The notes beneath the pieces are model-generated. The model made no database searches, had not been told where the DNA came from, and worked only from the letters and a program-made list of their open reading frames with translations. Both the position numbers and the translations under genes were made by a program. A DNA stretch of 59,467 bases, counting the filler, from Jimgerdemannia flammicorona (lineage: Eukaryota), in NCBI GenBank assembly GCA_003990765.1. It is 2 parts of 2 records of this genome, joined end to end, with 100 filler letters (N's around TTAATTAATTAA, not from the genome) between each part and the next. Parts side by side here need not be neighbours in the genome. Positions count along the whole stretch, not along the records: positions 29,793 to 59,467 come from RBNJ01000477.1; 1 more part is not named here. One strand, given 5' to 3'. Shown piece by piece: positions 1 to 59,467 of the stretch. How positions within the stretch are numbered: the first letter of the stretch is position 1; each line of letters opens with the position of its first letter.

Positions 1-205
1 TGGGTTGGAGAGCAGGATCTTGGACTGGTGGCCTTATTGTACAAAGAAAAGGAAGAAGAGAGGATTGAAAGAACTGGAGGTTGATCATGCTGCTGGATGT
101 AGACAGGAAGATGGTGACTAAGATGATTGTCACAAGATTACAGAGGGTTGCTCAATAGGTATTGGGTGAGGAGCAGCAGGGCTTTGTGAGAGGTAGACTT
201 ATCAG
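1..205 (+). mobile_element. L1/Tx1-like LINE (family A) RT fragment, cut by window start and by the next LINE copy
   Basis: Translates to GLVALLYKEK..KNWRLIMLLDVDRKMVTK..EQQGFVRGRLIR, the start of an L1-type RT; same sequence as copies at 11050, 34150 and 57380. Confidence 0.85.
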
Positions 206-3128
206 GCCTAGGTCTATAATATACCATACCCACCCCTACCCAATCCCCCTAGGGGGCCTCAAGCATGTCTCCAATTACCTCTTCATCAGTACCCCCTTCC
301 TCCTCACTCCACAGACCCCTCCATCTTTCCTTTAGTACTCTCAAGATCTGTTATATACTATGCACCATATCACCCTTGGCATCTAAGACTCCATCTCATC
401 AATATCTTATCCTCCTAGCTTAGAGGAGCCTAGACAAGTATCTAGTGGGCTGCTCTCTCTCCTCAAGCCCCTGCCACTGTAGTCTGGCAGCCATTCCTTT
501 CATATGAATCTCCTCCTCTGCTCTCAATATTTGTTGCAGCTCCATTACCTCCAATTTCACCTACTCCAACCTCCAATCCTCCACCTCTTCAGAACAAAGC
601 AACTCAGCCTATTCCATCTGCAATCTAAACAGCTTATTAGAAGCACACTGTACTTGCCTCCTTCTCTGCCTTCCAGTCTCCCTACCAGCTCCTCCCCAAT
701 AAACCTTTACAGCCTCCTTCAACCTCAATCACTGGATACCCACAGATAAACCCTCATATATCCAGTTGGCAATCTTCACTTGGATGTCCTCTACCCATGG
801 GTCTCACAACCCCTTCTTGGCCAGTAGAGAGGAGTTAAGGTGCCAATGTCTGGGTCTATCTCCACTTCCCCCAAACTGTTTCTGCCCCAATAGCCCCCAG
901 TGATTGGACCAAGGGCACCACTCTACCTCTAGAGTTCTCCAAACATCAGCACCCCAATATTTGACCATTAAAATTCAGTCAATCCTCATACCCAGTCCAT
1001 TCACCCAGTATATATAGACCCTCCTGTCACCCTACTGTATTCTGCCCATATCTCCTAAGGAGCTAAAGTTCTCCACCTCCTCCCACTTATCCAGACTACC
1101 ACTCCTCCTACCTGCACTCCTCCCTCCATCAGTTCAATCCAGCTGTGGATCTCTCACTATATTTAAGTCACCCCCCAGAACATTAATACCTTCTTTCAAG
1201 AAAACACCCTCCTCCAACAGATCCCTAATCCACTCAATCTGCTCACCCCTAACTGTAGAGCAGTAGCAGGAGCCAATCTACACTGATTCCCATCCAGGTT
1301 GATGTCATTCTCCCTAGACCAAATGGTCACCCCAGCTCTGAATCCTGCCCAATTCTCCTCTACCCTTCCTCACCAGAATTGCCACTTTGCCATTCTAAGT
1401 GGTAGCTCCTCCCCATTCTCTAGTCCATTCTACCTGATCTACCTCCTCCTCATACCATATATCTTGCAGTAAAAAGAGATCAGCCTCCAGTCTCTTAAGC
1501 CAAGTAAAAATGTTTTTACACCACCCAGAACCTCTTAACCCATTCACATTCAGAGAGAAAATATTAGTTGTACTATTCATAAGAAATAATGTTGATTATC
1601 AAACTCATTCTTTACAATTCTGCAATCAACTCCTCCTGTACCAAATCCAAGTTATATTCTATAGCCAGTTCCTTTTCTTCTGCTGCCTGTGCCTCCAACC
1701 CAACCAGAAGTTCAGCCATTGCCCCATCCTCTTTCTTCTCAAAGTCCTCACAATACTCCAGGCATGCCTCCTGCCAGAGTTGCAACCCATGATGCTCTGC
1801 TCAACAGTAGGTTGTATGCTCACCAGCAATGATCACCAGCTCTGCCTCTCTCTCCTTATCTACCTCATATTCCTTCTCCTCTAGGAGGATCACAAGTATC
1901 TCTACCTTCAGTGCCATCCCTGGGCCCTCTCCCACTGCCCCTTATTTACTCAAATCCACTTCCTATCCACCACCTCTAAATGTATTGACTCTATAAAGGC
2001 CTTCCAAGCTATTGCCTGCTGCTTCACTGTACTACTCAGCTCTTTCAGTGTCTCTAATAAGTCCTCTTCCTCCTCCTCACTCTCCTTCACCCTCATCACC
2101 TTGCACAAGATTGCCCCTCTGACCATCTCCAAAGGCCAGTCCCTTGCCTTTCTAGTAGCTTTCTTCCCTACTAACCAAATTCTGATATCAATATCTCCAG
2201 TCCAGAATGAGGTCTCTTCCCAGATATGGAATCCAACATCCACTACCTTTCTATACTCAGCCATAACCTCTTTGACTCTTCTCCTTGTCTCTGCCACCAT
2301 CACTATGGGCACTCCTTTCACCAGCAGTTATACCACTCTGGGGTCCCATTTCAGACAATGTGCCATCAGAATACATACCTCCTCAATAGTTAGTCCCACT
2401 TTCAGTACCTCCTCCAAAGGTCCAGCCTCCTCAAAGCCCACCTCTACTCTCTCCAAACCCTTCAGAAACTTCACCAATGCTGCCCCAGCTATCTGCTTAG
2501 TGATTAGCCCCAGCATCATTTTCGCCATCATTGCTAGACCCCAGAAGCACAAAGTAACCACAAACTCTGAGATTGACTTCTTGAGTAATGGGGCCACCAC
2601 TAAGCCCATCACACTATCTGCTAAATTCCTCTGCCATCTAAGCCCCATCTTCTCAGCCCCACTATCAGTAGTTATATCTGGATTTTTTTCCAGATTGGTA
2701 GTCTCATTACTACCAGCCATCACATTCACTCTAGCCATTACACCCCCAGTACCACTACCCTCATTGCTAAGGGCTACTCTCTCCTATACTGCTATCTTCT
2801 CCATCTCCTTGCCTTTCTTCAGCCAGCCCTCTAGCCCAGATACCTGCTGTCTCTCCTTCACCATCTCTATAAAGCTCACTCTTCTTGACCCCTGTCCTCT
2901 ACCACTGCTTCCTCTCCTCCTGCATCCTCCCACCAGCAGTCCTCTCATATTTCCCCCCAGGCCAGAGCCCCTCCCCACATACTGTCAGTCAAATGTACTT
3001 GGGTCACCCTGCCCAGTACATACCTCAGGTTATCTGTTGGTTGCTATGTTGCTAGTCTCTTTTCTTCAAAAATAATATTATAAGTACTTTCCAAAGATTG
3101 TATAACCTGAATAGTACTGGAGAGAGAT
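206..3128 (-). mobile_element. L1/Tx1-like LINE copy A, internally deleted (ORF1 + APE endonuclease, most of RT lost)
   Basis: ORF2 start MNSTTNIFSLNVNGLRG..LFLLQD (1395-1580, APE motif I); ORF1 pieces 1950-2978; family 5' signature ccagtactattcaggttatac near 3100-3125; a 3'-end-like piece at ~206-260 is fused to the EN/RT linker. Confidence 0.85.
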
Positions 3129-5952
3129 CTTATCCACATTAGTGAGATGAGTAGTTACTAGTACCATATTCCTTAGAAAATGGTCCAGACAGATTGCCTG
3201 CTAGTTATAGGACATACTATTATGATTTATGAACTAGAACCTCATGAGCAGTCATTATATTTTACTTCTCTTATATAAGTTCATAGTACTTCTTGAGTCT
3301 GTTCTTATATATCATAGTAGACAGTATAGTTTCTGAGAGGTTTCTAAGCCAGAAGATAGTTCCCTTGATATCTTGTATATAGAAGAGTTCTTCTCATTTG
3401 GGCTCCAGTTTTCATGACCATGAGGCTTCTACTATATTTCAATATAGTAGGACCTTTTCTCTAATTTAAATGGGTTCTAGGATCTTGTAATTCTTTTCTA
3501 CATTCTTTCTTATTAGTATGTATGACTTGATGATGTAATCTTCTGTCTTCTTTCTGATTTGGTGTAATCTCCAGATTTCTGAGTCAATCTATTACCAAGT
3601 TAGATCTAGATTTATAGCTGAGGTTTCATCAGAATCTTCTTCTCTGAAGAGCAGTTCTCTTGAGATAAAGTATATACTCTGTGACTATATATCTCATAGG
3701 ACAGAGAGAGCAGTTGAGAGATAGTTATCCCAATTCTCATATGTATCTGAGATCTTAGCCAGGATGTTCTTGAGAGTCTTGTTTGTTCTTTCTATCTGTC
3801 TATTTCCTTGAGAGTGATATGCAGTAGTCTTGATATACTGAATCTTGTATTTCTGATCTTATAGAATCTGTTGACAAATTCTTTACTGTGGTCTGTAGTG
3901 ATTTGCCTTGATGTCTTGTAGCAGCAGATGATTTCTCAGTATAGAAAGTTAGTAATAGAGAGATCATTGGCTTCTTGTAATGCTTCTGCTTCTATCTATT
4001 TGGTAAAGAGATCTACAATAACTATAATATAGTAGTTTTCTGATAGAGTTACTGATAGTGGTCCAATGATATCTATTGCAATATGAAGAAAGAGAATAGA
4101 TTTGATTCTTAATAACCCAGGTGTCTGGTCTTGCTGATCTTGTTTCTGTTTTTAGTACTTATCATACTCTTTGATAAATTGGTATAGGTCTTCTTCTATC
4201 TTAGACCACTACATAGTTCTTCTTATCTTATCATATTTATTGGTTCCTCCTAGGTGTTCTTGTTCATACACCTTCTTCATTACTTGATACTTCTTATATT
4301 TGGGTATGACAAGCTTTCCTCCTTTTCTGAGTATGGTGTTATGTAGTTCAAATTGTTTCCAAATTCAGTTGATGATAGTGATAGTCCAGAGTTCAAGGTG
4401 GTTGGACATCTTCTACTGCCCAAGGTAGCTGATTAATCTATAGTATAGCTCCTTATTCATATTGAATAGTCTTGATGAAGATATCCTTGAAAGTGTATCA
4501 ACATTGGCATTAGTTCTTTCTGGACAGTACAGTCATACTCTTGTAGTTTGTAGATCTATCTAGCATATATTCCTTTAGAGTTCAGAGTGTAGAATAGCCA
4601 GATGAGAGCAGAATGGTCTGTTTGAATGGTGAAGTACTTCCTGGCTAGATAGTAGTGGAACTTGTCTACTGCTCAGACTACTATTAAGCATTCAAGCTTG
4701 TATGACTTGTAGTTCTGTTCTACTCTGTAGATACCTCAGCTTGTATAGGAGATAACATATTTGTATTTATCTTTCTTTTGAGCTAGCACTGCTCTAAGTC
4801 CTATAGTACTTACATCTGTCTGCAGGATGAACTCTAGGTTCCAGTCTGGTCTTTTGAGAATGGGTGCTTAGGTCAACTTGGTCTTGAGTTCATTGAAGGT
4901 TTCTTGATATTCCTTGGTCCATGTAAACTTGATCTTCTTCTTCAGTAGCTCATAGATATATGCTATAATATTAGAGTATCTTTTGATAAATATTCTATAG
5001 TAGGAGACCAGTCTGAGGAAGGCATAGACTTCTGTAGTTGTTCTAGGTCTTGGGTAGGCTGTAACAGCCTCAATCTTCATAGAGTCTATATGAATTTCAG
5101 TCTGGTTTGATGATGTGTCCTAAGTAGGTGATTTCTTGAGCTATAAACTTATACTTCTTGGACTTGATGTAGAGGTCATGCTCCTTGAGCTTCTTGAGAG
5201 CTAGCTATATGTGGTTGATATATTTCTGTGCAGTATTGCTGAAGATATTCATATTATTAATATAGATAAAAAGCTATTTTCCAATTTCATTACTGAAGAC
5301 TCTATTCATCATTTGCTGAAAACTTGCTAGGGCATTGTATATTCCAAATGGTATTCATAGGGACATAGGTGGTATTAGGTATGATAAAGGCTGATTTCTC
5401 ACTGGTATCTTGAGTGAGACCAATCTGATGGAAGCCTGAGAACAGATCTAAGATAGTGTAGTATTTGGCTTTACTTTCAAGAGTAGTAAGGATTTCTTGA
5501 ATATTTGGCAAGGGCTACATATTCTATTTGGTGATTGTATTGAGCTTTCTATAATCAATACAGAGTCTTAGAGTAAACTCTCCAGACTTACTTTCTTTCT
5601 TTAGGGTGAGAATAATGAGTGAAGACAAGGGGCTGATAGCTTGCTTAATGACACTAGCTTCTTCCATTTCCTTGAGTTCTGCTCACAGCCATTCTCTATA
5701 GACAGGTGGTATGGGTCTGGCTTTCTGGTAGATGGGCTTAGTATTACTAATATCAACTTCATAGTAGTGCTTGAGTTCTTGATTGTAGATGTCCCTAAAG
5801 TCTGTGGTGAGTACTTTTTAATTCTGGTGCAGGATCTTGAGAAGTTGTTCTTCTAGAGAAAAGTTTTCTCCAATAGTATATATGTGCTTGTTCTGATCCT
5901 TATTTTTCTTGTACTCAAGTTCAGTAATCTTAGTAATAGTATAGGCTCCTCT

Positions 5953-6370
5953 TCCAGTAGATCCAAAGCCTTATTCTTCTCTCTTAGTCTTGATAAGTTC
6001 AATGGCTTCAGTAATCTTAGGCTTCTTAACTTCATAAATCAGCATCTGGTCAATTCTGTCATGCTTCTTAACTTTAAATGAAGTGATGGAGTTGTAATTC
6101 CTGACTATAAGAAAGATCTCACCAGTATAATCAGGGTCAATGACTCCTTCTTTAACTGAGATTTCACTCTTGGCCAGACTGCTTCTGATCTTGATAATTC
6201 TGACATAGTTTTCTGGTAACTTGACTTCTATTCCAGTGCCAAGTAGAGTGGTGGTCTGTGGTTCAAGGATAGTATCTTGGATGCTGGCAAGGTCTATTCC
6301 TACAGCTTCTTCAGTCTTGTATTCTAGAATCTTGACTTTGGGGTAAAACTTCTTGACCTTGAGAGTAATG
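5953..6370 (-). pseudogene. dUTPase domain inside the gypsy pol, between protease and RT
   Basis: Manual translation: LKVKKFYPKVKILEYKTEEAVGIDLASIQDTILEPQTTTLLGTGIEVKLPENYVRIIKIRSSLAKSEISVKEGVIDPDYTGEIFLIVRN..DRIDQMLI..REE*GFGSTG; all five trimeric dUTPase motifs recognisable. Confidence 0.9.
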
Positions 6371-8565
6371 TCTGGTTCTTGTTTCTCCTCATCATCACTA
6401 TCAGCTTGAAGCTCTAGAGGTTAGTCATCTGCTTTGGCTTTCTTTTTTACTTTAGCTGCTTCTTATACTTTTGTTGACAGATTTTTCTAACTTCACTAAT
6501 ATAGGACTGGCAGTCATTTAGGTGTTCAGAGCAGTATATCCTAGCACCATGAGAGTATCTTCCTTGAGAGGCATAGCTATTGATGATCTTATTATACTAC
6601 TGCTCATCGGTGAGCTTGATTGTCTTGCTCTTATTTTTATATACTGAGTACATAAAGACTTCTGTATCCTCTTCATCTTCTTCCTCCATGTCTGGTAGTA
6701 CTTCTTTGTGGACATTGATAGAGACTTATACATTTCTTTCTCTATAGTTGATCTACATCTTCTGGGTATTGAGGTCAATGACTGCTTTGGCCTTGTGAAG
6801 CCATTAATTACCAATAAGGATGTCATAGTTGATAGTACTAATAATGATCACATCTACTGAGATAGTAGCTTCTCTGATCTTGATGGAGACTTCTTGGATC
6901 TTACTTAGAGGAGTAGCTCATGTACCATCTATTATAACATAGACCATTCTGGTGGATTCTTCAATATTCCAGCCTAGGTGGTCAATTGTCTTCTTACTTA
7001 TGAGGTATCCTCCAGTACTAGTATCAATGATAGCATCAAAGATATAATCTTCAATCTGACATTAAGTATAGGCTAAGGTCTTGTACTGATCTTCAGATTC
7101 TTCACCTGAGTCTTCTTGTTCATCTTCTTGTATATTGTAAGCTTCTATAATCTTGTACTCTTGGTTCTTGATAGTAGTTATAAGTCTTACTCTCAACTGC
7201 TGTCTGAAGGTAGGGACTTCTGTTAGTTGTCCAAAAGTAGTATTGACCTTCTGTTTCTTGAGATCCTTATAGATATCATACTGATGAACCTTGGTCTTGT
7301 ACAGCTTCTGTTCTTTCTTGCTTTCACTTTTTTCTGAGACTGGAGTAGTGCCTTCAATAATTTGGTAGGCAGCTTCATCTAACTCCATGTCTTGATCAAT
7401 CTCCTCAAGTTGGGTCTTACTTTGAATGGTAATAGTTAGGGTCTTTTTGGTCTTCCAACTGACTTGCTGTTGCCCTTCTTATCATAGGGCTTGGATCAAG
7501 TTCTGGTATCTTCAGTAATAAAGTAGAATTCAGACTCTTTATAGTATTCTTCATCATCAGTATCACTAATCTTCTCAATGACTACTATATTGGTTTGTTC
7601 TCTGGTTCTAATAGCATCACTTGGTTGGGCTCTGTGCCTTGTTTTGGTTATGCAATTCTTTGCATAGTGGCCTTCTTTTCCACATTTGAAGTATATGATA
7701 GTGCATTCTTCTATAGTAGCTGCAAACCTCTGTACTGGTCTTCTGTTGGTACTTTGTACTTCTCTAACAATATCACTAAGATATACAGTCATCTTTGCAA
7801 ACTACTGAGTGAGTTTCTCTACTGAATTGGCTTTGGCTATCTTGGGGGTAGATAGAGATAGTTGTCTGTTGAGGGCTGTAGTGGGTATAATACTGATTGG
7901 CTTTGGTGGCTCTATCTTGATGCTAGTTATCCTTTCTATTAAGTATTCAGTAGGGTGTCTAGCTGTCTAATATCTCTATACAAAGACCACTTTCTGGTCA
8001 AGGGTCAGAGTAGCTAGGGTAGACTTAATTGCTAGGGCAATTTCATAGTAGACTCCTTTTAGAAAGGTTGAATCAGCTATCTATTCCTTGAGGGCATCAT
8101 TATAGTCAGCTAAGACAATCTGGTGGTAGATTTGAGTATAGAATGAGTTGAGATCTTCATTGAGTCCTTGGTAGATAGTATTGAGTTGATCTTTAAGAGC
8201 TTGCTTAATATCTTCAGTATAGTATATAGTTCTGAGGAAGTTCTTTATATTAGTAGGTTTGGCTGCACTATTGTTGGCAATGGTGACTATATTGAACTTG
8301 TCTCTGGCTGGTCCTTTGAGACTGACAGATAGAAGGGCCAATTATGCTTTGATATTGAGAGCTCATATGGCAGCAAATTGTTTAAAGTCTTCAATGAAGA
8401 TCAGGATTGACTCTTCAGTAGTAAATTCATAGAATGTAGGTGGATGTATTTCTATTTTGTCTTAAATTCTTACAGGGGTGACTCTTGTAGTCAGGATAGT
8501 TATTATAGTGATTGTTTATTATTCAGCTTGAAAGTGAGAGATTCTAATGATATTACCAGCCAATA

Positions 8566-9100
8566 GGCACCAAGTTGTCATATAGTGGGTGCTGAGTTCT
8601 CCAAGTATATCAGATTCTCTTTATGATATATCTCTTAGACCAACTATAAGTTTTTTATAAGTAAGTTCTATTGGAGTATCTTCCCAAGGTCTTATAGTTC
8701 TTAAACTTCTTATCTTTAAACTATTTTATTATCTCTTGGATTTACTTACATGGAATTGAGTAGAGGACTGGAACTTTTGTACTCTTGAGTAGTTGGGTAC
8801 TTAAATGCTTGAGTATTTTAATACTAACTTTATTTTAAAGAAAATGAGAGATATTTATACAGAATATAATTTAATAGTTACCAAGATATAAAGCTAAATA
8901 TAATATTTGATAACTAAATAAGATATTTGAATATAGGAAACTTCAAATTGTAAGTATAAATTTGAGTACCTGTATAATTGATTATACAAAATCAGAATGC
9001 TAGAATATTCAAGTGTTCAAACAAATAGTTACACAAACAAATTAGAGTAGAATGTTTAAAATTCTGAGGGCTTCATCTTCATTACTATCATCAAGACTAG
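8566..9100 (-). repeat. 5' LTR (from 8576) and primer-binding site of gypsy element 1
   Basis: Minus strand reads ...tgaca-act-TGGTGCC (LTR end, 3-nt spacer, PBS 8566-8572). TATAAATA followed ~20 nt later by AATAAA (~8830-8860), the same layout as the LTR at 26884. Far end uncertain. Confidence 0.6.
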
Positions 9101-10909
9101 AGGTTGGGGACAGAATGTCTTTGGTCAGCAAACATTTTTATAAGTATTTTATTCATTTTATTTATTTTGCATATATCAATTAGTGGGAAAACATCATTGC
9201 TGATAATGTCATCATGTTTGATAGTAGTGGAAAGGAGATCTAAGGCTCTTCAATCTATGATGTTTTTCTCTACAAAGTAGGGAACAAAGGTGGGATCTTG
9301 AGAGGGTCTGATCTAAATACTAGGGCCTTGAAATACTAAGATTAATTCTTACAGGAATTGATCTAGATTGTCCTAGAGGATGGGATTTCAAAACTTTTCT
9401 ATCTCATCACTTTTGAGAGTATTGGTGAATTGGGCTTTTGTGGTCACCATGACTTCTAGTGCATCTATATAGTAGGCTGACAATTTCTTGAAGTCTAAGA
9501 CTCTAGTATACTCCAAGTTGGGAATTAATCAAGATGTATGCTTAAAGATCTGATGGATCTTTTTGGTTACTCTCAATTTATATATATCTATAAAGATGTC
9601 ATCTTGTATCTCTTGAAGACTGGTCTGAGAGAATTACTGGTAGAGGAGGTTTCTTATTTTATATTTCTATTACATCTCGAAGTATTTGGTAGTAGTAGTG
9701 ATTCTTCTCTTTTATAACAGTAAAGGATAAAGTGGTAAGAGTCACTAATACTCAGGTTAAGACTAGGAATCCTTCTAGTGTAGATCCTTATAGCTCTCCT
9801 GATGTCTTAAAATATCCTTTCCTGAACTGAGAGGCCTTGGTGGTTCCTGAACCTTAAAGTTTGGCAAGTGGCAGATATTTTATTTATAGTGAGTCTTTTG
9901 AACTATATATTTCAGGATTTTGTGAGTTTTGTTTGAGTTACTGCTACTGTAGTTTCTTAGTTCTTCTTTTATATTTCTTAAGATATCTATTTTGTGGTCA
10001 ATATGACTTATAGTTTGTTATCATTACTCATCTTGTAGTCTAGATGAGTCATGTCTTGTGCTCTGATCTAGTAGCTTATAAGAAAAGGCTGTCTTCTGTA
10101 ATGATGTCACCATTCTGAGATCACTATTATAATAGATAGAAGATATAAGTCTGAGACTTTTAGACTTTAAGAGATACTTGAAGATCTTGAGAGAATAGTA
10201 GAACAAAGATTAATAGACTTGAGAAAGAAAGAGTAGAACAAACTAGCTATAGATAATTAAGAAGTCAGATTCTGTCTTTATAAGATAAAGTAAAGAGATC
10301 TTAAAGGTCTGCTTTAGATAGGAAGTATAAGTAAATTGTAGTATAAGAAATTTTGGTATAAAATAATAGAGACCTGACTAATTATAGAGTTAGGATAAAG
10401 AATAATACAGATTCTAAGAAGAAGTAGTAGAGACAGTTACTTCAAGTTGAGAGTAATAGTTTATAGAAGTATTTACTAAAAGAGACAATAGAGTAGATGC
10501 AAGTAGAATCTCTGAAGAGATGACTAGTTAGTTAGTAAAAAGTTGAGATTAGTGAGACTTGTGAGTAAAATAGAATATAATAGTAGATAAATACTTTATA
10601 CAAAGTAATATCTTCTAGATACTAGATAGTATAGTAGTAATTTTTGAAAAAAAATATAATATTGAGTTATAGAACTAATTAGATAGATGTTAAGAGTTAT
10701 GGAGATTATAAATAATATATAAAACTATAAAGAGAGAAGATATAGATACTAAAATATATTTTGGCTAATTGCCTAGAATTAAAAGAATATTAGTGAAGTC
10801 TAAATATATATTAAAACTCTAGAGATAAAAGAGTTAGTAAGATTACTAAGTTGGTAATTAGAAGGAAACTAGTGAAAAAGATTAGCAACTTATAGAGTAG
10901 TATTAGATA

Positions 10910-13223
10910 GATCCAGAGAGTTCTTGCAGCAACTAAGCTTGACATAGTACCAGGAGAGGATAGACTACCTTAGGACTTTTGGAAGAAGATGGTGAGGGTC
11001 CCTGAAGTATTAAGAGAGCTTCTGAATAGTCAGTGGGTGGGAGGGCAGAACCTAGGGCTGATGGCTCTGTTGTATAAGGATAAGAGGAAAAGAGAGGATT
11101 GGAAGAACTGGAGACTAATCATACTTCTGGATATAGACAAGAAGATAGTTACTAAGATGATTATAGTGAGATTATAGAAAGTTGTCTGACAGGTATTGGG
11201 TGAGAAGTAGTGGGGTTTTGTTGGAGATAGACTTATCTGAGATGGGATGGTCTGGGTCCATGGCATTATTAAAGAGGTACAGACTAGTGGATTAGATAGG
11301 AGACTGGTCTTTTTGGACTAGGAGAAGGCCTATAACCATGTTCAGCAAGTGTGGCTGGGCAAGATGCTGGACAGAATAAGAGTTCTCCTACTATTTCAAG
11401 CTTCTATATTGAATCTGTTAGAGGGTAGTAGGGCAGTACTGATGTATAATGACTACTAGAGTATGGTGTTTCTCTTAGGGAGAGAAGTTCCATAGTGTGA
11501 TCCACTGTCTCCTATTCTATATACTTTTTCATTAGAACCTTTAATAGATAGAATTTAGCACAAGGTAGTAGGGCTTGCTATTTATAGTATAGTATAGAAG
11601 GTAGGGGCCTTTGCAGATGACATGGTAGTTGAACTTAGATTAGTGGCAGATATTGAGACTCTTAAGGAGATGGTAAAATGATATAAGACACACTCTGGAG
11701 CAAAACTCAACTGGTATAAGTATGAGACAACAGTGTTGGAAAATGGATTAGTGAGAGGAGATATCATTGGAATAATTGTCTCAGCAGGAGAGGCAGTGAG
11801 GTATCTGGGTATCTTCCTTTCAGTATATGGATCTGTCTTACTACAGGTATGATGGAAGAGGGGGGTGGCCATCTGGAGGGAGGTACTTAGAGATTGGAGA
11901 GGTTGCCACATCTCTCTGGCAGGCCAGGTATCAATTCTGAATGTCTATTGATTCCCTAAGCTATGGTATATTACCTATTACTTAAACTTTCCAACTTGGG
12001 TGATAGAGACTGATGAAGCTAGCTAGGAATTGGATTTGAGCTGAGAGGTGGTCTCAGATTAGTTGGGATACCCTTTCAATGTCAGTAGTTCAAGGAGGAC
12101 TAGGACTGGTGGATTTTTCTAAGAGACTGTACTGTCTGAGAGCTTGGTGGTTGAAGCAGACTGTAGAACTGAGGGGAGGAAGATGAGTGCTACTGATACA
12201 GAAGGTGTGGGAGATGAGATTCACTCCAAGAGGGTCTTCAGGGGATTTGCTATCTCTGGTAGACCTGAGTGAAAGCCATTAGCTATGGTATAAAGGCTTC
12301 TGGTAGGGGGTAGTAGATAGAGCACACTGCATAAACTTATGCTGGTATGGTAATAAAGGAGAGATACTGTGGGAACCAGCTATATGGAGATAGGACAGAC
12401 TACTTTTGGAGGGCACTCCACTTATTGAGTTTGATATTAGTGATAGATTGGAGTATCAGCAGAAACTCAGTCAGGATCTTAGACCCAGCAATTGGCAAGC
12501 AGTGAGAATTGGTGAGAAGTGAGATTGGGAAGGAGTCTGGATATAGAGTACTGAGGTACAAAGGTAGCTTTCTCTTAAGTTCTGGATAGTATGATGGAGG
12601 ATACTAAGGAGGAATGTTATGTTGAATTTCTATGCTGGGTATCTGATGGATGATGGCCTACTAGAATATAAAGAGTACTATAATGTAAGATAAGTTGGGG
12701 AATTTATGCAGACATCAGAATATTGGCTGAGAGAGTGTGAGGTTTTGGGGGACTTTTAGATAGTAGTAGGAGATTGGCTGGGTATGAAGAGACAACTAGA
12801 TAGAGAGAGAGGTTGCTGGGAAGATTTGAGAACTAGGTTAGTGAGAGGGGTGAGTAATGAATAGCTTACTATAGGGTGGATTTTAGCTGTATAGATAGAA
12901 CTGGCTAGACATTGGCTCTTTGTTTTTAAGGAGAGAAGACAGCTGGGTTTGTAGGAGAAGTTGTTAAGATAGAAGGAGTTAATGAAAGATATACTGACAG
13001 GGTAGTGAGTTGGATGGAGTCCCTAGAGTAAGCATTACTGCTATTTAGTAGAAAAGATTTATAAACTGAGTAGTAGGCAGGTGGAGGTAATTAATGACCT
13101 AGTGATCTTTAATTGAGAGGGTGTGGGAGAGAGAGACTCCCCTAGAGAGATTAGGTAGTAGTGGACTCAGTATATTATATATGAGATAGATAGATGTATT
13201 AATAAAGAAAGAAATCCAAAAGA

Positions 13224-13291
<68 letters not shown>
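10910..13291 (+). mobile_element. L1/Tx1-like LINE copy C, 5'-truncated, with poly-A tail and 12-bp TSD
   Basis: RT motifs PGED.LP.DFWKK, LD.EKAY, DPLSP, AFADD (~11610), YLG; poly-A 13226-13291; TAGTATTAGATA at 10898-10909 and 13292-13303. Confidence 0.9.
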
Positions 13292-13293
<2 letters not shown>

Positions 13294-13794
13294 GTATTAG
13301 ATAAATTCTTAGAGTTAAGTATTGTCTAAAAGTAAGACAGTAAGATAATGAAGAGAAAAGAAAATAAAATGGCTTAAAAGAGTGGTTAATAAAGAGTATT
13401 AGTAATAAGTAACTCACTATTAAGTGAATATTGATAGTATAGATAAGACTGACTAAATATTAATTATATATATTAAAAATAAAAAATAGATAGTATTGGG
13501 AAAAAGAATAATAAGATAAAAGAGATTGATAGTGAATATTCTATCAGACTGATGGAGAGAGTAGAGCTCTCAAGGAAATTACTATTAATAATTAGTAAAA
13601 AAGATATATAAGAGAAATAATAGACAAATTGAGGTAGTTAACAATCTGGTAGTTTTTAAGAGAATAAAGATAAATAAGAGAGAGTATATTAAAGTAAAAT
13701 AAAGTGAGATAAAGTTAGATTAGAACTATCAATATAATATGAGAACTATATATTTATTATAGATTAGGTAATAAAGAGACCTAATGCTTATGAG

Positions 13795-13810
13795 AAAAAA
13801 CAAAAAAAAA

Positions 13811-13897
<87 letters not shown>
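13795..13897. repeat. ~100-nt poly-A tract
   Basis: Homopolymer with two C interruptions; probably a retrotransposon tail or an expanded homopolymer. Confidence 0.9.
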
Positions 13898-13899
<2 letters not shown>

Positions 13900-14528
13900 C
13901 TTTAAGTTTGAATACTAATAACTACTTACTGGTAATGGGTTTTTGATAAAAAAAACAATAAATAGATATCAGAGAGTTAGTAAATAGATAGCAGTGATTG
14001 GTTTGAAAAATAGTCTAAAAGTAATGGTTTTAGAGAAAGTGAAACAGAATATGTAGATACTCAGAAAAGAGTAAAGAAGATTATATTGAAAAGTCAGAAT
14101 CTACTAAGGTTGAATGACCAGAAGGTAAAATAGAAGAAAGATATTGACTGAAGTCCTGAATTTGAGTTTTTAGTCTATATCTTCTTGTTTACTTACCTTG
14201 CTGCTGTTGTGGCATAAGGACTCTCAGTTGTATATAAAATTATATAGATAATAGAGTGTTTTAGCACTTGTGAAAAAAAGAAAAAAAAAAAAAAAAAAAA
14301 AAAAAATTAGCTTCACTGTATACCTCGTATAATGGTTCTCTGTAAATCCTCCATAATGTAATTGATTTCGATCGAAATGACTTCATCACCATCACCATTA
14401 TTGTCATCAGCATAAACAGGTTCTGAGAGTTCCTTGGTTCCAGACTGTGGAAAGAAAAATAAGGACATTTCATAGTAAGAAAGTTACATGGCGTTATATT
14501 ATTATTCAATATATATGGTAAAAATTTC

Positions 14529-15419
14529 TCAGCTGGGTGACATGGATGCAGCTGTTACCATTTCTGCTGGCGTCGATACCGTAATAGATATCGTTTCCAA
14601 AGGTCTTCTCTGTCTTTTTGGCAACCGACACTTAACAGCCGCTTCCGTTGAGGATTGATCGTCATCGATCAGGCATATGAGATCTTCATTGCTGCTAAGG
14701 GAGAAAGCAGCCTCAAACCGATTTTGATCTTTTTCCTTCGCGTTGTCGCCTTCCACATTTGTGTCTTCATCTTCCTCAGGCTCGACATCACTGGAATTGT
14801 CTTCTTTGATACCGCCAGCTTCGGCTTCAGCTTCATCTTCATCTTCTCCTCTCTCGATTTCCTCCAGTCTCCTCTAGCCAAAAATTACCTCTTCTCCCCG
14901 GTCCGCGCGTCGCCTCCACGCCTTTGCTTGGTCGATGATTTCCTCACGCTGTCACGAAGAACAAATCACTCTTAGAAGTGTTACTCCAACAACAACAACG
15001 GCATCTTTCTCCTGCCGACTGACCTGGATAAGCCGTAGTTCAATTCCTTAATGCTGCTCTCTTTTGGCACTCTCGATATCCTTCCATTTCACTCTTTGAT
15101 TCTGTAAGGAACTTCAGCAGAATTGTTGTTGCACGAGCACTGCCAAGCATTTTTTTTTTTTTCATACCTTCCAGTTCTTGAGTCTGGCCTCCACAAAAAG
15201 TCGTTCCGGACAGTCAATTCCCTTTAGGACAGCCTTCGGCAAAATGTATTGGTCTTTAAGGGCGCGCGTAGCTTCCTTTTCATTGTCGAAATCCGACTCT
15301 AACAAGAACTTTGTCTCGTCCCAGTCCTTCAGCGGCCTTTCCCAGAACAGTGACAATCCCTTCGTTCGACTCAGGATGAGGTCGACATTCGCGCTTCGAC
15401 GTGCAGTATTTTTTGACAT
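14529..15419 (-). pseudogene. Three-exon hypothetical gene with acidic low-complexity C-terminus and two in-frame stops
   Basis: Exons 15419-15168 (84 codons), 15101-15024 (26 codons) and 14948-14529, with GT..AG introns all in phase 0. In-frame TAA in exon 2 and TAG near 14875. CpG-rich unlike flanks. No family recognised. Confidence 0.55.
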
Positions 15420-15583
15420 TGAGAATAGGGAATGGAGATCAATGGATGGAATGGAGAGAGGAAAACGCGTCGGAAAGTTTGGTCACGTCACGGACAACTT
15501 TGGTGTAACCATAAATAGATTACATCGAGGAAAATACAAAAAACCTTACCATCTTCATCCCCAGCAGAGCGAATGAGCTGCCG

Positions 15584-15886
15584 ACAGCGGCATTGTAGAT
15601 GCATTTATTTCCATCTCAATATCGTGCGACTTGCCTAGCATGTCTCACTGATCCTCTGGGTCTCTGGGTCTCTGGGACGTGTGAATTCCGTACCGATCTC
15701 GCGTTGCGACTATCGGCCCGCAGGCATTCGCGGTCGTCAGGGCCTTTTTTCTTTCGGATATAAGAGTTCTCCAGCCCAGACAGAGTTATTTGTCACAGCA
15801 ACAGCGGCATTGTAGATGCATTTATTTCCATCTCAATATCGTGCGACTTGCCTAGCACGTCTCACTGATCCTCTGGGTCTCTGGGA
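15584..15886. repeat. ~85-bp direct repeat (15584-15677 and 15801-15886)
   Basis: acagcggcattgtagatgc...gatcctctgggtctctggga occurs twice, differing by one C/T and one 8-nt tctctggg unit. Confidence 0.9.
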
Positions 15887-17559
15887 TAGGTCGTTCGTCA
15901 CGCCTTGGATTAGATTCAGTTTCTATTGGGAAGTATCGTTCCCCCCTTTTTTTTATCTCAGATGCTAATATTGAACTAACGCAAAGTTCTTAGGTCTTTG
16001 AATTCCTTTTTCTCCTTTCACTCAAAGCCTTGAGTCATCTCCAGCTGAAGCACAAATTGTGTGGTAAAGTGTTTATGAGAATCTGTTTGATTGCTGAAGT
16101 AGTAGGGTGGTTTGTCTATTATAAAATATGTATATAATCTTTACAAACCCATTTTATTTTGCAAACAATAATTATTATAACTAACTGGCTATTGTATGAG
16201 AAATAGGAGGTTATTAATATCTCTTTCTCTGTTATTTTACTGGTTACAATAGTTTGATAGGTAATTTTCTGAGTTTACTTTTTATAATTAATATTCTCTC
16301 TATTTTGGGTTGGTTTACTATACTTATTGTAGGGCAGTGAGAGAGAGATAATGGTGATAAGTTGTCTTTTTATTAGTGTCTGATTAGTATCTTTTTTACT
16401 TTTTTACAGTTTTTGATATCTTTAGCTATATTTGAAGTATATCTGTTTTGGTGTAGTATTTTCTTTCTTTTGCTATCATTAATAAGGTGTTGTCTTAGTA
16501 TATTATAGGTTATATAGGAAGTTGATTGACCTTGGGTATCAAGTATTCAGTATAGGTTATCTGCAGATTCTTGGTATTTATAATAGGGCTCTCTGATTTT
16601 AGTAAGCTTTTTGGTAAGTATAGTTCTAGTGTAAGTAATTGTTTTTTAGGTATTGTTAGGATGAGAAAAGAGATGGCCATTACAGATAGGAGAAAGGACA
16701 ATAATAGTAGATCAGTAAGGTGCTAGGTTGGGGATGGTCATTAGGGCTGGGGCAGATATTATTTTAGTAAGATATTTTGATTAGTATGGAGTGGTTAGAT
16801 AGTAGATATCACTCTTAACTTCTTTTAGTGATATGTAGGGTTGGACTCTAGTTGTTGAGGGGGGTCAGAGGGCCTGAGGTTACTTATTTTAGATATTTTA
16901 GCTACACTTAACTAGAACTGTAAGCTGATATAGTAATATAATTAAGGCCTACAGACTTAAGTACTGAGATATTAGAGGTCTTCTCCTATCTTACATATAA
17001 GTTCTTTACTTATCTCATCTGAGAGAACTAGGTCCTATCTACTGTAATATACTTTGATATAGATTTTTTCTTTGTCTATCATTCTTCTTAGAGTGGCAAG
17101 GGCTATTCTATTTGGCTTAGATATGATTTTATATATATATTGGAATTTCAGATATATACTTTCAGTCATTGGTATATAGCTGAGTTCTCTCTAATAGTAG
17201 AAAGAGTATAGTGCATAGAATGAAATGCAGGCCACTATAGACTCTGCTGTGCCTGATATAGTTGAGCTACTAGACAATAGCTAGCCTAGGTTAATAGGGA
17301 GGCTGATGAGTGGTAGAGAAGGGTTTTGGCCTATATAGTCTAGATTTCCTTCCAATAAAAATCTGCACAACTCTGAGTCTATAAAATAAAAAATAAAAAA
17401 ATATTAGATTATTTATAATTGATCTTCAAGTTTACTTTGTTTGGTTTTATTGTAGTATATCCTATATAAAAAAAAGAAAATAAAAATAAGTTATAACTAA
17501 AAAAATTTAATCTGAAACTTATACTAATTATTTTATATAAAGTATCTACCCAGTACTAA

Positions 17560-20185
17560 GTTTCTCTTTACTTTTAAGTTTTATTAATCTCTATCAATTA
17601 GTTATCTCTCAAGAGATCTCACCCTTATATATTTTATCATCTCTTTTAGTAAGTACTTCTTTAAGCTCCTGTCTTCAACTTAAAGTAATTTTATTCTCTA
17701 TCAATTTCTCTCAAAGTTTTCCTCATTATCTATCTCTAGTTCAACCAGCCTTATGATAAATCAGATCTCAATCATACTCTACTAAAATCCTTTATACTAT
17801 ACTCTCTACCTAGAGTAAGCTCCTCAAGTCCTTCTACTTTATATCATGAGAGCAGAATCTGATCTTTTAATTATCTATAACTAGTTTGCCTTATTTCTTC
17901 TCTTCTGAATTTACTAACCTTTGCTCTCACCAACTTCTCAAGACCTTTAGTTATCTCCAAAAGTCTACCAGACCTAGGCTTTTATTAGTTACTTATATTA
18001 CCAATATCTCCTAAACTAATCTGCAGCCACTTCTCTCTCTATAGCCATCCTTTTATAATCTTCTTCAGCCTCCTCACCACTTATGTATCTAGAAAAGACC
18101 AAATGATAGCCTAAATATCATAGCTTTATAGTAGTCAATAAAGGTTCAAAACTACCACTCTGTCTATTAAGAAGAAATTTTATCCAAACTATTCTATTAG
18201 AGATCAATATTATCTCTCTCTATTACTTCTCTTATAAGACTGTTCTATATACTGAGAATTAAATTTTCAGATATCTAATAGTCTTCTCTGTAGTCACAGT
18301 ATGTCTGAATCTTCTTTTCTTCTCTAACCCAGCTTTAATCTCTATCATCTCACACTTTTTCAATTCTGCTTCCCTCTACTATCTTCTTATACTTTCTAAT
18401 CCCATTTTATAGAATATCTATATTCTCTTTAACCACTATATCATCTGTAAAAGCTCTCAGCTTTCAGACTCCCTCTCTTATCTGTAGTTTAGCTAGATAC
18501 TCTCTTAGTTAAACTAGTATATGTTTTAAGAATAATATATTTATAAAGAAGAAGAGAGAGTATATTATCTCATGAGATACCTCTTCTTAATATAAACTTT
18601 GGCCCACTTTATCTATTTATCAGAATTATCACTTGATAGTTCTGTATTAGACTCATTATTCTTCTGATCTCTATATTGTCAAATCTTATCTTCTGTAGTA
18701 CTATCTCTAGATAGTCTCACCTCACTCTATCATAAACCTTCTCTTAATTCAAAAAGACTATCTATCTATCTATCTGATGACTCCTACAATTCTTTAGAAT
18801 ATTCTGTACTCAGATAGTACTATTTTTAATCTATCTCTCCTTTACAAATCCATACTTCTCTTCTCTATCAATCTGCCAATCTACTGCTATATCCTCTCAG
18901 CCAAATTTTTGATACTAACTTCTTATTAACATTCAGCAGTATGATGAATCTCCAGTTGTGTCACACCCTTATATCTCTTTTCTACTTATAAAGTAGAGAG
19001 ACTAATTCTAAAGATCTATTACTAATCCAGTATCTCTCACTAATATAAAGTTTACTATCTCAACTAGTTATTTACTAAACTCTATTCAAAACTCCTTTCA
19101 AAACTCCCATAATAGCCCATCCTTTCCTGATAATGATTCAGCCTACATCTTCTCTAATACTTTAAGCACTTTCTTTAGAGATATCTTTCCTGTTACCATA
19201 GTACTCATCTCTGACATCTTTACTACTAGTTAGTCTCTCACTAGATCACTATGCTCATCCTCTATCTTCTAGCCCTCCTCAAGCCCTTTCTTATTCTATC
19301 AAAGAGTCTATCACTATTTAGTAACTTCCTCAAGTATATCTGTAACCCTGAAGATCTCAATAACATTATCTTATAATATAGAAGTCCAGCTATATCTCAT
19401 CTCTCGAGTTTTTAGAACTCTAGACAGATATTTAGTTGATCTCTCTATTTTCTCTAGTCACTGAACCCTCAGCCTGACAAGTAGTTTATTTACCACTTTA
19501 TTCTCTACTGCTCTCAGTTCTGACTTTAGTCTATTTACTTTCTTAGTTAATTTTCAATATATCTCTCTTATTAATTCTACCTTTTTTATAACTTTCAACT
19601 ACTACTATAGTCTCCTCTCTAGTCTTCTTTCTCTGTTCTATTATTTCTTCTCTATCATCTCTTCAATATCTCTCTAGTAAGCTTTAGTTAAATATTTAAA
19701 CCTTTTCACTAATTTACTATAGACTACCCACCCTTCTTCTATCTTACTACCTCTTGTTATAAACTGATCTCTCTCCATCTACCTTCTAAGTAATGCTATA
19801 TTCAGATATCAATATTCTCTATCACTATTTACTATCTAAAACAGTCTCTTACCTCTACTCCTCAGTAATCAGACCAGAGATATTATCTTACATTAGTATA
19901 TCTAGTATATTTCCCTAGTACTCAGCTACTAGTACTCAGTCAATTCTCATTTCAACCAGCTTACCTCTAACAATATATCATCTTATAAAAAGCCCAGACT
20001 CCTCTCCTCTTTATTGCCAAATATATACTATTGATCAGTTCTATCTCTTTTTTTATCTAAAGTCATCTTGATAGTCCTAAAGAGACTATTATTCTAGCTC
20101 TACTATCAAAAATAGTCTAACTTTCTATCTCTCACCATATTAAAATTACTCTCTATAATGTTTAATTTATCTTTCTATTGCTTTT

Positions 20186-20226
<41 letters not shown>

Positions 20227-23200
20227 GTTACTTAGACTTTGCTATTTATTATTAGTCTATTAATAAGATTAGAGTATCACCTCCCACTACCCAATCCCCA
20301 TAGGAGAGCCTCTTCCTATATTATTATGAATAAAGACCATCTTCTCACCTACTATACTAATCCTCCCCCTACTCTGTCCACAGACTTTCTCCACTAAGCA
20401 ATGCCTCCAACTACCCTGCTAACCCCAATTAAGCCACCAGCTCATCAAAGTGTCTTACATAAGCTCTTACCATTGCAATAGCCAGACCCCCAATCTCAGT
20501 TTCCTCCTATTCTCAAAAACAAATAACCAGTGACTGGCCAGCCCCACTCAAATCACCAAAATCCAATTTAAGGTAAGCCACTCCTTCTCCACCCCCCTAC
20601 CAGTCTATCCCTCAAATTCTCCCACTGACTCCATATACCATCTCCCCTATATACTACCCCCAAACAATCCCCAACAGTCTGCCAAAAGTCACTAAGTACC
20701 TCACACTCTCCTAGTCAATGTTCAGATATCTATATATATCCCTCTTCCTTGGCACTCCTCATAGTTAAAGCAACCCCCCTCAATAAGGTGACTCAAGTGG
20801 AAGTTGAGTATTATATTTCTCCTCAGTATGCACCACCAGACTACTCAGTACTTTGGTGGCATCCACTTCCTTACCTCAGCACTCCAGGCCCAAATACTAT
20901 ATCAGTTCCACTCCTCTCTAATACCCACCAACTGTTATCTGCTGGGCTACAGATTCTGGCCTGGTCTCCTTTGGTATTCTATCCCATCACTAATATTGAA
21001 CTCAATTAAGAGAATACCTCTCAGCAATACTCAGTCCCATCTCTACATTGCCAGGTCCCAAGCTACCTCCCCTTTATTTTTCTGCCAACAAATTCCAATG
21101 TAGTATACCCCCTCTGCTACCCCCCACCAGAGGCCTTTGTATCTCAATTTTCCAGTGTTCTGAAGCCTAACCAAAGATAGTAAATCTCCTATTGAGCCTC
21201 TTGATGAGGACCTCATCTCTCAGACCTTCTGCAATAAGGGAACTCAGCCATCTCCTCTCAACTCCACTGCTCTCTTTAATCACTATACTCTCAAGCAGTA
21301 TAGCCTCTTCAGAAAGTCAACCAGCCCAAGTCCTCCTCTTGTCACTGATAAGGATAAGACCTCCCAGCTGATCTGACTCCTTCTTCCAGCTCAGATCTAT
21401 CTCTTGGCTAGCTTCATCAGTCTCTTTATCACCCAGGCTGAGAAGTCCAGATGATAAGCCAGATACCACAACTTCAGTAGCCAATAGATGTTCAAAATTG
21501 AGACACACCCTGCTAGAGACAAGTGGCAACCTCCTCAACTCTGCAGGACCTCCCCCCAGATTGTAACCCTCTGCTCCCACCAAAGTCTTGGTAGGACTGA
21601 CCCATATACTGATAAATAGATATCTAAGTACCATACTATCTCTTCAGCAGAGATGATTATTCCAATAATATCCTCTCCTACCAGGCCATTGTCTAACACT
21701 ATTGTTTCACACTTGTGTCAATTAAGTTTAGCCCCAGAGTTCTCCTCATACCACTCCACTGTCTCCTTGAGCTCAATATCAGTGATTGATCTCAGGCTGA
21801 CCACCATGTTATCTACAAAGGCCCCAACTTTCCACCCAATTCCAAAGACTGAGAGCCCCACTATCTTCCATCTAATTCTGTCCATTAGAGGCTCTAGAGA
21901 AAGAGCATACAGAATGGGGGACAGTGGATCCCCCTGGGGCACATCCCTACTCAGGGGAAATAACACCCCTCTATATCCATTATATATGAGCACAGCCCTA
22001 CTCTCTTCCAGTAGACTGATCATTGCTGACTGGAACTGGTATAGCACCTCAGTCCTATCTAATACTTTCACTAGCTGGACTTGCCACACTTGGTCATAAG
22101 CCTTCTCCTGGTCTAAGAAGACCAGTCACCCATCTAGTCCATAAGCTCATGCCCCTTTAATAACTCTATATACTCAGGCTGTGTCATCCCTAATGAGCTG
22201 ACCTCCTACAAAGTCTCTCTGTTTAATACCCAAGACTTGCTGAGCTATCTTCTGTAGCCTCATGATCACTACCTTAGTTACTACCTTTCTGTCTATGTCT
22301 AGCAGCATAATCAGCTGCCAGCTTTCCAGTCCTCTCTCCTTCTCTTGTTCTTGTAAAGCAATATCACTAGCTCCAGATCTTGCTCCCCCATCTATCTCTC
22401 TGACTGTAGTATAAAATCACACAATATCATTATCTCACCCAGTATCTCTGAGACTCTCACCATCTTCTTCTAGAAGTTCCAGGGCAGACCATCCTCCCTA
22501 AGTGCTGTACTCAGTATTGTCATGGCAAGAACCTGGTGGATCTCTTTCTCTTATATTGACAATACCAAGTCACTCAGCCCATCTACCTGTGGGGGGTGCC
22601 AATCTTCCAATATCTGGTCAATGACAGCAGTATCAGCCCCACCCTCCTCCTCACTCCATAATCCACTCCATTGCTCCTTTAACAATTTAAGAATGTCTTA
22701 TATACTATGTATCAGTATACTATCAGAGTCAGATACCCCCTCCCATCTTTACTGTACTCTTCTCACCTAAAGGGTCCTTATGAGATACTTTGAGGGCCTT
22801 TCCCCTTCCTCCAAACCCTGCCAATGAAGCCATGCCACCAAGCTCTACACCCTTGTCTCTTCCTCTTCCTGCAACACCTGTTGTAATTCTCCAATCTCCA
22901 ATTTTGCTCTCATTAATCTCCAATCCTCTCCCCCATCCAATATCACTAGCTCTGCCCAATCTTTCAAGAGTCTAACCAGCCTAACAGAAGCCCATCTCAC
23001 CTGTCACCTCCTCTGCTTCCCAGCCTCCTTACCAGCCTCACTCCAGTAGGCCCTGGCCATCTCTTTCATCCTCCTCTACCAGGTACCAACTGGGACACCT
23101 TTCTGCCTCCAGCCCTCCACCCTCAGTTGAATGTCCTCAGCCCACTTATCCCATTAGATCCTATCATCTAATAAAGAGGAATTAAGGCACCAATGTCCAG

Positions 23201-26200
23201 GCCCATCCCCACTCTCTCCAAAATATCTCTGTTCTAACAGCCCTCAATGATCTGACTATAGACACTACTCTACCTCCAGCAACTTTCAAACATCTAAACC
23301 TCAGTAGCTAGCTGTCAAAATTCAGTCAATCCTCATCTCCAGGCCCCCTGTCCAATGTGTGTATACCCTCCTATCCCTCCAACACTCTCTATCAGTATCT
23401 ACCAGAGCACTTAGCCTTTCCACTTTCTCTTATACTGCCAGCCCTCCACTCCTACCCTCAGCTCTCTGTCCTCTATTAGTTCTATCCATCAGCATGTTTC
23501 AGACCATATTGAAGTCTCCACCAAGCATATCTACCCCAGTCTCTGCAAGGACCCCACTCTCCAGAAGACTCTTCACCCAATCCACATACTCATCCCATAC
23601 AGTAGAGTAGTAACAGAAGCCCACTGTAACCAGCTCCCAACCTATACATGTCTACTCTCCCCAGACTAATCTATCCTCCCAGCTTCTTACATTATGTATC
23701 TTCCCTCTGCCTCTCTAGACCAGAATCCCAATCTTGCTCTTCCAAACTGCCTCACCTCCCCATTCCTTCATCCATTTCAGTCTATCTAAATCATTCTCAT
23801 ATCTGACATCCTACAAGAGGAAAAGATTGGCCTCCAATCTCTTCAGCTAAGTAAAAATATTCCTATATCAAGAAGAGCCCTACAACCCATTTATATTCAA
23901 AGAAAAAATATTAGTTATACTATTTATAATGAAATATAATATATTATCAAGTCTATTCTCTACTGCTCTATGTTCATCTCTTCCTACACCATGTTCAGAT
24001 TAAGTTCCACAGTTATCTCCTCCTCTATAGTCCTCTTAGCCTCCAATCCAGCCAATAGCTCATTCATCTCCCCATCTGTCTTTTCCTCAAACTCCTCTCA
24101 GTACTCCAGGCAGGCCTCTTGTCAGAGCTGTAATCCATGATGCTTGGTCTAGTAGTAGTTGGCTCTCTCACCAGTAATACCTACTAGCTCTACCTCCTAC
24201 TCCTTATCTACCTCATACTCTTCCTCCTCTAGATATACTGCAAAGATTTTCACCTTCAATACTATTGCCACTCCATCTTCCTGCAGGATTTGTACCCAAT
24301 GCTCATCACTCATTACTCTCAGGTTCACCTCTCCCAACTCTTTAGCTGCCAAGTTATTCATCATCTTATATATCCAGAGTAGATTCCCCTCTAGGAGTTG
24401 TCAGCCTCCCTCTATCCAGTATCATGGTATCAGCTCTGGCACTTGCAGACTCATCCCATACCTCTGGGATATCCATCAGTTCCTTCTCTCCAACTGCCAC
24501 CACTTGTCCCCATTCACTATCTCTAGAACTCCAAATTGCACTCACTGGATCTCCTGCATTGGCACATCCTCTACCACTCTGCTTCAGGAAGCCAGACCTC
24601 ACCTGATGAGAGGAGTCAGAGTAGGTGAGTCCTCCCAGGCCTCCTCTCAGACCTCAAATGTACCATCAGCATATGAGTTATTGCTAATCATTTATCTGTC
24701 CACTCCTGTCCCCTTCTCTGTACTCTCTCCATCCTTGCCAGCCCAGACACTCACTTTGGTACCCCCTGCCTTCTCAATTCCACCTGCATCCTTCAGTGGT
24801 CTACTCTTCAGCTTAGCTAGCAGCTTCTTCTGCCTCTTACATCTCTGTGCCCTTTCCCACTACCTCTTGTCCACTTGAATCTGCTTCCTATCCACTACCT
24901 CCAAATGCATCAACTCTACAAAAGCCTTCCAAGTCTTTGCCCACTGCTTCACAGCACCACTCAGCTCTTCCAGTACTTCTAATAAGTCCTCTTCCTCCTC
25001 CTCACTCTCCTTCACCCTTGTTACCTTACACAAGATCACCCCCCAGACCATCACCAAAGGTCAGTCTCTTGCCTTTCTAGTAGCTTCCTTCTTTACTAGC
25101 CAAATCCTCACATCAATATTTCCAGTCCTGAGATCCCTTCCCAGACTCTGAATCTAATATCTACTACCTTTCTATACTCAGCTATGACTTCTTTAACTCT
25201 CCTTCTTGTTTCTACCACTGTCACTATAGGTACTTCTTTTACTAGCAGTTGTACCACCCTGGGATCCCATCTCAGGCAATATGCCATTGGAATATATATC
25301 TCTCCAACAGTCAATCTAGCCTTCAGTATCTCCTCCAAAGGCCCAGCCTCCTCAAAGTCCACCTTTACTCCCTCTAATCCTTTCAGAAACTTTACTGATA
25401 CTGCTTCAGCCACCTGCTTAGCAATAAGCCCCAGCACTATTTTCACTATCACTACTAGACCCCAGAAGTACAGCATAACTACAAATGCTGAGACTGACTT
25501 CTTGAGTAACAGGGCCACCACTAGGCCCATCATACTATCTACCAAATCTCCCTGCCTTCTAAGCCCCAACTGCTCAGCCTTGCTATCAGCAGTCACATCT
25601 GGATTTTTTTCCAAATTGACAGTCCCATCACTATCAGCCATCATATTCTCCCCAGTTACTATACTCCCAACTCCACTACTCCCTCTACCAAGAGCTACTT
25701 CCCTATATACTATTGCCTTCTCTATCTTCTTGCCTTTTCTCAACCATCTCTCTAGCCCAGACACCTGCTGTCTCTCCTTTACTATCTCTGTAAAGCTCAC
25801 CCTTCCAGACCCCTATCCTCTACTACTGCTTCCTCCTCTTCTGTATCCTCCTGCTAGCAGCCCCCTCATATTTTCCCCCAGGCCAGAGCCTCTCCTCACA
25901 TGCTGTCAGTTGAAAGTGCTCAGGCCACCCTGCCTAGTATATACCTCAGATTGTCTGTCAGTTGCCATGTTGTTAGTCTCTTTTCTTTAAGAACAATATT
26001 GTAAGTACTTTCTAAAGGTTATATAACCTGAATAGTACTAGAGAAAGATGAACCTGACCCATTGCTTTTACTCTCTACTAACTACCAGAAGATATATAGA
26101 GCCCACTATTAGTCCATTATTATCTCTCTCTTTCAATTGCCCCTAGACTAGATGTCTACTATAGTATTTATCTCTACTAACTTATCTCTACTAATACTAA

Positions 26201-26883
26201 GTAAGATTCTAACCTACTTATTCTATCCTATACTTCTAAACTATTTCTTTCTCTAATTCTTATAATTCTATATATTATAAACTCTACCATTTTGAAGAAA
26301 TATTACATTATATCTCCAGACCTTCAACTATTAAAATAAATATTATCACTTTATTCTATCTTTTAGACTATTGATATTTAGTGATAATATATAGAGACTA
26401 TTTATAATAATGAATAAAAATTAAAGATTCTCAGTTATTACCTCTACTCTCTTAGTCCTATTTCTGATGATATTCCTCTAGTTCTTATAGATTACCTTCT
26501 AAATATACTTACTATTCTCACTTCTGCAAAACTAATCCACTTGCTCAGTTATTACTCTTCTGATATTTACTATCCTAATCTCATCTATCTCATATCTCTC
26601 ATTCTCTATAAGTGTCACTACTATTGCAGTTACCAGTTTTGGTCCTTATAGTAAGTTGTTGAAGAACTCAGTCCAATCTTCCTGAGATCTATAAAATATA
26701 TCAACCTCCTTAATATTCTTCTCTACCAGCTCCTCAAGAACTACCTTATATCAGTCCTTTATTATAACTTAAGGAGCTCTGGTATAGTAGATCTTAGAGC
26801 TCTGCTCAACTTCTAAAATATCTCTCTATCTATAAAAATATTAAAGAAAATCTCTACCAATTTATTCTCCTCAGTAGCCTTCT
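17560..26883 (-). mobile_element. Old AT-rich L1 (family B) relic, split by LINE copy D and cut by the LTR at 26884
   Basis: Minus-strand decayed motifs: SLNINSL..IFLQ (APE, ~26300-26390), GKDGLLWEF (~19110), LVSLLYK..NWRFIILLNVNKK (~18950), EKVYDRV (~18735), RRGIS..LS (~18570), RYL (~18270). Confidence 0.65.
20187..26060 (-). mobile_element. Full-length decayed L1/Tx1-like LINE copy D (~5.9 kb) with poly-A tail and 10-bp TSD
   Basis: Poly-T 20188-20223; ORF1 ~25968-23960; ORF2 ~23927-20330 with APE, RT (VPQGDPLSPILYALSLEPL; AFVDN for FADD) and a C-terminal Cys/His motif; ATTGCTTTTA at 20177-20186 and 26061-26070. Confidence 0.92.
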
Positions 26884-27670
26884 TGTAATAGAATGAAAGA
26901 GCATGAACAGATGGGATGCGACGAATGACGAGTGATCACGTGACCCATCGAGCAATGACGTCATCATACGATCGAGTGCGACATATGAATAGCAAGTGAC
27001 AAACAATGCAAAATGACACGGAAAACGATATCCAGCTTATCCCAACAATCAGCACCGCAGCAATAGTTGCCACAGCTGCTGATCATTGCCTAGTAATTGA
27101 GGTCCTGATCACAAAGATATTCTTTACCAAAAACCACCTAACAAAGGTCACAATCACAAACCTCATTATAGTTACCAAATTAGTCACTCATACTTAGTCA
27201 GAAATTGTAGACCAACTTGTATAAATACCCCCCAGTTTCCATCTGAAATAAAGCAGTTTTAGTTCAGTCCTTGATACAAGAATCAAGTCTCCCCCCACAC
27301 ATACACATTCCCCTGAGTCTTAGTAATGACATCTAAGTGACTCTAGTGTTTCTAACTAAACTCCAGAAGCCTAGCTAACTTCTGCCAGAACTGAGACCGG
27401 TATATAAATTCCCAAAGACTTAAGTAAATCCATTGAACCTGAATTCCAAGGTAAATTCAGTCTGTGTACAGTAAAGAATAAGACTCTTGAAATAGGGTAC
27501 AAGAGAAAGACCTTTAAAAGATAAGATACTGCTGCTACAACTACTTATAAGCGAGTGCTTCCTCAAACTGAAGGCTTCTTGGTACACATTGTGTACTAAG
27601 TCCCTAAGTAATAGTCCACTTCCCTAATTATCCTAAGGATAAGAGAGAGGTAGAAGTGAGAGTTATTACA
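26884..27670 (+). repeat. 5' LTR of gypsy-like element 2 (787 bp)
   Basis: Starts TGTAATA and ends TATTACA (inverted termini); TATAAATA at ~27220 and AATAAA at ~27248; followed by act-TGGTAGCAGC. Confidence 0.85.
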
Positions 27671-27673
27671 ACT

Positions 27674-27683
27674 TGGTAGCAGC
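27674..27683 (+). promoter_or_regulatory. Primer-binding site, probably for initiator tRNA-Met
   Basis: TGGTAGCAGC lies 3 nt after the LTR and is complementary to a ...GCUGCUACCA tRNA 3' end. Confidence 0.7.
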
Positions 27684-27771
27684 AGATTACCAGCCAAGAA
27701 GACACCAAAGAACATACTCCTGAAGTTGGAACAAGACCAACCTTAGACAGGAGTAACCCCCTGAAATAACT

Positions 27772-29522
27772 GTGGATCCTCAAACCAGAGCCAGAGAAGC
27801 CCTTGCCATTAGGACCAGGTGGTATCAGGAAACCACAGATCTAAGGACCCACCAGCTTATAATTGACCAGGCTTACAAGGATCTTTACCAGGCCTTTAGG
27901 ACATACCACCCAGGACTTAGGAATATTGTTAGCCACTGTAGGTTCTACAAACTCCTCCAAGGACACATTGGAACCACTAGGACCCCAGAATCTACTGCTG
28001 CAGCCACCCAGGATTTTTTAGATTATATTACACCCCCTGCTGTAAGAGAAGCAGCTGCTGAGTGGATTGCCTCTGACAGGTATCATCATACTCCAACCAA
28101 GACCTCCCTCTACTACAGGCTAGTTGTATACTACACCTCTGCCATAACTAGGTACGAGAACGAGCAAGCAGGCCACCCATCCCCTACTGCTGAATAAGGA
28201 GCAGGTCCATCTACCCAGCCAGAGACTGATATCCTCTTTGAAGGACCTAGTCAGTATGAGGATGCACTATCTCATCAGAGAAGGGAGTCAGATGAAGACT
28301 CTACAGGTTACCAGTCTGACAATAGCCAATGAGGAACAGCAGGCCTAGGAATTTACTAAGGAACTATAGGTCAAGAAGATCAGACCCCAGAACTAACCCA
28401 GCCACCTATATAGAGGTTTGGTTTATCCTCTCTCACAGGACTCTTTGACTTAATATCTGGGAACCAAGTAACTCCAAGTCATATAGCACCACAACTCCAC
28501 CAAGCAGAACAATCTTCAGGAGAATCTACCCCAACAGGCCCACTACCAATAGTCAGCACAATGGTAGATGTCAACATTGCAGCACTGACCACCCAGCTAG
28601 CAGCACTAGCAGGGATAGTAGGACAGATTGCTGAACAGAACAAACCAACCAAGACTTTGTAAATCCCAACATTCAGTGGAAAAAACAGTGACATTGAAAA
28701 CTTCATCAATGCAGTTGACACAGGCTACCAAGCAAACCAATGGAATGACAACTGAGTACCTATAGGAATGCTCACCAACAACCAGAACAGCACCCTTCAA
28801 CAGCTATTTGCTACATCAGCAGCACAAGTAGAAACAGTAGCCACATTTTTCACTAGAACAGCAGCCAAATTCTGGCGAACCTTGGAACAACACCCAGTAA
28901 CCTAGGAAGCCTGCCCTCAAGTCAATGGACAAGCACCTGGCAACAATAGACCAGGTTGGGATGACTACGAAGCAGGTCCAGGACTCAAGGCCTTACTACT
29001 GACCAAATTCCAAAATGCGGCCTACATACAAGAAACATGGAACAAACTATCCCAGATGAAGTTCCACAAGAACGGTGAAGAGGATCTAGAGACCTTTGCT
29101 ACCAGAATGGATGCCTATCTCAAAACTGTTAGACTTACCTATTAGAAAAACAATTTGGCCATCAATGGTACTAGAGCCAACCATCTCTTTGCAGCCCTAT
29201 CAGACTGGCTCACCCAGAAGATCAAGAAATAAGGTCTTCCCTAAGGATGTCCCCACTACTCATGGTGCCTTGCCCAAGTACAAAGAAGAGCCTGTGAAAT
29301 CCTTGCTGCACAAGCTCCACGAAATCAAGAACACAAGAAGGATAACCAAGATAGAAGAAATCCTACCAGGAGAAATAATCAAAGGAATGACCAAAGATAT
29401 GATCAAAGATATGATCAAAGGAACTAGCAAAACTCCAGAGGACCCAGACCCCCCACTGAGGATGAGAAGAAGCAGCTCCATGAAAAAGGATTGTGCTTTA
29501 TCTGCAAGAAGGCAGGACACAT

Positions 29523-29525
<3 letters not shown>
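27772..29525 (+). pseudogene. gag: Gag region of LTR retrotransposon 2, interrupted inside its zinc knuckle
   Basis: Capsid-like PTFSGKNSDIENFINAVDTGYQANQWND (~28665-28750); CFICKKAGHIS (29494-29525) broken by poly-T of an antisense LINE. Confidence 0.75.
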
Positions 29526-29562
<37 letters not shown>

Positions 29563-30080
29563 GGACTCAAGACCCGCGGATCTTATTGGAAGGGAACCTA
29601 GACTATATAGGCCAAAACCCTCCCCCACCACCCACCGAACAATATCCCCCCATTAACCTAGGCTACGAATTTGTCTTGTTTTTTTTTTTTTTNNNNNNNN
29701 NNNNNNNNNNNNNNNNNNNNNNNNNNNNNNNNNNNNTTAATTAATTAANNNNNNNNNNNNNNNNNNNNNNNNNNNNNNNNNNNNNNNNNNNNTTCCCCAT
29801 CCTGACCCTGTCGGCAAAGGTCGCCCTCCCCCCACCTCTCTGCCTCAGTCCACCTCTCCCTCCACCTCCAGCGCCACCGCCCACCACAGATGGCCCCGGC
29901 ATCCCCAAACCATCTCCTCATTTCCTCCCAACCTGCTGCCAGTCGAAGGCACGGCTGCCCCCCTGGCCGGCCTGCCCACCAGTTTGCTCGTTGCTCGCCA
30001 TGTTGATAGTAGCTTTTCACCAAAAACTTCGCAGAAAGTGTTGTCCAAATCTTGTGTCACCTGAATGTTACCGGTGAAAG
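29526..30080 (-). mobile_element. Young LINE ends flanking the scaffold gap (3' tail 29526-29692; 5' end and ORF1 start 29793-30080)
   Basis: Poly-T 29526-29559 plus 3'UTR-like sequence; after the gap a CpG-intact ORF1 start and the 5' signature accggtaacattcaggtgacac. Confidence 0.7.
29693..29792. other. Assembly gap with artificial six-frame stop linker
   Basis: 44 N + TTAATTAATTAA (29737-29748) + 44 N. Confidence 0.95.
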
Positions 30081-31075
30081 GTGTCTTCCCCATGTTCTCC
30101 TTTTCAGCCAGCCTCACCTGGATATTGACATCACTAGTCTGGAGCTCCATACCCTCCCAGACCTTAAACCTGACATCCATGATCTCTCCATACTTCTTGA
30201 CCACCTCCACAATCAACTCCCTAGCCCTCTCCTTTGATACTATAGGAAGATTCAACATCATCAACTGCACCACTCAGGGGTCCCAGTATATGCATCTGGC
30301 TATAGGGACCACAACCCTGCCCACTGTCACCCCCTTCTCCATGGCAGCCAGCAATGTTTCTTCTTCCTTAAACCCCATCTTGACCCCTTCTTTCCCCTTC
30401 AAAAACTTTACCAACACTGCCCCTTTCGCCTCCTGTGCCACCAGCCCCAAGATCATCCTTGCAGTCACCACCAAGCCCCTGAAACACATTGTGACCATGA
30501 ATTCTGACCTCGATTTCTTGAGTAACAGTGCTAACACCATGCCCATCACCCCATCTACCAGGTCCCTGGGCCTTGTGCCCACCCCTGTCCCAAATTAGCA
30601 ACCACCATCACATCTGGATTTTTTTTTCAGATTCCCAGTTACAACCCCATCAACAGTCACATATCCAGTCCCTACTCCCCCTCCTCCCCTACCACTGGAC
30701 ACTCCTCTGGGCACTTCTCCCTGTCTCTCAACAGCAGCTATTGATGCCTTCCCCAGGCCCAGCCAACTATCCAGACCAGAGACCATTCTCTCCATCTTGA
30801 CCTTGTCAGCAAAGGTCAACCTCTCCCCTCCTCACTGTCTCAGGCTGTCCCTCCCTCTACCACCAGAGCCTTGGCCAGCCATTGAGGCCCCTGATATCTC
30901 CAAACCATCTCCCCTCCTCTCCACTTGCTGCCAGCCAAAGGTACTACCTCCCTCCTGGCCAGTATGCTCACCAGTTCAATTGTTGCTGTCCATATCAATA
31001 GTCATCTATTACCAAAAATGTTATAGAAAGTGTTATCTGAGTCTTGTGTCACCTGAATGTTACCAGTAAAAGATC
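30081..31075 (-). mobile_element. LINE copy F, 5' end and ORF1 N-terminal half
   Basis: LLKKSRSEFMVTMCFRGL..KFLKG..WDP..YGEIMDVRFKVWEG, homologous to ORF1 of copies A and D; 5' signature at ~31043-31075. Confidence 0.85.
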
Positions 31076-34000
31076 GTGCTGGCACTTATTGCTAAGCAAG
31101 TGGCTGGAGCAGTATTGGTAAAGTTTCTGAAGGGATTGGAGGGAGTGAAGGTGGGCTTTAAGGAGGCTGAGCCTTTAGAGGAGGTGCTGAAGGTTAGTTT
31201 GACTGTAGGGGAGGTGAGTGTCCCAATGGTGCACTGTCTGAGATAGGATCTCAGGGTAGTACAACTGCTGGTGAAAGGAGTACCCACAGTGATAGTGGTG
31301 GAGATGAGAAGAAGAGTTGAGGAGGTCATGGCAGAGTATGGTGAGGTGGTGGACATCAGCTTTAGGGTCTGGGAAGGGACCTCACTCAGGAATAGAGACA
31401 TTGATGTGTGGATTTGGTTGGCTGAGAAGGAAGCTACCAGGAAGGCAAGGGACTGACCTTCAGTAATAGTCTAGGAGGCAATCTTGTGCAAGGTAATGAG
31501 GGTGAAGAGGAGTGAGGAGGAGGAAGAGGATTTGTTGGAAGCATTGGAAGAGCTGAGTGGGGCAGTGGAGTAGTGGGCAAAGGCTTGGAAGGCTTTTGTG
31601 GAATTGATACACTTGGAGGTAGTGGATGGGAAGCAGATTAGAGTGGATAAGGGGCAGTGAAAAAGAGCTCAGGGATGTAAGTATCAGAAGAAGCTGTTGG
31701 CAAAGCTAGAAGATAGACCTTGGAAGGATGTGGGTGGAATGGTGGAGGCTGGGGGTGCCAAAGTGAGTGTCTGGGTCAATGAGAATGGTGGGAGTATAAG
31801 AAAGGTGGCAGAGAAGGACAGGAAAGTGACTGACAATGATCTATATGCTGATGGTATGTTTGAGGTCTGAGAAGAGGGCTGAGAGAGATTGCCTACCCCT
31901 ATTCCTCTTATTAGGCAAGGTCCAACTTTCTAAAGTAAGGTGGTAGAGGATGTGCTGATGAGAGGGGCCCAGCAAGTGCAGTTTGGAGTTCCTGAGGTAG
32001 TGAAGGGGAGACAAGTGGTAGCAGTTAGAGAGGAGGAACTGGTGGATGTCCTGGAGGTGTGGGATGAGTCTGTGAGTGCCAGAGCTGACACCATGATGTT
32101 AGATGGAGGGAGACCAGTGACTCCTAGGGAGAAGGAGGTAGGGAACCTGCTTTGGATGTACCAGATGATGAATAACCTGGCAGCTGAAGAGTTGGGAGAG
32201 GTAGACTTGAGAGTAATGAGCAATAAGCATTGGGTGCAGATCCTACAAGGGGATGGTGTGGAGTTAGCATTGAAGGTGGAGATCCTTGCAGTATATCTAG
32301 AGGAGAAAGAGTATGAGGTGGATAAGGAGTGGGAGGCAGAGCTGGCAGGGGTTACTGGTGAGAGGGCTAAATACTGCTGAGACAAGCATCATAGATTGCA
32401 GCTCTGATAGAAGACCTGCCTGGAGTACCAAGAGGAGTTTGAGGAGAAGGCAGATGGGGAGATGAATGAGCTATTGGCTGGACTAGAGGCTCAGAGGGCT
32501 GAAGAGGAGGAGATGACTGCAGAACATAATCTGGACTTGGTGCAGAAAGAGATAAACATGGAGCAGTAGAGATAGACTGGATAATATACTATATTTCATT
32601 ATAAATAGTACAACTAATATTTTCTTTTTAAATGTGAATGGGTTATGGGATGCTTCTCAACATAGGAACATTTTTACTTGGCTGAAGGAATTGGAGGCTG
32701 ATCTTTTCCTCTTGCAGGATGTCAGGTGTGAGAATGATTTGAATAGGCTAGAATAGATGAAGGAATGGAGAGATATGGCAGTTTGGAAGGGCAAGGTTGG
32801 GATTCTGGTCTGAAAGGGCCAAGGGGAGATATAGGATATAAGGAGCTGGGGGGATAGATTGGTCTGAGGAGAGTGGAAATGTATAGGTTGAGAGCCAGTT
32901 ACCATGAGCTCCTACTACTGTCCTGCTATACAGAGTGAGCATATGGATTGGGTGAAGGGTCTCCAGAAGAGTGAGGTCCTTATAGAGGCTGGGGTAGATG
33001 TGCTTGGTGGAGACTTCAATATGGTCTTAGATGTACTGGTAGATAGAACAGATGGTAGAAGGGGAGCTGAGAGTAGGAGTGGAGGGTTAGTGGTATGGAA
33101 GGATGTGGAAAGGCTAAGTGCTCTGATAGATACTGGTAAGGAGTACTAGGGAGATCAGAAGGTATACATATATTGGGTGGGGGGTCTGGGGATGAGGATC
33201 GACTAGATATTGACAGCTAACTACTGGAGATTAGATGTTTGGAAGTCACTGGAAGTGGAATAGTGCCCTTGGTCAGATCATTGGGGGCTGTTAGGGCAGA
33301 GATGTTTTGGGGGGAGTGGGGATGGGCCTGGACATTGGTGCCTCAATTCCTTGTTATTAGATGATAGGATCTAGTAGAATGTATAGGTAGAAGACATTCA
33401 ACTGAGGGTGGAGAGCTGGAGGCAGGAAGGTGCTCCAGTTGGTGTTCAGTGGATGAGGATGAAAGCAATGGCCAGGGTTTACTGGAGTGAGGCTGGCAGA
33501 GAGGCTGGGAAGCAGAGGAGGTGATAGGTGAGATGGACTTCAATTAGACTGATCAGACTCTTAGAGGATTGGGCAGGGCTAGCAATGGAGGTAGAGGAGA
33601 GAGAGGATTGGAGATTGATAAGAGTAAAAATGGAGGTTGGAGAATTACAACAGATGCTGAGAGTTGAGGAGGAGATAACAGTGTAGGGCTTAGCAGCACA
33701 GCTTTGTTGGCAGGGGTTGGAGAAAGGAGAGAGGCCCTCTAAATATCTCATGAGAGTCCTTCAGGTGAGAAGGGTACAGCAAAGGTGGGAGGGAGTAGTT
33801 GACTCTGATGGGATATAGGTGCATGGTATACAAGACATTCTTGGTTCACTAAAGAAGTGATGGAGTGGATTGTGGAGTGAGAAGGAGGGTGGAGCAGATG
33901 CTGCTGCCATTGACCAGACATTGGAGAATTGGTACTCTCCTCAAGCAGATAGGCTGGGTGACTTAATGTTGCCAGTACAAGAAGAAGAGATCCACCAGGT

Positions 34001-36320
34001 TCTTGCTACAACAATCCTGAGCATGATACCTGGGGAGGATGGTCTGCTCTGGGACTTCTGGAAGAAGATGGTGGAAGTTCTGGGAGTTCTGGATGAGATG
34101 ACAGTATTGTGTGACTTTATATTACAGACAGGGAGATGGGTGGGGGAACAGGATCTGGGGCTGGTAATACTGCTTTACAAGAACAAAGGAAGGTGAGAGG
34201 ACTGGAAGAACTGGTGGCCAATTATGCTACTGGATATGGACAGAAAGTTAGTAACTAAGGTGGTGGTTGCAAGGCTACAGAAGGTGGCCTAGTAAGTCCT
34301 GGGTATTGAGCAGAGGAGTTTTGTAGGTGGCTGGCTTATTAGGGATGGTACAGCTTGGGTGCATGGAGTTATTGAAGGGGTATGAGTCTGTGGACTAGAT
34401 GGGTGATTGGTCTTCTTGGACCAAGAGAAGGCTTATGATCAGGTATAGTGAGTCTGGCTGGTAAAAGTATTAGATTGGATTGGAGTACTACAACAGTTCC
34501 AGTCAGCAATAATCAGCTTACTGGAAAGGAGTAGGGCTGCACTCATATATAATAGACATAGAGGGGTATCATTTCCCTTAGGTAGAGGAGTGCCCCAGGG
34601 GGACCCACTGTCCCCCATTCTATATGCTCTTTCTCTAGAGCCTCTAATGGACAGAATCAGGTAGAAGATAGTAGAGCTTTCTATTTTTGGAATTGGGTGG
34701 AAAGTTGGAGCCTTTGCAGATAATATAGTGGTCAGCCTAGAATCTATTGCAGATATTGAGGAGCTTAAGAAGATAGTGGAGTGGTATGAGGAGAACTCTG
34801 GAGCTAAACTCAATTGACACAAGTATAAAACAATGATGTTGGGCAATGACCTAGTGGGAGGAGATGTTATCAGAACAATTGTCTCTACTGGAAAAGTAGT
34901 ACAGTACTTGGGTATCTATTTGTCAGTATATGGATTGGTACTATCTAGACTCTGGTGAGAGCAGAGGGTTAGAATCTGGAGAGAGACCCTGTAGAGCTGG
35001 GGGGGTTGCCATTTATCTCTAGTGGGGCATGTCTCAATTTTGAATGTCTATTGGCTGCCAAAGTTGTAGTATCTGGCTTATTATCTGGACTTCTCAGCCT
35101 GAGTAGTGAAACAATTGTTGAAGCTGGCCAAGGGGTAGATCTGGGCTAGAAGAAGGAGTCAGATCAGTTGGGAGGTCTTATCCTTACTAGTGGCAAGAGA
35201 AGGACTTGGGCTGGTTGACTTTCCAAAGCAGCTACACTGCTTGAGAGCATAGTGGTTGAAGAGAGCAGTGGAATTGAGAGGGAGCAGCTAAGTTCCCCTA
35301 TTACAGAAGGTCTGAGAGATGAGAGCCTCACCAAGAGACTCAATGGGTGATCTCCTCTCATTGGTTGGGCTTCAGAAAACTACACAATTGCAATATAAAG
35401 GCTTCTGGTAGAGAATAGCCAAGGGGGTACACCATATTGAAATTTGTTGGCAGAGTAATGAAGGAGAGATAGCTTGGGACCCAGTGATGTGGAGATGGAA
35501 CTGAGTATTGCTGGAAGGCATTCCCTTAGTCAAGTTTGACATTAGTAATGGGATAGACTGTCAAAGGGGACAGGGCCAGGATCTGTAGCCTAGCAGATAG
35601 TAGAGAGTTAGTATCAGAGAAAAATGGGACTGATATAGTATATGGGCCTAGAGTGCTGAGGTGAGGAGATGGATACTGCCAAAGTACTGAGCAGTCTGAT
35701 GGCACATACTGAGAAGGAATATAATGCTTAACTTTCACTTCTGACATCTTATCAAGGGGAGTTACTTTGACTATAAGGAGTGTCACAATGTAGGGTAGGA
35801 GGGAGAATATATATAGATATCTGAACATTGGCTAGGAGAGTGTGAGGTACTTAATAACTTCTGGTGGACTGTTAGGGACTGCTTGGGGGTAGTGTATCAA
35901 AGAGACAGCACACAGGGTCAGTGGGAGGATTTGAGAGATAGACTAGTGGGGGGAGTGGGAAAGAAGTGGCTTACCTTAGGCTAGATTTTGGTGATTTGGG
36001 TGGGGCTGGCCAGTCATTGGCTATTTGTTTTTGAAGATGAGAGGAGACTTAGCTTGGGGGACTGATTGTTGTGTTGGCATGGCCTTATGGAAGACACCTT
36101 GACAGGCTGGTGGCTTAGTTGGGGGCTGCAGGATGATCAAAGGCATCACTTAGTAGAGAGAGTCTATAGGTAGAGTAGGGGGAGGGTGGGAGTAGTGGAT
36201 GAGAAGGTGGCCTTTATTTGTAATAATATGGAGAGAGGCTCCTCTATGGGAATTGGGTAAGGAGAGAAGATACTGTATACTTATTAATAGATTGGTAATA
36301 AATGGCAGAGTCTAAGTAAC

Positions 36321-36372
<52 letters not shown>
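31076..36372 (+). mobile_element. LINE copy G (partial ORF1 + decayed ORF2 + poly-A)
   Basis: ORF1 to ~32570; APE (LNVNGL, GGDFN, SDH); RT (PGEDGL, LDQEKAYD, GVPQGDPLSP, AFADN); poly-A 36324-36372; 3' end nearly identical to copy D. Confidence 0.92.
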
Positions 36373-36374
<2 letters not shown>

Positions 36375-36658
36375 GACTCAAAAATGGAGAAGACTACCAC
36401 TCTTAGTAATAGTATTTATTGATAAATATCTATAATATAATATCTTCTTATTTAATATATATATCTTCAGAATCAGAAAAGTGAGCAAAGAGACACTCTG
36501 CTGAATTAAAAGCTAAACCTTTAAGAGTAATCCCAAGTTCTTCAATATCTGATTTTAAAGAAAAAGGTAAAAGAATTCTCTATAGATGAAATACCATAAG
36601 AATAGAGAGAACTCAACTCAAAGGATCAAGATACTAAAGGAGTAGTAAGCCTTATGAC

Positions 36659-37261
36659 TAGTGCTCCGAACGAGTCAATCCAGATGGGATTCAGATGGAT
36701 TCGAATCCCATCCAGATCAACTCGGATTGGATTCGAATCCCATCCAGATGGATTCAAATCAACCATTGTTTTGATTTCCAAATTGGACAATTAAATGTTT
36801 ACATCAATAACTCAATGAATAATCATCTAAATTTGATGATCTTAGTGTCATTTGAAAGCCCTTAATAAGGCCTTTCTAATGATATCAAGAACATTAAAAT
36901 TGGATTACGCGTTGCCGAGATATTAAGGAAAACGTTCTATTTGACGAAATTTCCAAAATCAGCAAATCGAAGAATTTCCAAAATCGGCGATTCAGACGGG
37001 TTCCTTCATAACTCAGCAACGCATGATCGGATTTTAATGTTCTTGGTATCATTAGATAGGCCTTATTAAGGGCTTTCAAATGACACCAAGATCATCAATA
37101 TTGGATGATTATTCATTGAGTTATTGATGTAAACATTTAATTATCTAATTTGGAAATCAAAACAATGGTTGATTCGAATCCCATCCAAGTTGATTCAGAT
37201 GGGATTCAATCTGAATCAATCCGAATCCAATCCGGATTAAATTGACTCGTTAGGAGCACTA
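36659..37261. mobile_element. Non-autonomous hAT-type DNA transposon (MITE), 603 bp, almost fully palindromic
   Basis: TIRs TAGTGCTCCgAACGAGTCAAT / ATTGACTCGTTaGGAGCACTA; 8-bp TSD CTTATGAC (36651-36658, 37262-37269); subterminal GGATTCGAATCC-like repeats; internal arms ~36760-36930 and ~37005-37180. Confidence 0.9.
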
Positions 37262-37909
37262 CTTATGACTCTGCACTATTCTGAGTTTGTAAATTGGATT
37301 CTAGTCTGACCAATGAGCAAGTTCTCAAGAATATATCAGAAATGAGAACAGGGGGAACAGTTATTGTTTTCAACCAAGATGAGTGGGATCCCCAGGATAG
37401 CAGCATGGGGGTGGACATGAGTTAAGGGTGATTGAGAAGAGTGGAGGCTTGATGGAGAGTGGACATAGTAGGTGGCAGCAGAAAAGCTTTTAGGTCTATG
37501 CAAGTTTCAAAGTTAGTTTTTAAAAGAAATAGATTAAAGTAATAATACTATAATTGAGTTTTGTTTTTTACAAAGAGTGGGAGAGAATATATTGGCCTTC
37601 ACAGGCAGATTACCCAAATCAAAAATATCTATCATGTATATCACAATTCTGTTCTATATCTTGTGATTGTATTTTTGTTGCTGATTATCAATGACTAGAC
37701 ATTAACAGATATGTCACTTTTTCTAGTTCTGGACAGTTATTCTCAAGTCAGTGATCTTGGAATTGGAGTAATGACCCTAATCTGATATCTGCTGATGCTA
37801 TGTAGATAAAAATAAAAAAAAGCCATTGTGCTGCTTCACGTAATTATATTATAGTAAAAATAAGCAACTTCTGAGATATTGTGACATCCTTCCACAATTG
37901 TGAATTATA

Positions 37910-40900
37910 TTATACAACAAGTAGAGAATAGAGGAATTGTTTAGAGCAATATATGATACTATTATGGTGGATATGAAGATTGGTAGTAAAAGGTCAAGCA
38001 GTAGAAAACAATAAGCTTATGTGAATTTTCATGATGGAACAAAGAAGCAGAATAAAGTATTTTCTAAATCAAGATACAATAGATCTGCAATCTGCCCTTG
38101 GCACTACAGTATATAGTAGTCTTTATTCAAAATTGAGAATAAAGTTCAGATAAATAAAGACATGGATCTAACTCTAGAATTTCAGAATCAGAATAGTGCA
38201 TAAGTACTCAAGCCTTGCTCTGATCCAAACAATAGTCCGGATCAGGCTTCATTGATCTATACACATGATGGGCTATTAAAAACCTGATATAGAAATGATT
38301 AAGAAAAGATACCAGTCATGTAATCTAATGTTATACATATATAAAACAAATGCTAAAAATGGAACTAAACTAATGACTATCACATGTCATCACATAATTG
38401 TCACTTATAGATTTAAAAACCTAAAAATCATTGACACCCGAAGGTGCAGATATCAGACCTAGAGCCTCATGACTGGAGCAGAGTAGAGTCTTGGTACTGG
38501 AGTAAGTGAAGTGAGCAAAGGTAGACAGGTATCACAGAGCATAAGTATGCAGGCATCAGGCCTAAAGCCTCATGCTGAAGGTTGTCCAGTGATTTTTCAC
38601 ATTTTTAAACATCATATGGCATGTACAGGCAGTGTGGCCTTTAAGGAGAACTTAGAGCAAAACTGGTATTTGAGATGGCATTAAGAATGGTAAAACCATT
38701 CTTCTGGGTGATGATTAGTCATTGGGCAGTCACAGAGAAACCAAAACAGAGCAAAGTGGTACATAGAGTCTTGTTGGGCTATTGATGTAGCCATCAGGCC
38801 ATATTGTATTGGATGACAAGTAATGGGAGAGAAAAAGCAGAGTGGGGGATGGGGGGGTGGGAAATAAGAGGAGAGGTGAGAAGTAAAGTTCGGACCTCAA
38901 GCCAATCAATCAAACTCAATTGAGCAGTTATAATATCAATAGAGTATCCTTTCCTGTGAACCAGGAATTCAGCCAAAGACTGATACTCATCAAGCCAATC
39001 ATGGCAAGATAAGTAGAGTAACGAAAGGCAGTGGGCCTCATTTACAATGTATAGATGAAGCATCTTCCTAGGATGATTGCTCAACTAGTCAACAAACTGA
39101 GTACTATATGAGAATTTGGCAAAACAGCCTGTGCAGAATGGTGTGACTCAGATTTCTAGGTCCAAATAATGGCATGGTCCAGTGGACAAGACTTCCCATT
39201 TGATATGATGATATGAAGAGTACACAGTACTAAAAATTGAGACCAAGTCCATAATCGCAGGTATAAAGATAATAAGATCATCAATATACTGATAGAACTT
39301 TAGCCCAGCAGCAACAGCTTGGCTGAGCAGATGATTGGATGCTTGCAAGGCATGCAATTCATGAGCAAATCCAATAAGATTGATAAGATCCAGAGCACAG
39401 TTAGTGTCCATAGCTATACCAGTTACAAAGTGGAAGGAACTGATGGCAGATGTAAACGTCGTATGAGTCATGACTATGTAGACAAGGCTGAGAATGGCTT
39501 CAAGTAGCAAAGAGCCAGAGGGGAAGACCACTATTGACAAAAAAGTGAGGCAGTTAATGTACTCATCTAATGTGATCCTGGTATAGAAGGTAGCAAAATC
39601 CCCAGTAGCAATATAGTTGCAATCTGACACATCTAGGTAATCTGATTGAACCAATTGTAACAGTTCTAACATATTATATAGAGATGAGTAACATGAGTAA
39701 CCCACATTATAGTACAGATGGGCTGACCACAGGTGGAGAAAGTGAGATAGGAAATGCGAAATCTCAGTTATGAGAGAGTTAAAAGCATCAACGATAGAGT
39801 ACCATGCCATACATGCCCCTTTGTGTACCTTGAGCAGAACATGAAACATAGATAGCTTACAATCATTAGACTCTATAAGATATTCTCAAATTAGTATACA
39901 ACTTCAGTTGCTAATGCAGAACTCAAGTAGACCAAGCAGGTCTAGCCTTACTGATTCCTTAATATTATCAATTATAGAGAAATCATTCACATATGCAGGA
40001 TCATGAAGGAGGGACCAAAGACTGTCTAGATATAGAGTGTGCAAAATTATAGTAAACCCCAAATTTTTGTTGGTAAGATAGACTGTAAAGTCAGCATAAG
40101 TGTGGATATCTTTGAGAAGGTGACAGAACTTCTTCAGTACAAGCATGCTGGATACATTCATTATGGGTCAGACAGCTTGATTTAAAGTAGTACTCATATG
40201 GAGCATAATTTGCATATTTTCCATACAATGCAGCAGTTGCCATTTAGATAGCATCTAGGTGGAGATCTCCAGGGTGTTGTCAGGATTACCCATAGAGGTC
40301 TGGAAGGTGGTAAGGTTGAGATGTCATTGGAATGATGACAACAAAATCAGGTCAATGGTACTATTCATTGATGGTGATCCAGAGAGAACAAACTTAGGGC
40401 CAAAGTTCAGCATATATGTGAGCTCAGGGATAAGCCAAGGCAGAGGTATATCAGTAACAAAGCTCTTCATAGTAAACATCTGAAACCGAGTGATGAAAAA
40501 CTGACTTAAGCGAGAACCAGGAAGAGAAGACACAAAGACAAAATCCTCAATTAGTGTCAAGGTCACTATCATATGTAGAATGGGGACATCAGGGCCAAAC
40601 CATGCTGCTGGGAAGTCATATAAAACTTCCAGGCTGGGGACCTCTAGTTTTTTGATGCTAAAGGACAGACATCGCTGGCATTATACTAGATGACATGATG
40701 TTTGGTGGCAGTACACTTGTTGCACTGCAGTACAAATGCTCTGGCAACACTCTTAGATAAGCAGCTTGAAGTCAACAAGCAGCTGGTCCCAGTAGAAGTA
40801 GAAGAAATAGACAGGGAAGGTGAAGTCTTATGCACTTGCTTGATCTCTTTTACAGAACCCACTGTTTCGACAGGGGCTAGGGGGCAAGGCATCTAGAACA

Positions 40901-42481
40901 GCTATGGCAGTTTGGCACAGCAGAGGCTGAAGTCACACTCACCACCTTTGCCTTTTCCACAGCCCCTACAGGTGCAGCAGTAGAGAGTAGAGGGATGGGG
41001 ATACTCTTTTTCAGTCAGGCGGAACTGGTAGCAGCAGAAGCAAACATATGTTTAATATCTGGAGTAATAATCTCAGGATGATTCCCAAGCTCCTCAACTA
41101 TGGCTTTGTGGGTGGCAGCAGAAATTCCATCTTGCAGGAAGGAGGACACAGAGACAGTCAGGCAGACAGTAGTGGTGGCAGCTTTAGCAGCGGTAGCAGT
41201 GGCAAGACAGTGAGATTGATGCATAATAACATCAAAACCTCAGAGGAGGAACAAGGTAGTTCTTGCTCATTTAGAGGTGGAAATAGTGTAAACATTCTTA
41301 TACAGTCCCTGAGTGGTATCTTTAGGAATCCCAAAGAATGTGAGAGATTCAGATGACACACTCATGGCTTTGTCAATTTTAGCATACTGGTCCTTAGTGT
41401 ACTGGACAGCAGTGATGTTTGTAGTCATGGCAGCCTCAACTGCGGCCATGATATGGTACTTGGCTTCTGCCAAAGCAGTTTCAAGGGTGGCACCACACTG
41501 CTCCTCAGGAAGGAGAGTGATCAAAGCAGCTACTTTCTTGGAAGGAGTAAACTTCCAATTGGCAACTTGGGCCTGTAGAAAGTCAGCATAGTATTCCTTC
41601 ATAGCAATAACTTCAAGGGTGGAAAGTACTCCAGTACAAGCAGCACAGAAGAGAACGGGGATCTTGGCAGATGTGGTGGCAATATAAGTAGCCAGGTTAT
41701 CAAACTCTGCCAAATTGGCAAAGACAGCAGAGGGGACAGCAGCATTGCCATCTACATTCATATTGTCTATCATATTGTGTATTATAAAATGAGTAGAGAA
41801 TAGAGGAATTGTTTAGAGTGAGATATAATACTGTTACAGTGGATATGAAAATTGGTGGTAAAAGATCAAGCAGTAGAAAATAATAAGCTTATATAAATTT
41901 TCATGATAGAACAAAGAAGTAGAATAAAGTGTTTTCTGAAGCAAGGTGCAATAGATCTACAACCTGCTCTTGGTACTACAGTATGTGGTGGTCTTTATTC
42001 AAAATTGAGAACAAAGTTCAGGTAAACAAAGACATAGATCTAACCCTGGAATTCCAGAATCAGAATGGTATATAAGTATCCAAGCCTTGCCCCGATCCAA
42101 ACAATAGTCTGAATCAGGCTTCATCGATCTACATACATAATGGGCCATTAAAAACCCAATATAGAAATGATCAGGAAAAGGTACCAGTCATATGATCTAA
42201 TGTTATACATATATAAAACAAATGCTAAAAATGAAACTAAACCAATAACTGTCATGTATCATCATGTGATTGTCACTATAGATTTAAACTCCTAAAAATT
42301 GTCAGTACCTAAAGGTGCAGGCATTAGGCCTAGAGCCTTATGATTGGAGCAGAGTAGAGCCTCGGCACTAGAGCAAGCAAAGTGAGCAAAGGTAGACAGG
42401 TATCACAGAGTGTAGATATACAGACATCAGGCCTAGAGCCTTATACCAGAGGTTGTCTGGCAATTTTTCACATTTTTAAAC
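37910..42481 (-). mobile_element. Penelope-like retroelement without GIY-YIG endonuclease, left arm (pLTR + ORF1 + RT)
   Basis: ORF1 from ATG 41773; RT frame to stop at 38641 with LNFGPKF, NKNLG, TGDFATFYTRI, GIAMDTNCALDL, YIDD (39277-39288), YLDLEI, SNHP..KGY; 41784-42481 directly repeats 37912-38610. Confidence 0.88.
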
Positions 42482-45400
42482 CTATAAGTGACAATCACAT
42501 GACAACATGTGATAGTCATTGGTCTAGTTCTATTTTTAGCATTTGTTTTATATATATGTAATATTAGATCATATGACCAGTACCTTTTCCCAATTATTTC
42601 TATATTAGGTTTTTAATAGCTCATCATATGTGTAGATCAATGAAGCCCAATTCAGACTATTGTTTGGACTAGAGCAAGGCTCAGGTACTTATGCACCATT
42701 CTGATTTCAGAATTCCAGGGTTAGATCTGTATCTTTGTTTATCTGAACTTTGTTCTTAATTTTGAATAAAGACTGCTATGCACTGTAGTGCCAAGGGCAG
42801 GTTGCAGATCTATTGCACCTTGCTTTGGAAAACACTTTATTCAACTTCTTTGTTCCATTGTGAAAATTTACATAAGCTTATCATTTTCTACTACTTGATC
42901 TTTTATCACCAATCTTCATATCCACTATAATAGTATCACATCTCACTCTAAACAATTCCTCTATTCTTTACTCATTTTATAATACACAACATGACAGACA
43001 ATATGAATGTAGATGGCGATACTGCTGTCCCTCCTACTGCCTTCACCAATTTGGCAGAGTTTGACAACCTGGCTGTCTATATTGCCACCATGTCTACTGA
43101 GGTCCCCATTCTCTTCTGTGCTGCTTGTACTAGAGTACTTTCCACCCTTGAAGTTATTGCTGCAAAGGAACACTGTGCTGACTTTCTGCAGACCCAAGTT
43201 GCCGATTAGAAGTTTACTCCTTCTAAGAAAGTAGCTGCTTCGATTGCCCTCCTTCCTGAGGAGCAGCATGGTGCTGCCCTTGAAACTGCTTTAGCAGAAG
43301 CCAAGTACCATGCCATGGCCACAGTCAAGGCTGCCATGACTACAAATGTTACCACTGCTTAGCACACTAAGGACCAGAATGCTAAAATCGACAAAGCCAT
43401 GAGTATACATATCATCTGAATCTCTCACATTCTTTAGAATTCCTGAAGATGCCACTCAGGGACTATGTAAGAATGTTTACACTGTTTCCACCTCCAAATG
43501 AGCAAGAACTACCTTGTTCCTCCTCTGAGGTTTTGACATTATCATGCATCAATCTTGCCATCTTGCTGCTGCTGCCACTGCTAAAGCCACCACTGCTGCT
43601 GTCTGCCCGACTATCCTCACATCCTCCTCTCTACAAGATGGGATTTCTGCCACTGCCCACAAAGCCATGGTTGAGGAGCTTGGGAATTACCCTGAGATCA
43701 TTACTCCAAGTGTTAAACATATATTTGCTTCTGCTGCTGCCAGTTCTGCCTGACCAAAAAAGAGTGTCCCCACCCCCCTACCCTCTACCACTATGCCTGC
43801 AGGGGCTGTGAGAAAGGTGAAGGTGGTGAGTACAACTTTGGCCTCTGCCATGCCAAACTGCCATAGCTGTTCTGGATGCCTTGGTGTGCCTATGAAGGCC
43901 CACCGAGGTCCTTGCCCCCTAGCCCCTGCTGAGACAGTGGGTTCTGTAAAAGAGATCAAGCAAGCACATAAGGCTTCATCTTCCCCATCCATTTCTTCTG
44001 CTTCTACTGAGACCAGCTGCTCATCAACTTTGAGCTGCTCATCTAAGAGTGCTACCAGAGCATTTGTGCTGTAGTGCAATAAGTGTACTGCTACCAAACA
44101 TCATATCATCTGGCATAATGCTGGCAATGTCTGTCCTCTAGTATCAAAAAACTAGAGGTCCCCAGCCCAGAAGTCTTATATGACTTCCTGGCAGTATGGT
44201 TTGGCCCTGATGTCTCCATTCTATATAGAGTAGTGGTCTTGACACCAATTGAGGATTTTGCCTTCATGTCTTCTCTTCCTAGTTCTCACTTAAGTTAGTT
44301 TTTCATTCCTTGGTTTCAGATATTTATTGAGGAGGGCTTTGTTATTGATATACCTCCACCTTGGCTTACTCCCAAGCTCACATATATGCTGAACTTTGGC
44401 CCTAAGTTTGTTCTCCCTAGATTGGTATCAATGAATAGTACCATTGACCTGATTTCATTGTCATCATTCCAACAGCATCTTGACCTTGCTATCTTCTGGA
44501 CCTCTATAGATAATCCTGACGACATCCCAGAGATCTCTGCCTAGATACTATCTAAATGACAACCACTGCATTATATGGAAAATATGCAAATTATGCTCCA
44601 TATGAGTGCTGCTTTAAATCAAGCTGTCTGACCCATGACAAATGTGTCTGGCATACTTATACCAAAGAAGTTCTGTCACCTTCTCAAAGATGTCTGCACT
44701 CATGCTGACTTTACAGTCTGTCTTATTAATAAAAATCTGAGGTTTGCCATAATTCTGCGCACTCTGTATCTAGATAGTCTTCAGTCCCTCCTTCACAATT
44801 CTGTATACGTAAATGATTTCTCTATGATTGATAACATTAAGGAATCAGTGAGGCTAGACCTGCTTGGTCTACTTAAGTTCTACATTAGTGACTGAAGTTA
44901 TATGCCAATTTGAGAATACCTCATAGAGCTTAATGATTGTAAACTACTCATGTTTCATACTCTGCTCAAGGTATATAAAGGGGCATGTATAGTATGGCAC
45001 CCTATCATTGGTGCTTTTAACTCTCCCATGACTAATATTTTGTATTTCCTATCTTACTTTCTCCACCTATAGTCAGCCCATCTGTACCATAATGTGGGTT
45101 ACTCATGTTACTCACCTCTACATAATATGTTAGAACTGTTACAATTGATTCAATCAGATTATCTAGATGTGTCAGATTGCAACTATATCACTACTGGGGA
45201 TTTTGCTATCTTCTATACTAGGATTACATTAGATGAGTATATTGACTGCCTCACTTTTTTGTCGATGGTAGTCTTTCTCTCTGGCTCTTTGTCACTTGAA
45301 GCCATTCTTGGCCTTGTCTGCATAGTCATGACTCATATGACATTTACATCTGCTATCAGTTCCTTCCACTCCATAACTAGTATAGCTATGGGCACTAACT

Positions 45401-46886
45401 GTACTCCAGATCTTGCCAATCTTGTTGGCTTTACTCATAAATTGCATACCTTGCAAGCACCCAATCATCTGCTCAGCTGAGCTGTTGCTACTGAGCTAAA
45501 GTTCTGCTGGTATATTGATGATCTTATTGTCTTTATACCTGTGATTATGGACTTGGCCTTGATTTTTGGTGCCATGTACTCTTTGCATCATTGTATCGAA
45601 TAGAAAGTCTTGTCTGCCAGACCATGCCATTATTTGGACCTGGAAATCTGAGTTATACTGTTCTGCACAGGCCATTTTGCCAAATTCCCACATAGTACTC
45701 AGTTTGTTGACTGGTTGAGCAATCATCCTAGGAAGATGCTTTGTCTATATATTATGATGAGGCCTGCTGTCTTTTGCTACTCTGCTCATCTTGCCATGAT
45801 TGGCTTGATGAGTGTTGGTCTTTGGCTGAGTTCCTGGTTCACAGAAAAGGATACTCTATTGATGTTGTAATTACTCAATTGAGTTTGGTTGATTGGCTTG
45901 AGGTCTGAACTTTACTTCTCATCCCTTCTCTTGTTTCCCACCCCCCTATCCCCCACTCTGCTTTTCCTCCCCCATTACTTATTGTCCAATATGACATAGC
46001 CTGATGGCTACATCAACAGCCTGACAAGACTCTATGTACCACTTTGCTCCATTTTGGTTTTTCTGTGACTGCCTGACAACCAATCATCACCCAGAAGAAT
46101 GGTTTTATTATTCTCAAATACTAGTTTTGCTCTAAGTCCTCCTTGAAGGCTGCACTGCCTGTATGTGCCGTACAATGTTTAAAAACATGAAAAATCACTG
46201 AACAATCTCCAGCGCAAGGCTCTAGGCCTGATGCCTGCATACCTATACTCTATGATATCTGTCTACCTCCACTCGCTTCACTTGCTTCAGTGCTGAGACT
46301 CTACTTTGCTCCAGTTGTAAGGCTCTAGGCCTGATGCCTGTGCCTTTAGGTGTTAATGATTTTTAGGTTTTTAAACCTATAAGTGACAATCATGTGACAA
46401 TACATGACAGTCATTGGTCTAGTTCTGTTTTTAGCATTTGTTTTATATATGTATAATATTAGATCATGTGACCGGTATCTTTTCCTGATCATTTCTATAT
46501 CAGGTTTTTAATGGCCTGTCATGTGTGTAGATTGATGAAGCCCAATTCAGACTATTGTTTGGATCAGAGCAAGGCTCAGATACTTATGTACTATTCCAAT
46601 TCTAAAATTCCAGGGTTAGATCTGTGTCTTTGTTTACCTGAACTTTGTTCTCAATTTTGAATAAAGACTGCCACATACTGTGGTACTGAGGGTGGGTTGC
46701 AGATCTATTGCACCTTACTTTGGAAAACACTTTATTCTGCTTCTTTATTCTATTGTGAAAATTCACATAAGCTTATCATTTTCTACTGCTTGACCTTTTA
46801 CCACTGATCTTCATATCTGCTGTAATAGTATCACATCTCACTCTAAACAATTCCTCTATTCTCTACTCGTTTTATAAAAAAAAAAA
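42473..46886 (+). mobile_element. Penelope-like retroelement without GIY-YIG endonuclease, right arm (pLTR + ORF1 + RT + short poly-A)
   Basis: pLTR 42473-42980 repeated at 46368-46875; ORF1 42991-44155; RT frame ~44146-46146 with IAMGTNCTPDLANL, YIDD (45511-45522) and thumb SNHP motif; A11 at 46876-46886. Confidence 0.88.
44146..44208 (+). promoter_or_regulatory. Candidate -1 programmed ribosomal frameshift signal (A_AAA_AAC + stop + stem-loop); mirror copy at ~40591-40653 on the minus strand
   Basis: ORF1 ends TCA AAA AAC TAG; the -1 frame continues KLEVPS.EVLYDF.. into LNFGPKF; hairpin gaagtc/gacttc at 44170-44187. Confidence 0.7.
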
Positions 46887-46906
46887 GCCAATTTTTTTCA
46901 TTCCAG

Positions 46907-47507
46907 CTCCAACCCGACTCGCTGCACCAATATTGTCCCCGCCTCCCAGCTCGACACCGACATCGCCAACAATGCTGTACCACAGTTTGTTTTCTATATG
47001 CCCAACATGAACAACAATGGTAAGTGAACACGTTATCCCCTCCTTGCCCCCTCCAATCCCCCACAATACTCACCCATCCATCCCATCGCATCCACATATA
47101 TCCAGGTCATAACACAAACATCGACACGGCCTCAGAGTGGCTCAAGAAATTCTTGGAGCCGAAACTAAAGCAGCCTGCTTTCTTTGACAACACTCTTATC
47201 CTCGTCACGTTCGACGAACAGGAGGACTACATTTCACTACATAATCACATATTTGCCATGCTCATTGGCGGAGCCATGAAAAGAACGATTAGGGAGGATT
47301 CGACGGTGTATAACCATTACAGTGTGTTGGCAATGGTTGAGAGGAATTTGGTACGTGTGGTTTTTCAACGGTTTTGAGCAGGTGATAGTGGATCGATTTA
47401 TAGTGCTTCAATTAACGACGATTTTCTAATAATTCTACACACAGAGCCTGGGTAACCTCGGCGAGAAAGATGTCGATGCCACTCCCTTCGCCACAACGAA
47501 TAATTGA
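46907..47507 (+). pseudogene. 3' half of a phosphoesterase-family (fungal acid phosphatase-like) gene
   Basis: Exons 46907-47019, 47106-47350 and 47445-47507 with GT-AG introns give SNPTRCTNIVPASQLDTDIANNAVPQFVFYMPNMNNNGHNT..WLKKFLEP..NTLILVTFDE..YNHYSVL..LGNLGEKD; 5' exons not found. Confidence 0.8.
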
Positions 47508-49171
47508 GTTGTGAAATTGATTTCCAAATACGAGTATTTAATGGGGAGGGAACCTGATTATTTCTGAACGAATGAACATTTTGAGTTTAGAAAAATTTAT
47601 ACAAGACTAAATAAAATAAACGGAAAACATACAGAAGAGTCCGAAATTTAGATTTCAGAAATCACTAACATGACGACTAAAAACAAAAAACGAAGTGAGA
47701 CAATAATGAGAAGGATAGCGCGAAATCTTTGATTGGACATTCTCTGAAAACAACACCCATGTTCCCGCCATCCAGTTAGGTAGGTTTTTTTTTTTTTTTA
47801 GCACATTGTCAATTGTTGTTTTGAGTGTATTGTGCGTTTTGAGCACATTGTCATTTTGGATTCACAGCATGAAATCCATAGCCACCTGAATAAAAGGCTT
47901 ACTGAATAATGCCATCTGTGCATGTTGCTCATACCCTATTTATTTTAAAGATAATGGCGTTACCGGCGGATTTCGGACATTAGGGGATGAGACGTTTTTT
48001 TCACTCGTATATACTCAAAGTAGAAAAATTTAGAACTTCAAATTTCAGTGACGTCATCTTTTCGAAATTATCCTAATTGCGAAATCGACGGACAGCTAAC
48101 TGTCGCAGTTGCAGAAACATAGGAAACGGAGGAAGTCACTAACAAACCACGACCTCCATATAATATCCTAGATCAGCAAAGGAAAGATATGAGCCAACAT
48201 TTGACGTTCGTCTATTTCGAACATCACAAGCTAACGTCTCGCCATGTGAGATTGCTAAATCCATCACATCTGTAAGGCGACACCTGATGACGGCTTGATA
48301 ACCGTGGAAAGTTGGTAAAATGGCTTATAAATACAGTCAAAAAACAAAAATAAATTCTATCCTACCGCGGGCGCCCCGTTTCTTGGGTGTCTTCTCCCAT
48401 GCGGGTTGCGAATGGTGATTCTGCGGAAAAAATTGCATTCATTTGATTATCGACCTGGTTAACAATCGTCGATTTTTGAGAACCGTATATACCTGCCAAA
48501 GGCCCATCGCCCCGTCGCTTGGTTGTGGGACTCGCACACATGAATCACACCGCCCCCGTTTTCTCTTTTCTTCTCTCACTCCCTCCCCCTTACTCTACCA
48601 TTTTCATAGACACTTCTCTAGATTCTTAGAGCCTCTACACATTCATAGAGAGGTTTTTTTTTGTTCTCTACTGGATGGATTCGGTGAGGAGCAACAGACG
48701 GGGATAATTATGAATGGGTTGAAACTTCGTGGCGTGGTTGTTATTTCCATTTTGTGGAGAATTCCGATATATAGTCAACCAATGGTTTTAGATACAGCCT
48801 TGCTCAAGTCACGTTTCCTACCACGACGTGTAATTTATTTGACCAAACTTCATTCGTCTCCTTCAAAAGGTTTTGTCGGCGTTGTTCTTTTCCCACGATG
48901 TAATAAAAAATGTATCTCGAATGGGCCTGTTAGATCCTTGGTCCTGATCAGGACGAGTTGGAAACAAAGCGTTTTTGCACTATCCAACCTGAGGGTGGGG
49001 GCGATAACTATGGGGAAGGGCTATGACGTGAGTGTGTGAGGCAGTGTAGCTACGTCATTCCCCTTGTTAACAAAACCTCGCTTACAAGAACCAACGAAGC
49101 TTCTCACTTCCCTTTAAAAAACACATCATACATTACCAATCGAATACACTCACTGCGCAAACAAACAGTTC

Positions 49172-51200
49172 ATGTTGAAGCTACCCATCGAAAACCGCCA
49201 CAAGCACGTCGGCGCGTAAGTCTTCAAGTGATCTCACTATTCCCCTTCGACTCATTCCACATCACACCTTTCTCCTTTCGACCATTGTTTACTTTCGCTA
49301 ACCATCTGCGTCACTTGGTGCACTTCACCTCTCTTCATACTCTCAAAGCAAACTCACGGTCGCCATTGCTCGCCTTGCTAACTCATTGTCCGTATACTAC
49401 TAGATCTAGAGATTGCACCACCGTGCACGCCAACCGCGACCCTGGCGTCAACAACTTCACTCAGCCTGAGGTGGTCGCCGAGCATCCACCAGTGGTTCAT
49501 GGTCCTCAATTTTTGAAGTTCGAGGCGACTAACAAGACCATAAAAGAATCTGCCAAATACTCCAAGTATATGAACTATATTACACTTCGTGTTGCCGCCA
49601 AAGCTCGACCTCTTGTGTATGTAATATGTCTATATGTTCAGAAGTCCCTTTCACTTACCTATTTCATATTTTTATTTTCGTTCGTTCTCTTCCAAAGTCA
49701 ACCTGGTGGATATCTTTGAAATGAAGAAAGACGTCATGCGCGAGCGCGAAATGAAGAAATTGGCGGGACAGGTATGTTAACGTGATTGACCAAGACAGGG
49801 TTGGATTCGGACGTTTTGGGGACGGTAGAAGGAAGGGGGACAGTGTGTCAGGGTGAAAAAAACAAAACGGGCGGCGTAGGGTGGAAGCGAGGCGTTAACT
49901 GAACCGGACACGAACCATTTTATTATCACCATACTGGGCACCGTCATAAAGACAATTATCTCCTCCGATTGGCTCGCGAGTTATCAGTCTCGCATGAACG
50001 TCGAGTTACGCAAAAAGAGCTGGAGGGAAGTCAGAAAGGCCAGAAAAACCACTTTAATGCATCAGATCAGCAAACACCGCTTCACGGGCACGCAGGCCAA
50101 GTCGACCAAAAACACGACCGACCCCAATCACCCGCTCGCGTATCCGGCCTTGGCCCCAGCTTCGACTTTCCATAGCCCGCTTCCCAGCCTCGATCCCTCG
50201 CCTTTCAGGCGGAGCTTCAAGAACCTGGAGGCTGACGAGAAGGACTATATACGTCCGCCGACCCCACCAAATTCTCCCACTTTCGCTCCGTCAGTGCAAA
50301 AGCTGCCGAATCCAGATTCAAGCCCATAGTTGGCCATCGCACACTAACGACAAGAAGTTTGCGGCCGTCCAACCCGCACACCTCGGCAGTGTCCCGCACG
50401 AGATCGACCCTCCCGCAAACAACATCCCAATCCGCAATTCCTTCCTCCCAATACCCGTCCTCCACAGCGATCTGTACAATGGGAAGAAGACTCCCGTAGC
50501 TGATCTCTTGCCCACTGGCGTTGACCATCGCCATGCAGCGCTCTAAACCGAGTCGCGGTCATCACAGTTGTCGAGGAGGTACATAATGATCGTGGGAAGA
50601 GCAGCAGCCGCAGCAGGACGTCCTTTTCAATGGTGCTTTTCTTGAACATAACGACCTCAGCTTTCGGCTTCGGTACGAACAACTACTTTCACAGCAATCT
50701 CAGCAACAGCCTGCGCAGCAGGATAATTCTCAGCAGTAACAGGAATTTGACCGTATCGGCCTCTCCGGGATCAGCTGCGATTCCCAGTTCCAATACCAGC
50801 CATTTGAACTGATCGGGCTATCTAATTCATTCCAACAACAGCAGGCGCAACAACTCGAGGAGCATCAATGGGTACAAAAACAGCAACAACAGCAGGCGCA
50901 ACAACAGCAGCGCAACAACAGCAGGCGCAACAACAGCAGGCGCAACAACAGCAAGCGCAACAACAACAGGCGCAACAACAGTGCGCGAAACAACAGCAGG
51001 TGCAACAACAGCAGACACAACAACAGTGGACCCAGCAACAGTACGCTCAACAACAGCAGCAGCAACAGTACACCTAACAACAGCGGCAACAGTAACAGTA
51101 CGCCCAACAGCAGCATCAGCAACAGTACGTCCAACAACAACAGCAGCAGCTACCAGTCATTGCATCACGACGGCGCAGCCGCCTTCGCCCCATTAACTTT
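49172..51200 (+). pseudogene. Spliced hypothetical gene relic with Pro/Ser-rich and Gln-rich C-terminal region
   Basis: ATG 49172, donor GTAAGT 49216, acceptor 49403 in compatible phase, exon 49698-49771 with GTATGT donor; downstream frames broken by stops and shifts. Confidence 0.4.
50884..51150. repeat. Imperfect 15-18 bp tandem repeat (caacaacagcaggcg), poly-Gln-like
   Basis: Reads QQQQA repeats in one frame and TTAGA in another. Confidence 0.9.
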
Positions 51201-51462
51201 CAACAAGCACTGCGCAGGAAGCAGAAAACGAAGCAGAGGGCGCAACGAGAGCCAGAGCCCGCTGGCGTTCATCGATGGCGAATGGCCGCCAAGGCGTTAC
51301 CACATCCCGGCAGTATTTGGGCGCGTCCGCCGCGCAGGCCTGATACGCGGGGTCGCTGAGCGGTTCAAGGGGAGAGGAACATGAAAATGTGGATGATGGC
51401 AATAGTTAGACAAGAGGAACTGATTTGTGCTTTTTCTACTTCGAGGCAATGCGATCGAATCC

Positions 51463-51576
51463 GATTTGTTTGTTACTTTATCGGAACGGCTTTTACAATT
51501 AGAAAAAGAAATGAAACGTGTTTTGGAAGCATTAAAAATGGCTCGGTTGGACGGCGATCTTTCGGAAAATGCTGAT
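51463..51576 (+). pseudogene. greA: Fragment resembling the N-terminal coiled coil of bacterial transcription elongation factor GreA
   Basis: ..RLLQLEKEMKRVLEALKMARLDGDLSENAD contains the Gre signature AR..GDLSEN; similarity stops abruptly after D. Confidence 0.65.
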
Positions 51577-52711
51577 ATTCTTGGTCACACATTTTTGTCG
51601 CAAAACATATCTCCGATCTGTAACACAAAAATAAACTACTTGAACGAGCTTGGGTTGTACAGAAAGGAGATCTCGGATATATTCACTCAAAATCCGAAAC
51701 GAGGATCATCAATATAGCGATGGTGGACAACACCATGTCGCCGTTGGATATCGTTTCGCTGATCCACACCAACAATTACATAATTCGCGGCCGTGCATTT
51801 TATTTAGCAGTCGCCTCGACCATCATGTATTTCCAATGTCGTGCTTGAGACTGCTGTATAGTTTCTTTACCGATGCATCCACTTGCGAAAAGGATATATA
51901 TTGTGGTTTGTCGTAAAACCGAGGGTGTACGATGACCGATCAAGTACACCTCGATCGACCAGAAACGTACGGATTTGGAGCTCGGCAAATAAGGGACTTT
52001 CGGGGCACGTGTACAGGTTTGAACCAGGATTTCTATTTTTAAAAGCTAAAAAAAAAAAAAAAACCAGAATATGTGTTCGGATGTTGATGCAGGTACAAAC
52101 AATTGAATGGGAACTTTCACGCCAGGCATTCATTTAATGGACGGTCGATAACCTAACCGTTGTGTAGGTCATGCTTCTATTCCCTGTGAATGCTAAATTC
52201 AGTGGTTCACCTTTGACAGACAGCTGATATGTGCGGCAATTGGCGAGTATGACGTGATGCTATTTCCACGATCATTAATTTTTTATTTTATTTTATTTTA
52301 TTTTATTTTATTTTTGGATAACGCTATAAATATTCTCATTGGAAATACAACAGACAACGTAGTGCTCTACGAATGTAAGGTTAAAGCACAAAGAATAAAA
52401 TCAAAAATGGATGGGTCAATGTCTAAAGTGGGAGAAAAAGAGGCGATGTTTGGATACTTTGGTGGGAGGGGTTGCATGAAATGTGCCTTGCCAAAAATTA
52501 GATGGAAGCTTAGCACGGACAAAGCCGGGGTGAGACGATCCACTCTGGCATGGAGGAGTTACTATTACCTGTTGCCGATACTTGATCCGTGCTATCATGG
52601 CCTAAAGCTTGATGGGGGGCAATGCCAGCATGACTTTCAATTTTTCATGTGTGGCAAATTCTCAGACGCATTTTTGTGTCTGGGTGGTCAATATTAGACA
52701 GGAGTTGGGGG

Positions 52712-52823
52712 TTTATTTTATTTTATTTTATTTTATTTTATTTTATTTTATTATTTTATTTTTATTTTATTTTATTTTATTTTATTATTTTTATTTTATT
52801 TTATTTTATTTTATTTTATTTTA
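52712..52823. repeat. (TTTTA)n microsatellite; shorter copy at ~52280-52315
   Basis: Direct inspection. Confidence 0.95.
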
Positions 52824-53729
52824 GGAAAAATAATTGATTTCACGAATTACTTTGTATACCTACCAGAGAGATATTCGTTTGTGGGCGTGGTGTTACCCCT
52901 GGTATACTGTTATCAGATTGTACTATACTGCGAATTCCTCTGGTTTCGAATATTTCAAAAGCGCGACGTAAAAAGAAAATGATTAAAATAAAATTCTCCC
53001 CAAGACAGTTAACCAGTGACAACAGCCTTCGTCCCATAAACAGCGATGCTGACACAAAATCGCATATTAACATTCTCGATAAATGCTGTAAGAGCACGTG
53101 CCTCAAAATGGACGCGTCGAAATCCAGGCTTCGTGAAACGATAATCTAGAACCGCAAGGAGGCTCTGAAACGGTTCTACGCAGGATTGAAACTGTCAGAA
53201 ATACTTCTCGGGCGGGCCGGCGAGCGTACAAACGGATCCCCATATAATTAGAATAGTATTGTTAGTATGGAAATCATGTATAAATACTGGAATCTTGCGC
53301 TTGAATCAAGGACAGTCTAGTTTGGCAGTCGGAAATCTGATTCGGGCAGACCTGGCCTCGGTGCAGAGCTGTAGTCAACTTATGTAATAATGAGGCAGTG
53401 AAGCGAGTTCAGGTAGATTAATATTAGATGAAAATTTTCCGAGATGAAAAAAAAAAAAAAAACGCGCACTAGTCTTTCTGCTTGCCGCACGGGAGGGGAC
53501 CGCAATAGTCGTCTGATTGATAGGCTTGATTTTGAGACGTCATCAAACGGTCTGATTTGGCCGGAGAAACAGCGGAGAAACACTTGGCCAATAAGCGTCT
53601 GCTGATGCAAAAAATTCAGCATGCACAATCCCACTCAAAACCTTTTGCTATATAAACCCTCATTGACCCAGCTCACTGACTCTCTTTGAGATGTACAATG
53701 ATCAATGGAAATAGAGTATCATTATACCA

Positions 53730-56700
53730 GATCTTTTCTCCAGTAATATTTAGGTTATACAACCTTTTGACAATACTCAAAATACAGTTTTTGGAGAGAA
53801 GATACTAGTAACATGGTGAGCAATGAGCATTCTGAGGTGTGTACTGGGCAGGGGGGCTCAAGTATATTTGACTGGCAACATATTGAGAGAGGCTCTGATT
53901 TGGGGGAAAGCATGAGAGACTTACTGATAGGAGGATGTAAAAAGAGAGAGAGTAGTGTTGGAGGATAAGAGTTCAGGAGAGTGAGCTTCATGAATAAGGT
54001 GAAAGGAAGTCAGCTAGCAACTGGCCTAGAGGGATGGCTGAGGAGATGGCAAAGAATGCAGAGCAGTAGATACAGAGGAGAGTCTTTCTAGGGGATCAGA
54101 GTAGTGGGGCTGGCAGTGTAGCAGCTGAGGAAGTAACTGCTGATGAGAGTATAATGGGCAATCTAGAAAAAAATCTAGATAGAACTGCTGATAGTGAACT
54201 GAGTTATGGGAAGGGCATAATGTCCAGTGATCTGGCTGATAGTATAACAGGCCTGGTAGTGGCCACTCAAGAAGTCAATCTTGGAGTTCATAGTTATCTT
54301 ATATTTCTGGGGCTTAGCAGTGATAGCAAAAATAATCCTAGGGCTGATTATAAAGCAGATGGGTGATATAGTATCTGTTAAGTTCCTGAGGAGTCTGGAA
54401 GAGATGGAGGTGGGCTTTGAAAAGGCTAGGCTATTGGAGGATATACTGAAGACTGAATTGATGTTTGGGAAGGTATGTGTCCCAATAGTGTACTGCTTAA
54501 GATAGAATCCCAGGGTGGTACAGCTTCTGGTAAAAGAGATTCCTATAGTAATTACTATAGAGATGAGGAGAAGAGTTAAGGAAGTCATGGCTGAGTAAGA
54601 GAGGTGATCAATATAGGGTTCAGAGTCTGGAAAGGGACCTCCTTCTGGACAGAGGATATTGATGTCCAGATTTGGTTGATAGGAAGAGAGACTACTAGAA
54701 AGACTCATGATTGGTCTTCAGTAATAGTGTGGAGAGTCTTTATGTACAAGATGACAAGAGTGAAGAGGAGTAAGGAGGAGGAGAAGGACCTGTTAGAGGT
54801 GCTAGAGGAGCTGAGTAGTACTATGGAGTAGAGGGTAAAGACTTGGAAGATATATATAGAGTTGATGCACTTGGAGATTATTGATGGAAAGTACATCCAC
54901 ATTGATAAGGGGCTGTGGGAGAAATTCCAAAAATGTAAGAGGTAGAGGAAGTTACTGATAAAACTAGAGGGAGAGGTGAATGACTACTAATAGTAGTGAG
55001 GATACTGAAGGAGCCAAAGTAAGTGTCTGAACTAGCAGAAGTAGAGAATATAGAGGTGGATCCAGAGGAGGCCAGGAAGGCACTGAGTAAGGACCTGTAT
55101 GAGAATGGTATATTTGAAGTCTGGGAGGATACTCCTTCTCTTCTTATTAGGTAGAGACCAGTTGTAAGAGACCAGGTGGTAGAGGATGTACTAATGTATA
55201 GTACTCAGCAAGTGTACTTTAGAGTTTCTGAGGTAGCAAAGAGGAGATAAGTAGTGGTGGTTGATAAGAATGAACTGGTAGATGTTTCAGAGGAGAAGTG
55301 GGATAAGGCTGTAAGTGCAGGGGCTGATACCTCAATACTGGATAAAGGAAGACCAGCAACTTCAGAGAGAAAGGAGATGGAGAACCTAATGGATGTGTCA
55401 GATGATGAATAACTTTATGGCTGAAGAGTTGGGAGAAGTGGATTTGAGAGTGATGAGTAATGAGTATTGAATACAGATTCTGTATAGTGATAGAGTGGTA
55501 GAGGTACTAAAGGCAGAGGTACTTGTAGTTTTCCTAAAGAAAGAAGAGTATGAGATTGATAAGGAGAGGGAGACTGAGCTGGCAGTTACTGCTGGTGAGC
55601 AGGCCACCTTCTGTTGGGCAGAGCATCATAGATTACAGCTCTGGCAGGAGGTCTGTCTGGAGTATTGTGAGAATTTTGAGGAAAAGGAGGATGGGGAACT
55701 AACTGAGCTTCTGGTTAGATTAGAGATAAGGAGAGTTGAAGAAGAAGTAGTAGATGGGGAATACAACTTAGACTTGGCACAGGAAAGAATATATGTGAAG
55801 TTGTAGAGAGTGGACATAACTCTTAATATTATTTCTTATAAATAGTATAACAAATATGTTTTCTTTGAATATGAATGGACTGTAGAGTTCAGTTAGGCAT
55901 AAAAACATTTTTACTTAGTTGAAGAGCTTGGAGGTGGATCTCTTTCTTCTATAGAATATTAGATATGAAGATGATATAGATAGACTGAAATAGATGATGA
56001 AATGGGAAGATGTGGTAGTTTGGAAGAATAAGGTTGGGATCTTGGTACAGAGAGGCAGAGGGGAGATATGAGATATAAGAAGCTGGGGAGACAGGCTGGT
56101 CTGGGGAGAGTGGATTTGACCAGGTTGGGAGCCAGTTATAGTAGAGTTCTACTACTGTCCTACTATATCCAGTGAGCAAGTAGATTGGGTGAAGAGACTC
56201 CAGGAGAGTGGGGCCCTTATAGAGACAGGAGTGGATATTCTTGGAGGGAACTTTAATATGGTCTAGGATGTGCAGGTAGATAGGACTGATAGAGAGAGGG
56301 GAGCTGAGGGTAGGAGCAGGGGTCTGGGATTGTAGGAGAAAGTAGAGTGACTGAGCTCTCTGGTGGATACTAGTAGAGAGTTCTGGAGTGATAAAAGGGT
56401 CTACATATATTGGACAAATGGTCTGGGGACAAGGATTGACTGGATGTTGACAGCAGATCACTGGGGTTTGAATGTTTGAAAATCACTAAAGACTGAGTGG
56501 TGTCTATGGTCAGATTACTAGGAGCTATTAGGGTAGGATCACTTCAAGAAGAGTGGGAATAGGTCTGGATATTGGTGTCTCAATTTCTCTTTGTTGACTG
56601 AGAAGGAGTTGTGGGACAAGTGGGTGGAGAATATTTGGCAGAGAATGGAGGGTTGGATATAGGAGGGTACCCCAGTGAGTATCTGATGGGTAAGGTTGAA

Positions 56701-59467
56701 AGAGGCTACTAAGGTCTACTAGAGTGTAGCAGAAAAGGAGGCTGGAAGGCAGAGAAGAAGGAGGGTGATCTGGGCTTTAGCTAGATTGACTGGGCTCTTG
56801 GAAGATTGGACAGGGCTCTTGGCCCTGGAGGGGATGGAAGACTGAAGGGTGATGTGGGAAAAGCTGGAGGTTGCAGAGCTATAGCAAGTATTGAGAGAGA
56901 AGGAGGAGGTACAAGTGTGGAGTTTGGCTGCTTGACTGTGCTGATAGGGGCTGAAGAAGAGAGAGAAGCTCTCTAAGTTCTTTTCAGAGACCCTTTGGGC
57001 AAAGAGAGTGCAGCAGAGATGGGAGAGAGTTCTAGATTCTAATGGCTTACTAGTATATGGTTCTCAAAATATTCTAAACTTATTAAAAGAGAGGTAGAGT
57101 GATTTGTGGAGTGAGGAGGAGGGTGGAGCTGATGAGGCCACAATAGAACATACTTTGGAGGATTGGTACTCACTACAAGTAGATGGGCTGGACAGTTTGG
57201 TGGTGCCAGTTCAGGAGGAGGAAATTCACCCAGTTCTTATTATGACTATACTGGGCATGGTACCAGAAGAGGGTGGTCTGCCCTGGGACTTTTGGAAGAA
57301 GATGGTGAAAGTCCCTGGAGTACTGAGGGAGTTGATGGCACTTTGCAACTTGGTTCTGCAGTCAGGGAGGTAGGTGAGCAGGATCCGGAGCTAGTGGCAC
57401 TACTTTTCAAGAATAAGAGTGAGAGGAAGGACTGGAAGAACTGGTGGCCAATTATGCTGCTAGATATAGATAGGAAGTTGATTACTAAGATAGTGGTGGC
57501 AAGACTACAGAAGATAGCCCAGCAAGTCTTAGGAGAGGAGCAGTGAGGTTTTATAAAGAGCTGGCTAATTAGAGATGGTATAGCCTGGGTGTATGGTATT
57601 ATTGAAGGGGTTCAAGCTTGTGGGCTAGATGGGAGATTGGTCTTCTTAGATCAGAAGAAGACTTATGACCATGTTTAGTGGATCTGGCTAGTAAAGATAC
57701 TGGACAGGATTAGTGTCTCTCAGTAGTTTCAAGAGACAATGATCAGTCTGCTGGAAGAGAGTAGAGCAGCACTCATATGTAATAGATATAGAGGGGTGGT
57801 ATTCTCTCTGGGTAGGGGTGTTTCCCAGGGAGATCCACTGTTACCTATTTTGTATACTCTGTCCTTAGAGCTATTGATGGATAGGATCTGGCAGAAGATA
57901 GTGGGCTCTCAGTATTTAGTATAATGTGGAAAGTTAGAGCCTTTGTAGATGATATAGTAATTGGTCTGAGATTAATTACAGATATCAAGGAGCTCCAGGG
58001 AATGGTGGAGTAGTATGAGACACATTCAGGGGTAAAACTTAACTGGCACAAGTGTGAAACAATGGTGTTGAATAATAGTCTAGTGAGAGAGAATGTTATT
58101 AGAACAATTGTCTCTGCTGGAGAGGCTATGAGGTACTTGGGAGTCTATCTTTCAGTATATGGGTCAGTTCTATCAAAACCTTAGTGGGAGCAGAAGGTGG
58201 CTATCTGGAGAGAGGCTCTGCAGAGTTGGGGAGGCTGCCACATTTCTTTGATAGGATATATTACAATTTTAACATCTACTGGCTGCCAAAGATGTAGTAT
58301 CTGACATATTATCTGGACTTTTCAGTCTGAGTAGTAAAGAGGCTTTTGAAGTTGGCTAGAGATTGGATCTGGGTTGGGAGGAGTTAGATTAGCTGGGAAA
58401 TCTTGTTATTACTAGTGGCTAGAGGAGGACTGAGACTGGTTGATTTCCCAAAGAGACTGTATTGTTTGAGAGTATAGTGGCTGAAGAGGGCAGTAGAACT
58501 GAGGGGTGGTAGCTGGGTACTATTGATGAAGAAGGTCTGGGAGATGAGGTGCTTGCCAAGAGGCTCTACCAGAGATTTACTGTCCTTGGTTGGGCTTCAA
58601 AATCATGAGTATATGCAGTATAAGGGCTTCTAGTGAGAAGTAGTAGATGGAGCTCACTATATTGAAATTTACTGGCAGAAAGATAAAGGAGAGATACCTT
58701 AGGGTCCAGAAATGTAGAGATGAGATAGAGTATTGTTGGGGGGCACCTTCCTTCTAGATTTTGATATTGGTGATAGGGTTGAGTATCAGAGAGAGTTGGG
58801 CCAGAATGCTTGGTCTGATGGTTGGCAGATAACAGGTATTGGAGAGGAGTGGGACTGGAATGGAGTCTGGGCCTAGAGTGCAGAGGTAAGGAGATGGTTA
58901 CCACCTAAGTACTGGATGGTCTGGTAGCATATACTGTAGAGGAATATTATGCTCAATTTTGCTCAAGCCATCTTGTAGAGGGGGAGAGTTTTGATTATGA
59001 GGAATGTTATAATGTAGGGCAGGAAGAGGGATTTGTACATATGCCAGAACATTGGCTGGGAGAGTACAAGATACTTGGTGACTTTTGGTTAGTAGTTGGG
59101 TATCAATTGGATATTTTATGTAGGGGGGATGCTGAGAGGGGTTGATGGGAGGATCTTAAGGATAGATTGGTAGGGGGGGGGGTGAGAAGGAGTGGCTCAC
59201 TTTGGGTTAGGTACTAGCTGTATAGGTGGGGCTGGCAGGTCACTGATTGTTTGTTTTTGAGGAAGAGAAATATTTGGGTTTGAGGGAGTGGCTGTTGAGG
59301 TGGAAAGGGTTGATGGTGGATGTTTTGATGGGCTGGTGGCTGGGATGGGGTCTGCAGGGTGGTCAGCAGTACAGATTGGTGGAGAGAATTTGTGAGCAGA
59401 GTGAGGGGAGAGTTGGAGTAGTGGGTGATAAGGTGGTATTCAAGTATGAAGGTGTGGGGGGGAGCGC
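53730..59467 (+). mobile_element. Near full-length decayed L1/Tx1-like LINE copy H, running off the window end
   Basis: 5' signature ccagtaatatttaggttatac at ~53740; ORF1 ~53813-55810; ORF2 from ~55840 with APE, RT (GVSQGDPLLP, AFVDD at ~57945) and C-terminal Cys/His motif (~59000). Confidence 0.92.

Follow-up and report, generated by a model that had tools for sequence, protein, structure and literature searches.

How an inverted pair of retroelement copies that encodes no endonuclease came to be inserted in DNA without telomeric repeats is the question raised by this locus. Endonuclease-deficient (EN-minus) Penelope-like elements (PLEs) are viewed as telomerase's nearest mobile relatives and have been described as mostly restricted to chromosome ends. 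The window (the whole 59-kb stretch of DNA analyzed) is repeat-rich, with abundant long interspersed elements (LINEs) that carry an APE domain, and the pair is flanked by a LINE/foldback region on one side and by a gene fragment on the other. The locus holds a composite insertion, now dead, of a single EN-minus PLE family in an Endogonales fungus, and no further copies of the retroelement were identified in the window beyond the two arms.

The region from 37910 to 46886 consists of two arms of approximately 4.4 to 4.5 kb each in inverted orientation, with their 5' ends together and their 3' ends outward, as an earlier sequence-only reading of this DNA had described. The left arm occupies 37910 to 42481 on the minus strand, and the right arm occupies 42473 to 46877 on the plus strand and is followed by a run of nine A residues (46878 to 46886) between its 3' terminus and host DNA. 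In both, the order is pseudo-LTR, ORF1, the reverse transcriptase (RT) ORF (ORF2), and pseudo-LTR. The retroelement unit is approximately 3.9 kb, and each arm is a partial tandem in which a pseudo-LTR, corresponding to the last 700 or 510 nt at the 3' end of the unit, precedes one full unit. The tandem junction, ...TATAA joined to TACACAAYATG, is common to both arms, with the ORF1 ATG located 9 to 11 nt into the unit. Repeat alignment placed the full-length 5' pseudo-LTR of the left arm (approximately 700 nt) at 41780 to 42481 on the minus strand, and a four-copy alignment identified its direct repeat, the noncoding 3' end of the same arm, at 37910 to 38610 (repeat from 37908), with the terminal motif ...TATAA located at 37910. 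In the right arm (plus strand), a 5'-truncated pseudo-LTR of approximately 510 nt spans 42473 to 42982, and the 3' copy spans 46177 to 46877, where the same ...TATAA terminus is found. As the right 5' pseudo-LTR is approximately 190 to 205 nt shorter than the other copies, the palindrome is asymmetrical at its center. The arms meet there at a 9-nt microhomology, TTTTTAAAC, read directly from the sequence at 42473 to 42481 and present in both arms; it corresponds to the antisense of the pseudo-LTR start and to the sense strand of pseudo-LTR positions ~186 to 194.

The two arms share approximately 85% identity over approximately 4.4 kb; 637 transitions and 57 transversions separate them, together with four internal indels (4, 31, 1, and 11 nt). 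Tandem and inverted PLE structures are said in the available text of PMC8557442 to trouble assembly, and two runs of N at 29693 to 29792 in the window were counted as a sign that the assembly is not gap-free, so that two separate copies might have been misjoined or a chimeric read might have produced the inversion. However, divergence at 15% of sites together with private indels indicates two distinct decayed copies and not a mirrored read, and a misjoin caused by repeat collapse would connect homologous sequence in the same orientation rather than opposite strands that share a 9-nt overlap; an assembly artifact was thus considered very unlikely.

ORF2, of approximately 680 amino acids, contains the PLE N-terminal motifs, a DKN-like motif, RT1 to RT7, and the thumb, and ends approximately 30 nt before the 700-nt noncoding 3' end. 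Its frame was identified by translation at 38641 to 40680 on the minus strand of the left arm, with 10 internal stops and no frameshift, and at 44119 to 46146 on the plus strand of the right arm, where the end was inferred from the arm alignment and deletions of 1 nt (at 45755) and 11 nt (at 46111) interrupt the frame. Aligning both arms with three relatives (P0002, P0004, and P0006) revealed LNFGPKF, (N)KNLG, the LLKVHK block, GIAMGTNCxPDLxNL, YIDD, SNHP, and HRKGY, accounting for all of the Penelope-class motifs quoted previously. The DKN-like motif is NKNLG in both arms, with D replaced by N, and DKNLG in P0004, P0008, P0009, and P0011. A profile built from five outside relatives only matched the unaltered left arm with an E value of 1.4e-79 and the right arm with E values of 5e-57 and 1.4e-13 in two frames, whereas two LINE RTs of the same window scored E > 2. 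On these matches the RT is assigned to the Penelope-like class, distinct from the LINE RTs of the window, in agreement with the original assignment.

Using a profile made from both arms, 80 proteins were matched at E ≤ 1e-3 among 1.84 billion. By Pfam, seven of the 80 (3 of 59 plus 4 of 21) carry a C-terminal GIY-YIG domain beside RVT_1, which is the architecture of endonuclease-encoding (EN-plus) PLEs, and none of the 10 best-scoring matches does. The named relatives of the RT belong to Glomeromycotina, namely, Gigaspora margarita and Racocetra fulgida. A tree of 70 rows was built by a "quick" method, without named references or an outgroup and with the two-copy reconstruction as the row for the element, which the program flagged for unusual composition. 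In this tree the element grouped with P0002 (SH-aLRT, 99) and then with P0090 (Gigaspora margarita) and P0004 (99), giving a clade of four rows that includes a G. margarita protein, and all eight EN-plus rows fell inside a separate 18-row clade (96).

The absence of GIY-YIG at either end, noted from inspection of the sequence, held in both searches performed. No match to the domain was obtained by Pfam at E ≤ 1 in the three sense frames of each arm, and none with a PLE-specific endonuclease hidden Markov model (HMM), which recovers 11 of 127 fetched proteins, in six frames of positions 36500 to 48000 (best score, 3.9 bits). The two-copy reconstruction of ORF2 aligned to within 2 to 10 residues of its own end with RT-only proteins, the partners being covered over residues 1 to 405 of 406 in P0002 (cut by a contig end), to 540 of 554 in P0090, and to 594 of 622 in P0004. 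The element is thereby classed, from its predicted protein, as an EN-minus PLE whose ORF2 terminates where its RT-only relatives do. According to the available text of PMC8557442, the PLE clades lacking a hammerhead ribozyme motif in their pseudo-LTRs are Naiads and most Chlamys. No hammerhead match was obtained with Rfam at E ≤ 1 in positions 36000 to 49000, with a core-motif regular expression in the four pseudo-LTRs and their reconstruction, or at the gathering score in 20 related loci; that of the element may have been erased by decay.

ORF1 and the RT ORF are both present and both broken in each arm, matching the two-ORF structure proposed earlier, and the Ala-rich ORF1, put there at ~390 amino acids, was found to be approximately 386 amino acids long, with 20% Ala. 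Its predicted product is helical and Ala/Ser-rich, and no relatives of it were detectable. Frameshifting indels occur in each arm. In the left arm (minus strand), ORF1 spans 40644 to 41773, with its ATG at 41773 and its stop at 40644 to 40646, and a 31-nt deletion near 40890 destroys the frame; in the right arm (plus strand), it spans 42991 to 44155, with its ATG at 42991 and its stop at 44153 to 44155, and 4 nt inserted after 43405 shift the frame. A conserved start codon is absent from ORF2, which lies in the -1 frame and overlaps the last 33 nt of ORF1. Within this overlap is the heptamer A_AAA_AAC, identical in both arms and in the ORF1 frame, directly followed by the ORF1 stop, with ORF2 continuing onward in the -1 frame. 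The heptamer is at 40647 to 40653 on the minus strand of the left arm (coordinates from the arm alignment) and at 44146 to 44152 on the plus strand of the right arm, where it is the only in-frame canonical slippery heptamer in a 750-nt stretch of ORF1 (positions 43409 to 44160). The lack of a conserved ORF2 start, the -1-frame overlap, and the heptamer before the ORF1 stop point to ORF2 most likely being produced as an ORF1-ORF2 fusion through -1 ribosomal frameshifting. Among 25 related metagenome loci, 11 have an upstream +1-frame ORF1 of at least 290 amino acids, and an in-frame slippery heptamer was found in the overlap at 13 of 14 related metagenome loci having an upstream +1-frame ORF1, in overlaps that are A-rich and where slippery heptamers may arise by chance. 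A probable -1 frameshift site is thus common to the element and many uncultured relatives. RNA folding downstream of the slippery site was no better than that of shuffled sequences (z = -0.87 and -0.99) and showed no stimulatory structure.

Both copies are dead and full of C-to-T decay. The CpG observed/expected ratio is 0.09 to 0.11 in the arms versus 1.06 in positions 47000 to 52000, and the decay of the copies was a repeat-targeted C-to-T change, chiefly at sites that had been CpG. Across all six pairings, the four pseudo-LTR copies are 83 to 87% alike, although this equal divergence is a weak clock, as hypermutable sites saturate and only 5 to 9 transversions separate each pair. Two-state columns in the pseudo-LTR alignment comprised 90 singletons, 20 that divide the copies by arm, 15 crosswise, and 11 by position, and no grouping was apparent, so a single sequence appears to have given rise to all four pseudo-LTRs, with divergence beginning at roughly the same time.

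The left and right flanks of the element are unrelated, and both outer junctions fall exactly at the 3' terminus of the element, joining it to unrelated nontelomeric DNA. Beyond the right end, the A-run (9 to 11 A) is followed 18 nt later by a splice-acceptor-like CAG, at which an exon starts. This exon matches residue 171 onward of a 310-amino-acid phosphoesterase (P0129), and the fragment as a whole, a 5'-truncated phosphoesterase-family gene on the plus strand (exons 46905 to 47021, 47105 to 47347, and 47448 to 47504), corresponds to residues 171 to 310. Residues 1 to 170 were found nowhere in the window, in line with the truncated host gene originally noted at the right end. The exons are 87 to 100% identical to a Jimgerdemannia flammicorona protein (Endogonales, Mucoromycota), and by this identity the host is placed in Endogonales, close to Jimgerdemannia, and not among basidiomycetes. 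No target-site duplication (TSD) was seen at the two outer junctions, and no (TTAGGG)2 with up to one mismatch was found on either strand of the whole window, so that motif scanning and junction inspection upheld the description of the site as nontelomeric and free of telomeric repeats and TSD.

A nick or cut supplied in trans by another element, such as a LINE APE or the endonuclease of an EN-plus PLE, could have received the element RNA. Such an origin would accord with the A9 to A11 after the right 3' terminus and the T-rich host stretch adjoining it, with the APE-bearing LINEs that fill the neighborhood, and with the common occurrence of tandem and inverted insertions among EN-plus PLEs (PMC8557442, available text). 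It is nonetheless quite unlikely given the lack of a TSD and of an A-run at the left end, a host gene whose 5' half is missing rather than displaced, and the failure to see an EN-plus PLE in the arms (Pfam) or in positions 36500 to 48000 (HMM).

Telomere-attached PLEs have their 3' ends toward the centromere and their 5' ends at the terminus, so if two chromosome ends that each bore a terminal EN-minus PLE as a cap had fused end to end and become internal, exactly the head-to-head layout seen here would result. The orientation here is that of the telomeric Coprina-1_Alen, with its ORFs toward the centromere (PMC13159263, available text), the left flank is unrelated to the right one, and CCCTAA or CCCTAAA repeats at 3 of the 25 related metagenome loci indicate that some relatives are telomere associated. 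However, no telomeric repeat occurs at the outer junctions, at the center, or anywhere in the window, whereas in Ascochyta lentis telomeric repeats separate the element from the chromosome (same source and extent). In addition, the pseudo-LTRs do not group by arm beyond chance-like parallel changes, which is easier to obtain from one event than from two caps acquired separately. Fusion of two capped ends was therefore judged unlikely.

The reading we consider probable is that of an EN-minus PLE, expressed by a frameshift fusion, which formed a break-primed dimer in a single event and later underwent C-to-T decay. As the element encodes no endonuclease, its RT would have had to use preexisting 3'-OH ends of DNA. 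Element RNA would have been reverse transcribed from both DNA ends of a break, either a single double-strand break at which the gene lost its 5' half or a pair of broken ends. The antisense cDNAs, one from each end, would then have paired at the 9-nt self-complementary stretch in the pseudo-LTR and been filled in, forming the head-to-head dimer. Break priming is the most economical reading of two junctions at the 3' terminus with no TSD and no telomeric repeats, and the same terminal motif in both arms and a gene without residues 1 to 170 also favor it; the ungrouped pseudo-LTRs and the 9-nt microhomology at the center favor a single event.

Fold-back priming also occurs at short self-complementary stretches, and the central junction lies in such a stretch. 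One ordinary insertion could thus have been copied later in inverted form, by fold-back or template switching at replication or by a breakage-fusion-bridge cycle. Against this, both arms stop at the same 3' terminus of the element (37910 and 46877), and the palindrome includes no host DNA on either side, where flank would be expected on at least one; a later inverted duplication is accordingly improbable, about as much so as cleavage in trans. Break priming at an internal site, as proposed in the sequence-only reading, therefore fits the anatomy of this one locus and is plausible but unproven from one dead pair of copies. That EN-minus PLEs of Endogonales and Glomeromycotina routinely integrate at internal breaks, primed from both ends and with cDNAs pairing in the pseudo-LTR, is a doubtful extension, although one with a real chance of being correct. 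If true, the tandem and inverted architecture characteristic of all PLEs would arise from the RT and its RNA rather than from the GIY-YIG endonuclease, and EN-minus PLEs would constitute a break-healing system away from telomeres.

Endonuclease-independent LINE-1 insertion and cDNA capture at double-strand breaks use preexisting ends, lack TSDs, and involve loss of target DNA; such insertions are usually single and truncated, and their RT is of a class other than that of PLEs. The element shares with endonuclease-independent LINE-1 the missing TSD and the target loss but differs as a full-length head-to-head dimer with precise 3' termini. Among EN-minus PLEs, Coprina-1_Alen of A. lentis (4.5 kb) has a coil-domain ORF1, a DKN-RT-thumb ORF2, and flanking direct repeats (PMC13159263, available text), and a two-ORF fungal EN-minus PLE is thus already in print. 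The element resembles it in length (~4.5 kb), two ORFs, an EN-less ORF2 with DKN, RT1 to RT7, and thumb, direct repeats flanking the ORFs, and a fungal host. The ORF1 products differ, being coiled and disordered in Coprina-1_Alen and helical, Ala/Ser-rich, and without matches in the element, although neither has an enzymatic domain. In the available account, Coprina-1_Alen lies at chromosome ends bracketed by telomeric repeats, in contrast to the absence of such repeats from the 59 kb studied here; its direct repeats are 63 and 255 bp, compared with ~700 bp in the element, and no head-to-head form is described in that text (PMC13159263). According to the same text, the Coprina clade is usually single-ORF, with Coprina-1_Alen a two-ORF exception, and the element, with two ORFs in both arms, likewise departs from the usual form.

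Athena of bdelloid rotifers is also EN-minus with two ORFs, and its ORF1 can contain a coiled coil and be set apart through a frameshift with a pseudoknot (PMC8557442, available text). As far as that account and that of PMC13159263 extend, Athena differs in its animal host, telomere attachment, short reverse-complement telomeric repeats, and hammerhead, of which the last three were not found in the element; such repeats at the 3' end, together with a terminal or subterminal location, are a feature of EN-minus PLEs. The typical PLE insertion is a partial tandem with an inverted copy adjoining at the 5' end, and GIY-YIG cleavage properties have been suggested as the cause of complex PLE structures (both from the available text of PMC8557442). 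Penelope/Poseidon, Neptune, and Naiad, all of which encode GIY-YIG, thus share with the element a pseudo-LTR derived from a partial tandem and an inverted copy at the 5' end, whereas the element has this layout without that domain, and its inverted copy is full length rather than 5' truncated as in the EN-plus PLEs of the available descriptions. The head-to-head layout is therefore typical for PLEs and not special to this locus, and the nontelomeric site is mildly unusual. One decayed locus alone settles nothing on the normal integration mode of the family. What is new here is the slippery-site -1-frame ORF2, the 9-nt junction microhomology, the ungrouped pseudo-LTRs, and the Endogonales host, which the locus adds to those of EN-minus PLEs. 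A full PLE layout with precise 3' termini and no endonuclease at a nontelomeric site provides small evidence that this layout needs no endonuclease and that EN-minus PLEs can use nontelomeric DNA ends.

A repeat search of positions 36000-49000 bore out the inverted repeat described in the sequence-only reading, resolving it into one large inverted repeat whose colinear blocks are split by small indels, with direct repeats also present within each arm. The left arm (minus strand, 37910-42481) and the right arm (plus strand, 42473-46877) are approximately 4.4 to 4.6 kb in size, and each carries a terminal direct repeat of approximately 700 nt, located at 41780-42481 and 37908-38610 in the left arm and at 42473-42982 (5'-shortened) and 46177-46877 in the right arm. 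The spacing of these repeats gives a unit of approximately 3.87 to 3.90 kb. Global alignment of one arm against the other yielded 3,862 matches, 637 transitions, 57 transversions, and four internal indels: the right arm has 4 nt extra after 43405 and lacks 1 nt at 45755 and 11 nt at 46111, and the left arm lacks 31 nt near 40890. The palindrome itself is confirmed, and it is very improbable that two arms differing in this manner were placed head to head by misassembly. Using the right arm as a BLASTN query, no further copies were found across the whole window, with matches confined to both arms and the internal repeats.

Inside the arms, the tandem junction joins the 3' terminus (...TATAA) immediately to TACACAAYATG, placing the ORF1 start codon 9 to 11 nt into the unit. 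This junction sequence identifies the terminal repeat as a partial tandem of the element's noncoding 3' end, making it a pseudo-LTR and not a true LTR. An LTR or DIRS element was ruled out, as the RT is of the PLE type, the repeats are partial tandem copies of the element's 3' end, and there is no integrase or recombinase.

Both arms are heavily decayed. The CpG observed/expected ratio was 0.09 to 0.11 in the arms, 1.06 in the gene-bearing region 47000-52000, and 0.22 in the whole window. Of the 637 transitions, 480 (as a count of sites) fall in dinucleotide pairs that can be derived from an ancestral CpG, namely, CA/TG (n = 114, two sites each), TA/TG (n = 126), CA/TA (n = 94), CA/CG (n = 18), and CG/TG (n = 14). 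The TG/TA and CA/TA differences, which were as common between the arms as CA/TG, could reflect either two changes at one former CpG or a process also acting on CpA/TpG; this unusual, repeat-targeted mutation pattern suggests either repeated mutation of former CpGs or a CpA/TpG preference resembling RIP in a Mucoromycota genome.

A two-copy reconstruction was built from both arms by taking C at every C/T difference and G at every G/A difference. The reconstructed ORF1 has 386 codons (19.7% Ala and 10.6% Ser), in keeping with the Ala-rich ORF1 of approximately 390 aa proposed previously, and the reconstructed ORF2 has 679 codons. Both are still interrupted by stops, and thus many changes are common to the two arms. 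ORF1 starts at 41773 in the left arm, where its frame is intact up to the 31-nt deletion, and at 42991 in the right arm, where the frame is lost at the 4-nt insertion and the sense frame is regained afterward. The unaltered left-arm ORF2 frame (40680-38641) is free of frameshifts and is interrupted by 10 internal stops.

ORF2, in the -1 frame, opens 33 nt 5' of the ORF1 stop codon and has no start codon conserved between the arms. Both arms contain TCA AAA AAC TAG, which places a canonical A_AAA_AAC heptamer in the ORF1 frame immediately 5' of the stop, the sole in-frame canonical heptamer in the scanned 750 nt of right-arm ORF1. From these features, ORF2 was most likely made by -1 frameshifting, and the legend to figure 1 of PMC8557442 states that PLE ORF1 can be set apart by a frameshift. 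A hairpin lies 13 to 16 nt downstream of the slippery site in both arms; folding of the 122-nt stretches was not more stable than that of shuffled sequences (z, -0.87 and -0.99). An upstream +1-frame ORF of at least 290 aa overlapping the RT ORF was present in 11 of 25 related metagenome loci, and in most of the remaining loci the region upstream of the RT ORF reaches the contig end. When three shorter ORFs were included, 13 of the 14 loci with an upstream ORF had an in-frame slippery heptamer in the overlap, a count taken from A-rich overlaps without a shuffled control.

The ORF1 product had no family match in Pfam, its best ESM Atlas score (0.87) was under the 0.9 lead level, and no similarity to the ORF1s of 10 related loci was found (best E, 0.12). 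Single-sequence AlphaFold2 prediction for residues 1 to 294 was unusable (mean pLDDT, 33.8). ORF1 terminates in two Cys/His clusters, and the similarity of its C-terminal Cys/His cluster to the zinc-finger-like linker of PLEs with a C-terminal GIY-YIG domain (EN-plus) was weak and nonsignificant (E, 0.32; 3.1 bits by HMM). The ORF1s of the related loci resemble one another only pairwise and have Lys-rich tails.

A word-index protein search with the left-arm RT returned no matches, as the decayed sequence has too few exact words in common. Pfam gave RVT_1 on the raw arms only at an E value of 0.068, short of the cutoff, and a two-arm profile searched against PDB sequences gave nothing beyond two rows at chance level (E, 1.4 and 2.5). 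Using the two-arm profile with HMMER, 80 proteins were identified at E ≤ 1e-3 among 1.84 billion representative proteins, the top match being a 406-aa metagenome fragment, P0002 (E, 3e-61). A control profile without window sequence, made from five relatives (P0004, P0090, P0002, P0006, and P0007), matched the unaltered left arm at 1.4e-79 and the right arm, whose frameshift requires two frames, at 5e-57 and 1.4e-13. Both LINE reverse transcriptases of the window gave E > 2. The assignment to a Penelope-type RT therefore stands, and the motifs quoted for it were found aligned with those of the relatives (LNFGPKF, (N)KNLG, GIAMGTNCxPDLxNL, YIDD, and SNHP).

Of 124 proteins with BLASTP matches, 69 were combined with the reconstruction in a maximum-likelihood tree of 70 rows, omitting eight members of already-represented 90% clusters and all proteins not spanning reconstruction residues 290 to 540. 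In this tree, made by a quick method with no outgroup or named references and with the window row flagged for unusual composition, the element grouped with P0002 (SH-aLRT, 99) and next with P0090 and P0004 (99), and all eight EN-plus rows fell within a separate 18-row clade (96). Identity to the query in the best segment was 23 to 38% across 48 metagenome loci, none of which was a close copy of the element's family. P0003, a 78-aa protein from a 651-bp ENA contig, is 68% identical to the reconstruction over the latter's N-terminal RT region and seems to represent a further family copy in a public assembly.

RVT_1 with a C-terminal GIY-YIG, the endonuclease-bearing PLE architecture, was detected with Pfam in seven of the 80 matches (P0019, P0024, and P0055 of 59 scanned and P0063, P0073, P0075, and P0078 of 21 scanned) and in none of the ten best. 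The absence of GIY-YIG noted earlier held in a Pfam scan (E ≤ 1) of each arm's three sense frames. An endonuclease HMM comprising the linker and GIY-YIG of three EN-plus matches, which recovers 11 of 127 fetched proteins at E ≤ 1e-3, found no endonuclease in the six frames of 36500-48000 or in the reconstruction (best score, 3.9 bits). Alignment of the reconstructed ORF2 to RT-only proteins reaches 2 to 10 residues from its own end, covering residues 1 to 405 of 406 in P0002 (cut by the contig end) and extending to residue 540 of 554 in P0090 from Gigaspora margarita and residue 594 of 622 in P0004, and ORF2 ends approximately 30 nt 5' of the pseudo-LTR start. An endonuclease acting in trans could also have opened the insertion site; we consider this improbable. 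Rfam searches identified nothing in the element or in 20 related loci.

The right flank holds a fragment of a phosphoesterase gene, with exons at 46905-47021, 47105-47347, and 47448-47504 that share 87, 94, and 100% identity, respectively, with residues 171 to 310 of P0129, a phosphoesterase-family protein labeled Jimgerdemannia flammicorona. Residues 1 to 170 of P0129 were not found anywhere in the 59 kb. The host lies outside the basidiomycetes, the group given for Coprina in the sequence-only reading, as this flanking gene resembles a protein of J. flammicorona, and Jimgerdemannia belongs to the Endogonales, Mucoromycota. The window derives from that species or from a near relative, or else the gene fragment is a paralog. 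After the right 3' terminus at 46877 come nine more A's (eleven if the final AA of TATAA is counted), GCCAATTTTTTTCATTCCAG, and the exon, in that order; thus, the join lies in what looks like an intron, in agreement with the A11 junction to a truncated gene reported before. As also claimed, no TSD is present, and the window contains no telomeric repeats. Fusion of two PLE-capped chromosome ends would also give a head-to-head layout; such a fusion is unlikely.

On the left, the palindrome is flanked by a stretch of unique AT-rich DNA (37262-37904), then by a foldback of 600 bp (36659-37261), and then by a LINE carrying APE and RT domains, with a long A-run at its end. The foldback, self-inverted over approximately 600 bp with arms 77 to 90% complementary, sits between this A-run and the left flank of the palindrome and may be a MITE-like element. 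A second inverted pair consists of LINE copies at 20188-25447 (minus strand) and 31065-36359 (plus strand; APE endonuclease and RVT_1 by Pfam), which are 80% identical and approximately 5.6 kb apart; further LINE-pair coordinates are 1915-3128 and 24840-26049. On their sense strands, the LINEs have a strong excess of G over C (GC skew of about ±0.5), and skew blocks therefore alternate along the window. Two N-runs of 44 N each (29693-29736 and 29749-29792) lie between TE-rich blocks and represent either a gap or masking. An open frame at approximately 50700-51400 (plus strand), downstream of the phosphoesterase exons, contains long Gln-rich (QQQQA-type) repeats and has no Pfam match.

Both arms stop at an identical terminal motif, at 37910 and 46877, and the inverted homology ends at the flanks, with none beyond. 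The center, TTTTTAAAC (plus strand, 42473-42481), matches the opening bases of the left pseudo-LTR in antisense and positions ~186 to 194 of the right-arm pseudo-LTR in sense; as these two parts are mutual reverse complements, TTTTTAAAC constitutes a 9-nt microhomology. The four pseudo-LTR copies share 83 to 87% identity in all six pairings. No grouping emerged from their two-state columns: 90 are singletons, and 20 split the copies by arm, 15 crosswise, and 11 by position (for transversions, 11 singletons and 1 by position). Thus, the copies diverged from a single sequence at roughly the same time, with saturation at hypermutable sites weakening pseudo-LTR divergence as a clock. An inverted duplication arising later, by which one arm would have been copied from the other, has a low probability. 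Classic L1 twin priming was ruled out, as it inverts part of one copy and here there are two full copies.

Since the element is EN-minus, it needs preexisting 3'-OH ends. In the simplest scenario, each of the two DNA ends of a break would have primed one cDNA, and the two cDNAs would then have paired at the self-complementary stretch TTTTTAAAC and been filled in to produce the palindrome.

Two features had been overstated as novel. According to PMC8557442, a typical PLE insertion has pseudo-LTRs together with an inverted copy next to its 5' end, a complexity that the paper suggests is caused by the endonuclease. A two-ORF structure is described in PMC13159263 for Coprina-1_Alen, a 4.5-kb element with flanking direct repeats, an ORF1 with a coil domain, and an NLS-DKN-RT-thumb ORF2, found at 13 chromosome ends between telomeric repeats; the discussion there gives one ORF as usual for Coprina and two for Athena. 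PLEs are also listed among the transposable-element families of G. margarita (PMC13443276). In the literature matches listed, none naming Jimgerdemannia or Endogonales also names Penelope, such a list being no proof of absence. Reverse-complement telomere-type repeats, in RT sense orientation as described for telomere-attached EN-minus PLEs, occur in three of the 25 related metagenome loci: CCCTAAA repeats approximately 140 nt downstream of the RT ORF end in L020 (2747-2875) and CCCTAA repeats upstream of the RT ORF in L004 (95-112) and L011 (21-32). The two EN-minus clades presented in PMC8557442, Athena and Coprina, are telomere attached via reverse-complement telomeric repeats and hammerhead motifs. 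The present element is of the same type as these known EN-minus PLEs; it differs in host order, lacks telomeric repeats and a detectable hammerhead, has a long pseudo-LTR, and forms a full-length head-to-head dimer at an internal site; its interest rests on this EN-independent, nontelomeric, precisely terminated dimer, together with the shared frameshift site.

Follow-up and report, generated by a model that had tools for sequence, protein, structure and literature searches.

Insertions of Penelope-like retroelements (PLEs) show a target-site duplication and, at one of their ends, a tail of 30-40 bp, and their pseudo-LTRs carry a hammerhead ribozyme motif, except in the Naiads. The endonuclease-bearing clades (Penelope/Poseidon, Neptune, Nematis and Naiad/Chlamys) have a GIY-YIG domain at the C- or N-terminus, while Coprina elements are located at chromosome ends, with telomeric repeats at the element 3′ end. 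Two further processes join or invert cDNAs. During L1 twin priming both target strands prime, and the cDNAs are joined by microhomology to leave an inverted 5′ part; one RNA is copied once, so each part of the element is present once. Hairpin self-priming is used in classical cDNA second-strand synthesis, in parvovirus rolling-hairpin replication and in the formation of copy-back defective genomes of RNA viruses, where a 3′-terminal hairpin primes a copy of the same strand and gives head-to-head forms with the loop at the axis. How PLEs integrate, and how their tandem and inverted structures originate, is still unsettled. Penelope insertions of Adineta vaga (Pen2a_Av, Pen3a) are described with partial tandem pseudo-LTRs and an adjacent inverted copy whose 3′ end points outward (PMC3846280, PMC8557442), and the latter source presents such an inverted copy as frequent among PLE insertions. 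Palindromes of 18 bp and 38 bp and a 15-bp overlap are reported at the pseudo-LTR 5′ end, which is the site of the inverted junction (PMC3846280); the same 2013 paper, in what it says of the fungal endonuclease-less PLEs, describes them as lacking this insertion organisation.

We analysed a window of 59,467 nucleotides (filler included) from Jimgerdemannia flammicorona and found a composite insertion of two head-to-head PLE copies (Table 1). Both element 3′ ends point outward and the arms meet at a hairpin-forming segment, S; the order along the plus strand is rc(A)-rc(S)-rc(ORF)-rc(A)-rc(S)-A-ORF-S-A. The left arm is S-A-ORF-S-A and the right arm A-ORF-S-A, each being a partial tandem in which a pseudo-LTR is followed by a full unit. 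This unit spans about 3.9 kb; its only ORF, some 1,000 codons long, includes a reverse transcriptase (RT) and is followed by a 700-nt 3′ UTR (S plus A). The arms are collinear over about 4.4 kb (4,415 alignment columns) and both are complete units; L1-type twin priming, which expects no duplicated element sequence, was rejected on this ground. When the whole right arm was used as a query against the window, the two arms were the only matches. A chimeric-read duplication in the assembly was rejected because the arms are just 85.6% identical. The region around the locus is rich in transposable elements (TEs).

Table 1. Features of the composite insertion and its right flank (window coordinates).
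Feature	Position	Strand	Remarks
Composite insertion, whole	37910-46886		two decayed head-to-head copies of an endonuclease-less PLE (assigned by motifs); Jimgerdemannia flammicorona
A_L3, 3′ pseudo-LTR part A of left arm	37910-38410	-	outer end ...TTGTATAA, without A-run after it
S_L3, 200-nt hairpin segment opening left-arm 3′ UTR	38411-38610	-
Left-arm decayed ORF	38611-41773	-	ATG at 41773
Left-arm GPKF	40401-40390	-
Left-arm NKNLG	40071-40057	-
Left-arm LKVHK	39834-39820	-
Left-arm YIDD	39288-39277	-
Left-arm SNHP	39081-39070	-
Left-arm RKGYS	~38949	-	thumb end
A_L5, upstream pseudo-LTR part A of left arm	41782-42281	-
S_L5, palindrome centre	42282-42481	-	one S, left-arm orientation; first base 42481 adjoins first base of right arm
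TTTTTAAAC, microhomology	42473-42481	+	holds the left-to-right arm switch
A_R5, upstream pseudo-LTR part A of right arm	42482-42982	+	without its own S in front
Right-arm decayed ORF	42991-46190	+	last stop TGA 46188-46190, inside S
Right-arm GPKF	44398-44409	+
Right-arm NKNLR	44728-44742	+
Right-arm AMGT	45385-45396	+
Right-arm YIDD	45511-45522	+
Right-arm SNHP	45718-45729	+
S_R3, best-preserved S copy	46177-46376	+	5′ repeat half 46177-46197, 3′ half 46357-46376
A_R3, 3′ pseudo-LTR part A of right arm	46377-46877	+	end ...TTTTATAA
Nine further A past unit end	46878-46886	+	oligo(A) tail remnant or target sequence
Right flank, 3′ third of phosphoesterase gene	46887-47377	+	PF04185 profile positions 225-352 of 356

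Judged by its motifs, the family is an endonuclease-less PLE. DIRS and Ngaro elements are marked by a tyrosine recombinase and RNase H besides RT and by inverted or split terminal repeats; we rejected them since RVT_1 was the only such domain in the window ORFs and 16 relatives. An LTR retrotransposon was rejected as well, the gap from A to the ATG being too short for a primer-binding site and integrase being absent. The N-terminal GxKF/Y, DKG/DKN, RT1-7 and thumb that characterise PLEs (motif names GxKF, DKN and thumb as used in PMC8557442 and PMC13159263) were found in both arms as GPKF, (D>N)KNLG, LKVHK, AMGT, YIDD and SNHP...RKGYS; the consensus of the relatives reads G.KF, DKNLG, LPKVHK..RPIV, GIAMGT, YIDD and S.HP...RGYP. 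We obtained 33 phmmer matches at E ≤0.001 (best 3e-24), and among the 16 that were scanned RVT_1 was present in 11 and a nuclease, integrase or recombinase family in none. GIY-YIG was absent from seven element ORFs of the window, from 16 relatives at E ≤0.01 and from six relatives at E ≤10. Intact relatives consist of one ORF of 1008-1077 aa and nothing more. The predicted model of relative P0001 (pLDDT 79.8) gave Tribolium telomerase RT as its best Foldseek match (6usr_A, E 7.5e-07), with retron RTs and norovirus polymerases scoring nearly alike. PDB sequence searches returned no match or generic RTs only, and a word-index search of longer proteins gave no matches.

The partial-tandem pseudo-LTRs typical of PLEs are present at the locus, and 19 metagenome relatives assemble with exact terminal overlaps, one of them (L025) as a tandem of 3.5 units. 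No hammerhead ribozyme was matched in Rfam searches of positions 36000-49000 (E ≤1) or of 19 of the 33 related loci (E ≤0.1), and no TTAGGG dimer, with one mismatch allowed, was found anywhere in the window.

Segment S starts with GTTTAAAAAC-ATG-AAAAATCA and ends with TGATTTTT-AG-GTTTTTAAAC in its best-preserved copy. The first-pass annotation had described an inverted repeat between 46177-46197 and 46357-46376, and we could confirm it as two perfect stems, of 10 bp and 8 bp, with a 3x2-nt internal loop between them, together bounding S; the segment measures 200 nt and not the spacer of ~190 nt given there. As RNA, S folds into a long imperfect hairpin (-57.5 kcal/mol, z -3.8), and its truly non-palindromic core is therefore only about 75 nt. 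In the cDNA sense it reaches -26.1 kcal/mol (z -2.6; two of 200 shuffles did as well) and its 3′-terminal 10 nt are fully paired. The terminal stem was kept in the lowest-energy RNA fold of all three S copies. S starts where the ORF ends: the frame that has homology to P0001 stops within 40 nt of S, and in the right arm the last stop of this frame falls in the 5′ repeat half, an earlier in-frame stop also being present upstream.

Exact 10-nt inverted repeats as such are not unusual by chance: the right arm has 12 of them, and 200 shuffles gave 7.2 on average and at most 16. A census of ungapped 21-nt inverted repeats found no window with at least 18 matches; it is unsuited to this question because the S repeat has a 3x2 internal loop. 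What is not chance is the coincidence, in which the junction falls base-exactly on the 10+8-bp repeat, the repeat closes the z -3.8 hairpin and the arms are collinear over 4.4 kb.

The palindrome centre was found to be the reverse complement of S and part of the left (minus-strand) arm. Its complementarity to 46177-46381 is 79%, and as a direct repeat it matches 38406-38610 at 81%; exactly one S copy lies at the axis, oriented as the left arm. The right arm begins at 42482 (CTATAAGTGAC), which is the base next after S in the intact unit. The earlier placement of the arm switch in TTTTTAAAC (42473-42481) was correct. The internal triplet at the junction is CAC, of the S-start type and not of the S-end type (AG), which confines the switch to the terminal 10 nt. 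These findings support the view that base pairing at the element's own inverted repeat made the junction. The strand layout is exactly as expected if the 3′ end of a first-strand cDNA primed on the S repeat.

We then compared the decay of the arms. They differ by 616 transitions and 13 transversions (0.3%) in 4,360 aligned bases, and 484 of the 616 transitions are in a CpG-decay context. The arms have CpG observed/expected ratios of 0.09 and 0.11, compared with 1.04-1.06 for the flank at 47-53 kb. As CpG decay is saturated, transitions cannot be used to date the arms. Among the four A copies, two-against-two sites numbered 15, 11 and 18 over the three partitions (chi-square 1.7, 2 df), so no pairing of the copies is favoured and the decay pattern is star-like. 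The arms are of one origin and were undecayed at the start. Two unrelated insertions at different times, the second by chance beside the 5′ end of the first, are very improbable. The TE-rich surroundings and the saturated decay, which gives no dates, would allow them, but the arms differ little in transversions. An endonuclease-less element needs a free DNA end, and a resident copy does not offer one at its 5′ end. Nor would a chance joint in a unit of 3.9 kb be expected to fall inside a 10-bp repeat and to reproduce the native S/A boundary base-exactly.

Both arms terminate at the same unit 3′ terminus, TTTTATAA, which may or may not be followed by an A-run, and the left end possibly extends ~8-13 nt beyond the unit end. 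The ends are not mirror images, with A9 after the right arm and TATAATTCAC after the left. The ~80 nt to the left of the left arm had no match in the unit (score 28 vs shuffle mean 29). Aligned with each other, directly or inverted, the flanks scored no better than shuffles (best inverted score 29, shuffle maximum 31); a 12-nt match between them, AAAAAAAAGCCA, is not significant (E 0.58), no longer flank match that could represent a target-site duplication was found, and no empty site was definable. The rest of the phosphoesterase gene truncated at the right flank was absent from 34 ORFs of at least 35 aa at 35.5-37.9 kb and from 146 ORFs of at least 60 aa at 1-35.5 kb. The two flanks are not continuous with each other, and a truncated gene with no remainder leftward suits DNA ends over a simple insertion.

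Alternatively, the palindrome might stem from an event at the DNA level after insertion: a resected chromosomal break could fold back at the short repeat, a broken end could be replicated and fused, or a template switch at the hairpin during replication could duplicate an existing single copy in inverted orientation. Short inverted repeats near breaks do seed palindromes. Foldback junctions containing L1 insertions are also described (bioRxiv 10.1101/2024.12.14.628481). Such events should, however, duplicate the flank in inverted orientation, whereas the arms end at the element terminus and the inverted flank score stays below the shuffle maximum. Copying of a decayed arm would also leave shared decay states in the 5′ A copies, and the partition counts show no such excess. 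Such a post-insertion origin is close to refuted. The first-pass annotation had allowed for a broken DNA end as the molecule that folded back. Since each arm ends with the 3′ terminus of the element and neither flank is an inverted or direct copy of the other, a chromosomal fold-back of this kind is excluded.

The most likely route, which we favour tentatively, is that two cDNAs were primed at two DNA ends and annealed at the S repeat. Two free DNA 3′ ends, either the sides of one break or two broken ends, would prime at the 3′ end of the RNA, and two first-strand cDNAs would extend toward each other; with such convergent growth both element 3′ ends would come to lie outermost. The left cDNA would run to the first base of S, and the right cDNA would halt at, or be trimmed to, the S/A boundary. 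Like-sense cDNAs could pair only in self-complementary parts of the element, here in the terminal 10+8-bp repeat that closes the S hairpin. If the 3′ ends annealed and each was extended on the other, exactly one S would be left in the middle. After insertion, the four A copies and both bodies would have decayed independently by CpG deamination. The layout of the locus, its base-exact junction in the repeat, the hairpin, the lack of an endonuclease domain and the star-like decay are observed, whereas priming from two ends and the order of these events are inferred. The asymmetric outer ends, the non-continuous flanks and the extension of both strands by PLE protein lean towards two cDNAs; a PLE protein is reported to cleave and extend both target strands in vitro (PMC11167929). 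Several points weigh against this route. It needs an extra assumption, either a stall of the right cDNA at the hairpin foot or removal of a 200-nt flap, and it requires the left cDNA to stop precisely where S begins, for which there is no explanation other than an RNA starting at that base. The right-hand A-run may be target DNA, which would cancel the argument from end asymmetry, and neither a target-site duplication nor an empty site is defined. An intramolecular hairpin at a cDNA 3′ end, paired as in cDNA-sense S, is also kinetically easier than annealing of two cDNAs, and a single folded-back cDNA yields the identical final sequence.

Copy-back of such a single cDNA is a possible, though less likely, explanation. 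Here one DNA end would prime a cDNA through A, S, ORF, A and S; after synthesis had passed the 5′ half of the S repeat, the 3′ end of this cDNA would snap back on the S hairpin and prime the second arm on the cDNA itself. Once the new 3′ end had been joined to a further DNA end, fill-in synthesis or replication would unfold the long hairpin. The layout, with one S oriented as one arm, is exactly what this predicts. The cDNA-sense fold with its paired 3′-terminal 10 nt, the terminal stem in the RNA fold of every S copy and the 13 transversions between the arms all fit too, and palindromes at inverted PLE junctions are interpreted as self-priming in PMC3846280. On the other side, a self-primed strand returns to its own primer and gives a hairpin-capped duplex, not a linear palindrome, so that joining to a foreign end and unfolding of a 4.4-kb hairpin are needed as extra steps. 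Strict copy-back would predict mirror-image outer ends, whereas those observed are not mirrored and the flanks are not contiguous. Moreover, the usual inverted PLE copy, as described in PMC8557442, keeps its 3′ end and is without the 5′ part, while hairpin unfolding gives the opposite. The foldback priming first proposed for this palindrome holds in so far as pairing at the element's repeat made the junction, the layout fits priming by a cDNA 3′ end and the 3′ end of cDNA-sense S is paired; two annealed cDNAs, the alternative already offered in that proposal, would give the same sequence as one folded cDNA.

It had further been suggested that this could be a programmed second-strand or end-processing step. 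In such a reading S would serve cDNA self-priming of the second strand or end processing, and head-to-head dimers would be a regular by-product. We consider this improbable, although S, a strongly structured hairpin of 200 nt, lies precisely where the ORF ends and its first base forms the 5′ end of the left arm. In a rough scan (25 shuffles per window), none of eight full-length distant relatives had a window with z < -2 at the stop codon; in six of the eight a structured region lay 280-780 nt beyond it. No repeat consistently bounded the stop codon among nine relatives, and an inverted coding copy was found in none of the four relatives in longer genomic contigs. Any annealing joint of like-sense cDNAs must lie in a self-complementary stretch, and a joint at the repeat therefore needs no programme. 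A stronger form of the idea, which we rate as equally doubtful, takes the hairpin at the head of the pseudo-LTR to prime the element's second strand. Transcripts would begin with S, and the full-length first-strand cDNA would then terminate in the hairpin, copying itself back as far as the primer; an endonuclease-less element could in this way complete an insertion from a single free DNA 3′ end, with head-to-head dimers as unresolved intermediates. If true across PLEs, this would account for their long-puzzling inverted repeats.

The locus is a base-exact footprint of an inverted junction formed by pairing at a large element-encoded hairpin, and it comes from an endonuclease-less lineage at an internal chromosomal site. 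It is one locus, and a decayed one, and self-priming, the core idea, has been published for endonuclease-bearing Penelope elements (PMC3846280). What is new is the inverted-pair architecture in an endonuclease-less PLE, where that paper, in its statement on the fungal elements, called it absent. We would predict that the RNA 5′ end lies at S, that junctions in other members of the family cluster at S, and that RNA bearing S gives rise to snap-back cDNAs or cDNAs annealed 3′ to 3′.

Compared with known systems, the element resembles Coprina/Athena (PMC8557442; Coprina-1_Alen, PMC13159263), as far as these sources describe them, in its RT-only protein with DKN, RT1-7 and thumb, and also resembles Coprina in its single long ORF and, probably, in its fungal host. 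Its 3′ end is joined to a truncated host gene, as in DNA-end healing. It differs from Coprina/Athena in having no telomeric repeats in the window, no hammerhead motif, an internal site and a head-to-head dimer; its placement is by motifs. With the endonuclease-bearing Pen2a_Av and Pen3a it shares pseudo-LTRs, an inverted copy with its 3′ end outward and a palindrome at the pseudo-LTR 5′ end; unlike them it is without GIY-YIG, its inverted copy is full length and not a pseudo-LTR fragment, a 200-nt hairpin is retained with its loop, and neither a hammerhead nor a target-site duplication was found at the locus. The hairpin self-priming systems differ in that the palindrome here is a chromosomal retroelement insertion, and we know of no enzyme that would resolve head-to-head PLE forms here. 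L1 twin priming (reviewed in PMC2837659) offers a parallel in microhomology joining, in an inverted part and, as we propose, in priming from both strands, but in the present locus both arms are complete and each has its own pseudo-LTR.

Repeat finding, together with a query of the window using the right arm, revealed a 9-kb palindrome (37910-46886); the query detected no copies of the family there besides the two arms. The arms lie head to head, are 85.6% identical and are collinear across 4,415 alignment columns. Each is longer than a single unit of the underlying 3.9-kb element, in which a 200-nt segment (S) and a 501-nt segment (A) together form a pseudo-LTR. At the tandem junction the next ATG lies 8 nt beyond A, and the element 3' ends of both arms point outward.

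Features of the two palindrome arms
Feature	Position	Arm or strand	Remark
Unit ORF start (ATG)	42991	right arm	
Unit ORF start (ATG)	41773	left arm	
Segment S	46177-46376	right arm	200 nt
Segment A	46377-46877	right arm	501 nt; terminus TTTTATAA
Left arm	42481 to 37910	minus strand	order S-A-ORF-S-A
Right arm	from 42482	plus strand	order A-ORF-S-A

S starts with GTTTAAAAAC-ATG-AAAAATCA and ends with TGATTTTT-AG-GTTTTTAAAC; its terminal repeat consists of perfect stems of 10 bp and 8 bp flanking a 3x2 internal loop. We found that the palindrome centre (42282-42481) holds S once, as its reverse complement, and runs on into the left arm without a break, and that the sequence from the first right-arm base onward corresponds to what lies 3' of S in the intact unit. 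At the junction the loop triplet reads CAC, the type found at the S start, so the switch between arms falls within TTTTTAAAC (42473-42481). The first-pass annotation had described an inverted repeat bounding S, S as the palindrome centre and a switch at this same sequence, all of which the comparison of copies bore out. An exact 10-nt inverted repeat by itself is not unusual (12 in the right arm vs a shuffle mean of 7.2); the significance lies in junction, repeat and hairpin coinciding to the base.

As a whole, S is a long imperfect hairpin; folded as RNA, its best-kept copy reached -57.5 kcal/mol (z -3.76), equalled by none of 200 shuffles. RNA folds of the three copies gave z values of -3.4, -2.0 and -2.2, with the terminal stem present in the lowest-energy fold of all three. 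When the right-arm copy (S_R3) was aligned to its own reverse complement, 142 of 216 columns were identical, whereas 50 shuffles gave at most 128; the remaining two copies were at or near the shuffle maximum. Folded in the cDNA sense, S reached -26.1 kcal/mol (z -2.6), and its last 10 nt at the 3' end were paired. The S start coincides with the ORF end. Homology to P0001, a relative, reaches to 40 nt or less from S, and the last stop in the right-arm frame (TGA, 46188-46190) is inside the 5' repeat half of S, with an earlier in-frame stop upstream.

A 245-aa ORF (39148-39885, minus strand) gave a marginal RVT_1 match and 33 phmmer relatives at E <= 0.001 (best 3e-24, 35% identity), one named match coming from a glomeromycete fungus. 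RVT_1 was present in 11 of 16 scanned relatives, while nuclease, integrase, RNase H and recombinase families were found in none of the 16. The consensus of the relatives' alignment contains G.KF, DKNLG, LPKVHK..RPIV, GIAMGT, YIDD and S.HP...RGYP, and decayed versions of these motifs are retained in both arms. Excerpts of PMC8557442 and PMC13159263 give GxKF/Y, DKG/DKN, RT1-7 and thumb as hallmarks of Penelope-like retroelements (PLEs), and name DKN for Coprina. The best PDB match of a P0001 structure model (pLDDT 79.8) was telomerase RT, with retron RTs and norovirus polymerases close behind; since these are nearly as good, the modelled resemblance is consistent with a PLE and not diagnostic. 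Searches for a hammerhead ribozyme were negative, both at 36000-49000 of the window and in 19 of 33 related loci from our metagenome comparison set, and no telomeric repeat turned up anywhere in the window. Our reading is that the element is an endonuclease-less PLE whose protein is Coprina-like and whose location is not.

Among these loci, 19 short contigs (within L001-L027) carried exact terminal overlaps of 60-127 nt, with units of 3.1-4.0 kb, a sign of circular or tandem assembly. L025:1-11032 is a tandem array in which a 3196-bp unit recurs 3.5 times at 99.98% identity. ORFs in the 3.7-4.0-kb group are 1008-1077 aa, except that L010 is longer and L020 broken. L002, L005, L016 and L018 have a conserved stem-loop, TTCTCGTGT...ACACGAAAA, in the last ~50 nt, ending at the ORF start; its position is similar to that of the vertebrate PLE stem-loop where, in excerpts of PMC11167929, reverse transcription starts. 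L027, a member of the 3.1-kb group with two ORFs, carries a telomere-like AACCCTAACCCA pairing with TGGGTAGGGGTT ~350 nt past the RT ORF stop.

Between the arms we counted 616 transitions and 13 transversions, with 484 of the transitions in CpG-decay context, and CpG observed/expected is ~0.1 in the arms vs ~1.0 in unique flank. Across the four A copies (two per arm), the three possible partitions received 15, 11 and 18 two-against-two sites. No pair of A copies shares decay, so all copies were undecayed and nearly identical at its onset. Such a pattern is compatible with intact RNA having given rise to the copies in a single event or in two separated by little time; it speaks against an arm having been duplicated at the DNA level after decaying. 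Transitions between the arms are saturated, so they yield no dates. TpG exceeds CpA on the element sense strand of both arms (402 vs 308 in 37910-42281; 390 vs 303 in 42482-46884), a bias that tracks element orientation and not chromosome strand.

A second RT-bearing repeat family has copies at 1-3000, 18000-26000, 30500-35500 and 54000-58500; for example, 31065-35498 has an 80% match in 25447-21037 and a 71% match in 54370-58722. It shows extreme strand asymmetry (G ~32% vs C 12-16% on one strand), and CpG is almost absent (1-3 per block), far beyond the PLE arms. ORFs for dUTPase, RT and zinc knuckle at 5305-8341 (minus strand) indicate a Gypsy-type element with dUTPase. The filler between records contains two runs of 44 N (29693-29736 and 29749-29792).

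The left and right flanks showed no relation, direct or inverted, and a 12-nt A8GCCA match between them was not significant. Nine extra A are found at the right end and none at the left. Next to the right arm lies the 3'-terminal third of a phosphoesterase gene (46887-47377; PF04185 profile positions 225-352 of 356), other parts of which were found neither left of the palindrome nor elsewhere in the window; this remnant has an intron-like GTAAGT after 47020. The left flank contains an inverted repeat (36750-36935 / 36996-37181; 186-nt arms, 90% complementary, 60 nt apart), possibly a foldback or MITE-like element of small size.

The palindrome had been attributed to foldback priming, with annealing of two independent cDNAs as the alternative; our analysis supports this interpretation in part. 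The product is the necessary outcome of pairing at the S repeat. A fold-back of chromosomal DNA is excluded because each arm ends where the element ends. Broken-end replication and fusion, described for L1 in excerpts of bioRxiv 10.1101/2024.12.14.628481, is excluded on the same grounds. Two retrotransposition routes yield identical sequence. We tentatively prefer one in which two DNA ends would each prime one cDNA and the two cDNAs would join 3'-to-3' at the S repeat, because the two outer ends do not mirror each other, neither flank continues the other, inverted PLE copies usually retain the 3' end (excerpts of PMC8557442) and, in vitro, a PLE protein extends both strands of the target (excerpts of PMC11167929). 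Copy-back of a single cDNA at the S repeat is kinetically attractive, but its first product would be a hairpin-capped duplex needing additional steps to become a linear palindrome, and we consider it rather unlikely. Either route suggests an RNA or cDNA terminus at the first base of S.

The suggestion that use of the hairpin is programmed gained no support from the relatives. In a rough scan (25 shuffles per window), none of eight full-length distant relatives had a structured 200-nt window (z < -2) at the stop codon, and six of the eight had a structured region 280-780 nt beyond it. No recurrent stop-codon-bounded repeat was found among nine relatives, nor an inverted coding copy in any of four in longer contigs. 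For like-sense cDNAs, pairing is possible only where the sequence is self-complementary; a junction at the repeat therefore requires no programme.

According to excerpts of PMC8557442, pseudo-LTRs, adjacent inverted copies and complex tandem or inverted insertions are standard in endonuclease-bearing PLEs. In excerpts of PMC3846280, 18-bp and 38-bp palindromes are reported at inverted junctions and at the 5' ends of pseudo-LTRs; the self-priming idea for such palindromes is already published there, and fungal endonuclease-less PLEs are said not to share this insertion architecture. A limited literature search found no published description of a hairpin-joined head-to-head architecture in endonuclease-less PLEs. 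The present endonuclease-less locus shares the architecture of endonuclease-bearing PLEs; it lies at an internal site, and its hairpin is much larger.
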